This document shows, piece after piece, positions 1 through 64,000 of a stretch of DNA of 64,000 bases; position 1 is the first letter of the stretch; every line of letters starts with the position of its first letter. The notes beneath the pieces were generated by a model. It was given only the letters and a program-made list of their open reading frames with translations, did no database searches and was not told the DNA's origin. A program made the position numbers and the translations under genes. The stretch comes from Takakia lepidozioides (Eukaryota > Plantae > Bryophyta), in NCBI GenBank assembly GCA_030704615.1, contig CM060731.1:78864001-78928000 (forward strand). The letters run 5' to 3'.

Positions 1-569
1 TCTAGTGAAGTCCCTTTTGTAGATGAAATTCTTCACACATCAGTACATGCAGTAGCCTTATGGCCATTGATCCCACAGGATACAATCCGTCCTAATTGTG
101 TAAGATTTTTTCTATTAAATTGCCATAGTTGTGACTGCAATCTCCTATTGGTGAGGTTGGGATTCACTCTTCCTGCTCCAGAGCATAAGAGGTATATTTA
201 ATTGCAAAAAGTGTGACCATCAAAGTAGTTCAAATTGTAATATTTCTTGAGAGTGGAACTGCAAATGTGATACTAGTGTAACCACCATCACTAATCTCAA
301 CATACCAACAGACTTTCATGATTCCTCTGCCACTAGTGACAGTCAAGAAGGCAATGATTATAAAGAATGGTCGATATCATGACTTCTTTGTAGCTCAATA
401 TGTAGATGCCTCAAACACAAGAATGTATGGATCGAGCAAGGTGAGATATATCATCCAGAGGAGAAAAACTAACATGCCGAGCATACCTCCAAGATGCCAG
501 GTACGTGATCCGACCAATTTGAATGGGCAAAGCAACATGGGTGCTGATGATTGCTACCATCAAATGTTT

Positions 570-635
570 TTTCTACTCAACACCCTTGTCAACATGTATG
601 TTAAGTGTGGGAGCATCATGGATGTTCGCCAAGAT
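570..635 (+). pseudogene. Small PLS-class PPR motif remnant
   Basis: NTLVNMYVKCGSIMDVRQ matches the PLS-PPR consensus NxLxxMYxKCGxxxxAxx. Confidence 0.5.
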
Positions 636-2251
636 TGTATATTAATGATACATGTATACAACGTCTACAACTCTGACAACCTATGCTATCTGAGGTTATA
701 TATAAGGTCTTATTGGTTATATGATATACTTATAAATGACCTACATAATATTGGGGGATACATGTACATTGTAAAAACCCTAATTGTCAACGTTTTTCAT
801 CCAGCACATGTGCATCATACAACGCACCGACATCATGATGATCACCTGAGATCATCAATGGACCATCCATCCATCCATCATCCATCAACCGACATCATCA
901 ATCATCCATTGACATCATCAATCATCCATCGACATCATCCACCGCACAAACATCATCTTGCGCACATTTAACATCCAAAACACCTTTATCATCGTGTGCC
1001 ATTTGTTTTTTATACTGCATTTTTTTGGAGAAGAGACCTGGCCAACTGCAAAGATGCCTTCATTCAGTGGTGGGTCCTCCATCATCGTGTGTCATTTGTT
1101 TACTGCATTATTTTATGAGCACGGACCCGAACAACAGAGATGCCTTCAATTAGTGGCGAGATGCCATGAATCAGCGTTGGGTCCTTGATCTGGTGGTCTT
1201 TTCTGAAGCCGTTGGGGAGAAGCTACTTATATCAGCCGACCATGTGCACTACGCTTCTACAAAGGCATCGAGGAAGGGAGTTTCACGGATTGGGGCATCC
1301 CGAGTGGTGCTGGTAGAAGTTCCCTGGAATGGAGCAGTTTGTCGGCAGGCAACCATCGGAGTTTTGTGAATCGGATAGTACAAAAAGGTTGTACTTTGCA
1401 AGACTGGTGGCCGCGCACACTACTATCATTTTGATGAATTGTGCATTTTTGGTCTCTTTCTGTACACACAGGCTTTAGAGCAAAATGCATGATTCATCAA
1501 CAGAAGCAGTGAGTTTTGAAACTGCTGTTTGACCACGCTACTGTTGGTGAGGGCTATACCTGTATGCTCCGGGATGTGAAGGAGAAATATAGGGACAGGT
1601 TCTTCAAACCTAGCCATCTTCCGGATTCTTGGACTAACAGCTGTTGTTTTTTCCTCGAATTCAAGGTAGGTTCTTCACCTATCATGAAGCTCCAGATCAA
1701 CCCTTCAACCTGCACAACACCTTAACAATAAACCGTAATATCTTAGGCACGGGGCACCAACAAGGTTGGTGGCACCACTAAGGGAGGCGTCGCCAGGTTT
1801 AGTTCAGATTGGCACAACCTAATTTCTGATAAATACACACAGATATATATATCTTTGAAAGCTTTTCCTTACATTTGATGTGGCTATTTTGTTCTATCTT
1901 TCTTAAGGTGAGTTCATAGTTTCCTAGGCTCTCACTCACTAGAAAGGTGTTCCAACACATATGCAATAATCAAATGAAGGACTTACCAGGATACCTACTG
2001 CGTTCAACAAGAATACATGCACATTTTTGATTTGTTAATTTGGGTCTAATAATGAGTATCCATATATCTGCCCTGGGTAAATTAAGTACCAATTATCAAA
2101 TACATGCCAAGTGCTCTTAGCTAGAATGTGCCCCGTTTGTGCAAACTTGATATTTTCTCCATAATGCTTGAGATTTGTGAAGAGATTGCAACAAGAGGAA
2201 GTGGAGGAGGCTCACAGCCAAATCCCAATACAAGAAGTTCCTTGCAGCCAG

Positions 2252-2975
2252 TGTCGTGCACCACACTTCGGTAAGCTCCCCTCCAAGTCATAGTTACTCG
2301 CTTTGATGTGCGCGCCTAACTCCCAACCTGGCCGCCGGGCCTTTTTGGAGCTTCGGCTGCTCACCGGGACATAACGGTCCCCCTTTTAATCTTCCAAAAG
2401 ACCCTCCACCAATTTGGCCCTAGTGGAAATTCCCTTTGGTAGATGGCAGTCTGGAATAGCTCTCCACTCCTTGGTCGCTTTCCGGCTCGCTCGCTTACTC
2501 ACTATTTTTGGTCACCAACGCTTGCACCGTTCTCGGGGTTACTACTCCCTATATATACTTCTGTGACTGTCCGTGGGGGTTTCACAAACAACCATGTCAT
2601 TTTATGGCGAACCACCACGAAGACCCTCGACTCCCGGTGATGAGTCGCGGTGAGTCTTGGCCCACCCACCACGGTCCCATTGGACCGTGATGAGTCCCAA
2701 GATTCCCCACGACTCCCACCACAAGGGCTCCACCCCATGGTAAGTCCTATGCCAGCCCCTCTACGTCTCGCTAAGCTACCACCACCTCTTGTGGAGCCAC
2801 CCCCACCGCAACCCGGTGTGCGGGGCTCCACCTAGTGAGCGCCTCCGCCTCCTTGAGTGCCTTGGGCACTCAAGGGTGCTTCAGCCCCCTGTACCTATCG
2901 CTGCCACTGCCCCCACCACAGGGGCAGCCCCTCCTACGTCCCGACCCCCTGCCCTCAAGGCAAAGGGCCGCGACA
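2252..2975 (-). repeat. 3' LTR of chromovirus (724 bp)
   Basis: Starts TG, ends CA; matches 8651-9347 with substitutions and indels; adjoined by the PPT complement CACCCCCCTACC at 2976-2987. Confidence 0.95.
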
Positions 2976-3871
2976 CACCCCCCTACCAACATGGAGTCGA
3001 TGTCCTCATCGACTTGTCCATTTTGTAGAAACGAACATCCAATTGTGGCGTCCCCATCAAGGAGTTTGTTTCCGTACCATGGCGTCCCATGGCAAAGAAC
3101 CAAACCCCACACTTGACTCTACTCTCCACTAGCTAGTTCGGCCGACTTCCTCCAAGTCCCGGCCAAGGGTGGAGCCTTTTAAGCCACACCCAGTGCACTC
3201 TTCTTGGCCTACTTCAAGGCCAAGGAACGATCCTATCCGAGGATCGAATCGCCTTACTGCAACAACATTGCTTGAAAACGCTCATGATGTCGCTTTTGGC
3301 ATCACCTTGAGCAAGGGTTCACCTTGAACCCTTTTTTACTAGGAAGATAACCTTGAACCAACGTGCGCCCAATCACTACAATTGGGTCCGCCTTGGAATG
3401 CTGGCCTGAGGTACGGGAACACGCCGAAGCCGCACTACGACTTTGTCCTGAGGCTACACGATTATAGTACATGAATGAAAGCACGTAGCTTCTGCGTTAG
3501 CCCGCACTACAAGACAACCCCCTCGGTAGCGCAGTTATAGTACGCGCACGCCCCAGGTGCGCACTAGCACGTGAACTCCCAAAGAAGACGCAAGTTTCCT
3601 TGCCCCTTGGATGGGAGTCACCCGATTTCGGCACTGCGCAAACACACGATTAACCCAATTTACCTCTCCCACTTTTGTAAGCTAGCATGCATTCTACACA
3701 CTAGCCAATCATACCATGCATCACCATTCCACACAAAATAGGACGCACAACATTTGGAAACCATTTCATTTATAACAAAATTTGTACAATACAAGTTTTT
3801 GCAATCGAATTCCTGGGCTAGCCAGGCTAAGCATGCATTTCCTCCCCCACGCTCCAAGGTTGATGTCCCCA

Positions 3872-6800
3872 TCAACGCTTCTTCCGCTTTTGAGGTCGCC
3901 CTTCGAATGCTGCAACCGCCTCGGATGCGTTTCCCATTTCTGAGGCCCGCACCCAAGATGCCTCCACATGATGATAGCTCTTCCATTTCACGAGATACTC
4001 TGTTTCTCGGTTCTTGAACCTCCTCGACTTAAGCACTGCCTCCACCTCGTACTCAGGTTCATTTTCATGATCCAATAGCACAGGTGGCAGACGCAACACT
4101 TGATGCCGATTCGGACATGCTTCATCTTTGAAGTAAGGCTTCGAAAGGGAGACGTGGAATACCGGATGCACCTTGCTGTTTGCCGGCAGCTCCAATTCAT
4201 ACACATCCTCATTCATAACCTTCCAGATGCGAAATGGTCCCGCATATGGAGGTACGAAATTCGGACTCACTTCTGAAGGTAGTTGAAAATTCTTGATGTT
4301 CAACCAATCCTTCGTGCCTGCCTCAAACTTAAGTTCCCTCCGCTTCCGATTTGCCTGCATTTCATACCGTTTCCTAGCTTTGGCAATGTTATACTTTGCG
4401 AGCTTCAACAAACGCTCGCGTTCTTCCAGTACCGCCGCTGCTGCCAGTTCTTCAACATCCTAGGCGGCCCAACTTGTCGGCACCAGAGGTGCTTTTCCAT
4501 AGACCAATACGAAAGGGGAAACTCCCGTTGCGGAGTGTTTTGTGTTATTATAACAGAATTCTGCCGCGTCCAAATGCTCCACCCAGTCTGATTGGTCTGC
4601 CGACACATAATTCCGCAAGATCTGCTTCACCACGGAATTCACTCTTCCGTTTGGCCGTCCGTCGTAGGTCGGAAGACGGTGCTCATCTTCAGCCTCGTCC
4701 CCATCTTCTTCCAAAGTGCCCTCCAAAATTTACTCGTAAACTTTGGATCGCGGTCCGAGACAATATCCTTTGGGAGTCCATGGTGCTTGAAGATGTGGGC
4801 GAAGTAAAGTCGCCCCGTCTCCTGCGCCGTTGCCGTCTCCTTGGTGGGGATGAAATGGCCCATTTTACTGAACCTATCCACCACCACCATGATCGCATCG
4901 AATCCTTTTGACAATGGCATAACAGTCATGAAATCCATCGAGACACTTTCCCAAGACCCCTTTGGAATCGGCAAGGGTTGTAACAGCCCCCTTGCTTTTG
5001 TACTCGTTCTGGTTTTGTTGGGCATGTGGTGCATGTCTTTGACATACTCCTCGGCCTCCTCCCTCAGTTTGGGCCAGAAATACTCTCTTCTTCAAGAGTG
5101 CCGCGGTGCGCTTGGCTCCGCGTGCCCGCAAGCGGACCATCATGACATTCTCTCAAGAGACTATCTCTGATCCCTCCCTTCGGCACGTAGAGACGCTTTT
5201 GCTTGTACCAGAGTAGTCCATTTAGCAAGTGGAACTGCGATTTCACCCCCATCCTCAAGTCCCGCATCATGGTCTTCGCCATCTCATCATTCTGGTAAGC
5301 CTTCCGGATCTTTCTTTGGAGCGTCGTCTCGCCCCTGTACACCAACATGAGCTGCTGCTTTCTACTTAGGGCATCAGCCACCACATTGTCCGTCCCTTTT
5401 GTAACTGGATCCACTTCACTCACCCCGCCAAAGTGGTCTTGCCACCTAAGTTTGTTTTTGGGACAACTGGGCTGCGTGGCAAAATACTTCCCGGACATTG
5501 CCGTGAATACCTTCACCGGATTGGAACCAACATAGTGGCGCCAAAGCTCAAGGCAATGCACCACCGCCTTCATCTCTTTCTCATGCGTCGGCCACCGTCG
5601 CTCCACTTCATTCAGTTTCTTACTTTTGTAAGCCACTGAACGTCTATCTTGCATAAATACCACCCTAATCGCGAAGTCCGACGCATCTGTATGAATCTCA
5701 AACGGACGGTTGAACTCCGGGATTTTCAAGACTGGAGCTTCCGCTATCCCTGCTTCAACTCGGCTATCCGCTGCTTCAACTCGGCAAAAGCTTGGCCACA
5801 AAAAGGTGTTCCATACCCATACATTTGGATGACACAGAAGGTCTGACAGCGGTCCCCGCGATCTTGGCAAAAATTCTCACTTTTGGTAATAGGAGGCGAG
5901 TCTAGGAAGGATCGCACTCCCGGAACCGAAGTTGGAGGCTCCCAGTCCAAGATCGCCCTCACTTTTCTGTCATCGATCCCATCCTGTGTAATCACATGCC
6001 CCAGGAACTCCACTTTTGTGACCCCGAATTCGCACTTTGAAGCTTTGGCATACAGCTTCATTTCCCGTAATTTCTGGAAACACCCTTTGAGGTGCTCCAG
6101 GTGCTCCAGGTGTTCCTCCTTTGTTTTCGAGTACACCAAGATGTCGTCGATGTACACGATCACAACGTCATCCAGCCACTCCTGAAAAAGGTTGTTCATC
6201 AACGTGCTAAAGGTCGCGGGTGCGTTGGTGAGCCCAAAAGGCATCACCAAGAACTCATATGAACCATACCTGTCCTGCACGCGGTCTTCTCCTCATCTCC
6301 TTCCGCCACTCGAATTTGATGATAGTCGGAGCGCAAATCGATCCGGCTGAAATACTTCGCTCCTGCCAACCGATCGAAAAGGTCGTCAATCCTTGGCAAA
6401 GGGTACCGGTATTTTATAGTCACCTTATTCAGAGCCCTGTAATCGACACACATTCGCAGCGCCCTATCTTTCTTGTTGCGATAGCACCAGGGCTCCGTAA
6501 TGACTTACCTCGCCGATGTACCCTTTACATTAGATCTTGTAGCTGAGTCTCAGCTGCACCAAGTGGCTACCGAGGTGCGCCTGGCAGGACTCCACCCGCA
6601 TTACCCACTTTGACGTACTTCTGTCCTTGAGTGGCTTGCAACCGCATCATTGATCCCCATATCATCTTGTTTTCAATCCCCTTGATCCAATTCGTGGCTC
6701 GGCTCGGCTATCGCCTTTCCGCTGGCTCACTTGTGTATCCATAAACTGGCGCAAGTGGGTCTGCCTCGGCATCACCTCAACTTGTGGTCAACTCCCCTTC

Positions 6801-8600
6801 GCGGTGGCAAGTTGCTTGGTAAATCCTCCGGCATCACATCCTGGTATTTCTCCAAGATCCCCTTGATCCAATCTGGGCTCGGCTCCCTATCGCCTTTTCC
6901 CTTCACTTGTCTTACATAAAGCAAAAAGTGGGGCTCGTGTGCCTCCTCCACGACCCACTCCCTAGCTGACAGAAGGTTTATTCGCCCTCCCACGAGTTTG
7001 GGCGTTTCCGACACTCGTAAAACTTCGCCACCATTCCCACACGGCAGCGTGACTACTGTCTTGCGGCCATCTATGACCGCTCCGGATTTGCTCAAAAAGA
7101 TCATCCCCAAAATGAGATCCACTCCATCGATCTCGCAAATGGTGAAGTTCTCACGTCCCTCCCAACTCCTCAGTTGAAGAGGAACATCGAACGCCAACCT
7201 CGTCGCCAATTGTGGTTTTTCTTTGGCAGCACGCACCTCAATAGAGGCCCCCACGTCACTTGTCGGGAGCCCCAGCTTTCGTGCCATTGCCGGTGTCATG
7301 AAAGAGTGCGAAGCTCATGTGTCCACCATCAACGACACATTAGTTCCAGAAATTATCCCATCCACGAACATTAACTGACTTCCTTTACGCAAGGCGCCAG
7401 TTTCCTGATACAACTCACAAGAGTAGTTGCCTATCTTGCAAGTCTTGGCGACCACCGCCTCCACCAAGCGGTTGATTGAATCTTTGGACAGCTCCGTGGC
7501 CGCCCAAGTCATGTTCAATTGTCGGGGTTTCGTGCACTTCTTAGCCATGTGCCCAGGCTCCCTGCAATTGAAGCACACTCCATCGAAGGTCGCCTTCTGT
7601 CCGTCATAAGCAGCCACACCTGCTTTTTATTTCGGAGCACCGGGTGCCGCCTTGACGTGTGAAGGCCCTCCATTCGATTTCCACGTGCCATTGTCGTCGC
7701 GTGGCCTATCCCACTTCTTTTCCGGTCGGAAGGAGTCACCCTCCCGCCGGGCCTTCTTGTGGTTCAGCTCCGAACGGCCTTGTCTTTCGCCCCTAGGGAC
7801 ATCCGAGAAACATTTAGCCCTCTCAATTGCCTCGTTCAAAGTCTTAGGTGACTTCTCCTCCAACTTCTGCCTGGCCCATGGGGCCAGTCCCGCCACAAAG
7901 TTGAAAACCATTTATGGTTCTGTCATGTCTGCGACTTCGAGCAATAACACATTGAAAGCCTGAACATATCCCCGAATGTCATCCGTTTGTTTCAAATTCC
8001 TCATCTTGTCACGGGCGAGCCAGGACGTGTTGAGGGGCACAAACTGTCTCTTCATAAGTTCCTTGAACCCACTCCAGTTCAAGGTTTCCGGGTTTGGACC
8101 TCGGTTGTGAAGGCGTTTCTGCCACCATTGTTGAGCATAGCCCCTCAAATAGGTGGGAGCCACTTCCACCCGATCCTCGTCACTCAACTTGGCCGCCCGG
8201 AAGTACTGCTCCAGCTCCAAGAACCAGGTGTTGAGTGCCTTCCGATTTCGGACGCCCTCGAAGGTGTCGGGTTCCTTAGGCTTCACCTTAAACTTTGTCT
8301 TAGTGGAAGTGGCATTAGCCGCCTTTAACACGTCTTTCAACGTTCCGCCAAACTGCGCCAACAACCCTTCCCAAAAGGCTTCTGGCATGGGAGACATCTG
8401 TTGGTCTGTCGGAGTTCTCAAGAATTCCTCGGGCTCCGACTTCTCAGATTCCTCCCGTTCTTGAGCGGCCTCGTTTTCAAAAGCATGCATCGCTTCTTCA
8501 AATGGCCGCTTCAGTGACACGTCGCCCCCATCGGGCTCACCAGGATCCTCATCTTTCGGGCCGTTCCACTTTCGCTTTGGCTTGTCTAACCCCATGATGA
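3872..8600 (-). pseudogene. Frameshifted gag-pol of chromovirus (gag, CCHC knuckle, protease, RT, RNase H, integrase, chromodomain)
   Basis: Gag 7627-8649; CFNCREPGHMAKKC at ~7530-7580; protease LMVDT/DLILGM at 6772-7330; RT YIDD at 5744-6453; RNase H TDASD at 5064-5870; integrase at 4405-5034; GPF plus chromodomain YEVEAVL..EYLVKWKSY..EASW and basic tail RPQKRKKR at 3872-4411. Many frameshifts. Confidence 0.93.
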
Positions 8601-8636
8601 GGCCGATCCCAAGGACGATCGCGTACTGAACTCTAA

Positions 8637-8648
8637 GCTCTGATACCA
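8637..8648 (-). promoter_or_regulatory. Primer binding site, tRNA-iMet
   Basis: Minus strand reads TGGTATCAGAGC, 2 nt inside the 5' LTR. Confidence 0.95.
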
Positions 8649-8650
8649 AG

Positions 8651-9347
8651 TGTCGTGCACCTCACTTCGGTAAGCTCCCCTTCAAGTCATAGTTATTCGC
8701 TTTGATGCGCGCGCCTAACTCCCAACCTGGCCGCCGGGCCTTCTTGGAGCGGTCCCCCTTTACTCTTCCAAAAGACCCTCCACCGATTTGGCCCTAGTGG
8801 AAATTCCCTTTGGTAAATGGCAGTCCGGAATAGCTCCCCACTCCTTGGTCGCTTTCCGGCTCGCTCGCTTACTCACTAGTTTTTGGTTACCAACGGGCTT
8901 GCACTGTTCTCGGGGTTACTACTCCCTATATATACTTCTGTGACTGTCCACGGGGGTTTCACAAACAACCATGCCATTTTATGGCGAACCACCACGAAGA
9001 CCCTCGACTCCCGGTGAGTCTTGGCCCACCCACCACGGTCCCATTGGACCGTGATGAGTCCCAAGACTCCCCACGACTCCCACCACAAGGTCTCCGCCCC
9101 ATGGTGAGTCCTATGCTACCCCCACTAAGTCCCGCTAAGCTACCACCACCCCTTGTGGAGCCACCCCCACCGCAACCCGGTGTGCTGGGCTCCACCTAGT
9201 AAGCACCTCCGCCTCCTTGAGTGCCTTGAGTGCCTTGGGCACTCAAGGGTGCTTCAGCCCCCGTACCTATCGCTGCCACTGCCCCCACCACAAGGGCAGC
9301 CCCTCCTGCGTCCCGACCCCCTACCCTCAAGGCAAAGGGCCGCGATA
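8651..9347 (-). repeat. 5' LTR of chromovirus (697 bp)
   Basis: Copy of 2252-2975; terminal CA has mutated to TA; followed by TSD GCCAG. Confidence 0.95.
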
Positions 9348-11791
9348 GCCAGGGCCTGTCAGGCCTCTTTCCACAATCGCAAACATTGTGTGGCCATCTC
9401 CTGATGATGAAGTTCATTTTTGGAAACAAAATAACCCAAAACAAGGTGATTCAAAGGCAGTTGCAGTTGACATGAGCTCATCTGTCTGAATAAGGATCTG
9501 GCATACATAATACACATGACATCAGAGATGGCCCTCTTGGCCAAAGTGGGGGGTTTAGGGGATGTGCTAACTGGTCCTGCTCTGGCATGACTTGAAAGGG
9601 GACATAAAGTGGAGGTGATGCTACCTTTTTATGAGAAGATACCTAAGGATGAGATCGAGTTGTTCTTGCCGTCTCATATTCATCATATCATAGGGGAGAA
9701 TTGGGTGTCCATTCACATTTATCGTGGTAAGGTCTTGGGAGTACCCATTCTATTTGGAGCCAAACAACCAATTTTTGAAGGGGTCACAAATCTATGGAGG
9801 GTCTTATGATGACCTGGAAGCATATATGTTTTTCAGCCGTGCCAGCCTTGAATGGATGCAGGTTTGAGTTGTTGCCCTTCACAATTTGATAACTTGACAT
9901 GTTTGCTCCATCAGTCCCTTGTGAAATCGATCATATTACAATTAGGTCAGAAATGGAATTCATGCTTTTTACAAAGCTAGATACTATATAGTGTAAAGAT
10001 TGTTCAGACAAAAGTGTGGCTAGTTTGATATTGCTGCAGTCCAGAGGCCCAAACATTCAACCTTAGGAACTTTGTTCATTTGAGACCACTAACCCATCTA
10101 TCTCACCCCACTTTTATCGTTCTTCTTATACACACAGATCAGAAGAACCCAACCAGACATAATTCATATCTATGAGTGGCAAATACTTGGCCTGGCAATG
10201 CTCTATTGGGACATGCACCACCACATATATGGTGAATATACTAGTTTCAGGCCCTGTAAGACTATGTTGTATGAGTTTAATCAGCTGGAAGTAATCTCTG
10301 CACAATGTTTTTTTCAAGAATGTATCTTCTAAAATATATGGTCATTATCCTGAATTATATCAAAATGTTAATGTCCACAGTAAACCTCGAAAATCTGGGC
10401 ATGTGCAACACTTTAAATTGCAAGATATGCTTTAAATAAAGACAAAATAAATTATGAACGCCGGAACAAATATGCAGTAAAAAAAACAACAATATTTTTT
10501 TCATGAAAACATTACAAATGAAAATCCAAACAATTTGAAATCTAAACCAATCAAAAACAGAGATAAAAGAGAAATCATGTAAACAACATTCATAATCCAA
10601 ATCTAGCTAGTAGTTGTATCAAAACGAGCCACAATTTCTTTCTCTTTTGATGGATCTTTTTTTAGATTTTTTTCCAAGGCAGTGTCCCCTTTCTTAGCCT
10701 CCATGGCTTGTCATGTGAGGTTATTTTTCCCTCAGCAATATATTTTGGTCTATCCCATACATTGTATTTTATTTGAAAAGAAAAACGAGCCACATAAGTT
10801 ACCCACCTAGGGTTGGTAGCTCGGTTGGATAAGTGCACTGTGTGTCACCCTTGCAGGGTTCAAATCATACCACTTTGGTCCTGCGGGTCCTGACCGGTTG
10901 GTCTGGGGGTGACGTTTCCCCCTTGTGTGCCCAATGCCTTATCTTAAAGGGGGTTAATTTTTCCCCTTCTCAAGGGTCTGAAATGTAAGCAGTCACTCCC
11001 AGGTTTCCTTTAAATATAATCTTAAAAAAAACATTACCCTAAGTTAGATGGGTGACATGGGCCCAAAGCTGAAAAAACCATTGGCCCCTAATAGAAAAGT
11101 CGATTCAAAAGTTGAGACAGATGCAAAATGGTTTCAACTCGACATGATCTTGTTACCTAACCTCCACCCAAAAAGACAACTGCTGCCCAATCCAAAAAAT
11201 CTTTAAATCCCAAAAATCTTTGTCGTTCAATGTGGAACATGATACATATTTATTATTAGGAACACAAATCTGTGAAGTTTTTGAAGGGTTTGGATGAAAT
11301 GATAACAACCATCCATCTTGAGAATTATTGAAAATAATATTTTGTCGATACTCTTATAAAGGTATCATGTCGAAGTTGGGATGTCTGTTTGATAGATGTT
11401 TAATATATCAAACTCTTATACGTTGATACTCTTATAGTGGTATCATATTTGATGTAGATACATAGCCATATTGGCACATTTTTATCACTTAGTACTTTGA
11501 CATATGTGCCAACTTCAATATGATTTTGTAGGTCAATCGTTTTTTTTCTTATTGTTTTTCTTTTTAGTTTCAAAACAAACACCAGCCCAAGCAATTGGCC
11601 CTTGAGGTGGGGAAAAAAAAACCCTTTCTTCGCCATGGAGGCATTATAGGGGTAGAGCCGAAGCCCAAAGGTAAGAGAGACAGATGACATGCTAATACAC
11701 GAGTGCCCCTCTTAGCCCAGCTGGGGCCTCCAAACCCTTAGTTGAACCACCGGTTGACCCCATTCACGTCGGTCATGCACACCATTTTTGG

Positions 11792-12395
11792 ATGATCTAC
11801 CCGGTACCTGACCCTCCATCACCTCGTCCAATCCGCAACCTCCTTAAAACCCTCACTAAAGAATCCAAAAAACAAGCCTCGACCTCTCTCAGCCATACCA
11901 AGCTTCATATAAAAAAATGGACCCCTTCCAATGTCCTGCACCATAATTTATCAAACCACTTCTGGAACTCCAAAGCCACCTCAGATGCACAAATAAGGCA
12001 AACACTCAAATTTAGATACGCCCAATATATGGGCCATCAATGCAAATACACCTTCTGGCCAACCCTATTCCCATCCCCACACTGCCCAATCTGCTCACAC
12101 CTTCATGCTAAACGTGATACCTGGCCTCGTATTCTCAGCGAATGTCCACACCCTGTCATCCACGGGTTGCGAATCGCTCGTCATAATCATGCCGTATGGC
12201 ACATCCACAAACTTCTCTTACAATGTAGTGCAACTAGATGGTTTATATTCATCAACGCTGGCACCTACCAGGGTCGACCTCCAGACCATACAGTACGTAC
12301 TTGGCTCCTTCCATGTATCTGTCAACCTTGCGGGTCCTGCACATGCCTCGCTAAACTATGCCCGGATATCCTCATAGTCCAGGGCCTCCCCGTTA
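11792..12395 (+). mobile_element. 3' fragment of an RLE-type non-LTR retrotransposon (Dualen/RandI- or CRE/R2-like C-terminus)
   Basis: CPIC...DTWPRILSEC (CCHC-like knuckle), then ARHNHAV, FINAG and PDILIV, the order typical of restriction-like endonuclease domains. Truncated by AT-rich DNA. Confidence 0.65.
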
Positions 12396-12479
12396 ACAAT
12401 ATTTCAAACATTTATAAGTATTTAAGTACAGAAATGCATTGACTATATATCTATACATCCAACTTATTGCACGACAATG

Positions 12480-13570
12480 AAATTTTTTGTACACATAAAT
12501 GATCAATATATAATAAAAGGTACATGTAAGAATGAACAGGGAATTGTGATATTTTATATGCATTTAAAAAGGCTGTTATTGGATAGATTTTAATTCAATC
12601 TGTCACATATTTGTAATTATTTTTAATACAAAATATTTCATTGCATATCTGTCAATACAAAAATTCCAAGTATTACGAACAAACTAGAAAACTATAGAGT
12701 ATACGTCCACACATGTTATTAGATCCAAATGTTCTTTATCACAATTCCTATGCATCCATCCTATACATAGGTTACTCATAATCTTCTTGAATTCATGGGA
12801 TACACATAAATGATCTATATAATAATAGCAAGTGCATGTACGAATGAATATTAAATTATGAAATCTTATCTGTATTTTAAAATAATTTTAAAATTTTAAA
12901 ATAAGAATGAACAGGGTATTGTGATATTTTATATGCATTTAAGAAGGCTGTTATAGAATAGATTTTAATTGGATCTGTCACATATTTGTAATATTTCATT
13001 GCATATCTGTCAATACAAAAATTCCAAGTATTACGAACAAACTAGAAAACTATAGAGTATACGTGCACACATGTTATTAGATCCAATTGTTCTTTATCAC
13101 AATTCCTATGCATCCATCCTATGCATAGGTTACTCATAATCTTCTTGAATTCATGGGATACACATAAATGATCTATATAATAATAGCAAGTGCGTGTACG
13201 AGTGAATATTAAATTATGAAATCTTATCTGCATTTTAAAATAAATTTGTTATTTTTTTATAATCCGGTCTCACACATCCTTGTATTTTTAATTAAAAATA
13301 ATTTATTGCAGGACAATGAAAATATTCTACTTATGAGACTCTGTACATATAAATGACCAATATAATAATAGAAAACACATGTAAGAGTGAACACTGAATT
13401 GTGATATTTCATATGCATTTAATAAGGCTGTTATAGGATATATTTTAATTCAATCTCTACCCCTTTGTGATTTTTTAATTCACAATATTTTATTGCATAT
13501 CTCATAATATAAAAATTCTAAGTAATACGAATAAACTAGAACACTATAGATTATAGGTCCACATATTAGA
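12480..13570. repeat. AT-rich tandem triplication (units ~375-480 bp), probably a non-autonomous element
   Basis: AAGAATGAACAGGG...TGTGATATTTTATATGCATTTAA recurs at ~12528, ~12903 and (diverged) ~13383, with long near-identical stretches. Confidence 0.8.
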
Positions 13571-13689
13571 TCTAGTTGTTCTTTCAATATCATCAAATTA
13601 TTACGTTATAGGCCAACATTCTTAAAGACAAAGTCTCATCATATTTGAATTATGCAAATGACCCTAAACCCTCTACGTATATGTATACA

Positions 13690-13860
13690 TATATATATGT
13701 ATTTATCAGAAATTAGGTTGTGCCAATCTGAACTAAGTTGTGCCAACAACCTGGCGCCACCAACCTTGTTGGCGCCGCCTGCCTTAGTGGCGCCACAAAC
13801 CTTAACGGCACCACTAACCTTGTTGGCGCCACCTGCCTTAGTGGCGCCACCTACGCTGTT
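13690..13860. repeat. GGCGCCAC-rich repeat, inverted homolog of 1745-1850
   Basis: TGTATTTATCAGAAATTAGGTTGTGCCAATCTGAACTAA is the reverse complement of ~1799-1837; both copies carry CCAACCTTGTTGG and CCTTAGTGG subrepeats. Confidence 0.8.
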
Positions 13861-16800
13861 GAGGCCCATGTTGTCAACAAGTGGTGTGAACAACTAAGTT
13901 GATTTGTCGAGGGACGTGGTCATAGGGTATTCCTTCGTGTACCGAATGCTCGACAAATCAAAGATGAAAGCATCTAAGCATAAATTTGAAGGATCTAAGA
14001 ATCTATTAGAGAATATTTGCTGAACAAGTGGGATGAAGACATGGGCATTTGGTATTCCAACGCATACCGTTTGCCCACAAAATCAACCCTGGACAAATCA
14101 TCTACAACCACTAGTGGTTGATTTGTCGAGGGTTGTAGATGATAGTAAAATTGTCGAGCATTTGGTATTCCATATCATACAACTGTGTGAAATCAGTGTC
14201 CTTGCAATAAGTACCTACAGTGACTCGGCAAACACTTCCACCTCCATACATAGAAACATTCTACACAGCTTGCTTGTCCAATCCACTCCCATGCATCACC
14301 GCCGAATGATTCATTCCAGTATGGGGTTGCCGAGGTAGGGCCCTACCTCGGCAGGTGCGAGACGACACGATGAAGCCTGCGCGTGGGGCCCCACGCCATC
14401 TCCTCCGTCCTCTTCTGCAATATTCTTGTCACACCCTGCCTAGCCTATATCCTTCCGACAAAAAGGACCATCCAAAAAAGAATAATCCCATAACTGTTGC
14501 ACCGAACTTGCATCCCGATTTAGGTCAATCTAGGCGGCGTCGCTCAGGTGAATTTGGGCGACAGAATCTGCGGATTCCAACTTAGGGTATCGGTAACGAA
14601 TCCAGAATCCGCACTCCAGATCCAGTCATGATTCGGAATCGCCCTGCCCAATTAGAATCGGTCCACCCGCCTGCCTGTAAAGCGATTCTAATATTGTGTG
14701 GTAGTTTACTGCGGGGCGTGGCCCTCACCCGGCCTGGGCCCGCCGCTCTTAATTCCCACTCAAATTATTTACTTAAGTATCTCATGAATTACATGAAATA
14801 TTTAATTTTTATCTCAATACTGGATTTGTATTTTTTCAATATTTAGAGGGACTCATTGAGTATTATCCAATCTCCTTTTTATTTTTATTATTTTTATTTA
14901 TAAAATTTGAGAGAGATAATAAGTTTTATTAAAAAATAGAGATTAGAGAGTTTATGTGTGCGATAATCATGGTCTGAGAATAGTAACGGGACAGTAGCTG
15001 TACAGTATGGGTCACAATGAATAACTATTAGTCGTGAGTAAATACGTCCAGTTAGTGAGCTGGCTCCCACACACGTGTCAGTGGACAAGCACTCTCCACG
15101 CGGACAGTGCTACCCGCGCCACCTGATGCGGCCACTGATGGGTACAGGCACGTGGCAGTGATGGGGGTTAGTTAAGAGTAAAAAGTAAATGGAGTTAATA
15201 GTATAGTATAATAATAGGCCGTGCGTTTCTCGGGGTCTGGGCCTTTATCGTACTGTTTTGGCGTAGTCGGTGTCGGTGGAGCTCATTCGTTGGAAGTTCA
15301 TCCATCCGGAAGCAGGAGAAGAGGAGAGTAGAGTGAGAAGAGCGTTTACCCTAGGGGGGGGAGCTGCTGCCCCTATACCCTACGTTCAACCCTGCGTCAT
15401 GGCCTCCCTCGGAAGATTTACAAGTCGGGGAATTGAGAGAGGAGTTGCAGGAATCTCACACATGGTCTGCACTGACTGCAGAGATTCGTGTGGGATTCGT
15501 CCTCCAGTTTTTACTGCAAATGGCGGTCGGGAGAGATCTAGACATTCAATTGTGACTGAGAGAGAGCAGGGAGGTTGTTATGGTTGCAAACGGAGTCTAG
15601 ATCGTCGCCTGGTGTGGAGAGTTTTGGGAGGAGAGGGGGATGGTGGAAATGGTAGGGTAAGAAGGAGGCAGGAAACGGGGGAGGTTGTCGGTTTTTATTT
15701 TTGCAAAATTTGCGGGGCAGTAGTGTGTCAGAGTTGGGATTCAGAAGTCAACAATCAGCCGGTCCTACCGGACTCAAAGAACGAGAAAATTTCAAGGAAG
15801 GAGGAGTGTGTCGGGACCGGGATTGGAAGTCAACCTGCAGAGGGAAAGGAAGGGGAAGAGAGGAGTGTAGTTTGTAAAGTGATTGCGTCATAGAGACTCG
15901 AAGTTCGTACACATTGGGAGATTACATCTGTATGCATTTGCAGAGAGAAGGAATTTGTTCGCCGAGAAGCGATACTTGTGTGCAGTTGAGGCATCATGCA
16001 TTCAAGACAAAGCTTTGAGAGTATTGCGCCTGAGAATCTCATCCAACAGCTGATCTCATAAGGTGTCGAAGCCTTAAAGGCACATTGTCGTCAGGTTGTC
16101 CACCTTGCCTTTTATGTGCTTGCATTCCATTCGATCCGCTGTAGACTACTCCAGCAGGTCTCTCTCAAATCAAGTTTAAATGTGGGCTATTTACAAGAGG
16201 TGAAGTTCAGAAGGCGTCAGTTTTTACGAGTAGGATCGTATTAATAACCTCCTCCCTCACGCATCTGTTATGGTCAAGCAATCGAAGGAGTGTAGTAGCA
16301 GATTCACTTTGGTAGTCGCGGTAGGTGGTCAGTGCATTGATGGTTAGATAAGTCGGGGATTCATTCTTTTGTGTATGAGAGACAAGAGACACGTATCGAA
16401 AGTAGTTAGACCGTCTCATATGTATAGCTGTATGTATTCGAGAATAGTAGTGCTCGTGGCCGTGTGAAGAAATTGGATTCTGCAAGCACATTGCGGATAA
16501 ATTCTCGCGCTTCTAAATGGACGTCGTGTTTTGCAATTTATGACCGGGGTAAATGTGATCAGAGTAGCCATGAATTGAACCAATGAAAACCAGTAGCCTG
16601 GAAATCAGACTTCTCAAGTGTCACTCCCGGAAATCAATCTTCTCCCATTGCTTTCCCTGCCAGCGGTATATGTTATGTCTTCTTATCATGCCAATGACAT
16701 CGTCCAAATGCACATGCTTGTATTTGCTATTTCAGTTTTGTCGAGAACGGATTTGATGAATCTACAAAGTTCTGCATGTTCAACACTGGAGTAGTTTCTT

Positions 16801-17434
16801 TATCTTTCGATACAAAAAGGCTTTGGAAAGCATCTCTGACTTTCAATTGCCTGTTGTGGTTGGTAAGGCTTATGTTCAGAATTTTACATTGCATTGGAAT
16901 GACAGATGAGATCAGGGTTGCTTATGTAGTCAGTCTTTTGTTGCCAGATTGGTGTGCGTCAAGCAACACGACCGGGGCATGAAACAGGATTGAAAAGTTG
17001 ACATTGGAAGGCAAGGACCCATTGGTCATGCACTTCTATTTCTATCTTGTAAAATTGGTAAATCCTTATTTCCCCATTTTACTTTCCAGGGTAGTCATTG
17101 TTGTTCTCCTTTTCTTGTAGTTAGAGGTTTGGTCTAGTATGGCTTTATTGCCAGGAAACTGGTTGCAGTTACCTTGTATGTTTACTGGACAAAACTCCTT
17201 ATATATCGATTGAATGTTCATGCTTCCTATACAATATCCCACATCCCTATCAAATTAGTCCATAATGAGTTATCTACTGACAAGACAAACTGACTGTCAT
17301 TACCAAGTTCATAATCTGGAAGCTTTAATGAACTTACAGATGAAGACTTGGATGTGAGTATGATATTGGTGTCATTAAATCGTTGCAGCTTTTACCCCAG
17401 CTACTGCCATCACAGTCGAGGAGTGAAACTCAAA

Positions 17435-20400
17435 ATGGCAGAACGCCCAAGGTTGCTTTACATTTTAGTGCAAGATGAGGGAGAGGTGGGCAGGGATGGT
17501 GGACTGAAAGCCCCTTGTCCCCGCTACACCCGGCCCATGCTACAGAGCACCCTACAGCTCATGGGCTGCAAGCCTCGTCATGCATTCAAGGTGTGTACAT
17601 ACTTCTACTTTTTCTTGGGCTCAAACTATTTTATGGAATATGCCCAGGCTGGTGGTAAAAACAAGGGAGCCCTCTTGGATGCAGTATTTTTCAAACTTGG
17701 GTGTGATGGTATTAGCTTATGGAAGTAACAGAGGGATGGAAAGGAGGAAGTGGGTTAAGCTAGTTTGTTTTAGTAAACCCTGTGCATTATTGGAATGTGT
17801 TTTAGTACAAGATTTGTCTGCTGGTGGGGGTGACTAGGGCTCTAGACATTGTGGCAACTATCTGCTACTTGTCTGCTACTGTAATTGGAAGGAATTTTTT
17901 CCTTAAACGATGATAAAATCATAAGAGAGATGGTAACTTTGTCATACTGGAATCTTTGGTAGACTCTTTGAAGTGATTTGTTGGCTGCTTCGAATTTGGC
18001 AGATACACAATTTTGTGTGCCTACTGTAATCAGAAGGAATTTTTTCCTTATGATGGTAAAATCATAAGATAAGTGGTAACTTTGTCATGCTCGAATCTTT
18101 GGTGGGCTCTTTGAAGTGATTTGTTGGCTGCTTGGAATTTGGCAGATAAGTAATCGAGTCTTCGAGGTGATGAGGAGCGAGATACCTGCTAAGAAGATCA
18201 AAGACCATCTTTTTGAAAATGGATCAATTGGTTTGGCCCCCCTTGCAGAACAACGTAAGAAAGAGACCACCAACACTGATGAAGTTAAGGAGAGCAAAAC
18301 GTTTGACAACAATGGTCTCAAAATGAATTTAAAACCACTCAAGAAACGCTCGACAGTCACTGTGAGCAGAGAGAAATTTCTGGATGTTGTTTGTGACGGA
18401 TTGGCGCAGTACCAGTATTTGGGTCCCAAACAGCGGTCTGATCTCATGGTTGCCTGCCGGTAGGCACACCTCAATCTGTATGCTGAAGGATCTTCTTTCG
18501 TGTCCAGGAAACACATTGTTCTGGAATCTTCTTGATATGTTAGTTTTACAGAAGAGTGCTGGCTATGACCGAAAGATGTGTTGTTTATTGCCAGTAGTTT
18601 TCTCAGGCTTGTTAGGAAGTTATCCTATACACTCCTGCAACAATCTCTCTAAAAATAATTGTAGTTCAGGTTGAAGTTATCTTGAAATCATTGAACTCAA
18701 GACAGCAGTTGTTAATGAGTGATCTCATCAAGCTCTTGGGGCATGAATCAATTGAAAAAATTATATTGAAGGAAATGGACGCATGAAATTGGTTTCTTTA
18801 AAAAATGGATTTCTGCCAATTCAAAACAGCTTCTCATTCCAGGGAGAGGGGTGGGTATGGTTGGTGTAGAATTCGGGAGAAGAAGGCATCTGTGACAGTT
18901 CTACTGTGTGGGACAAGTGGTTGTGGCAAGTCAACGCTGTCATCACTGCTGGTATATTCCATCCCCCTATGTCATGTGTGCTATCAGACATTCCAATCTC
19001 CCCATCCTTACGCACTTGATTCTTATTGGAACTTTCAATTGGGTGAAACAATCACATGTTCTGGACTTTGCTTAACTGAACGGCTGCGAGGCATGCAGGC
19101 AAGTAGGCTTGGTATTACCACGGTGGTCTCTACTGACTCTGTCCGGCATATGATGCGCGGGTTTGTGAGCGAGAAGGAAAATCCATTACTCTGGGCTTCA
19201 ACTTACCATGCAGGCGAATTTCTAGACCCAGAAGCTGTGGCTGAGGCCACGGCTAAGAAGAAGGAAGCTAAGCAGGCCAGCCTTCCTCTCCACACCAATG
19301 GCTCTCATGGCTCACTCACACCCACTTTTTCTATTGAAAGTGATGGGAGCAGTGTTGCCCAAGAACTTTCAGAGCTCACCCTCAGCAATGGAAATGGCAC
19401 CCATAGTGTCAATAAGGGAAAACATGTGGACGACGAAAATGTATCCACCCTCAGATCTGAGGGCAGCGACAAACTTGAGACAGCTGAGGCCGTAGTGGGC
19501 AATAAGACCATGGCCATCCAGGGGTTCAAAGCTCAGAGTGAAATGGTGATGGATAGTCTTGATCGCTTGATCACCGCCTGGGAGGGTAAGAAGGAGTCAG
19601 TTGTGGTGGAAGGCGTGCACTTGAGTCTCAACTTTGTGGTGAGTGGGACGGACTTTCAATTTGTGGCCGGTATAAGTTCTGCTTTTGAGTTAGTTTTTAC
19701 TAAATAATACTAAGGCTTTTTATTGGACTAGAGAGGATACTTGCAGTGATTTACTGAACTCATGCCTGTATAATTTTAGTCCTCTATCCTCCTTCCACGT
19801 TTCGTGCTCTGTGCACAACTTTCCTCCTCATTGCTGTGAAGAAATACAATAACCATGGGCTTCTGAGTATCACCACCTGCCAATGGAAGCCACTGGAGAT
19901 GGCTTAATCATATGTGCAATGCCAGGAAATGGGCACAGAGAGCACTGCTTAGCTGCCAACCAAAAGGAAATGGCCAAGCTCTTCACCACCATACTAGATG
20001 GTACACCTTATCACTGTCTTTCTAACTCATCGGTGATGAGTATGGTCGGTTCACCCTCTCAGAGCTGTTTCCATGCCATCATATGAGAACTGTTTGTCTT
20101 CACTTCATTTGCCCAGTCTCTTGTGCTGAATTTCTGTAGTTCGGTTATGCAGATGGGGCTGATGAAGAAGCACCCTTCCATCATGCCATTCATGGTATAC
20201 ATATCAAATGAAGGAAAGCACTTGGAAAGATTTGCTGTGCGTGCCAAGTACATGACGCTGGACCCAGCCAGAAATAAATATGTGAAGTACATTCGCAATA
20301 TCAGGACTATTCAGGAATATCTATGTAAGCGTGCTGATAAACATCTGGTGCCTAAGGTCAATAATACGAACGTGGATAAGAGTGTGGCTGCCATTCATGC

Positions 20401-22176
20401 GACTGTGTTTAGCTGTCTCCGTCGCCGCGAAGAAGGGGAACCCCTGCTTGACCAGATTACAAATACAGTGAAGGTTGTTCACCAAGAGTATACGAAACAG
20501 TATGCGGCATCGGCTTTGGGATCCAAGGGCATGTTTCAGTTGATTCAGCGGAAAGGCTCATCTCGCAACTTGATGGCTCTGATGAATAATGATGGATCGG
20601 TTGCGAAAGCATGGCCGCTTTTGTCTGTGCAAGTTGATAAAAGACCCGCGGACTGTAATTTTGGGGACAGTGGAGTAGGCACCCCACTCTATGGACCATT
20701 GTCTGTTGGGAGGTCTGAACCTGTAAATTTGCAATTTGGAAGCCTTGGTTTGAGTGCATGGCCTGGTGATAAGGGGGGCACCAGTGAGAACGGTAGCAGT
20801 AGCCGGGATGAAGGGAGTGGGAGTACAAGTGAGCTCCTTCACCATGCATCTTCATCTGTATCTTCTCTGATGGCTGGCGATGGCCCGGAGAAAGAGGTTA
20901 ACTGGCTTCCTCTCCCTCTTTCTTTCTTTCTTTCTTTCCAATAATACGCACCTGTTCTGCCGTTTTTGTCCCCATCCCTGTTATCCTTGCAGGACTGCCT
21001 GCTAAGATTGAGATAAAGAGAGGGACAGCAGATCTTGGTTTTGAAGAAAGGAGTTGTAATGAGAACAGTGTCTATATTGACAGTTGTTGCAATGTCAGAT
21101 TATTTGTTTGGGCATTTGCTATGAAGCCCTAACTCTATCTGCTGTAGGATAGGCTGGGCATCACAATCCACTCAGGAGCTGGTTCAGGAGAGATATTTCA
21201 AGCAAGTTCAGTCTAGTATGAAAACTGTATTACAGAAGTACAGGATTTAAGGGGGGTGTTACTGTCAGGGACAGGCAGTAGGCAAGTTTAGACTGTTGAC
21301 TTGAAGAAAGCACTTTGGAGGACTATGGACTGAAAGTCAAGCACTCCTAGTGTATACCCATACTGCAATGTGCGAAGAAATTAAGCTCTGGCATGCAATT
21401 TCTCAAGAACAACCTTTTGGTCTGCTGCTACTTGCCTAATGACTGGATTACATAGTTGAACTATGTTGGTGTCTATGCTTTGAAAAGTTTCGACCGATGA
21501 GAGATATAGTAAGGAGCTAATCATCTTACCTTGTCTGATCTGCAGCATACTGAGGAAGTAGAAGTATCAGGTAGCGAGGAGGAGGTAGAAGATACCTTGG
21601 AAGGTGCTGATAGCAACGGCGAGAACAGTGACCCTGAGCTTGAGCCTGTGTTGGAAGATGATGTATGTATCTCTCTCTGAAAATCACCCTCCTTTCCTCA
21701 ATTGTCCTCTGGACCTCCTCAGGCATCTCATTCTTCTTGTATACATTACAAACAGTTTATGCACCACGTCACAGTTTTCACCCAAATATATTCAAGAGGA
21801 GTTTCCTGCAAAGAAAGAAGGATTGTTGGCATTTTACATACACATCATGTTTTGTTGACAGTTGGAAGGATCAGTTGATGAGGAGAGCGTGCATTCTGAT
21901 GACAGCGATGTGGAGTACATCGAATCAGTGGAAGGGGATGATGGTTATTGGTCCTATGATGTGGAAGAAGCTCCTCCCTCCCCCCAACTGGCCCAAACCG
22001 GCACTGATCATGCTCCATCGAATCTAGGCAAGGGTAAGGCCAGTATGACACGGTTACATTCCTTTGATAGGGCACTAGCTGGTCATGGTCAACCTCAATT
22101 ACGGAAGACACAGTCTCATAAAATATCCAGAGACACTTTCCTCAAACACTTCCCTCAAACACCCAACTCCACCTAA
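17435..22176 (+). CDS. LPA1: P-loop NTPase domain protein LPA1 homolog (2-phosphoglycerate kinase-like), multi-exon
   Basis: Approximate exons: 17435-17590 ([23 protein letters not shown]), 18145-18459, 18870-18951 (Walker [15 protein letters not shown]), 19099-19638 ([20 protein letters not shown]), 20153-20896 ([25 protein letters not shown]), 21546-21661, 21862-22176. GT-AG junctions. Confidence 0.9.
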
Positions 22177-24263
22177 TTAGACAACATTGCAGTATGCCTT
22201 CTCAAAGCACCCTGTCCTGTGTTTACATGATGAAAACATGTTTATCCTTCGGAGTCAACACAAGATTCTCAAGACCATCACAACCTTGAAGAGATCTACA
22301 ATTTTGAAAGCTTAGATAGCATTATTTTCAAGCTCACATCCCAAAGGGAGTGGAAACCCTTCTAGAGTCAAGGGAAATTTTATTATGTCAATTTGGGAAG
22401 GTGGGAGGAATTGCATGCGTAATTAGTTCAAATAGCAGATGCAGTTGAAGAATTGGCTTAGAAGGTAGGTAGGGATTCATTACTGAAGTCAGCAATGCAA
22501 GGGTTGAGATGCAACCTGGCATGCCATTGTTACAACGGTGTCCATGTGCACACTTGTATCATTGGCATATCCCTTGTTTGAACTTCTGTCCACTGAAGGA
22601 ACCTGTCTCAACACCTTTGCATATTCTCTTCTATTCTTTGTGTAATTTTGTGCAAAACTTTCATAGAGTAAAGTTGGACACAGGGAGCTGGGACTGAAAG
22701 GGAAGGGAAGGGAAGTACAGGTGACCCACCAAAAACGAAAATCTGGATGTTTGTTGTGGGGAGGTTCAAGGGTTATGTAGGACAGGGAAGGGAGCTGTAT
22801 ATGGATTTGGGGAGGGAGTACAACCTCTCGAAGGGATTGAGGATAGAGGTCTGGGTAATATTTTGAATATCTTTATCGTGGTGGGGGGGCGGGGGATTAA
22901 ATTTTCACATGATGTAAATGTGTATGTGAAGGGAGAAACACAAGGCCAGATCTCGGGCCTGTGGGGAGTTTCAAGGGTCGTGTAGGATAGGGAAGGGAGC
23001 TGTGTATGAGTTTGGGGAAGCCTCTTGCAAGGAGTACAACCGCTCAAAGGGAAGGAGGGTAGAGAGGTCTGGGTAATCTTTTGAATTTTCTTTGTGATTG
23101 GGGGTGGGGGATTAAAATGGCGGAGGATCATGATGTTTATGTTCACGAGGGGAGAAGCTGCTACTGGATGCACAGGGTTCACCATTCCACGAAGCTATGG
23201 AGTATACACGCTGACAGCATGAGCCTCCTCAAGGCAACGAACAAGGATACAGTGACATCAAGACTGCTGCAGCGGAGTACTGCTATTGGTTGCAGCGCAG
23301 GAATTTTGGTTGATCCATTAAGCTGTTATGAGCACAACACCTTTTCCACAGCTGAAATTTGCCTTTGCCAAGATACTGGTAGGTTGGCTAAGGTTTTGGT
23401 GAAGAACAAAAACCCTCAAGAGCAGATGCTGACTGTTGATCGAAGGTCTGCTGGGGCCTCTGTCTAACAATCAGAGCTTAATGGTGAAGTGTTACTCCGG
23501 TGCAAAGTTCTAGAGATACTAGTACCCAGGGGCAATGAATCACCAGTTTGCTTTGCTGGGCTCGGTGCAGCTGCCTCGCCAACCTTCAATCATTTGTCAG
23601 CAAATATTGATTTATGCCTCCAAAGCTGGGCACTGGCTTTGAAATTGAGAAACATGGAGAGCAGAATTTTGTAGATCCTCATGCATGATCAGAGAATGTA
23701 AATTCTTTCTGCAAACATTTCTGTCTGCACATCATGCATAGAAGTGCAGTCTGCTTTAATCACACATTATACAGGATGTACGTATTGATATTGTCATTTA
23801 TTCTCCAGTCGATAACTGTCTTTTGAATTTTACTGTTATGAAACCTTACTAGCTGAACACACTTGACTGTCTAGTGCATGTAAGAGAGAGAGACGAAGAG
23901 ATGATCAGCAGCATCCCCATCTGGGATGTTTAAATCTCCTTTTCTCCTAAGCACTATCGGTGGTTTCAAAATGTCTGCACAGGCTAATGGGAACTAAAAA
24001 GGAGAAATACTCATCATCTATCAGGTGCGAACCAACTCTCTATCCCCATCCCCCATCTGGATATCCAAACATATATAGTTTCAAAATACCTACATCCTCT
24101 AGTTTGACAATCATCTCTCAGCTCCAACTTGAAAACAATCCATGACGATCTGCCATCAAGAATGATAGCAAGGCTGACTTTGCCATATGCTGACAAGATT
24201 GCATAAATGCACTCACAGGGCGTCGACTCGAGAGAGATGAAGCCAGTGTAGCTGGGAGATTGA

Positions 24264-27200
24264 CTACTCCTTCAGAGACTTTTCAACATCAACTACAAAA
24301 CGATAGCGCACATCATTCTTCTCAAGGCGGGCAAGAGCTGTGTTGATATAGTCCATGGGAATCGTCTCAATCATTGGTGCCACGCCATGCTCTCCACAGA
24401 ACTCTAGCATCTCTTGTATTTGCTTTATACCTCCTACTGCACTCCCAGTGATTATCTTCATCCCTGCAACCACAGCCCGTTTATTATGAGACCAAACAAT
24501 GACTTCCACCCTCATTGTTGAGGAAAGTACCTAGTGACTCCGAAGTTTTTCAATGACTATGCAAGTGACCGAAACTAATCATCATGATATTCTCCTCTCA
24601 ATATACAGGTACGCATGGCACCCTTACCAAAAGACAAAAGGTTGACTTCTAAGCATAAAATATGGTGTCACTTCACCCGGAAGAGCTACTGCTTCCTGTA
24701 TGGAAGGACTCGAAAGTCATAAGGTACCCACACATTAGGTGGCCGGTTGACCCCACGACCCTCTTTCCATAGTGACTGGTGTGGCCTGTGCATTGAGCAC
24801 ATATTTGGGAGATCTCAACGTGACAAACAAAACAAAACACTATGTGGCTTTGAACCCTACCATTGAACCCCCGACCACTTGTAAGGCAGCCTTGAACCCT
24901 AACCATTGGGCCATCTGTTGGATGCTATACCCATACAAAGTAGTTGTTTTGCTCTAAATCTTTTGCTGACACATCACACCTCCGTCCATTCTCATGATTT
25001 GTATCTCAGATTGAGACAAGCTCAATAGAATGCAGCAATCAGACCTCAAATGATTTACATACAGCTTCAAAGCTATTAGTGTGATCATTAAAACATGCTG
25101 TTTTACCTCCAAACACAAGAAAAGGAGTGAACTTTAGCTCTTTCGCGGCACCAACCAACACAAACACTCCACCAGTCTTCAAGAGTGGGAGATACAAGTC
25201 AAGTGGATGCTCTGCTGAAGCTGTGTCGATTATAAAGTCCAAGCTATTGGCCACAGCCTACACCCACGCACCCAACCGAGCCATTATAGTAAGGACGGAG
25301 GTGCTAGTATGACGTCAGCTTCGAGGATTGTTGCAACCTTATTGCAATACAGAGCAATGAGTTCTATACCCTAGTCCCACTACAAATCAGCAGCCTCCAT
25401 TTGGATCCTCTCACAAACTAAGTGCAACGATTCATGCAGGCAGGAAGGGTAAACGGATTCTTGAGAGGAAACTGGCCTGTACACTTCTCTCTTTCTGTAG
25501 ACATTAATTAAGCAGAAAGCAATCTGTCAGTCAAGAGAAACACCTGCACTTCAGCCTTATTTGCGGTAACCAGGAAGCGGTCAGCACCAAGGACAGTAAG
25601 AGCTTCCTCCTTCTTGCGTGGTGATGTGCTGAGGACTGTGACATGGAGCCCAAACGCTTTGCCAAACTTGACAGCCATATGCCCAAGGCCTCCCAAGCCG
25701 ATTACTCCAAGGTGCTTCCCAGCCTGGTTCATGCCATGGCGCACCATGGGGCTGTATACCGTGATGCCCGCACACAACAGTGGTGCAGCAACATCTGATG
25801 CTAGGGAGTTGGGTATCTTCAACACAAACCTGGAGTGCGCCAATCATTCATCCTCTGATCAGATTCCTATTCATTCATTTTTTCGGGTTTTTACTGTTGT
25901 TCGCTTGCCTGTCTTTCAGTCCATCTTTAGCTCCAGAATACTCCCACCTTCATTTGTGTGTCTCTACACATAGCTAGCATTGACTGTCCAGCATCTCTGT
26001 TTCTCCTCTATCATAGGCCAACCCGCCCACCAGAGCCCTTCTTTGCTACTGACTGTCCTTCCTCTCCCTCTCCCCACCCCACCTTTTCGATCCTTATATC
26101 CCAAGAGAATTGATGTTCTAAACATACAGAACCTATCTGTGTAGGGCCTTCTGTATCAGAAATGTAAGCAAAAATGACTCATGGCTCAATTGAATATCAC
26201 TGTGATCCCTGCAACGGCTTAACAGCAACTGCTCCTTGATATCCCCATCGGAGTCCTTCCACCCATCGAGATTCACAAGGGAAAACCAAGAACGATTGCA
26301 AAACTAATAAGAATTCGTCAAAGCAGAGGCTACCTCTGGTGAGCAATGATGAGATTAGAAAATCCGCCTTTTGTAACAGAACCATCCACATCGATGCCAT
26401 TGAATGTACTAGTAGGATGGTTCACACAAAAATTCTCCATATCCTTGTTGCAGAACTCACAATCTTGGCATGAGTTGAGATAGAATCCAATCCCCACACG
26501 TTCACCGGCTTTGAATCGAGATGCATTGGAGCCCACCTCCGTCACTACCCCCACAACTTCATGTCTAGAGCACAAAGAGTTTGAAGTTAACATAACTAGA
26601 TTAAATAATAAAGTTGAAGCATTCCTTTGTTTCATTCTCTCCTCCTTTCTAGGAGCGACAGATATAAGAGCACACAAACAAGGAGCAGATAAAACGAAGA
26701 TTGCCCCAGGAAGCTCAAATATTCCACAAGAATAAGGACAGCTCATACCCTGGAACCATTGGATATTTGGCATCACCCAGATGATTTTGGAGCCACGACA
26801 GATCACCAGAGCAAACTCCACAATGGGTAACACGAAGTGCCACATCATCTGGCCCTAATGACCTGCACATCCCAACATGGTTCCTGAACTGTGTGAAGAA
26901 ATGAGTAGTACCCATCTTCTACTGAAACTTGAAGGGTGTCCTTTATCCTTTTCTTCAGAGTGACTAGAAGTGGAACCACGGCCACGCTCCTCACTTTTGT
27001 TTCAAGATAGAGGGCGAGAGAAGCAGAGCTGGAATCAAGCTCGTGCATTCTAGTGTAATTTCAATCCCGGCCCACACGTCACAAGTAAGAGTAGCACCAG
27101 TTCCTCACAAATAAACTCTGAATGTGACTGTTCCACGCACTGTCAAACGCCCTCACCTACCATGTCATAATGCACAGCAATATGGTAGCACCATCTTGAA

Positions 27201-27454
27201 CACTAAATATTTATTCCAGAAGGGTGTCCCCCAGGTCGAGGACCACGTGACAGCCTTCATCAATTAAGAAACCACCCCAGAAAGTTTCAGACAAGTTCAA
27301 CCCCACTATGGACGAAAATTTATTCCTGTTTGTTTGACCTCTCCGGTCAGTAAACATGATACCTGCGCTTAAATTTGTAAGGAGACAGAATCGCAGAAGA
27401 GTCATGGGCCGCCCACCCAAAGCATTCCAGTTCACCCTTCTCAGATGTCCCCAT
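24264..27454 (-). CDS. CAD: Cinnamyl alcohol dehydrogenase family (Zn-dependent MDR), six exons
   Basis: [30 protein letters not shown]; THCGVCSGD...YPMVPG|HEVVG; structural Zn motif CQDCEFC...C; [14 protein letters not shown]; [12 protein letters not shown]; C-terminal [17 protein letters not shown]. Confidence 0.93.
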
Positions 27455-30240
27455 CAGACCTGGAAAGTCAAGCCACTCAAGCTGGTTACATATATATCAT
27501 GGACTCAGCTTATAATCAGAAAGATACATCTGATATATTTTCCCACACGTGTAAAAAACCCGAGCATTCAGATCATACACATTGACGACGCGAAGTTTGT
27601 AGTCAGTCTGAGTCCTGAGGTAAAAATACCCGGCTGAAAAATCGAAAGAGACAGCAGTAACAACACCACTAAGTAGCAAGCCAGCAGTAAACGTAGAAAA
27701 TGACACCTGTGCTCATGAAGTGTGACTCCTTGCCCCTACACAGATATGACAAATGAGGTAGAGAAACTAAGAGTGACAAGACCAGAAATGACTAATTCTT
27801 TTTGTAAATCCTGGTATGGAAGACAGCATCTCAATGTGAATGGTAACTTCAGATATTTGTGTTATTGCTCTGTAAGTTCTTTCTACATGGGAATTTATAT
27901 GGGTTGAAACATCTCTTGTTTCCTTCAACCTGGAAACCCCAAACCATAAAATCCAAGAAAGCATTACGAAAACCAGCACTAAATTGCTGCACAAGGACAG
28001 ATCGCAGTGGGAAGGTGAGCTGCCAAGCATTTTCTGGTCGTCAAAAGTAAATGACGCTGCCTCTGTGGGCGCTGAGCAGCCTCCGAAGAGACTATCGCCC
28101 TATTCTATCATAACAAGTAAAGCAGAACACAAGCAACTTATGTGCCCGTTTTATTTTAAAACCTCTCCTCCCGTGGCCCTATCTTCATCCGGTGGGTGTG
28201 GGAGTTGACTCTGAAAGTTCCCAAACTGATTGGCAGGGTGGCGGTCCAAATAGTACGGCATCAGGATGCGGTTATCCTTGATGTCAAGGATGTGATCCTT
28301 GTAAGAATGGGGCAAAATGCATTTCAAGGGGAAGGCTCCCCGCCGAGGGAGTTGCGCCCGACATTATAGAAAAACATAGTAGAACCACAGAAAGGAAAAG
28401 GAAGTTTAACCTCCAGCACCTCAAAGAGAGTGCACAACGAACGATATTGCCAAATTTGAGAGGTGAAGCTTACCCGCACAGAAGTGGACAGTGTGATTCT
28501 TCCCAGCTCAAACAGCTTACTGGGTCTCGCTGGCACTCTTCTACGCAGCTCTAAGGATTTCGCAAAACAAGCACTGGATTTGGTGATGGAGGCATGACAT
28601 CCGTTCTTAAAAGATCTAGATTTTTCCCCAAAGCAGTTGACTAAATTATCCATCGAAGTACCCGTCGAAACTTCTGTGGACCCCGTTTTGTTTGCAGCCC
28701 AAGTTCCCTTTTCACTACGTAGGCATGTCTGCTGTTTCTCTCCAATTTCTCAGCGCTTAGCATCTCAGCGCTTTACACTTAGCATCCAAAGACGAGGTTT
28801 TCTCTGGGTCCTGTTAAGTTTTCACGCATGAAGTTGGGAATGCAGTGGGCACGTGTTGGTGTAGGGACCCAATGTGATCCATGTATCCCCCTTAGATGGG
28901 GTTTTCTACTGACTTATTGTCTCTTAAGGCTTATGCCACCAGCTTGTCTTATGTCAACGGCTAGATTATCCCTAAACTAGATGATGTGGCATCCTAACTG
29001 GATGGACACTTGACTACAATCTGAGGAACCAATCAGGACTCAACAGCCTGTTAAGATAAGATCATGGCCTCTGGATTATAAAATGGATCAACTGGAAACC
29101 TAAGGGACCAGTGTACTTTGGGATGATCATTGAGGTGTATGTGGTGGCGAATGTTGGATGAACGGAGTAGTCTATCAGTAGCATCTATTTCCTCTGTGCA
29201 AGATCCCTTCTTCCTCGCAGGCTTCCTCTGCCGAACTAACATCCCTCCCTAAGCACCTACCCGCAGAGGAGGTGGAACAAGCCGGGTGTGTGAGAATCTT
29301 GGTGGAGACGGGTGGCAGGATTTCGTTAATCATTGCTTGGACATTCTTCGCTTGTATGCCAGATAGAGGCATACTGACGGCTCTGCAATGGCGGCGCTTA
29401 GTTATTCTCATTTATGCTTGTGCTTTTGCTTGCTTCTCGTTGTTGATGTGTTTTCTCGCGATTTTGTGATCAGCAGCCATGGCATCGTCGTCGCGCACTC
29501 TCGCTGAAGAAGAGCTCAACGCCTACAAGGAAACAGCTCCGGGCAATTTTGAGGCTGTCTTTGCTATATGGATCAAACTGGTGGTGGAAGTAGACTATCC
29601 TCCCCTCACTGAGCAAATTTGAGCGTCTCGAGCTCATCCTAGACACACCTTCCGACCACTGGGTGTGGCAGTTTGAATCAACTGCTGCTCTAGAAGGCCT
29701 CAAACCCACGAACACCCCGGAGGAAGAGGCGGAGCAAAGAAGGAAGTGCATCCAGGCTCACTACAAGGAAAAGGTGCTTTTTGCACCCGAATCGCGGTTG
29801 CGATTCTGTCCAAAACGACTGTGCGTGGGACTCCAGGTTGTGAATGATGACTTGCCAGTCGTCGCAGTTGTTTTTATGCCATGTTGGCATAAAGGATGGA
29901 GTATACAAGTCGCAGAAGTGAACTCCGGGTTTCACACCGATTTATAGGCTGATTTCCAAAAATCGGGAAAAACATATTTTTATATTAATGAAATTTGCAG
30001 TCGTGTTGACGACTGCGGGTTGGACCCCTCGAGAACATTTTTATCAATTGTAACCAATATGGCACTATTTTGAAATTACAGTGACACGCGTCGAATTGCG
30101 AGCGGGACAATTGATAGGGAGCTCGGGTTGTGAGCTCTGTAAGTCGCAGTGAGGGGGCCGACGACTTAGCGAGATTTTCAAGTCACTCCTGCTCGGCGAA
30201 CGCGACCTCCATCTCCTTCTTCTTCCCTTCCTTCATCTAC

Positions 30241-30317
30241 TGTGTTTGCAATGCGTGTGTGATCCTGGCAGCCTTGCAAAAGGGCAAAGAGGTCCATGCT
30301 GACATTGTCAAAGCTGG
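30241..30317 (+). pseudogene. PLS-class PPR gene relic, part 5' of the DNMT element
   Basis: VCNACVILAALQKGKEVHADIVKAG; the frame resumes at 41181. Confidence 0.8.
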
Positions 30318-30765
30318 TGTCGTGCGCATACATATCGCTACACAACTACATCGCTGTCCAAAACCACACAACACATGTGCACACCACACACTAGTATACC
30401 ACTAGTCTACCACTAGTCCAGCCACTAGTCCAACCACTAGGCTACAACTAGTCAGTCACTAGGCTGCCACTACGCTGCCCACTATGGCAGTCACTAGTCC
30501 ACACAATCGCCCCCCTAGCTGGTGCTTAGGTCCCTCTAAGTCCAGGTAGCCACAAGATGTGATAGTGACCATAGCCTCACTAAGTCCTCCACCACTATCC
30601 CTACTACACTCAAACTCGATAGATCAAGAGGCCGGGTGCAAGAGTTGCCCCATCGTTAGTCGCCGTCTTGCAACCTGTGAACTTGAGCTTGGGATCTCAT
30701 GTATTGACTCCTATGAGCTTGGCCTCCCATGTCTTGTTAGCTGCCTCCAGTCATGTCCACTGCCA

Positions 30766-32334
30766 CTATCCCAAGCAGTGTGGACACAACCAATCTCCGT
30801 CAGGAACCTTCTCAAGAGGTGGTGTCAAGCATCCCATATGCCAACCCCTTGAGCATCGATCACACACCAGCATGGTGGCTGCCCCTTTGGCAGACCCACA
30901 GAGCATGCACCTCAAACCTGCAGGTACCACTGCCAAGTTTGGGTCAACTCTGCCATCGACATTGGGAAGGTGACATGGCGCACAATTACGCACATGGTCC
31001 TTCCAAGTCATGCCATCCCGACCCTCCAAGATCAGGACCCCTGAGGGCAACACCTCTCGAACCCTCAGAATAACACGCCCTGCAGTAACATCCAGAGTCG
31101 TAGGAGCAGTCTGCTGCAAATAAACATAGTCACCAGGGCTAAACCTCCGAACCCCAGGACGATATCCTCCACCACGTATAGTGGCATACCTCAACGTATC
31201 ACGGTGCTGTGCAATGGCAAGGTTCTCAAAAGCCATGGGCATGACTTTCTTGAACAACTCTGCACGCTGATCACATGCACGTACCCACACGTCCGGATCG
31301 TCAAGGTTAAGGACTTGAGCAGTGTCCCTACGAATGGCTGCAGGCAAATCCGGCTCTCGGCCAAAGAGAAGGAAATATGGTGAGAAGGAGGCAAGTGATG
31401 CTTGTTTGCTGAACCTGTAGCCCATGGCTAACCAAGGAACCTGAAGATCCCAATCTCCTAGGTGTCCCTTCTGCAAGCCATACTTGCGCAAACCCCTCTT
31501 CACCGTCTGAACAACTCTCTCTGCTAAGCCATCGGCCTCAGGATGATCCCGAGAAGTGGTGCGGTGGTCTATCAAGGCTTTATCACACAAAGCCTGAAAC
31601 TCCCCCAAGAACTCTCTCCCTTGGTCCGTGAGTACCTCAGCTGGAGCACCAAATCGGCTAAGCACACGATCCAAGAATGCATACGCAGCCCCCTCACTAG
31701 CCTTGTCAGGCAATGGAACCAACTCAATCCACTTGGAGAAGTGCTCCACCATCACCAACACATATCTGTGGTGGCGCATAGTCAGTGGCAACGGTCCTGC
31801 GAAGTCAAGACTCCACCTGTAGCCCAATCCCATGATAGGTAAAGGATGCAACTGTGGTGTAGGGGCGTTGAATGAAGCACGCACCCTGTCACACACCATG
31901 CACCTAGCCACAAACTGTTGCACCTCTGTATGCATACCACGCCACCAATACTGCCCCTGCAGTAAACTGTGAGTGCGTCGCACTCCAAAATGCCCCAACT
32001 CCTCATGGGCATGCCGCACTAACCGTGCACGCTGTGTGGGGTGAGGCACAATCCTCACCCGACCATCCTCCCACACTCGAAGTAGGTGTATCCCCTCCCA
32101 CTTGAACCTCTTGGCTCGTTGCAGGATCCGATCCCTCTCCCTGGCAGTCACAATGGCTGCCGTGTCTCCCGTGCGGAGGTAGTCCAACACAGCCGAATCC
32201 TCATGTATATCTCTGGCACCACCTAGCTCATCACTAGCCTCAGGGTCCTCAGACACTCCGTCTACAGTCATCCTGTTGTAGGTCCAATCTGACCTCCCGA
32301 TGCCAAGATACACAAAAATGCAGATGCGTGCCAT
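30766..32334 (-). CDS. Integrase (HHCC zinc finger, DDE core) with C-terminal PHD finger
   Basis: HEELGHFG...CMVC; WSLDFAGPL; LTDQGREF; GLAERVVQ; terminal C4HC3 CMLC...CDRC...WHMGC...WLCPHC. Confidence 0.95.
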   Translation of the reverse strand: MARICIFVYLGIGRSDWTYNRMTVDGVSEDPEASDELGGARDIHEDSAVLDYLRTGDTAAIVTARERDRILQRAKRFKWEGIHLLRVWEDGRVRIVPHPTQRARLVRHAHEELGHFGVRRTHSLLQGQYWWRGMHTEVQQFVARCMVCDRVRASFNAPTPQLHPLPIMGLGYRWSLDFAGPLPLTMRHHRYVLVMVEHFSKWIELVPLPDKASEGAAYAFLDRVLSRFGAPAEVLTDQGREFLGEFQALCDKALIDHRTTSRDHPEADGLAERVVQTVKRGLRKYGLQKGHLGDWDLQVPWLAMGYRFSKQASLASFSPYFLLFGREPDLPAAIRRDTAQVLNLDDPDVWVRACDQRAELFKKVMPMAFENLAIAQHRDTLRYATIRGGGYRPGVRRFSPGDYVYLQQTAPTTLDVTAGRVILRVREVLPSGVLILEGRDGMTWKDHVRNCAPCHLPNVDGRVDPNLAVVPAGLRCMLCGSAKGAATMLVCDRCSRGWHMGCLTPPLEKVPDGDWLCPHCLG

Positions 32335-33818
32335 CCCGGCACCATCTCCTCGTCCGTCTCACCATGCCACCGAGCTCCAGTGTCATCCTGCTGGCTCATG
32401 CATGGATTGCGACTCAATCCATCCGCATCCCGATTGACCAAACCCGGTCGATGCACAACCTGAAAGTCATACTCCTGGAGTATAAGTGCCCACCGTGCAA
32501 GCTTCCCCGTAAGCTTGTCTGACTCCATCAACCACTTGAGTGGCTGGTGATCCGTGACAAGGGTGAAAAGATTGCCGTATAGATAGCACCTGAAGTGTGC
32601 CACGGCCCACACTGCAGCTAAGCACTCTCCCTCATATGAGCTGTACTTAGCCTCTGCAGCGTTGTTCGAGCGGCTAGCGTAAGCCACTACGAACTCTCTT
32701 CCCTCATCATCCACCTGTGTGAGCACCGCTCCAAGCCCCAGCATGCTCCAATCCGTATGCAGCTGAAAGGGACGCCCCCTGATAGGTCGTCTCAAGATAG
32801 GCGCCGAGGTCAACCTCGCCTTGAGCTCTTGAAAAGCTCGTTCCTGCTCATCTTCCCACTGCCACTCCTGGTCCACCTTGGTCAGCTTGGTTAGAGCCTT
32901 TGCAATGGTACTAAATCCCTTGACAAACCGTCTATAATAGTTTGCCAACCCCATGAAAGCTCGAACTCGGCTCACATCCGTGGGGCGTGGAATTTGTGCA
33001 ATGGCCTCTACCTTAGTCTGCTGTACCCCCAATCCTCCAGGATATATCATGTGACCCAGATACTCAATCTGGTTGTGGAAAAACTTGCACTTCCCCGGAT
33101 GCAACTTCAATCCGTGCGCTCTCAAGCGCTCCAATACCACCTGAAGGTGTCTCTCATGCTCCTCCATCGTAACACTAAAGATGATGATGTCATCTATGTA
33201 GCACCGAGCAAAGTCCACCCCTGCTAGAATCCTATCCATGACTCTCTGAAACTCTGCAGGAGCATTCTTAAGCCCAAATGGTAAGAACCGCCACTGATAT
33301 AGGCAATCCTTGCCGTGCTCATTGATCCCCCAGAATGCCGTCTTCTGCTTGTCCTCCTTGATTGGCAACTGGTGATATCCGGATCGTAAATCCAAAGTGC
33401 TAAAGGCCTTAGCATGCCCGATGGCATCAAAGATCTCCTCTGGTGTTGGCATGGCATACTTATCGGACTTGGTCTGACGATTTACAGGCCGGTAATCACC
33501 GCACATACGTCTCTCCGTCCAATTGCCATAGACATCCTTCTTGGCTGGCATCACTGTGGCTGAAGCATACTCTCCACCAGAGAGCTCCACCAAACCTGCC
33601 TCCCAGAGATCTTGAGTCCTCATCTGAATCAAAGACCTCTCCATGTCACTGTATCTATAGGGTCTCCGAAAGATTGGCGTGTCAGTGGCCAACTCAATAC
33701 GGATCTCTTGACCCTTCAGTGCTCCCAAGTCCTTCAAACTGAAGGCAAAGCAATTCCTGTAAGCCCTCAGGAAACCGCCGTATACGTCGTCTCTCTCCTC
33801 CGGTGACAATGGGTCCAA
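32268..33818 (-). CDS. Reverse transcriptase plus RNase H (gypsy type)
   Basis: RMCGDYRPVN, LDLRSGYHQ, LPFGLKNAP, YIDD, LHTDWS, EGECLAAVWAV, TDHQPL, DADGLSR; 516-aa open frame. Confidence 0.97.
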   Translation of the reverse strand: MDPLSPEERDDVYGGFLRAYRNCFAFSLKDLGALKGQEIRIELATDTPIFRRPYRYSDMERSLIQMRTQDLWEAGLVELSGGEYASATVMPAKKDVYGNWTERRMCGDYRPVNRQTKSDKYAMPTPEEIFDAIGHAKAFSTLDLRSGYHQLPIKEDKQKTAFWGINEHGKDCLYQWRFLPFGLKNAPAEFQRVMDRILAGVDFARCYIDDIIIFSVTMEEHERHLQVVLERLRAHGLKLHPGKCKFFHNQIEYLGHMIYPGGLGVQQTKVEAIAQIPRPTDVSRVRAFMGLANYYRRFVKGFSTIAKALTKLTKVDQEWQWEDEQERAFQELKARLTSAPILRRPIRGRPFQLHTDWSMLGLGAVLTQVDDEGREFVVAYASRSNNAAEAKYSSYEGECLAAVWAVAHFRCYLYGNLFTLVTDHQPLKWLMESDKLTGKLARWALILQEYDFQVVHRPGLVNRDADGLSRNPCMSQQDDTGARWHGETDEEMVPGWHASAFLCILASGGQIGPTTG

Positions 33819-34129
33819 TGTCAGGCTCCCAATTGTCCTCCGTAACTACAACCTTAAGTCCAGTGGGCTTAGAGGTAGAGGACGCGTCCGTGGTTGCTAT
33901 GCTGCAACCTCTTGAGCAGTACTCCCTACCTGCTCAGTCAATGACAAGGCTCATCCTGCCCCATCATCTCATCCTTGAGGACCTCCTCAACCCGAGAAGA
34001 ATCCCAACCTCATCCATCACAGCCGCCTTGGCTGCCAACTCCCTCTGAACCTCGAGCACCTCCCACGTGTGCCATGGATGCATGCACCCCGTGGTCCTCA
34101 CATGCTCGCCCCCACTCACTGCCTGTACC

Positions 34130-35170
34130 GTCTCGGTAGGCAGAGAGACCATTGAGGGAAGTGTATTCCGCACTCTGCGTTGCTCAGCTAGAGCCAAGCT
34201 GATAATCCAGGTCAAGCAATTGAGATCCATTGCTTGCCCCAACACTTGACGACGTGATGCCTCAGAAAGAGACGACACCGCCGTGGTACCAGTGGTAAAA
34301 CCCATTGCCCGCTCACGCTCGTCAGCATTAGGCTCCACTAACTGCTGCAACTGAGCATCCCACAGGAGGCCAGGTCCACTATCCCGGAAAGCATGCGATC
34401 CTGGGAAGCTGAGCAGTGTAGTGTAGGTAATGCTGCTCGTGGTTGACCCACCTTGTTGACCACTGCCAAAGGCGAACGGTCATCGTGTCTCACACGTTGA
34501 GACTGCCTCCCTGTGTCCAGAATGTTATCCACTGTGAGATGTGCTGGCCGCTGCACCCCATCAAATGCACGCTTGAGCAGTGCGGGTGGCATCATGTTAG
34601 TCCACCATAGCCGTGGACGATGAGCCCGTGACCCCACTGTAGCTGCATCTAGCAACACTGCTGACCCAAGCCACGACCGGACTTGATGCACACTGGCCAT
34701 CACCCTGGCCCGAGAATCGCCCATCAGTGGCACATTCTCCAAGATGTATGCTGGAGATACAGCTTGATGAAGCTGCAAGTGGCGCAAAACCCGCACCATC
34801 TCCCAAAACAGACCCGACCTCGAGTCTCGCAATCCATTGCCATGCCCGGCTGATGAATGCCCTTGGCAGGGCCAAACCTGCCACTACCAGATCAATGGAG
34901 CCAACCCGCTCCAAATCCTGCGCCCCCAGCAACGAAATGTCTGCTGGCAAGGCCTGCTGATATCCACGAATTGCAGACACCGACAACAACTCAGGGTACC
35001 GCTGCACCAACTGAGCAACATGGCGAAGTGAAACGCGTCGTGCAGTCTCATCCCTCTCCACATACAGGTAACGCCGAACTCGTACACTGCCTGTAAACAC
35101 AGCAGCCAATCCGGTGCTGATCCCGCCAAACAAGTCCAGAAGACAAATGCCTTCATCCGGAGACTGCCAC
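34130..35170 (-). CDS. C5-cytosine DNA methyltransferase domain (DNMT3-like) within pol; split by frameshifts
   Basis: Motif I LLDLFGGISTG; II YLYVERD; III ADISLL; IV DLVVAG/WPCQGHSSAG (catalytic PC, +1 slip near 34875); V RDSRSGLFWE; VI YILENV; VIII AHRPRLWWTN; IX ERERAMGF; X RRQVLGQAM. Canonical order. Confidence 0.92.
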
Positions 35171-35429
35171 ACAATAGGTGTGGTGTCCAATGGAGACAAT
35201 TGAGGTGGTCCTGGTGCAATCCCCACACTCTCCTCCTCTCCTGACGGTACAAAAGCCTCCACCCAGGCTTGTTGCACCCGTCGATCAGCATCCCGCTGCA
35301 AATCCTTGCTCGTGCCCCACAATGGAGTCTGAGCAACCATGGTAGGCAACTCCGCCATACCATACATGTCATCCTGCTCTCCCGGAGGTGGTACATCCTC
35401 TGAATGAGCATTGCCCTCAAGCAACTCTC

Positions 35430-35960
35430 TAGGCCAACTCTGCCGCTGTGAATGCTGCTAGTGTCGGCATCTTGCCTCGCTGGGCAACCGCAACTCCTCC
35501 TATGAACGTCACAGGGAGCTGCACACGCCGGCCCTCCCCTGACTGCCATGCAGGCCTATAGGAAGCTGACTCCTCCCAAAAATCCAGGGTGAAGCCCATG
35601 GGGTACAACACTGCCCCACCAACCAGGACATCGTATGAGACTGCGTCTGTCACAATGGCCTTGGCTCGCATCACTGAGCCATCTGTAGGGTGATCCGGCC
35701 GTAGTCTGATAGCCAACTCATGCCGTGTCATGCCCCGAGCCTGCTCCGATCCTCCAGAGACGTCTGTATCTGGAAAGGACAAGGCTCCATATCCGCCTCC
35801 GTGAGGCCCAAGCCTGCAATAGCAGCTCTGCCAGCATCAGTGGCTGAGCTCCCGAGTCCAACAAGACCGCAGTGGCCGGTACCTCTTGCCTGCCGGTCCA
35901 CTCAAACAGAAAATGCCATCCTGGTTGTCTAACATGACAACTCCAGGTGTCACCATGGCG
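35430..35960 (-). pseudogene. Aspartic protease of the DNMT retroelement
   Basis: VLLDSGAQPLM at ~35835-35866 and YDVLVGG in ORF 35429-35782. Confidence 0.8.
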
Positions 35961-36489
35961 CGCTCAATGGCTGGCCTAGCTGGCAGCTCCATCAACCTGG
36001 CAGCTGCAGCTTGCCATGGCGCCGCCGTGGCAGTCTTGACCCTCAAATCCGAGGATCCCTCCGGCACTACACTCCCACTATCTCCGCAGAAGATGAAGTA
36101 ACCTCCCCACTCTCACAGAGTGTAGCTGCCAGCCTGAACACCTCAGCTGGTCTTACCCCGGCGTCGCAATCATGGTAGCCGAGAACAATGGAGCCTGGCA
36201 CACAGATGTGGCCGCTCCTAGCAGCACACTAGCTGCCGTAGCCTTGGCAACACTAGGTAGTGGTGCTACCCGTGTAGCTCTCCCAATGGCATAGTAACCT
36301 CCGCCTCGGTAACAGTCGGGCGAGAACTAGGTGCCATGGATGGCGTCGACACTGTCTCCGCCAATGTGAATGACTGAGGAAGCCTAGCCTGACGGCTTGC
36401 CTCCCCACGCTGTGGATCCAACTCCACCTCTGCACCTCGTGGCTCAGGAACTCGTGCTGCTCCTCGAGTCACGGCTGCAGCAGACTCCA

Positions 36490-38070
36490 CCTGCACTAGT
36501 GGTAGTGCTGCTCCACACATGAATCCCATGCCTCCCATATCTCCTCCCTCAGGAGCAGGAGTGGACCATCCGGCCTTAGAGCCGGTACCACCTGAGCTGT
36601 AGCCATGGCAGCGAGCCTCTGCTCTAGCTGCTGAAGCCGGTTGGCCATGCCTTGGTCAACACCCTGACCTCCGCGTCCTTGGCCACGTTGAGCTTGCCCT
36701 TGGCCTGCACCTCGTGGCTGGCCACCTCGTCCTCTCTGGGCTGCTCCACCTCGCCCCCGGCCACCATTGTTCCCTTGGAACTGGCCTGGGCGCAACTCAG
36801 GATGCAAACCATAACACTGGCCTCTCCATGCCCGTGCTTGCCACAATGCCCACACTGCAACTGTGCAGGCTGTGCATGTGCCGGCCCTTTGCCTCCCTCT
36901 GGCAATCCTTCTTGACATGGGGTCCTCCACATGTCCAGCACACCACATCCGCCCGTTGTTGGCCAGCAAATGAAGGGAGAGACCCCTGCATCTGAGGTCC
37001 TCTCTGCCCTTCCCTGAGCTTCACCTGAGCCCCCTTGTTGCCTTGAGCACGTTGAGGTAGTGGTTGGCTAGGAGCACCACTACCCCGTGGGTGTCTCCTT
37101 AGCAAATCCCACCATGACCACTCGTTCCTCCACCATGTTGAGCTCTATCCGCTCTGCCAGCAAAAACACATTTGCTAAGGTGGGTTGGGCCGCTTGTAGG
37201 AGAGTTGCATCCCGCACCCTTCTCCTCAGCTCCTTGTCCAATATCCCATACCAGAATTGGACTGCCTGAGCTTCCGTAACCCCTTGGGTTACATTATCAA
37301 GCGCCTCATGCGAGTGAAAGCCTCCCTCAAGCTCTCGGTCGGCTTCCGTTGGAACTCTTGCAAGCTCCGCAACTTCTCTGTCCTCACCCCTTGGTAGTTC
37401 CCTCTCAACTCTTCGAAGAACTCCACAACAGGGTTGAAGGCAGGCACGGGTGCTAGTGCTGGTGCGGTAGTGGCTTGGGTGGTGGACGTCGTAGCTACTG
37501 TACCACCAGTCCCACTGCTACTTGCTGAAGCTGCCGGTGCAGCGGCAGGTGTAGCCACTGCCCTCGTGGCTCTAGTGCCCCTAGTGATGGAGACATAGTC
37601 GGGTGACCAGTACATCCTCCACTCCTCGATCTCAACCTCATGCCCCCGCCTGAACTCATGGTAATCATCCATAGGCGGCCCCTCAAGGTGCTGAACCCTT
37701 TCCATGCCATGAAGGCGTAAATAGTTGTGGATTGCGCATTTGCTGCAAATCACACCAACTATCAAACTCTTGGATAAAATCATCCAACTCAATGGTGCCC
37801 ACCGCCCCAGAGTACCTTCGTGGCCCCTTGGTAGCTCCATACATCTCCTCCATTGTGTCCCACAACAATGGCAAAGAAACAACTTGCACCGCCGGTATGA
37901 GTCCTCCTGATTCACAATCCGAATCAGAACCTTCCGTAGAAGACACAGGAGGTGAAGGTGGCCTAAACCGCACACCTCGTCTCGTGTACCCACTAGTATC
38001 GCTAGTGCTCGAACGGCACTGTCCCCAGCAACTAGTGGCACCTCCGTGTTGACACTCAACCGGTCATGAA
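36490..38070 (-). pseudogene. gag-like region of the DNMT retroelement (frameshifted)
   Basis: RRYSGAVGTIELDDFIQEFDSWCD; LRSLQEFQRKPTESLREAFTRMRRL; two knuckles CWTCGGPHVKKDC and CGHCGKHGH-x4-C; RGG-rich tract. Confidence 0.8.
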
Positions 38071-38689
38071 CATGTCCCTAACCCCTCTCCACAAGGTAAC
38101 CGGGTAGAGAACCTGTTGCGGCTTATGGTTTGGAATACTAAGTTCCTAACATAGCCTACACCTGTACCTGCATCCACCGCAAGCACTCCTATGGTTGGCT
38201 GGTCATCACCTCCCTCACCACAGGAGAAACAATGATGGTCTGGCTGGTCATCACCCCAGCCTCACCATCGACAGCATGCTCTAGGACTGGCCGGTGATCA
38301 AATCCGGACCAATCACCTATAAAAACGCGCCCACACAAAACTAGCATGGCGCACAGTCAAGCATGCAGGTATGGAGGGGATCCAAACACAAGAAATCAGA
38401 CGACAACTCCCCCACCAAAAACAACTCCATGCTCCTGCAAGGACACCCCAGCCCAAACCCGGACTGACTCTTGCCTCCACCTACGGAAAGGTCTTGGCCT
38501 AATGAGAGGGTGGAAACTACGAGGAAGAGAAGCTAAAGCAATGCCTAACCCCAGCATGCCTCATCCCAACACTTCCTCTCCTCTCCCTCACTTGCATGAC
38601 CATGGGAATATCATGAAGATACTCCTCAAACCGCCCTCCACGAGCTTCAAAATTCGGCCTTCCAGACCACATGCCAGTCCTTAGGCAGT

Positions 38690-39330
38690 CCACCAGTGCC
38701 TCCACGAGTCAGCACAGGCCGTCCACAGGTCAACACGGGCCACCACAGACCAGCACAGGCCCACACAGCTCACTGGTCAGCCGTCACAGTCCCACAGGCC
38801 ACTTGTCCCACATTCAAAGGCCTCACATTCACAGTCACAGGGGCACGGCAGGCCCGTCACAGCCCCAAAGGCCATTTGCCTCAGGCACAGCCCTCACAGC
38901 CCTCACAGCCCCAAAGGCCTGCCACAGCCCCTCACAGGCCCCTCCTGTCACAGCCCCTCACAGCCCCTCACAGTCACAGGTTGTCACAGCCCCTCACAGC
39001 CCGTCACAGCCCCAAAGGCCAGCACGGCCTTTTTCACAGCCTGTCACATCAGGTCACAGCCTGGAATCACATTCACAGCCATTCAACAGGCCCCACAGTC
39101 ACAGCCCGTCACAGCCCCAGGCCTCAGGCACAGCCTCACAGCCGTCACAGCCCCAAAGGCACACAGCCTGTTCACAGCCCGTCACAGCCCCACAGGGCAC
39201 ATCACAGCCCCTCACAGCACAGCCCACAGCCGTCCAACATCACAGCCCGTCACAGCAGGCCCTTCACAGCCCCAAAGGCCACACAGCCTGTCACAGCCTT
39301 CCATCACACACAGCCTGTCACAGCCCCACA
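38690..39330. repeat. TCACAGCCC minisatellite in the 5' region of the DNMT element
   Basis: Dozens of (G/C)TCACAGCC(C) units with CCCCAAAGGCC variants. Confidence 0.9.
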
Positions 39331-41180
39331 CATGGCCGCTCTGGCAGTTTAGCCATTTCTCCAAGGGGTTTAGCCACGCCAAGCTAGGGTTTGTGTCTCT
39401 TGGACTCTAGGCTTCTTTCCACCGAGCTATGGTGGCTGTGAGGAAATCAGCAAGGTATCCTTGCTCTTTCGGCTCCCACACACCACCATAGTAGCCCTAA
39501 GCCATGAGGTGGTTGCCACAAACCAAGCCTTCTTTCTCACTTAGCCTCCCCAAACACGCCACTAAACTCAATGGCAAACAACCAAGCCCTGCTGGTTCCC
39601 AGCCCTTGTGAGCACTCATTCAAGCACTCTCATTGGCCATAGCATCTGTCTTAGAGCCTATTCAGCCCTACACCTGTTGCTTCAAGAGTTGCGCTCCCTT
39701 CAAGCTTGAAGTTGAAACCCCAACTCACATAGGCCCTACAAGTGCTTTCTTTCACTCCAAGTGGAAACCAGCCCTAGACCTTCCGTTCTAGCTCTCTAAG
39801 CTTGAAAACAAGAGCCTCAATGGGCTGAAGGCATGCTCCACACATGCCCCACTCTCACCATAAGAGAATCAGCTCCTTTGCTTCATTTCTTGCACCCACA
39901 AACCTGAAATACAAGCTTCAGCAGGCTGAAAGCATGCTCTACATGCCCTACAGGGAAACCAGCCCCTTCCTTCCTTTCTTGCACTCCCACACCTAAAAGT
40001 GCAAGCCTTCACCAGGCTGATAGCATGCTCCACACATGCATTGCCCTCACATAAGGGAAGTCAGCCCTTCCCTCTTCCTTGCTTGCCCTCCAAGCTTGAA
40101 GATGGAAGCTTCAATGAGCTGAATACATGCTCCACACATGCAACCTCTTCACACAAGAGATATCAGCCCCCTATCTTGGCTCCTTGGCTCCTTGATGCTC
40201 TCTAAGACAAGACTAAGCACTCCACAGCCTTTGCCAAGCTCCTGAAACCCTAAGGCTTACATTTCCAGCCACAAGACACTTCTCTTGTGGTGCAAGAGCT
40301 CTTCTTCCAAGCTCTGAAACCCTAGGTGCACATTCCATGGCCTTGCCGCACCTCTTAGCTCCTGTTCCAGCCCTGCTCTTGCCATGACAAGAGCCCTCTC
40401 AATGCTGAAGCTCGAGATTGAAACCCAATCTCACCATACTCCACAAAGTGCACTGATTTGCCCCAAGCCAAATCAGCCCTTTCGCTTGGTCTTGCAATCC
40501 TTCACACAATGAAGCTCGCATTCCCAAGTCCAGTTCTCAGCTTTGCCACCAAAGCCACTATAACCTGCTCTTGACTGGTCCTCTTCCCAATCGTGCTTGC
40601 TCATGCATGTACACAATCTGAAACCATCAAGGTGCTCTGGAATTACCTACAGTATGGTGCTTTCATCTCTGAAGCTGAAGATCGAATGCCAAGGTTTACC
40701 ACCTCGTAACCCACATCGCCTCCGCTTCTAACAACCAAGAGCTCCACGGTGCTCCTTGCATAACAACTTGGTTTCTCTCATTCTCAAGCAAAAACCACAA
40801 GTGCTACAACTAACTCGTATCTAGCACTCATAGATACGAGCTCATCTTTCTCGAGTGATAAAAGAAGAATACAAGCACAAGCTCATGCGAGCTCACAAAG
40901 CTGAAGCATAAACTCATGCATATATAACCTCATCACTCAAATACAAGTCAAGCCAAGTGCACCCCACGCCATGGGGAATCCACACTACGGCGCCATAGCT
41001 AGGCGCGGTGAGGCTCAACTCGAGAAAGATGAGCCTCCCGCGCTTGCCGTGAAGATAACCACTCCAGGGCCTAAATCTGCCTTGACCCCTGGATTGACAC
41101 TTGGGCCAATCCCAAATGTCAATATGTAAAAGCTAGCTATTTCCTAGCTAGTTTCACACTAGTGGTAAAATAACTTGACA

Positions 41181-41471
41181 CTGGAATCGTACCAGATGTT
41201 GTTCTGGACACTGCTCTGATGAACATGTATGCAAAATGTGGGAGGAGCGTCGAGGATGCAAAGGGAGTGTTGGACAATATGGCTGAACGATATGTGGTGT
41301 CTTGGACTGCGATGATCACAGCTTATGCACAGCAGGGGCACGGGATGGAGGCTTTGGAGACCTATGAGCAAATGATAAGGAAAGATGTGAAGCCCGACCA
41401 GATCACCCAAGGTTAGGTTTGCAAGGTGTGTGCGAGCCTGACAGCGCTTGATAAGGGCAAGGAAGTCCATG
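41181..41471 (+). pseudogene. PLS-class PPR gene relic, part 3' of the DNMT element
   Basis: GIVPDVVLDTALMNMYAKCG..VEDAKGVLDNMAERYVVSWTAMITAYAQQGHGMEAL...VKPDQIT, a stop, then CASLTALDKGKEVH, cut by CACTA at 41472. Confidence 0.85.
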
Positions 41472-44400
41472 CACTACTACGTTTAGGGGGGGTTAGTGAC
41501 GTCGGGACCCCAGGCGCGTCGGACTGACGACCCTCCTGCGACTGCAGCGCCGCGCAGGCACCCGGCCCGGAAATTGCGACGTCAGCCCGTCGCCGCCGCG
41601 CCGCTCCGGTGACGCTTCGCCTGCTTGCGATTCCGCCACGTTGCTGCTGTTGGGATGACCGTCAGCGAGCTGGGGGTTTGCGACGCCGGGGCGTCGCACT
41701 TACTCTCTGCGACGCTCCCATAAGGCTGCGACTGCGGGAATCGCAACAACACCCCTCACACTTAGGCGTGTGGGGAGGGCCGAGTCAGGTCGTGTTGTTG
41801 GGGTTTGCGACGTCCAGAGGCCGCGACGTTGGGGAGTCGCAAGGATGCCATTTTTCCCTTGGCCGCCACGTGGCGAGGGCACGCCACCTTGCGGGGGTTG
41901 CGACTGCTAGAAGTCGCCCGTCAGCGGTAATGCGACGGGCCTGCGACGTCCGAGAGTCGCAGAGAGGCCCTATTTAGTGTCTCTTTGCAAAGGTCATGGC
42001 TGAGGCCAGGGTCGATTGATCCCCTTCTTCCAATCTTTATAGTGCTCATTCTCTCTTGCTGTATAAACGGGCCAGAGTTCTTTTTACCACCATTGGTGCC
42101 GATCCTAGCAAACTTGACGGCCGCCGCCACATCCTCCTCCTCATCCCCTCAGGTGGGATGATGATTTTTTGCACATGCACATGATTTTGTTTTATTCCGT
42201 TCCCAAGCCATATGCTTAATGACAACGTTTGCAATGCATGTGCAAATTTTGGGAGTGAACAAAAATCATTTGGACTGAAAACCATATTTTCTTCCCTCAT
42301 TTGTACTCCCAAGTTGAGTTCTTTTCAACTTCATGCACTCTCCATAGAGAGTTCCGCAATAGTGAGTGAAGGAAATGCTTGTTTTTTTTGGTTTTTTTTG
42401 TTTGGTCCAATTTTTTCCAGTAGTGGTCTGGGGTTTGCATTCACAAAACAAAATAGAGCTAAAACAAAAATCATTACGTAGGACAAATCTGCAATCATAG
42501 ATATTGTAAATGTAGGGGGTTGCGACCTCCAAGGGTCGCCTTGCGACGGCATTGCGATGCCCCAACATGTCTGCGACGGCGGGGAATCGCAATATCGCCT
42601 TTTCTGTGTCTTTGCAAAGGTCATGGCAGAGGCCAAGCTGAATGGATCCATTGTTGCAAATCTTTTTTAGTCCTCCTTCTGTGCTACAATATAACAGGTC
42701 TATCTTGCATGTGGGAGACCATGATCAACCCGAGCGGCCTTATTGTTAAAAACAAAGGGCAGGAAGAGGGGGTGGGGACACTAGGAAAGGAAAAGGGAAG
42801 GGCCATGGGATTAGAGGGTTGGGGTATAGATTGCTTTGGCAATGGCTTTAGCAACATTGTTGTCTTTCACACCAATTTCGAAGATTCTTTCTGTTGCATC
42901 GAGATCATGGTAACCAAATCGATTGAAGGGTTTCCAGGGGTAAGTCTTGGTCAGCACTTGTAGAACAAGAACCATGTCTTCCAACATTCTTGCCCTCGTA
43001 CAAAAATTCAACAATCCTAGAGTAATTTTTTTTGAGTCACAACTTCACTAGAATCATTCGTAGATCGCCACACCTACAAAGGATTTTTTTCATGGATTTT
43101 TCATTAATCAATCATAGAAATAAGCTACAGGCATGTACATGTACAATCAATCGAAGGGATGGGTACAATTCTGTGTGAGAATTATTATGTAGCTTTGATT
43201 ACGTGTCTAATCAACTTGAACATCATCATCCGGAGCTTCTTCATCCTCATCAAGCTGCAAGACTTCTTGCTCATCAGAGTCATTGCATAAATGCCTGGTC
43301 ACCAAAGACACCATTCGAATCTCTTTCACCTCGTTTCATGACCATGTCTTCATCTTCTTCTCCAACGTCCGCTCTGATGGAGCCTCACCGTAATAGGTCC
43401 GGATGCATTGTCTGGGTGTACCATCTCTATTGTACCCCCTCTATCCAACCTCGGCCAACATCAGCGTCATCATGGCCAGTCTCTTCCTCCTCCACATCTG
43501 CCTCGCCCCGTGTAGGTCCCCGACCATGATAGATACGTCTTCCTCTTGGCTGAGCAGGGGGTTGCTATTTCATGAGCGGCATGAGCATGAGCGGAAAAAA
43601 TAAAAAACATGAGCGGACCATTGTGTGTCCACGGAATAGGGTTAGGAGGCACGGAAAATAGGGTCAATGAAGTTGGAATTTGGCACCAGTGAACTCGTCA
43701 TAGCAATGAAATACAACATTTTTGCAATTTTGTGCAAGCCACATCTATACAAGTGTGTCCTAACTGTCATAGCCGGAATGGGCACTACTCTCCTACCCCT
43801 CCGAGGAACTTGCCCCGCCTTCCTCCTCATCCCCCTCATCCCCCCCATCCTCCGAGCTTTGTGATGCATCAGTTTCACTATGCCTCTCAAAAATTCCGTC
43901 CTCTCCTTTGGGGACTGTCCACCTCTCCTCCTGGGAATCTTCTGTCTCTTCTCCCCCCCTTTCCTCAGCAGAATCCAAGACAAATCTACAAGCTTGACGG
44001 GCTCTAATAGCTTCTACTGCCTCCTCCCTCATCTTCATTTCTTGAGGTTTGCCTCGTCTAAAATCTGCTGTACACGACTAGATTCGGAAGACCTCCTAAT
44101 GACAACCGAAGCAAGCCGGCAGCATAAGGTAGGAAGGATGTAGTCCCTTTTTGGACTAGGCATGAAATCCCCCCTGGCAAAAAAAGGCACGTTCTTCCTG
44201 CCCATGAACTGCGGTGTAGACGTCCCTCCTGCAGTACTTGGCATCCTGCAGTAAGAACAAATCCCCTTTAAAATGTCAATACCAGTAGAAGCAAAAAAGG
44301 GTCTTTCAATGAAATAAGAGAGCGAAGGGAGGTGCCTCACGAAATCAGGAGGCAACTTACAAATGCGACCACTCACTCGTAAACACCGGGGCTCCTCCTC

Positions 44401-45362
44401 GCCTCGATCCCAACTTGTACCTCCCTTGCTCCTTGTCGGATTCTTCCTCATCCTTCGAGGATGCTTCTTTTCTTTCGGCAGACGTTCAGCCGCTGCAAGT
44501 TCGAGTTGTGGAGGGCAGTATCTGGCTCGAAGGCGAAAACATGCCTGTCGGACAATGTCCCTGCCCACATTGAGGCACCTGAGGGACAAAACGGGTGGTT
44601 AGTAGCATGCGACATGCAATTGCAATCGGCCAGGGGACAAATGGTGCACTTGAAGGCTTCTCGTACCGCATGTGAGGTCAAGAATCCGCCCTTGGACATC
44701 TGAGCACGTCTCCATGAGGGTTGGATTAAAGCATGGCTCCGGGTCCGGCTGTACCCAACGGTTTGTCCTGTCTTGTTTCCTTTCGGCATACTGGAGTGGG
44801 GCAATAGTTGTAGAGGACATCGTAGGTACAGGGTCCACAACGCATCAACAAGACGACCGTCGTTGCGGAATTTGAACGTAGACCCTCTCTTCACAAACAA
44901 TATGCTCAAACACCAATGTCTGCACATCCAACAAAGAGGGATCACTCCACTCCAGGGTCTAGTTCAGATACCCACAATATGAAGTGAATGCAATAGATTG
45001 ATAACTTACACTCTGGCCCTCTGTTTCGCAACCCCTGCGTATTGATGCAGAACCATTTTTGATGAGGACCGGGGTGACACTTTCGGTGTCCACCTGCCCA
45101 CATTGTCTGTGGTCTTCTCTTGTGCAAGGACCACCATACATCCACCATCATCCAGGAGCATCCCGCCAGCCCAAACCGACTCTCCAGTAGTCCTCAGTAA
45201 ACCTTTCCAGGTGGGCACACCATCTAGGCCCTCCAGCAGCTCCCCATCTGGAATATCGAGGAGAATCATATCGCAGGTTCTCTCCACCTCAACCCTACCC
45301 CGAGTGCTCTTGCAATCCGTGCTCACAGCCGTGAAGAATTCCATCATGGATTCGAAACCAGG

Positions 45363-45683
45363 TGTCGTGCACCTCACTTCGGTAAGCTCCCCTCAAGTCA
45401 TAGTTACTCGCTTTGATGCGCGCGCCTGACTCCCAACCTGGCCGCCGGGCCAACTTGGAGCTTCGGCTGCTCACCGGGACATAACGGTCCCCCTTCGCTT
45501 CCCCCACTAAACCCTCCACCTATTTGGGCCTAGTGGAATTCCCTTTGGTAGATGGCAGTCCGGAACAGCTCCCCACTCTTTGTCGCTTTCCGGCTCGCTC
45601 GCTTACTCACTAGTTTTTGGTCACCACAGGGGCAGCCCCTCATGTGTCCCGACCCCCTGCCCTCAAGGCAAAGGGCCGCGACA
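45363..45683. mobile_element. Solo LTR of the chromovirus family, with ~400-bp internal deletion
   Basis: TGTCGTGCACCTCACTTCGG...AAGGGCCGCGACA; 5-bp TSD CCAGG (45358-45362, 45684-45688); deletion junction at CACCA microhomology. Confidence 0.95.
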
Positions 45684-46519
45684 CCAGGGGTGTCTTTAGG
45701 CTCTATACTGGGAGCCCTCTTCTTGGCTTTCCCCTTCTGCTCCTCCATAGACTTGGTTTTGTGCCAACCTTCTTCCGCCCTTGGCAGCCAAAGCATAAGG
45801 AAGCTCTCATTGACACATTGGATGATGGTTGGGGGTTCTAGCTTTGGCCTCTTCGGAAATGTCACCGCCGAATACCGCCGTGTAGGCTCGCCCTCAAATG
45901 CCAACTTCTTGGCAGAGCCAGTCCCAGACCAAACTGATTGGGAACCCCGGACGACGGTGACTTGGTAGCAGCAGCAGCAGATCGCAGGACCTTGTACAAA
46001 TTCGTCGTCGGAGTCACTCCCTTGGGGCCCCTCCTGCGCCCCTCTGGTGCCCTGGTGGTTTTCTGTTTTTGGGTGTTAGTGTACTCCCCTGTTTCCTGTT
46101 CCTTTTCTTTTGTCCTTTATTCTTCTCATTCAATTTCTCTTGAATACCTGCCTGAGCAAGCTCTGCCGCTTTCTTGGACTGGGCAAGCGCTCTCGCCTCC
46201 TTTGGACCCAGCGGAGCAAGCGGAGCCCGTTTCGTCGAGCCTCAGCATCCAGCTTCATTGAAACTCGGATGGGTCGAGCGAGCCGGGCAGAAGGTCCACA
46301 TACCAAGGGCAGTCGCGCAAATGTTCCAGACCACTCCTTCACGATGACGTCGTGTACATGGAGTCAGCCCCAGGGTTCCTCCATGCGAGGAAGAATGGCG
46401 GCTCGAAGGACAGATGTCCTTTCTCCAAAGGGAGAACTTGCAGTACCCCTGCTTCAAGAAACACACAGAATGAGGTCCCGGGAACGAGGTAAATTTTGGG
46501 GAAGGAAAATGACTAGGCC

Positions 46520-47030
46520 CGGAACTGGAAATTCCGGTTTCGGTGCCTACCACACTAGGGGCCCTGCACTGGAAAACCGGCGCCATTTTCCCAGGTTGGG
46601 GCCGAATATGCCTAAGTCCCAGAACTCACTGGGCCCGGAACTGGAAAAATGGCGCCAAATTTCCTGTTTCGGTGCCTGCCTCTAAAGGGACTTAGCCATT
46701 TTCGGGCCCGTTCACTGGAAATTCGGCGCCATTTTCCCAGGTTGGGCCCGAAAATGGCTAAGTCCCAGCTGACTTTGCCCTGATCTGGAAAAATGGCGCC
46801 GAATTTCCGGATTCGGCCACCTCCCCAGGGACCTAGCCATTTTCAGGGCCCTCAACTGGAAATTTGGCGCCATTTTTTACCCAGGTTGGGGCCGAGAATG
46901 GGTAAGTCCCAGATCTGACTGGGCCTGCAACTGGAAAAATGGCGCCGAATTTCCGGACTGAGTGCCAAGCACCCCCTGGACAGCCATCCCTGAGGGCCCG
47001 AATTCGGAAATTTGGCGCCATTTTTCCTAG
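46520..47030. repeat. Palindrome array 1 (GGAAA-x-GGCGCC-x-TTTCC cores, irregular spacing)
   Basis: About 7-8 imperfect palindromes, e.g. CTGGAAATTCGGCGCCATTTTCCCAG, separated by related AAGTCCCAG/GGGCCC linkers. Confidence 0.85.
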
Positions 47031-50000
47031 GACCACAACTAATTTTCATGCCCCACATAGTGCCTCTTACATCCTGGAAATGTTAGGACTAAAAAGAAAG
47101 GCACAACGTATTATCTGTACAGAAGGCACATTGCCGCTTTGTCCGCATTCGGCTGGTCAGTGAACTCGTGGCTCCGGCGGGCATGGGTAATCTCTCGAAG
47201 AATAGGTCGGTTTTGTAGAGCAGAAAGTACCTCGTCACATTGTCGCTAGGCTCTCAGCTTCACCAGAAATCTCCAGCTTGAACTGATGTGCTTGTGTGTC
47301 AAGCTGCTCTTGCGCATTTGTCGTCACCTGTGGAGATTCTCCATCAGACCGTTTTCCTCAAAAAATACAATAAATCCATCCGATACGAGAGGAGACGCCC
47401 CAAATGAAGCGTGGAAAGTACCTGAAAACACCATGTCATGCGATTCATCCACATGTCGAATGTGGGGTCGGACAGTTTGTCGGGTTTGGGAAGCTCCCAT
47501 GTCCCTTGTACTTTGGGAACCATTCCAGATTTGGAGCCACCGGGTCTGTCCAACCACCCAGCATATTAGTAAGCGCCAAACACCACAAAAACGAATTGCG
47601 GCCACGACAATTTGGTTAAGAATGTATAACCTTTTCTGTTGCATCCACACATGATGTGGCTAGACGATGCCCAGCTTCTCCAATGTCATTGTGGGCTTCA
47701 GAGCCGGAGTAGTGCTTCCCCACCTCCACCAGAAAATCGGCACCAAGGGCGGATCAGCTATGGCCACGTACTTTACATCCGCGACTTGTACTTGATGCGG
47801 GCCTTCGCCTCCGCAGCTTTGAGATACGATTCCAGTGCCGGAAGGGTTAGTTTCTTCTCCTCTGACTCTATGTAGAACCTCCGCGCATGTGCCAAATCCT
47901 GCTAAATTTTCATCTGTCAAGAATGCACACATAAGATTAGAGATCCTGCTCAAACTTTTTTCTTCTATTGGGGGAGGAGAGACAGATTAGCTCAACAAAA
48001 CAGTGAGGAGCTTTACCCGAAATATGTAGTCCACCATGGCGTCCATGCTCAGCCTATACCAGGTTCTGTCTGCCTTTGCCTCCGACTTACGCAGCGAGGT
48101 CGGCACTGAGCGAATTGGCAAACTCTTGCACCCCCTGCTTCCTGGCATCCTTCACTCGGAGAGCATATGGGACAAGTGGTGGCAATGAAGGCATTCTCAG
48201 TCACCCTGCAATGCCACATTTCCATTAAACAATACAGAAATGAGAATTTGCAACAAATATGACGATTGGCAATGAAATGTCTGTTTCAAATTCAAAGTTC
48301 CAAAGCAAGAAACATGTAACTTACGAGTTGATGTCTGCCATTGCCGCTTTGAGAAGACTGCGATCTTTGGGCCCCGCAACCTTGAGCACAACACACTCCA
48401 CGACGAAATGCCAATCCAGGTCGTTGGGGTGGGCTTGGGCTATGTACTCCATCCATGCCAGGAGGCGATAATTGCCGTCCCACACGTAAAAACATCTTTC
48501 CGGACAAGTGCTGGAAAGAGGATCAGTAGCAATCAATCTCTCGAACTCCTCATTTTGCCTTTGCCAATGGGACCCCATTTGTCCACCTCATCGGAAGTGT
48601 GGGCACGAGAAGCTCCGTGGTCGTTCTCCATGGAAACGTAAAACGTGGCAGACCCCATTCGATATCTCTCCCGGAAAGAGAATTTCAGCTTGTCGATATC
48701 GCCTGGGAGGCAGGTCTGACCACCTGCAATGAAACCAAGCGGCAAAGGGGAATCCGAAGCTTGGCCGGGTACACCATGCCCCCCAGGACCCTGCCAATGT
48801 TGCTGTGGGTTGCCTCCAACATCTTGGCAATGGCCAACTTTATATCCGCCTCCGACATGACGTCTGTTGTAGGGGGGTTCTCTGGCAGCCCACCCGGACC
48901 ACCAAATCCAGCCTGTATGCTCCGGGTTTGGGGCCTGGGGATGTCCGGGAGGATGTCATCCTGGTCAGAAAGCTCCCTCTCGTCGTCCTCAACATGGTCA
49001 ACCACTGCCGGAACCACCTCGAGCACTCTCCCCGTCTCTACTGCCCGCTCCCTGGCTTCACCTCGAACTTGCACAATCCGTGCTCTTTGTGGTGTTCTTT
49101 CCCCTCCTCCAATCTCCACCGTATGGGTAATTGCGGGGGCTGCTCCTGCCCGCGATGGTGTAACCGGTGTGTTACTGCCTCTTTGTGGTGTCTTGGAGGG
49201 ATCCACCGTCTCTATGCGTCCCTCGCTTACATGGGCATCTGTCATTTCGACACCCCTGGCCTCTTCAGTGGCCTTTTCTCTTTCTTCCTGGCTAGCCTTC
49301 TGTCTCGCCTGTTCTTTTGCCCTCTCTTTTGCCCTCTCACTGGCTTTCTGTTTCTTACTAGGGGTAGCAGTAGGGGAGCCCTCCAGGACGACCACCTTTG
49401 ATTGAGGCGAACTGACACCCTCGCGCGCCCTGCTCACTCCCCCCCTCCGCAGCCCGTGACGGCTCTCTCGCCGGGGATTGCATGTGCTTGGCTTTCTTCT
49501 TCTTCTTTGCGTGGGCGGGCCCTACTGCATGTGCATCAACATCCTCCATTGCCGGATCTGCTGTCCTCATCCGATGCCCTTCACCTGCCATGCCGCCTGC
49601 ACCAACCTCCCCAATGCCTATTCTGTCGTACTCTCGCTGCAGGTCCTCCCGTCCACCAAGGTTTTAGTTTGCCCTCCCGCCCCAAGTTGGGCGATCCAAA
49701 CATGCGATGAGTAGCGGCTTTGGAGTGACTGCTCGAGCAGTTGGAACTGTCGATGATACCACCAGCGTGCCGGGCTCGTTGTCACTCTGTCATCCCCAAA
49801 AATCGTGAGAACCAACATCGGAATGAAAACCACCATCGCAACGAGCACCGCAAACCACCATCGCAACAATGTGGAACAACAATGAAAACAAAAAAAACCA
49901 AGTATGGAGTGGCATGGAACAACAATGAAAACAAATCGAACCAATGCCTAAGAATGACATGCACAAGCAGCCTTCTCCAGAGCTGTCGGCTTTGCACACG

Positions 50001-50794
50001 CATTGCAAACTATCTAAGGTTCACTCAACCAATAACATGAAACACGATGAACAAATGAACACGAATTCCATAAGACGGGAAAACAGGGTGAAATGTTTTG
50101 AAGGCACTTCATCTGCTCAGACAATCTTCTCAGCTCAGCATGGATTTCCTTAATTCCGAGCTGCAACATGTTATCTGCAGCGAGGTGTGCACCCTGTTGC
50201 AAATCTGAATGCAGCAACGACCTGGCTCCTTTCTAACCACTCTGACCTTGATCATTCTTCTCAACAACTCCTGCTTTTGCGATGCAACCATGCGCTTCCA
50301 GGGCTGCCAGGCAGAAGATGCGAAAACAAACAAAAAAAACGAAGAAAACCGAAAGAGGAAGGGGCGGACCTTAGAGTGCTCGGCTTCAGTTGGCGTGGGC
50401 CGTGAGCAAGACAATGGAATTTCCTGCTGTAGCTTAAGTTTGGCCATGCGAGAGGTTGGACGTCGCCTGTAGTACAAAGCCTTCAGCTTCCGCCGTGGTC
50501 TGGATGTGGGGTCTCTCTCAGGAGAGCCACGCCCTTCTCCACGCGGCATAAGTCCCAGCAAAAGAAAAAAGATCTCGCCAAATGTGTGCGTACATGCCTC
50601 CAATAGAAGTTCATCCAAGTTTAGCATCAGGTTTCCAAGGCGTATCCGAGAAGCAACCGCGGAATCCCTGTGTCGTCAGCCCGGTTCAAAACCGACGGCG
50701 GAGGACATTTAATGCCCAACTGCGCCATTAATGTATGGAGGTCGGTCACAGGTGCCCACCGAATATCCCCCCGAGACTTCGTCAATCGCCCGCT

Positions 50795-51345
50795 GGATGG
50801 AAAAAATCGGCGCCGAATTTCCATCCAGCGGATCAAGTATGACGCAACGAGGCCCTCCCTCCGCCCGAGCAGTTCTCATCCAGGAGACGCCGGATGGAAA
50901 TCCGGCGCCAAATTTCTATCCGCCAGGTAAGCCAGAGGGGATCCGGCGCCGAATTTCCATCCTGCAGGTAATTCGGAGCGCGGACGGATGGAAATCCGGC
51001 GCCGAATTTCCATCCTGCAGGTAAGTCGGAGCGCGGACGGATGGAAATCCGGCGCCGAATTTCCATCCTGCAGGTAAGTCGGAGCGCGGGCGGATGGAAA
51101 TCCGGCGCCGAATTTCCATCCTGGAGGTAAGTCGGAGCGCGGGCGGATGGAAATCCGGCGCCGAATTTCCATCCTGCAGGTAATTCGGAGCGCGGACGGA
51201 TGGAAATCCGGCGCCGAATTTCCATCCTGCAGGTAATTCGGAGCGCGGGCGGATGGAAATCCGGCGCCGAATTTCCATCCTGCAGGTAAGTCGGAGCGCG
51301 GGCGGATGGAAATCCGGCGCCGAATTTCCATCCTGCAGGTAATTC
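50795..51345. repeat. Palindrome array 2: 53-bp tandem repeat, about 8 near-perfect copies
   Basis: Unit starts at 50941, 50994, 51047 and so on. Each contains GGATGGAAATCCGGCGCCGAATTTCCATCC, a 30-bp palindrome with one mismatched pair. Confidence 0.95.
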
Positions 51346-51539
51346 GGTCCACCTCATCGATGGAAAACCGGCAACGAATTTGTCTTTAGCGGACCAGAAT
51401 GGTGAGAATAACATGCGAAATGTGGCATGTAGGCCAAAAACTCCAAGTTTAGTGTGTAGCCATACAAAAAAACGCGAAAAACTTGATGCAACGACTATAA
51501 GTTGTTGAAGAAGTGCCGATACGGGCTTCATCTTACGGG

Positions 51540-52015
51540 CCTCGGATGGAAATTCGGCACCGAATTTCCATCCTGCAGGTAATTCGGAGCGCGGACGGAT
51601 GGAAATTCGGCGCCGTTTTTCCATCCGGGGGATGATCTCAGTCGACCAGGTGTCAGCCTCTCTCCCTGAAACGACTTCATCCAGCCGGCCTCCGATGGAA
51701 ATTCGGCGCCGTTTTTCCATCCGGGGGATGTTCTCTTTCGGCCAGGTGTCGGCCTTCGATGGAAATTCGGCGCCGTTTTTCCATCCGGGGGATGTTCTCT
51801 GTCGAGCAGGTGTCGGCCTCTCCCCCCGAAACGACTTCATCCGGCTGGCCTCCGATGGAAATTCGACGTCGTTTTTCCATCCGGGGGATGATCTCAGTCG
51901 GCCAGGTGTCGGCCTCTTCCCCCCGAGACGACTTCATCCAACGGGCCTCGGATGGAAATTCGGTGCCGTTTTTCCATCCGGGGGATGTTCTCTGTCGGCC
52001 AGGTGTCGGCCTCTC
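51540..52015. repeat. Palindrome array 3: same core with longer linkers
   Basis: About 6 copies of GATGGAAATTCGGCGCCGTTTTTCCATC, most followed by CGGGGGATG...CAGGTGTCGGCCTC. Confidence 0.9.
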
Positions 52016-55000
52016 GGCTCACATGAAAAAATGTTGAATCGCAAAAGATTGAGTTGAAGCTCCAATCCATGCGCAAATTTTTGAACGACTCTCTTTCAAT
52101 TCAAAGACAACAATAACAATGCATGTGATGGGGTTGGGAATGATGCATGAGGTCAGGCTTCCTTGTATTTCTCTATTTGCATCGCAGTTGCCCTCCCATG
52201 CTAAAGTGAAGCATGAGGATAAGATCGTGAAGCTCATGGCAATGCGGTTAGATGATTTAGATGGAGTGGTTAATTGGGTCCTGAGTTCTAATCGGATACT
52301 GTTTCAGAAAAAGAAAAATCATAAAACATCATAAGTTAAAACATTATTGTTTCAGTAGAGGCAACTTCATATGAATCATAGCCAATGCCATAGGCCATTC
52401 TGGGCTAGGTTATACCATTGATGTATATCCATTCCAATCTTTTAAACCATCCTGGACCAACATGCGGATTGCAACAGTTGAAAACCAGAAAAATATACCA
52501 CCTCAAAGTATATATGAGAATCTGAGGAGGAGATAAGTGTGACATTTTCCCATATCAAAAAAATGATAAGGGCTCTACATCTATTTCAAAAGTGACTATG
52601 TACACTTAATTGTCCAGTATTTGTGCCTTACTAAGATGTATTTCCAGGCTTTTCTTTTAGGTCCACATTGAGCAGTAACCTTGGCACCCTCCCACCCTAT
52701 TTATTTCCCAAGTAAACATGATCCAGGTCCTTTAATGATTGTGCCTTGTTATGGGGCTGATTTGTCATTTCCAGTTTCTAGTCCAATTTTTACTGATTGA
52801 ACTGTCTTTGTCTCGACAAGACAAGTCCAATTACCCTCTGGTTCTTAAGTTAGAATGTCCTCCTCCGCCTCTGTTTTCTTGTGAGTTAGGTTGTCGTCCA
52901 TCTCTAGAGTCTATTAAGTTATTGTACACCCTTTGCGTCTATAGGTTTTGGCCTATAATAATTACCCACGCTCTTTTGTTTTCTTATTTTTCTGTTATCT
53001 AGAGTTTCTCCATCAACAAGGTCACCGTGGCCGCCGTTGAGCCTTTGCCAAAACTTGGTGTTCACCTTATGGATTCGCTTATCAAGGTCGACTTGCAGGC
53101 ATTGACATCTACTCAAACTGATTCAGATGTGTGTTACAAGCTTGGGACACGCTTGGGATGGAGCCGCTGTCCGAAGACGAGTTGGCTTATACCCTTTCCC
53201 TCGATACAACCAAAACTATTATGATGATGCGAAAAGTAGGTTGCAGCACAAAGCCCTATAAAAGATGGATTAAGAAGCTAGAATTGTCCGAAGAGGTTGA
53301 TGGTCCCAAGTTCATAGCATTTTTGAGAGACCAACATGACTCTTGGTCAGATTTCCGGTTGTGTCAGCCGAAAGTGGTCGCGGCGGCGGACATGTTGGAA
53401 AGCCTCATGTTCAAGCTAATGAAGATGTTGCACGATGCCATTGAATTGGGAAGGAAGACTATGATAAGGTACAACTTCTGTCCTTTAGTTTTATTGGTTA
53501 TAAGGACTTGTGTGTCATTTATCCATGGTATGTTGTGAAGAGATTTCCCTGTCGTATTAGACTCATTCTGCCTCCACCCTTCCCCTTTGTCAAATCACAT
53601 ACTATTTTGTATATCGTCACTGCCAAAACGACTCGAATTTGCAGCCCCAAAGCAGAGTGATCCGTAGATCCGGTGTCGTATCCCTTACTCACAAGATCTT
53701 TGACATAAGCATCTTCAGCCCAACTCATACAATAATTGAGCCATCTGACATGTCAAACTGCAGTAGCATTCATCAAGTCATTCTTGTCCAGAAATTGACA
53801 GAGAAGCGTCATATAAGAAATCCGCTCGAAGTGCAATGAGAAGGGATAAAAGTGAACATTCTTTTCGTTTATGTTCTCCTTCAGCAAAAATGCATGCTTT
53901 AAAAGAGACATAATTTCCAATGGCATATCGTATCACATCAATTGAATTGTTTGAAGACTTAATGTTTCGTTAAACTACTTGGCCTTGTATGACTTGAGGT
54001 CATGAGGTAAATAGAAGTGAGGTCTCTGCATCATTCTACTGGCATATTGCATTGCAAACTGGCAGCTAGATGAGGAAGGGAATGGAGAGAGGAAGTAAAG
54101 TCAGGTGGAGGATACCTCGGCAAATTTTCCTCTCTTTAGTACAATGTCTGCTACTGTTTGTGGAGGTCCGGGAGCAGGTGCTGGGGTCAGTTACATTATT
54201 TGCAGTGCATAAACTACTTCCATGAAGGTACAATATATATGTCTTGAATCCATCGTCTTTGTTGGGCTGGCAGTCACATTAGCTACCTTCACCAAAGCAA
54301 AACAAAAACCTTTAGGTTGATGGAGCACGACGTGTTTTTGGTTGAAGAATGCTTTCCAAAGTAGGCAGATTTTGGTAGTCTTTCAAATACTTCTTTCCTT
54401 AAAGTACTTTGGTATGCTAATGTGTAACATACTTGCCAAGAGTTGGAGTTGTCCTGGATTCTAAAGTATTGCGGGCCATTGTGCGTAGCAGAGCAATATT
54501 ATGTACTAATGGATGTTTGTAGTTGAATTGGGTGCATGTGCTGCCCTTCATCAGCACTGAATTAGGTATGAAATGCCATTTCATAGGTGGAATCATTCTA
54601 CGTCAAATTTGTGGATTGTTTACTACGCATTTGAGAAACATTGAAAGTTGATCTAACCCCCTAGTAATAGTAAACAACAATGCAGCAAAACAACTCTCCC
54701 ACTGATTCAGTAAAGATAGTTACATGTCCATATTTTTTGGACAGTTTAGAATGTGTATCGGATGAACTTACAATGCTTGCAATCTCACGAACTTGTGAAC
54801 ATGTAAATGACAAGCAGAAACTCGGGTGCATGTGCAATCTTACACGGAAACTGGGTTGTGCCGCTATGGCACGCTGTGCAGTTTTATACACGAATATGAT
54901 ATTTTGAGTAAAATCTCTGGCCTGGTTTTTCCTCCACTGTGTCAACGACTTAGAAGCCTCAGACCAGCCCGAATAGCTCTGTTTATATATGACGCCAACT

Positions 55001-56112
55001 CAAGTTAGCGTAAATAAGAGCCTCTTCCCTTACAGGAACTACCCCTTTCATGCGAACAACCCATGATATAAAAGATGAAGGACCATTTGGCCAAGTTGAT
55101 GCATAGTGCCTACACCCAAGGGCAGGCAAGGCCAACAAGTGAATGTATGTCCAAACTTCAAACTCCAAACAGTGCCTACTTCAGAGTGCATGGATGCAAA
55201 TAAGATGCTCTGGTTCCACTAAACTTTGGATGAAACCTCACAATAATAGATGTGTCTAAGTTTAGGTGCTACCTGAAAGGGATACCCTTACAGGTGCTAA
55301 CTGCTGAGAGGAGGTGATAATTGGGGACTGAGTAGAGGTGTTATATGGGGAAAGCAAAGGGGACAACTAACCTTAGGTGCTAAGTCTACATGTTAACTGT
55401 AAAGAAAAAAAATGGCAATATGGGAAAAGCTGTAGCAGGACTTAGATATTTTGGACATTCCTCTTATAGGGAGTGGAGGAGAGAGATGAATATAGTCAAC
55501 CACAGGCTTCAAGAATCATGACCAGTTTATTTTGCATGGGAGAATACAAGTTGCATATTAAAAGAACTGACAGCCTATTGATCCAGCCTATGATCTATGG
55601 TGGGGTGGAGTTGGGCAGGGCGGAGCAGAGGAGCAGAGGAAGGAGGTGTAGTTGGCCAGGCCGGAGCTCTGCTCTGCTGTTGCAGAGAGGGAGGAAGGAA
55701 GAAGCACGTGTTTGGGTTGAAGATGTCGAACTCTGATGGTGCCTAGTGAGTGTCCAATCCTCCTCACTGATGGGGTATCGATGTGGATATGCGAGATGAA
55801 TTGCATCGATGGACCCACGGGATGCAATGAGTGCGTTCAAGATACGTTCCAATGCGCGTCCTTTCTTGCACCATCACTGCAGCCTCGGATGCGTTTACAT
55901 TGTGGAGAGGTGTTTGTCATAGCCGGACAGGAGGGAGGTATACTGAAGCTGCCAGACAAGTCTACTAGCTGCATTGGGTATCGTTCAAATCTTCAGCTTG
56001 TAGGAGGAGGAGGTGTTCCTTTCTTCTAGAGCTTTAATGCTGCTTTGATGCATGTGGGTGAACGGCATTTGACAAGTTTTGGAGCGTGCTTGTCCAGTTT
56101 TTGGGTTACACA

Positions 56113-57162
56113 ATGACAGAGAAGGGAGAAGGAAGAAGCTTTGGGACGGTTACGGTGGTGCTGGGGTACGCGTTATGCTCCAGCCTGCTTGCTGTGATAA
56201 ACAAGTACGCCATCACGTACTTTCCGTTTCCAGGGCTCCTCACCGCATTGCAATACGCAACCAGTGTGGTTGGTGTTTGGGTGGCAGGGAAGCTTGGGCT
56301 AGTCTACCATGATCCCTTCAGTTGGGATACAGCAAAGAAGTTTCTTCCTGCCGCACTCGTCTTCTACCTCGCAATATTTACCAACACAAACCTTCTCAAG
56401 CACGCGAACGTGGATACCTTCATAGTTTTCAGATCGTCAACGCCCCTCCTCGTGGCCATTGCGGACTCTATCTTTCGAAACCAGGCACTACCTTCCAAGT
56501 ACACATTTGCCTCACTATTGGTGATTCTTGGCGGGGCCATAGGATATGTCTTCACTGACTCTGCTTTCACGGTAACTGCCTACTCCTGGGCCATTGCGTA
56601 CCTCGTCACCATATGCACGGAGATGGTATACATCAAGCACATGGTGACGGACCTTGGGCTGAATACGTGGGGATTTGTGTTCTACAATAACTTGTTGTCG
56701 CTAATGCTGTCCCCTTTCTTCTTGGTTGGAATGGGGGAGTACCGTGACATTGCACATGCTTCCTTAGAAGAAGGGAGTTGGGTTGTGTCCGTCGTTGCAG
56801 TCGCGCTTTCCTGTCTGTTTGGCTTGGCTATCAGCTTTTTCGGGTTCGCGGCGAGAAAGGCGATCTCCGCAACGGCATTCACCGTAACAGGTGTGGTAAA
56901 CAAGCTCCTGACGGTGGTGATCAATGTTCTGATTTGGGACAAGCACGCAAGCATCCCTGGTCTGGCGTGCCTTCTTTTCACAATTGGTGGCGGTGTCCTT
57001 TACCAGCAATCAACGATCACGAACACCGCTACTACGCCCCCCACAACCGTCACAAAAGAGGATGAAGAGAAAGGCTTACTAGCGCCAAGCGACCTTGACA
57101 CTGACACAAGACCGGGCGAAGAATCTACAGCCATGATGATGAAAGCAGCACCAGGTAAATAG
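56113..57162 (+). CDS. GONST4: Golgi nucleotide-sugar transporter, GDP-fucose transporter GONST4/GFT1-like (single exon)
   Basis: GYALCSSLLAVINKYAIT, FTNTNLLKHANVDTFIVFRS, AISATAFTVTGVVNKLLTVVINVLIWDKHA; multiple hydrophobic helices. Confidence 0.88.
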   Translation: MTEKGEGRSFGTVTVVLGYALCSSLLAVINKYAITYFPFPGLLTALQYATSVVGVWVAGKLGLVYHDPFSWDTAKKFLPAALVFYLAIFTNTNLLKHANVDTFIVFRSSTPLLVAIADSIFRNQALPSKYTFASLLVILGGAIGYVFTDSAFTVTAYSWAIAYLVTICTEMVYIKHMVTDLGLNTWGFVFYNNLLSLMLSPFFLVGMGEYRDIAHASLEEGSWVVSVVAVALSCLFGLAISFFGFAARKAISATAFTVTGVVNKLLTVVINVLIWDKHASIPGLACLLFTIGGGVLYQQSTITNTATTPPTTVTKEDEEKGLLAPSDLDTDTRPGEESTAMMMKAAPGK

Positions 57163-58161
57163 ATGCAGGGATTTTGCAATTCTGGAGCCATGTGTGGCAG
57201 ATAACCCCATCTCAAATTCATACAATGTCTGTCTGTGCTGTGATACCTTTGTGAAATTCTCATATTTTCAACTGCCAAGCATGAACACCCTTCAACAAGG
57301 CCTGCATGGGGCTTAGGCAATGTGCAGGCCCATTTTTGGGATCATCTAATCTCTCTGACACATCAAAGGGACTAGACTTGCCATTCTTGTGTCTCACAAG
57401 CAATTTATGCACACTGGAAGTGACACCATCCTCCATGGCCGGTGCTTCATGATTGACACATCACCACAGAAGGTCTCATTTAGGAGACTCTCAAAATTCT
57501 TTCTGAAGTAACTGCAGAGATAGGTAGAAAGTAAAGAATACAGGATCAACCTTTGTGTATGTTGGAAAAGTAAACAGGGGGGACAGCAGATGTAGTGTCA
57601 TGTGAACCTCTCACTGAATGTGAAAATTGTATTTCTATGAACCTGTTGTCTCCATTTTGAAACAGTCACATTGATTGTCAAACTGAAAACCACAGATTGA
57701 ATGCTTGGAATTGGTCACTTGCTGTTCAAGGGGCTCATCAGTGGATTGTTAGTGGGTGAACCTCCCTGTTGATTGAAGGTTAGCTGTACAGTGCACTAAT
57801 TCGGATGAGTACCTGCGATGGTTGATTATCTGCTTATGAGTAATTCAAGGCTCAAGCATGTGAGACATTTACAGCTCTGTATCTTAGGCCTAGTAGCTAC
57901 AAAGTGGTTGCTAGGCTGATGCAGTAAAATTGGACATACTTAATGTCTGTGTCTGTAGGCCTGCGATTGTGATGCACTGCCCTCCACCTTAGTTATGTGA
58001 TGTTAGTTCCTGCACCATGGTGTATCTCTTCAATCTAGAATAAACCCTGAACCAAGGTCTCTGGAAGGTGTCAAGTCTCTCCTGTCATGTATCCTGTCAT
58101 CTAGGACCCTCGGCACAAGGTAAAGAAGGTAAGAAAGAATGCCAGCAATGGGCTGATGAGT

Positions 58162-60501
58162 TCATAAGAAACTGCCATTTGAACTGCAGTCACATTGATC
58201 ACTGTCCCACGGTATTGTGAAATCCTTGGCATGGCGTTCAGCCTCTGGTTTGCTGAGTTCTGTCTGCATCTCATTGAACTCAGCTATGACTCCACTCAAC
58301 CATCCACTGATGTGTGCTGCATCAATGCCCACTGGTTGATCCTTGAAGAAGGAGAAGCACTCCATGCTATTTTCTGGATTTGGGCAGTCGGGTGTGTTAG
58401 GATCCCTCCAGTAGTCTTTGTGGTATAATCCCACCCAGTCTGCTAATAGTCGATAGATGTACTGCCCATGCCCAGCTAACTCTAGCCAGCCTTTGGGAAA
58501 CATTTCGAGGATTTGCCCAGCTGGGCTCATAAAAATCATGTTGGTAAGTTGAGCTCCATGCACAGACACAAGAATATCTGTTTTACTCATAATGGCCACC
58601 TATTTATCACAAAGCACTGCAAAAAGTCAGTATGTTACGAACGCTTGCCTCAGTGTACCTCTGAGCTGTTCCTTGGCGACAGAACGTAGTATAATCTCTA
58701 ACCGGTGATCTGAGCGCGGTAAGTCAACCAACCCTGCTAGGACCAAATTACATGGGAATACATTCACTGTGGAAGGAGAGACTGTAATAACTTATACCTG
58801 TTCGCAGAAAGTAAGGCTTGACACCACCATGGGGCCCCACTCGCACCCTTCCACCTTTGCACACTCAGTCCTCACAACCTCTTCCCACGCAGATAAATTC
58901 TTGTATGCACGCCCACCGGTGCGTACCATCAACGTGACCCGAACTGACTGCTTATCTGTGGGCCCAGGCCTGGAGATGGGGACTTTGCAGTATCGCCGGG
59001 CTTGACACCGAACCTCTCTGTAGATATCTCTCATCAACTCTGCGGGAACCCCTCCAATTCCACTCCGACTGAGAACTGCATCCTCAAAGCAAACAGGACG
59101 GTCGTCATACTGCATTTGTTCTGGAACTGAGGGCAATCCGACTGCAGCAAACACCTGGAGGATTGCACAACACATAGAGTAAATTACAAGCACTGATCTT
59201 CAAGAATCAGCTTCAAGTCTCACCATTTATTCTAATGTTTCACAGCATTGACCTCGACTATCAAAAATTCAGGACAGCTTTGAGCTGAATCTTCCATGAC
59301 AATTGATGCATGCTGGGTCCTTGACAATATCTGTGTTACAACCTAACAGTCCACTCCATCTCGACTTCTAGAAAAGTCACAGTCAATGATGTCCTCACTT
59401 AATGTGGATTTGTCTTCCTTTACTTGTTCTACGTTGTAACTGATTCCCAGCTGGTTATGGTGGTCCGAAGCATCTTCGTTCCACCAGGTCCAATGGCTTT
59501 TAACGCATCAAAACCATCGGGGGTCCATGCATGACCTTTCTGTACTGCGGATATTAGTTATCGATGTATCACAGATGAAAATGGTTAATCGCAAATAAAC
59601 TGTTCTAGATCTGAAAGGAGTCCTGAGCGCTGATTGCATTTAGCACCTGACTGATCCAGCTACCCATGTCCTGCCTCAGTTCCGCCCAGTGGTACAGGAG
59701 AAGCCGTTGAGCATCCTGGCAGCCATGGGCCTTTTTCCAATACACAAATTGCACGAGATTATACATGGAATGCCAAGGATTGGTAAAATCCCAGTATGTC
59801 TCTGAGATGAGAGTAGTTCCTTTGAGGAAGACGGCCTGTTGGGGGAGGGCCTCCTGCCATGCATACGCATACGAATTCTGGCTCCCATCCTTTGTGTGGT
59901 TCCCCAAGAAACAGAGATGCTTGCCACCAGAGGTGTTAGATGGGAATTCAAACAGCTCTGGCGGCCCTCTTTGGAGCCCTCGCCCCATGATATCAGACAT
60001 GAAACCATGGACGCCATTAACCTCTTTATCTTTCAGAGGGCGCCACTTCACAGGCTCGGATAGATGGCCTGAAGGTAATTGGGATCTCAGAGTCTCTAGT
60101 TTTTCCTTCAAAGCGATGGCCTCACGAAACTGATCCTGCAGTTGACGGTCCTGACTGTGGGTGCTGTTCTCCAGTGTCAACTGCAGTTGAAGGTCCCGGC
60201 TGAGGGTGCTCTTCTCGAGGGCCTCCAGTCGCATTAACAGAAGCCGGGAAACGTTGAGGCTTTGATCAAGCTGAAACTGGAGCGATGCTCGGGCCTCTTC
60301 CAGCAGATTGTACGTCTGTAGAAAATGTTGAGTGTGGTTGAATTGGTGCGAGGGGAGCCCGTCGATGGCTAAGAGAAATTGTAGCTGCCCCATATGTGCC
60401 CACCCCTGCCACAGCACCACCAAGATCACCGTCACCACTGCCAGATTTGGCAAGCTGCGCCAGTTCTTCTTCCGGCCCACCCCGCCCGACAGGGTCACCA
60501 T
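58162..60501 (-). CDS. Glycosyltransferase family 61 protein, three exons
   Basis: N-terminal TM anchor; NPWHSMYNL; VCFEDAV; DILVSVHGAQLTNMIFM...EMFPKGW (GT61 HGAxLTN signature). Approximate exons 59646-60501, 58797-59154, 58162-58600. Confidence 0.88.
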
Positions 60502-62478
60502 CTTCGCTTACCTGTTCAAAAGCACCCACTCGCGAGTTGATATCAGTCACTTCAACATCTCGGGAGGACCCATCTGCTATAATGAGCATTGATATCACAT
60601 GTCTGTAATTGGATCTATGTCCCTCTCAGCCGCTCCAGGCTGAGTCCAGGTTAAGTATAGTCTCTCTCTCGACTCCACCGCCGTCTCCACAGGCTTCGTT
60701 TTTGACTAAGAAGTCCGGTCAGAGCTTTGCACGTACCAAGGGTTTTATCACAGCGACGGGTGATTTGTAACGGACGTGGTACGTGGTGAAGAGTAGATGG
60801 TGATGCCACGTTCCTGGATTCCAGCTACAGGAGTGACTATCCCTCCTGCTGTGACGGCAAGATCAGCCCTGGCTGATGATACACTGACATCCGGGTTACG
60901 GAATAGTGGAACAGTGACGGCCGTCACTGTTTCACTTCCGCATGGAGCACGCTCAATGCCTCTGCATCCCTGAAGATGTGGAAAAGAGAAAGACGCAGCT
61001 GCAGGAAAGCACAATCATGGAAGAGAGATCTGTCTGTTCTGGGACTGTCCAGTAGAGTTGTCGCCAGCGTTTCACAAAACTCTGAGCTCTCTTCATCTTC
61101 GACTAAAAGGAAGCTGAATGGTGGTGGATTTGGAGAGAGTGTCCCTGGCTACAAGTGATCGCATGTATGAAAAGACAATCATTGCTGCCGGTGAGGTGCT
61201 GGATAGGAGATTAGCTCTTTGTCGGCGCAATGTGTGCTGCTGGGTTTTGCGAAGCATGCCTTAGACCTGCCGTGAAGAGGCTTTATGCATCTTTGCAACT
61301 TAGAGGTTATCTTGCAAGCACTCCTGATGGTGGCCGAGGATGCAGGGCTGATTTCGAAAATCAATTCCGAATCTTACCGTAAGCTGTGCGCATTGGCCAA
61401 GATCAGCGCCCCGAAACTGAAATCCTACAAAGATACATTCATACACCTCGGGGAAAAAGCACAACCTGATGCATTACTACGTCTACACAACGTCTTCGAC
61501 ATCGCCCACCGTGTGAGTCGGGGCAATGTCAGAGTCAGAATTTCTGTTTGAGCTGCCAATCTGCAGCGATGCACGATAACTTCAGGGGTGAAGATAGTTG
61601 GGAAAATCAAGGAGGTGGAGCTGATGTCTGCAGAGGGCATCAAGTTACAAATTTGCTGGTGCTTCTTCTCCTGTCGTGCGAAACTGCAAGGTCTCACTTC
61701 TTATCCGCTTGTCCAGCGTAATTGCAACTAGCTGTTTTCTTCTTGGCATATGCTTCACACTTACAGTCTTGCTTCGTAGTGAGTTTCTGGGGATGTCGAT
61801 GGACATCTCAAGCCCCATGAGAACTAGAATTCATGTTGCCTGCATTGTAGACAGAGAATCGGCGAGCTCAGAGAGAGGTCCTGCAGTAGTTCGATCCGCG
61901 AGTTCTCTCCAAGAAGCAGGGCCAAGAGTCGAGGAAGACGATGCCGGGCAGAATTTCCATCCAATTAATTCATCCGATACGTATTTATCCATTTCCTGAG
62001 ATGACAAACGTCGTAATATGTAATACCCAACACTAGCCTCATGGATGAAACATCCACGAACGCGGAGTTTCATCCATCCACAAGAGGGATCTTCCTACCC
62101 GTTCCTTGCCTTTCCTTCCCCTTTCCTTTCCTCTCCCATTTTTTGTCTCTGCGCTCGGTTGACCCGATCTGGTGTCCACTTCCTGGCAATTTCTCTTTGC
62201 CAATCCATGCGAAATTCTGTCTCCATGCGGATCCGTAAGAAGGGTTATTTTCGTTGACGATTTTTCTCTCTGTTTTGGCTACTCAATTCTGATAACTCCG
62301 GGCCTCCTCCTTTGGGGCTCTTTGATCTCAGCTTGTAACGTAGCGTATATCCTTGGACCTCGCCGCTCCAGTCTCAATTTTTATTTGGGTTTCTTTTTCA
62401 TCTCGAGTTCATTACCTGGTTTACGTACTTTGGAAGGCAATAGACGGAAGTGGAAGGTGAAGAGGGGACCGCACGGAA

Positions 62479-63441
62479 ATGGCGACAATTGGCACCAAAA
62501 ATGTTCAAGCGAAGCTTGTAGGTTCTTTACTAAATGGAATCTGTTGCAAATGTACATGGATTTCTGGTTTTGCAGAGATTTTTCCAAGCTAGATGAATTA
62601 GACGGACCGTCCTGAATAGAGGGATGAGCGGTAAGTTGTCCACGGACGAACAGACGTGGTGTAGTTGGTGAGATTCAAAGGATTTCCCCGTCAACTGCTA
62701 CCGCCCTTTGACGATGTAGTACCTGGATATCAGAAATGGTTGTTAGAAATTCGGATGACCTCTAGTTTTTACAGTTTCTGGTTAGGAGCCAGTTTTTTTG
62801 TGAGGGGTTGCATTGAATTCGTATGTAACCCTAGTTTTGTCTCTTGCTGCAATTTCCTACCCCCCTTTCAATCATACATAGATTGACTGGACCCTTGATC
62901 AACCAGCCTTGAGCATTTCTTCCATCAGGAAGGTGGGATCAGATACTCTGCAGTCTGATGTTTATCTTTTCAAGCCCAATTGTCATGATTAATAGTTGGT
63001 CATCGCCCAATAATTCAAGTGGGCATTGGTGGTAGAGTAATTTAAGTGTGCTGGAATCGTCCACAAATCCCTTGTCCCTTCCAAGATCGGAGGGCATTAC
63101 TGTGAAAATCAGTCAGCAAGCCATAATCTTGGTTTGTTGCTGGGAAGCAAGCATTTTTGGGAGGATGGTTTGTGTCGGTGTTATTTCTGGTGTTCTGTTC
63201 ATCAATGCCTCCTAACGAGGCATTCCACAATATTTTGTTACTTGCCCTAACCTTCTAGTTGCATCTACAAAAATAAAAATGAAATCTGCATATGATGCCA
63301 AACATGTGTGGCGTACTATGAAAATGAATCATGCTTAGCTGGTACAGTTGTATGGTGCTACAGGTGCTGCTGGGAGACATGGGAGCAGGAAAGTCTAGCC
63401 TTGTCTTGCGGTTTGTGAAAGGCCAATTCTTTGATTTTCAG
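62479..63441 (+). CDS. Rab5-family (RabF2-like) small GTPase, first two exons; continues beyond the window
   Basis: Exon 1 62479-62517 MATIGTKNVQAKL|gt; exon 2 63364-63441 VLLGDMGAGKSSLVLRFVKGQFFDFQ|gt. Confidence 0.9.
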
Positions 63442-64000
63442 GTGTGCTTTCTCTCTCTCCATGCCCCCCGGGATGTTTCTTTTCTGGTCTTTCTCTCAAT
63501 TCTCATTTACCATTTCATTTCATTTCTCAGTTCTCTAGCAAGAATTTGGAGAAGCAGAACAAATCATTTTTACACATGATGTCTCACATCATGATCATCT
63601 GGTGTCTCACATGATCATCATCTGGAGCCAATGTAGCTCAATACTGCTCTTCCATCGTCTCCTCCCCACTTTATGACCAGACCTAGGGCAGGCTCTGTGG
63701 CCACAGGCTATGGCAAGCTTGTTCTGAAACATAGTTTGTCTCCCCTGCTACTTTCGGTGAACTTCCCCACTGGTGTCATCGGCCTAATTGTATTCTGAGC
63801 TTGGTTCAAGATGTCAGATAGTACCTACCAGGGTGATCAATTCAGGTAGACAACTTGCCGGTCATGTTAACAGTCTTTTCAAGTGGGACCGTTACATGTC
63901 CAGTCGAAACCCTGTTGGAACATCGGGAACTGGGTTTTCTTGTTCAAATGGGAAGATGCCCACCTTCTGTCTCTTAGGGACCTTGATCAATAGTGAGCTA

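Follow-up and report, generated by a model that had tools for sequence, protein, structure and literature searches.

A moss Gypsy element with a DNMT3-type methyltransferase, a PHD-tipped integrase and a likely internal integration junction

The element and its host locus

The window, a stretch of 64,000 nucleotides from Takakia lepidozioides, contains on its minus strand a Gypsy insertion of 10,863 bp (30318-41180), which interrupts a PPR fragment of the moss-like host (Table 1). The insertion has TGTC at 30318 and GACA at 41180, exactly the boundaries given by an earlier sequence-only reading, and encodes Gag, protease, a DNMT3-type methyltransferase (DNMT), RT, RNase H, integrase and a PHD finger. 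The domain order Gag-PR-RT-RH-IN, the D-D-E integrase, the TG...CA ends and a TSD within 4-6 bp are as in Ty3/Gypsy elements, but two direct LTRs as both termini are absent from the window copy and from 18 of 18 relatives. Exact seeds, BLAST and local alignment all failed to reveal an LTR pair in the window copy, and the best end-to-end local alignment of the element scores 28, with shuffled sequences reaching up to 29. By its proteins the element is a Gypsy element, and by its structure a non-canonical LTR element. The window copy cannot be active, because it is broken and lacks terminal redundancy. In contigs of three sequencing runs from two samples, 30313 is joined to 41181, which represents the empty site or paralogues thereof.

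Table 1. Features of the element and its insertion site.
Feature	Positions	Strand	Remarks
Whole element, form A-coding-B	30318..41180	-	TGTC...GACA ends, without LTR pair
TSD, left copy, CTGG, 4 bp	30314..30317	+	
TSD, right copy, CTGG	41181..41184	+	PPR frame reads KAG / IVPDVV over insertion point
Host PPR fragment split by element	41181..41470	+	left portion ~30240-30317
Repeat A, U3-R-U5-like 5' LTR, TGTCA...TCA	40856..41180	-	single copy here; contig joints to 40862
Predicted transcript 5' end (self-primer arm, 17 nt)	41018..41034	-	
PBS, immediately after A	40840..40856	-	full complement of 41018-41034
5' leader, long	38100..40839	-	degenerate repeats: ~10-bp (38720-39350), ~100-bp (39760-40170)
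Gag	36000..37853	-	two zinc knuckles (36940, 36854); several frame breaks
Aspartic protease	35500..36000	-	LLDSGA at 35864
DNMT3-type C5 methyltransferase domain	34192..35151	-	split over three frames
In-frame TAG-CAA-CCA, Gag-PR-DNMT / RT-RH-IN-PHD boundary	33891..33899	-	likely readthrough site
RT and RNase H open frame	32268..33845	-	YIDD at 33200
Integrase	30910..32358	-	HHCC zinc finger, D-D-E core, C-terminal domain
C4HC3 PHD finger, integrase end	30775..30909	-	
Polypurine tract (PPT) AGCTAGGGGGG	30510..30520	-	conserved with Sphagnum-like relatives
Repeat B, PPT to GCACGACA end	30318..30509	-	single copy here

A profile check of both accessory domains had been proposed by the sequence-only reading, and the Pfam scan matched DNA_methylase (2.8e-9, 37.3 bits with a cut-off of 22) and PHD (1.9e-10), in addition to RVT_1 (6e-33), RT_RNaseH (4.5e-36), rve (1.1e-13) and Integrase_H2C2 (3.8e-16). 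As that reading had stated, the methyltransferase lies between protease and RT (35864 > 35139-34242 > 33200, minus strand). Five of its motifs were located on that strand (I, LDLFGG, 35139; IV, WPCQG, 34874; VI, ENV, 34739; VIII, AHRPR, 34625; X, GQAM, 34242), numbered in the C5-MTase scheme, and not all nine of the motifs I-VI and VIII-X claimed before. The integrase C-terminus is occupied by the PHD finger, again as first read, and no chromodomain is among the Pfam matches listed, unlike in chromoviruses (Tcn1, Chlamyvir). As had been noticed, both the 525-aa RT-RNase H frame and the 530-aa integrase-PHD frame are open; they are mutually out of frame in the window copy, and in 19 of 25 copies, the window copy included, they lie in frame. 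DNMT and RT share one frame, divided by a stop motif that follows the methyltransferase in 41 of 42 copies; the relatives P0235 and P0279 are continuous. The conservation of the in-frame TAG-CAA after DNMT implies that DNMT is made at the Gag level.

Methyltransferase, PHD finger and relatives

Within the family the DNMT is a conserved, integral domain of the DNMT3 type and not a nested insertion, the same domain order and spacing being present in related loci and in Marchantia proteins. All 26 of its sequence matches are DNMT3, and the PDB matches listed for the fold of a relative's DNMT domain (pLDDT 92) are all DNMT3A/B/C. The PC, EN and motif-VIII R residues do not vary in any of the 40 aligned sequences. 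Comparison of the window copy with 48 loci yields median pS and pN values of 0.73 and 0.21 for DNMT, 0.81 and 0.16 for RT, and 0.69 and 0.42 for the protease. This comparison, of a kind that the sequence-only reading had suggested, indicates purifying selection on DNMT between subfamilies, which appears weaker within the Sphagnum-like set. Among Sphagnum-like copies the pN/pS ratios, inflated by decay, are 0.59 (DNMT), 0.36 (RT) and 0.90 (PHD), and the accessory domains DNMT and PHD look less constrained than RT. In four sequencing runs DNMT depth equals RT depth, as contig depth of qualitative use only and not a copy number.

The PHD finger is a family trait and is predicted to read histones. 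Its best PDB matches are CHD4, KDM5B/5A, PHF12 and ATXR5. PHD fingers that read H3K4me3 carry an aromatic-cage tryptophan two residues ahead of the zinc histidine; the window PHD finger and nearly all its relatives have Gly at this position and differ in this respect from H3K4me3 readers.

Support for the family comprises 64 proteins and 80 loci in 65 distinct sites and, at E values of up to 1e-30, 225 clusters of 50% identity. The methyltransferase is present in relatives from Marchantia, Calypogeia, Riccia and Sphagnum, and pieces of the element account for many Marchantia gene models that carry a C5 methyltransferase annotation, which affects DNMT inventories. The domain takes two positions: in type I it belongs to the Gag product, and in type II it separates RNase H from integrase; chlorophyte relatives have it in the second domain order. 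An Atlas search added solely a Streptophyta cluster with 57 members. Cluster look-ups of 20 proteins named no Klebsormidium or Chara member, the protein-search matches included no named Klebsormidium or host DNMT3 proteins, and viral contigs gave merely weak phage-like methylase matches (1 locus in one search, 23 in another). The RT and DNMT trees, quick IQ-TREE runs without host DNMT3 and, for RT, with one half-length outgroup, agree. The algal relatives and the agreement of the trees fit the earlier suggestion that the lineage persisted from algal ancestors, but horizontal transfer may also have occurred.

In the literature a DNMT3-Gypsy is known from Klebsormidium and a PHD-Gypsy from Chlamydomonas, and land-plant copies were not found in the searches made; one source describes DNMT-bearing retrotransposons from algae and says that land plants, tracheophytes for example, lack them (PMC6338049). 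The writer-plus-reader idea already has precedents. KnitGypsy-Dnmt3, the 'Gypsy-DNMT3' of Klebsormidium nitens (PMC5890265; name in bioRxiv 10.64898/2026.05.21.726589), resembles the moss element by its published description in its Gypsy domains, its intronless, unrearranged Dnmt3-type domain, its purifying selection and its DIRS-like A-coding-B-A-B repeats, which in the moss family occur at some related sites and as host joints, the window copy having one A and one B. Its acquisition was placed in the K. nitens lineage, and its DNMT lies within the RT ORF (PMC5890265); 'PHD' has no mention for it in the main text and three supplements of that paper. In contrast, the moss/liverwort element is high-copy and has relatives in chlorophytes; it carries a PHD finger, an in-frame stop lies ahead of RT, a single-ended form exists, and a priming and integration reading is offered here. 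Chlamydomonas Gypsy-7a_cRei and REM1 share with the moss element a PHD accessory domain with a proposed role in steering integration, but Gypsy-7a_cRei has paired LTRs and no DNMT is listed for it in the accessible parts of the sources (PMC9940879, PMC6673714).

The CpG ratio is 0.53 for the element, 0.53-0.59 for four relatives, 0.43-0.79 for three host genes and 0.85 for the neighbouring chromovirus; the depletion of the element is too weak as proof of self-methylation. This neighbour, at 2250-9345 of the window, has a chromodomain and ordinary paired LTRs.

Terminal repeats and priming signals

The related sites, counted for one Sphagnum-like subfamily together with joints in the Takakia host and with duplicate sites merged by hand, have the form A-coding-B in 11 of 18 cases and A-coding-B-nn-A-B in 7 of 18; A...A does not occur (0/18). 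Seven of the eight related sites with both ends have an exact 4-bp TSD. One of the seven A-B-ended sites (L043/L048) is without B1, and the PPT is lost in three of the 11 B-ended sites. The B-nn-A junction forms the palindrome GACA-GC-TGTC, with a spacer of exactly 2 nt in 6/6, while the A|B joint is blunt in four of six cases and contains filler in two, in one of which the PBS start is retained. Both joints also occur in the host's own sequencing runs. The reversed permutation, A-B-nn-A-coding-B, was found at none of 20 5' ends. Judged from their sequences, the two forms would be circular permutations of the cDNA expected from normal reverse transcription, which makes it likely that the integrase cuts the internal B-nn-A junction. 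A TIR DNA transposon with inward-facing ACCACTAGT motifs was also considered, and was dropped after the PBS, the PPT and the B-nn-A junction had been found.

The PBS can form a 17-bp self-primer duplex with the predicted transcript 5' end. Between the window copy and L053/L011 this duplex differs at 10 of 17 positions, all of them compensated (z -8.3 and -3.7). A duplex of at least 10 nt is kept at only 10 of 22 5' ends, two of these at a second site.

Proposed integration route and competing readings

In the reading that we consider probable, the window holds one copy, frameshifted and single-ended, of a moss Gypsy family that is present in high numbers and encodes a PHD-tipped integrase and a conserved methyltransferase of the DNMT3 type; the family likely cuts an internal GACA-nn-TGTC junction, and its methyltransferase is predicted to pre-methylate the DNA copy. 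Transcription of a master copy with the observed layout A-PBS-coding-PPT-B-nn-A-B would start in the first A and run into the second. Gag-protease-DNMT would stop at TAG-CAA and Pol would be made by readthrough, and we propose that DNMT is therefore as abundant as Gag in the particle. The RNA 5' end would pair with the PBS and prime reverse transcription Tf1-style, as the covariation suggests, and plus-strand priming at the PPT would yield the linear cDNA B-nn-A-coding-B-nn-A, of which the true ends (B start, A end) would not be integrase sites. Instead, the integrase would nick after each CA of the internal palindrome, GACAGCTGTC being the duplex expected to be cleaved, and insert the DNA with a 4-bp TSD. 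Joining of the free A and B ends, before or after insertion, would give A-coding-B-nn-A-B, able to replicate again, whereas collapse of two B copies or two LTRs would give A-coding-B, a dead end like the window copy. Hypothetically, the cDNA would be a substrate of DNMT, unmodified H3 tails would be bound by the PHD finger, and new insertions might in this way be steered or camouflaged. A plain two-LTR circle would yield both permutations; since the reversed one was not found, an extra assumption is needed, possibly that the integrase captures the first-completed junction.

The family thus likely inserts through an internal cut of its DNA copy, as judged from the repeats, unlike textbook LTR retrotransposons, which trim their ends, and the route is possibly new. 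Transposition of IS3/IS911 proceeds through a circle junction with a DDE enzyme, abutted ends and a short spacer. Foamy-virus integrase, according to the available part of the source, provides a precedent for cleavage of a palindromic LTR-LTR junction, as this DDE enzyme opens the abutted-end junction, with a short spacer, of 2-LTR circles (PMC1180852). In both systems the junction is made by joining true ends, whereas in the moss family it seems hard-wired in the repeat, the cDNA ends not being attachment sites. The PBS of Tf1/Sushi and of plant Tcn1 chromoviruses likewise complements the element's own RNA and not a tRNA, but these elements have a chromodomain and ordinary paired LTRs, as far as the accessible text of the source describes them (PMC6317226).

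The A-coding-B form could arise after insertion through B-by-B recombination, and it is possible, although rather improbable, that the integrated form is always A-coding-B-nn-A-B and window-like copies are later recombinants comparable to solo LTRs. B1 and B2 are indeed direct repeats of 88-96% identity, and both forms have common ends and 4-bp TSDs; yet B, at 114 nt in relatives and about 190 in the window copy, is short for a process that would have to explain the prevalence of B-ended copies, and only the origin of the window copy would be affected, as the permutation still requires an internal cut. Less probable is a DIRS/PAT-like replication, with a full A-coding-B-A-B RNA, another priming route, ordinary free-end processing and no internal cut. 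DIRS/PAT/Ngaro elements, including SymbioDIRS-Dnmt3, share the layout with the moss family, as was remarked for KnitGypsy-Dnmt3 (PMC5890265), and have Dnmt3 in two alternative domain orders; such replication would also account for the missing reversed permutation. However, the repeat borders coincide with PBS and PPT, the A|B joint with its occasional filler corresponds to the two predicted cDNA ends, and where DIRS-type elements have a tyrosine recombinase (none detected by Pfam in the 12 element frames scanned) the moss family has a DDE integrase and 4-bp TSDs.

A further reading, which seems doubtful to us, takes both DNMT and PHD as genuine and under selection but gives them no part in modifying the cDNA of the element or in choosing its targets; DNMT might instead work in trans on DNA of the host or of viruses, bind non-catalytically or be structural. 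No methylation was obtained in yeast with the Klebsormidium enzyme, an outcome inconclusive per its authors (PMC5890265), an antiviral function is proposed in the available text of another source (PMC6338049), and the CpG ratio of the element falls inside the range of the host genes; against this, the catalytic residues are invariant, both DNMT positions, type I and type II, are particle-bound, and related SymbioDIRS Dnmt3 domains methylate CG (PMC5890265). An artefact is exceedingly improbable and already refuted. The numerous single-base frame breaks might be assembly errors, but the host gene at 56110-57159 clusters with mosses in a tree, as expected for the land-plant element claimed by the sequence-only reading, and the TSD and PPR frame are intact, which speaks against the algal contamination that the same reading had allowed for; the recurring domain order and spacing argue against the nested DNMT it had also considered, as well as against misassembly.

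The preferred reading of an internal cut extends to a wider proposal, for which we judge the case evenly balanced: that end-processing was given up in a Gypsy lineage that spans the green plants, chlorophytes as well as mosses and liverworts. Its attachment sites would lie head-to-tail inside the repeat, an internal palindrome would be opened, every insertion would be permuted and most would be dead ends, while Gag-level DNMT3 and a PHD reader would deliver a pre-methylated copy to chosen chromatin. If this is true, LTR-pair finders would miss the entire family; the present data already suggest that a large family is undercounted by tools that depend on two LTRs. In its end structure the family offers a naturally occurring example for integration via an abutted-end junction, a route whose use by retroviral circles has long been debated. 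DNMT-bearing retrotransposons are now extended to mosses and liverworts, and the inclusion of Marchantia opens a transposon-encoded DNMT3 to genetic testing. The lack of an LTR pair was not noticed in the sequence-only reading, nor were the most unusual features of the element, namely the permuted repeats, self-priming and the likely readthrough stop.

The element and its host

The Gypsy element of the window starts with TGTC, finishes with GACA, is flanked on both sides by CTGG and breaks a PPR reading frame, which reads KAG to its left and IVPDVV to its right; contigs of three runs join 30313 directly to 41181. It encodes Gag with two zinc knuckles, a protease, a C5 methyltransferase (DNMT), reverse transcriptase (RT), RNase H, an integrase and a C4HC3 PHD finger, and the observation made in the sequence-only reading is right. 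The methyltransferase is spread over three frames. About a dozen listed small indels, mostly single-base, distinguish this copy from others, which means that it is either damaged or flawed in assembly. No LTR pair was found in the window copy.

Sequence comparison identifies the host as a moss-like land plant and not an alga, which agrees with the land-plant origin claimed earlier: the host gene at 56110-57159, whose top named hits are from Ceratodon (75%) and Sphagnum (74%), groups, unstarred, with moss sequences in a quick tree (SH-aLRT 92). Parts of the element are present in thirteen runs from six studies under three organism labels. The element is very abundant in sequencing run X3, where the summed depth, which is no copy number, comes to about one million along the element including DNMT, versus ~57 on single-copy flanks. 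Near-identical paralogues of the interrupted PPR fragment are also very numerous in runs of the host (depth ~76,000 at 41323 versus 57 on single-copy flanks), which suggests either that PPR sequences have expanded greatly or that a repeat carrying PPR is mobile.

Methyltransferase and PHD finger across the family

The central DNMT piece matches 64 longer proteins, with 64-73% identity at the top and Marchantia, Calypogeia, Riccia and Sphagnum as named sources; some of these proteins are fused to RT. In addition, 80 metagenome loci (65 distinct sites) carry DNMT in the same domain order, with Sphagnum troendelagicum supplying the closest protein (median 81%). Between the window and 48 loci the DNMT has a pS of 0.73, near saturation, and a pN of 0.21, which is near that of RT (0.16) and lower than that of the protease (0.42). 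Ratios rise to 0.59 (DNMT), 0.36 (RT) and 0.90 (PHD) inside the Sphagnum-like set, as expected of decaying copies, but this gives weaker support. The catalytic motifs are mostly intact, WPCQG being unbroken in 67/77 copies and ENV in 67/78. The DNMT domain of a relative folds at pLDDT 92 and best matches DNMT3A/B/C (predicted structure and sequence). The methyltransferase is an integral part of the element family. Many Marchantia polymorpha gene models (P0007-P0013, P0016, P0022, P0025) are Gag-protease-DNMT frames of the element, some labelled DNA (cytosine-5)-methyltransferase.

DNMT and RT share one frame in 29/42 copies, and a TAG-CAA-type motif separates them in 41/42, most often as TAGCAACCC (23) or TAACAACCC (11). 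The readthrough signal UAG-CAR-YYA is matched only in part by most relatives. With putative readthrough at this stop, DNMT would be made alongside Gag and would outnumber RT and integrase.

A second search revealed relatives in Chlamydomonas eustigma, Haematococcus and Monoraphidium in which DNMT sits between RNase H and integrase (type II). In DNMT and RT trees, built without host DNMT3, the bryophyte clade including the window (99) is separate from the type II clade (RT 98; DNMT 96, for 17/18 of its rows), which is consistent with DNMT and RT having been associated for a long time. Among the best 150 representatives, 63 of the 65 proteins longer than 1000 aa contain retroelement domains, and PHD is present in 42 of the 53 with an integrase. 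The element PHD lacks the tryptophan that characterizes H3K4me3-binding cages and resembles the CHD4, KDM5 and PHF21A fingers; on these grounds it is predicted to bind unmodified H3. One DNMT-integrase-PHD fragment (P0114), filed under a bacterial metagenome-assembled genome, is probably algal contamination.

The pairing of a methylating writer with a PHD reader, proposed earlier, is real and conserved in the family, its function being predicted from sequence, and it is partly known already. PHD-Gypsy elements are known in Chlamydomonas (PMC9940879, PMC6673714, in part). The available text of De Mendoza 2018 (PMC5890265) describes KnitGypsy-Dnmt3 as an acquisition of the K. nitens lineage, with no activity seen in yeast and with DIRS-like repeats, comparable to the A-coding-B-nn-A-B arrangement described below. 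According to excerpts of PMC6338049, land plants such as tracheophytes lack DNMT elements; those of a 2026 preprint and PMC12344493 call them 'streptophyte'. The accessible portions of bioRxiv 2021.11.30.470311, PMC11982613 and PMC9033089 held nothing specific to the family, and a search of literature outside subscription journals, Repbase and theses found none on bryophyte copies or permuted-LTR Gypsy. Compared with known DNMT/PHD Gypsy elements, the novelty lies chiefly in the permuted ends, and further in the occurrence in land plants, the existence of two domain orders and the readthrough arrangement.

Permuted ends and proposed replication

The element ends consist of repeat segments A and B, and B starts immediately past a conserved G-rich tract. 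The 3' end can be seen at 18 distinct related sites (duplicates merged by hand; L005 left out, its contig stopping one base past B). Of these, 7 read A-coding-B-nn-A-B (nn being two bases) and 11 A-coding-B; A is the last segment in none. Both forms are flanked by 4-bp target-site duplications, exact in 7/8. Exactly two bases separate B from A in 6/6 cases: GC in three, which gives the palindrome GACAGCTGTC, and in the remainder AT or AC, deamination products of GC. The host's runs contain this head-to-tail joint as well (41180 to 30318, with AC, GC or GA between), and they have an A|B joint linking 30507/30509 to 40862.

A ends in TCA, directly followed by a sequence that can form a 17-nt duplex with part of A itself. 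The pairing arms of the window and of two related loci (L053/L011) differ at 10/17 positions, every change being compensated, and a duplex of at least 10 nt is kept in 10/22 decayed copies versus control maxima of 6-8. Tf1/Sushi and Tcn1 are known to self-prime from this same layout (PMC6317226, in part).

Standard reverse transcription from such a primer-binding site and polypurine tract would yield B-nn-A-coding-B-nn-A, with the start of B and the end of A as cDNA ends; the A|B joint is exactly these two predicted ends put together, blunt in 4/6 and with filler in 2/6. A-coding-B-nn-A-B would be this cDNA permuted at the left nn, and A-coding-B a one-LTR form permuted the same way. Since both forms are permutations at the left nn, the integrase sites probably lie internally in the cDNA. 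Foamy-virus integrase cleaves palindromic LTR-LTR junctions, according to the available part of PMC1180852; the cut proposed here is at the palindromic internal B-nn-A. Integration from a plain circle is disfavoured by the absence of the reversed permutation (0/20 5' ends), for which the chance is ~5e-5 if it were as common as the forward one. A possible explanation for its absence is that the left junction is the first to become double-stranded and that capture takes place there. The A-coding-B copies should be dead ends, because they are without terminal redundancy. Reverse-oriented B or A segments in or beside family copies (L010 5924-6033, L015 5934-6043, L043 12266-12370) are possibly nested insertions or auto-integration products.

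Other repeats and genes in the window

The window further contains an ordinary chromovirus-type Gypsy element, repeat arrays and host genes (see table). The 53-bp and ~73-bp array units have a GGCGCC-AATTT core in common, are partly self-complementary and flank ORFs without a Pfam match; arrays and ORFs are possibly an unrecognised transposon. The chromovirus and a cysteine/histidine-rich ORF lie between two inverted repeats that are 11.8 kb apart and match at 79% over 110 nt.

Features of the window and their positions
Feature	Position	Strand	Remarks
Gypsy element with DNMT and PHD	30318-41180	minus	
TAG-CAA-type motif	33891-33899	minus	TAGCAACCA, window copy
Chromovirus-type Gypsy	2250-9345	minus	Gag, protease, RT, integrase, chromodomain; paired LTRs ~720 bp, 89% identical
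Partial third copy of chromovirus LTR	45354-45689		probably a solo-LTR remnant
Inverted repeat pair	1742-1851 / 13684-13787		
Cysteine/histidine-rich ORF	11696-12442		
Arrays of 53-bp and ~73-bp units	46553-47035, 50888-51400, 51526-52015		
ORFs flanked by arrays	48530-49521		
P-loop-type protein, host gene	18802-20944		by eye
Alcohol dehydrogenase exon, host gene	26330-26854		
GDP-sugar transporter, host gene	56062-57162		
Host-gene ORF	59605-60507		
PPR fragments	30240-30317, 41181-41470, 49971-50010
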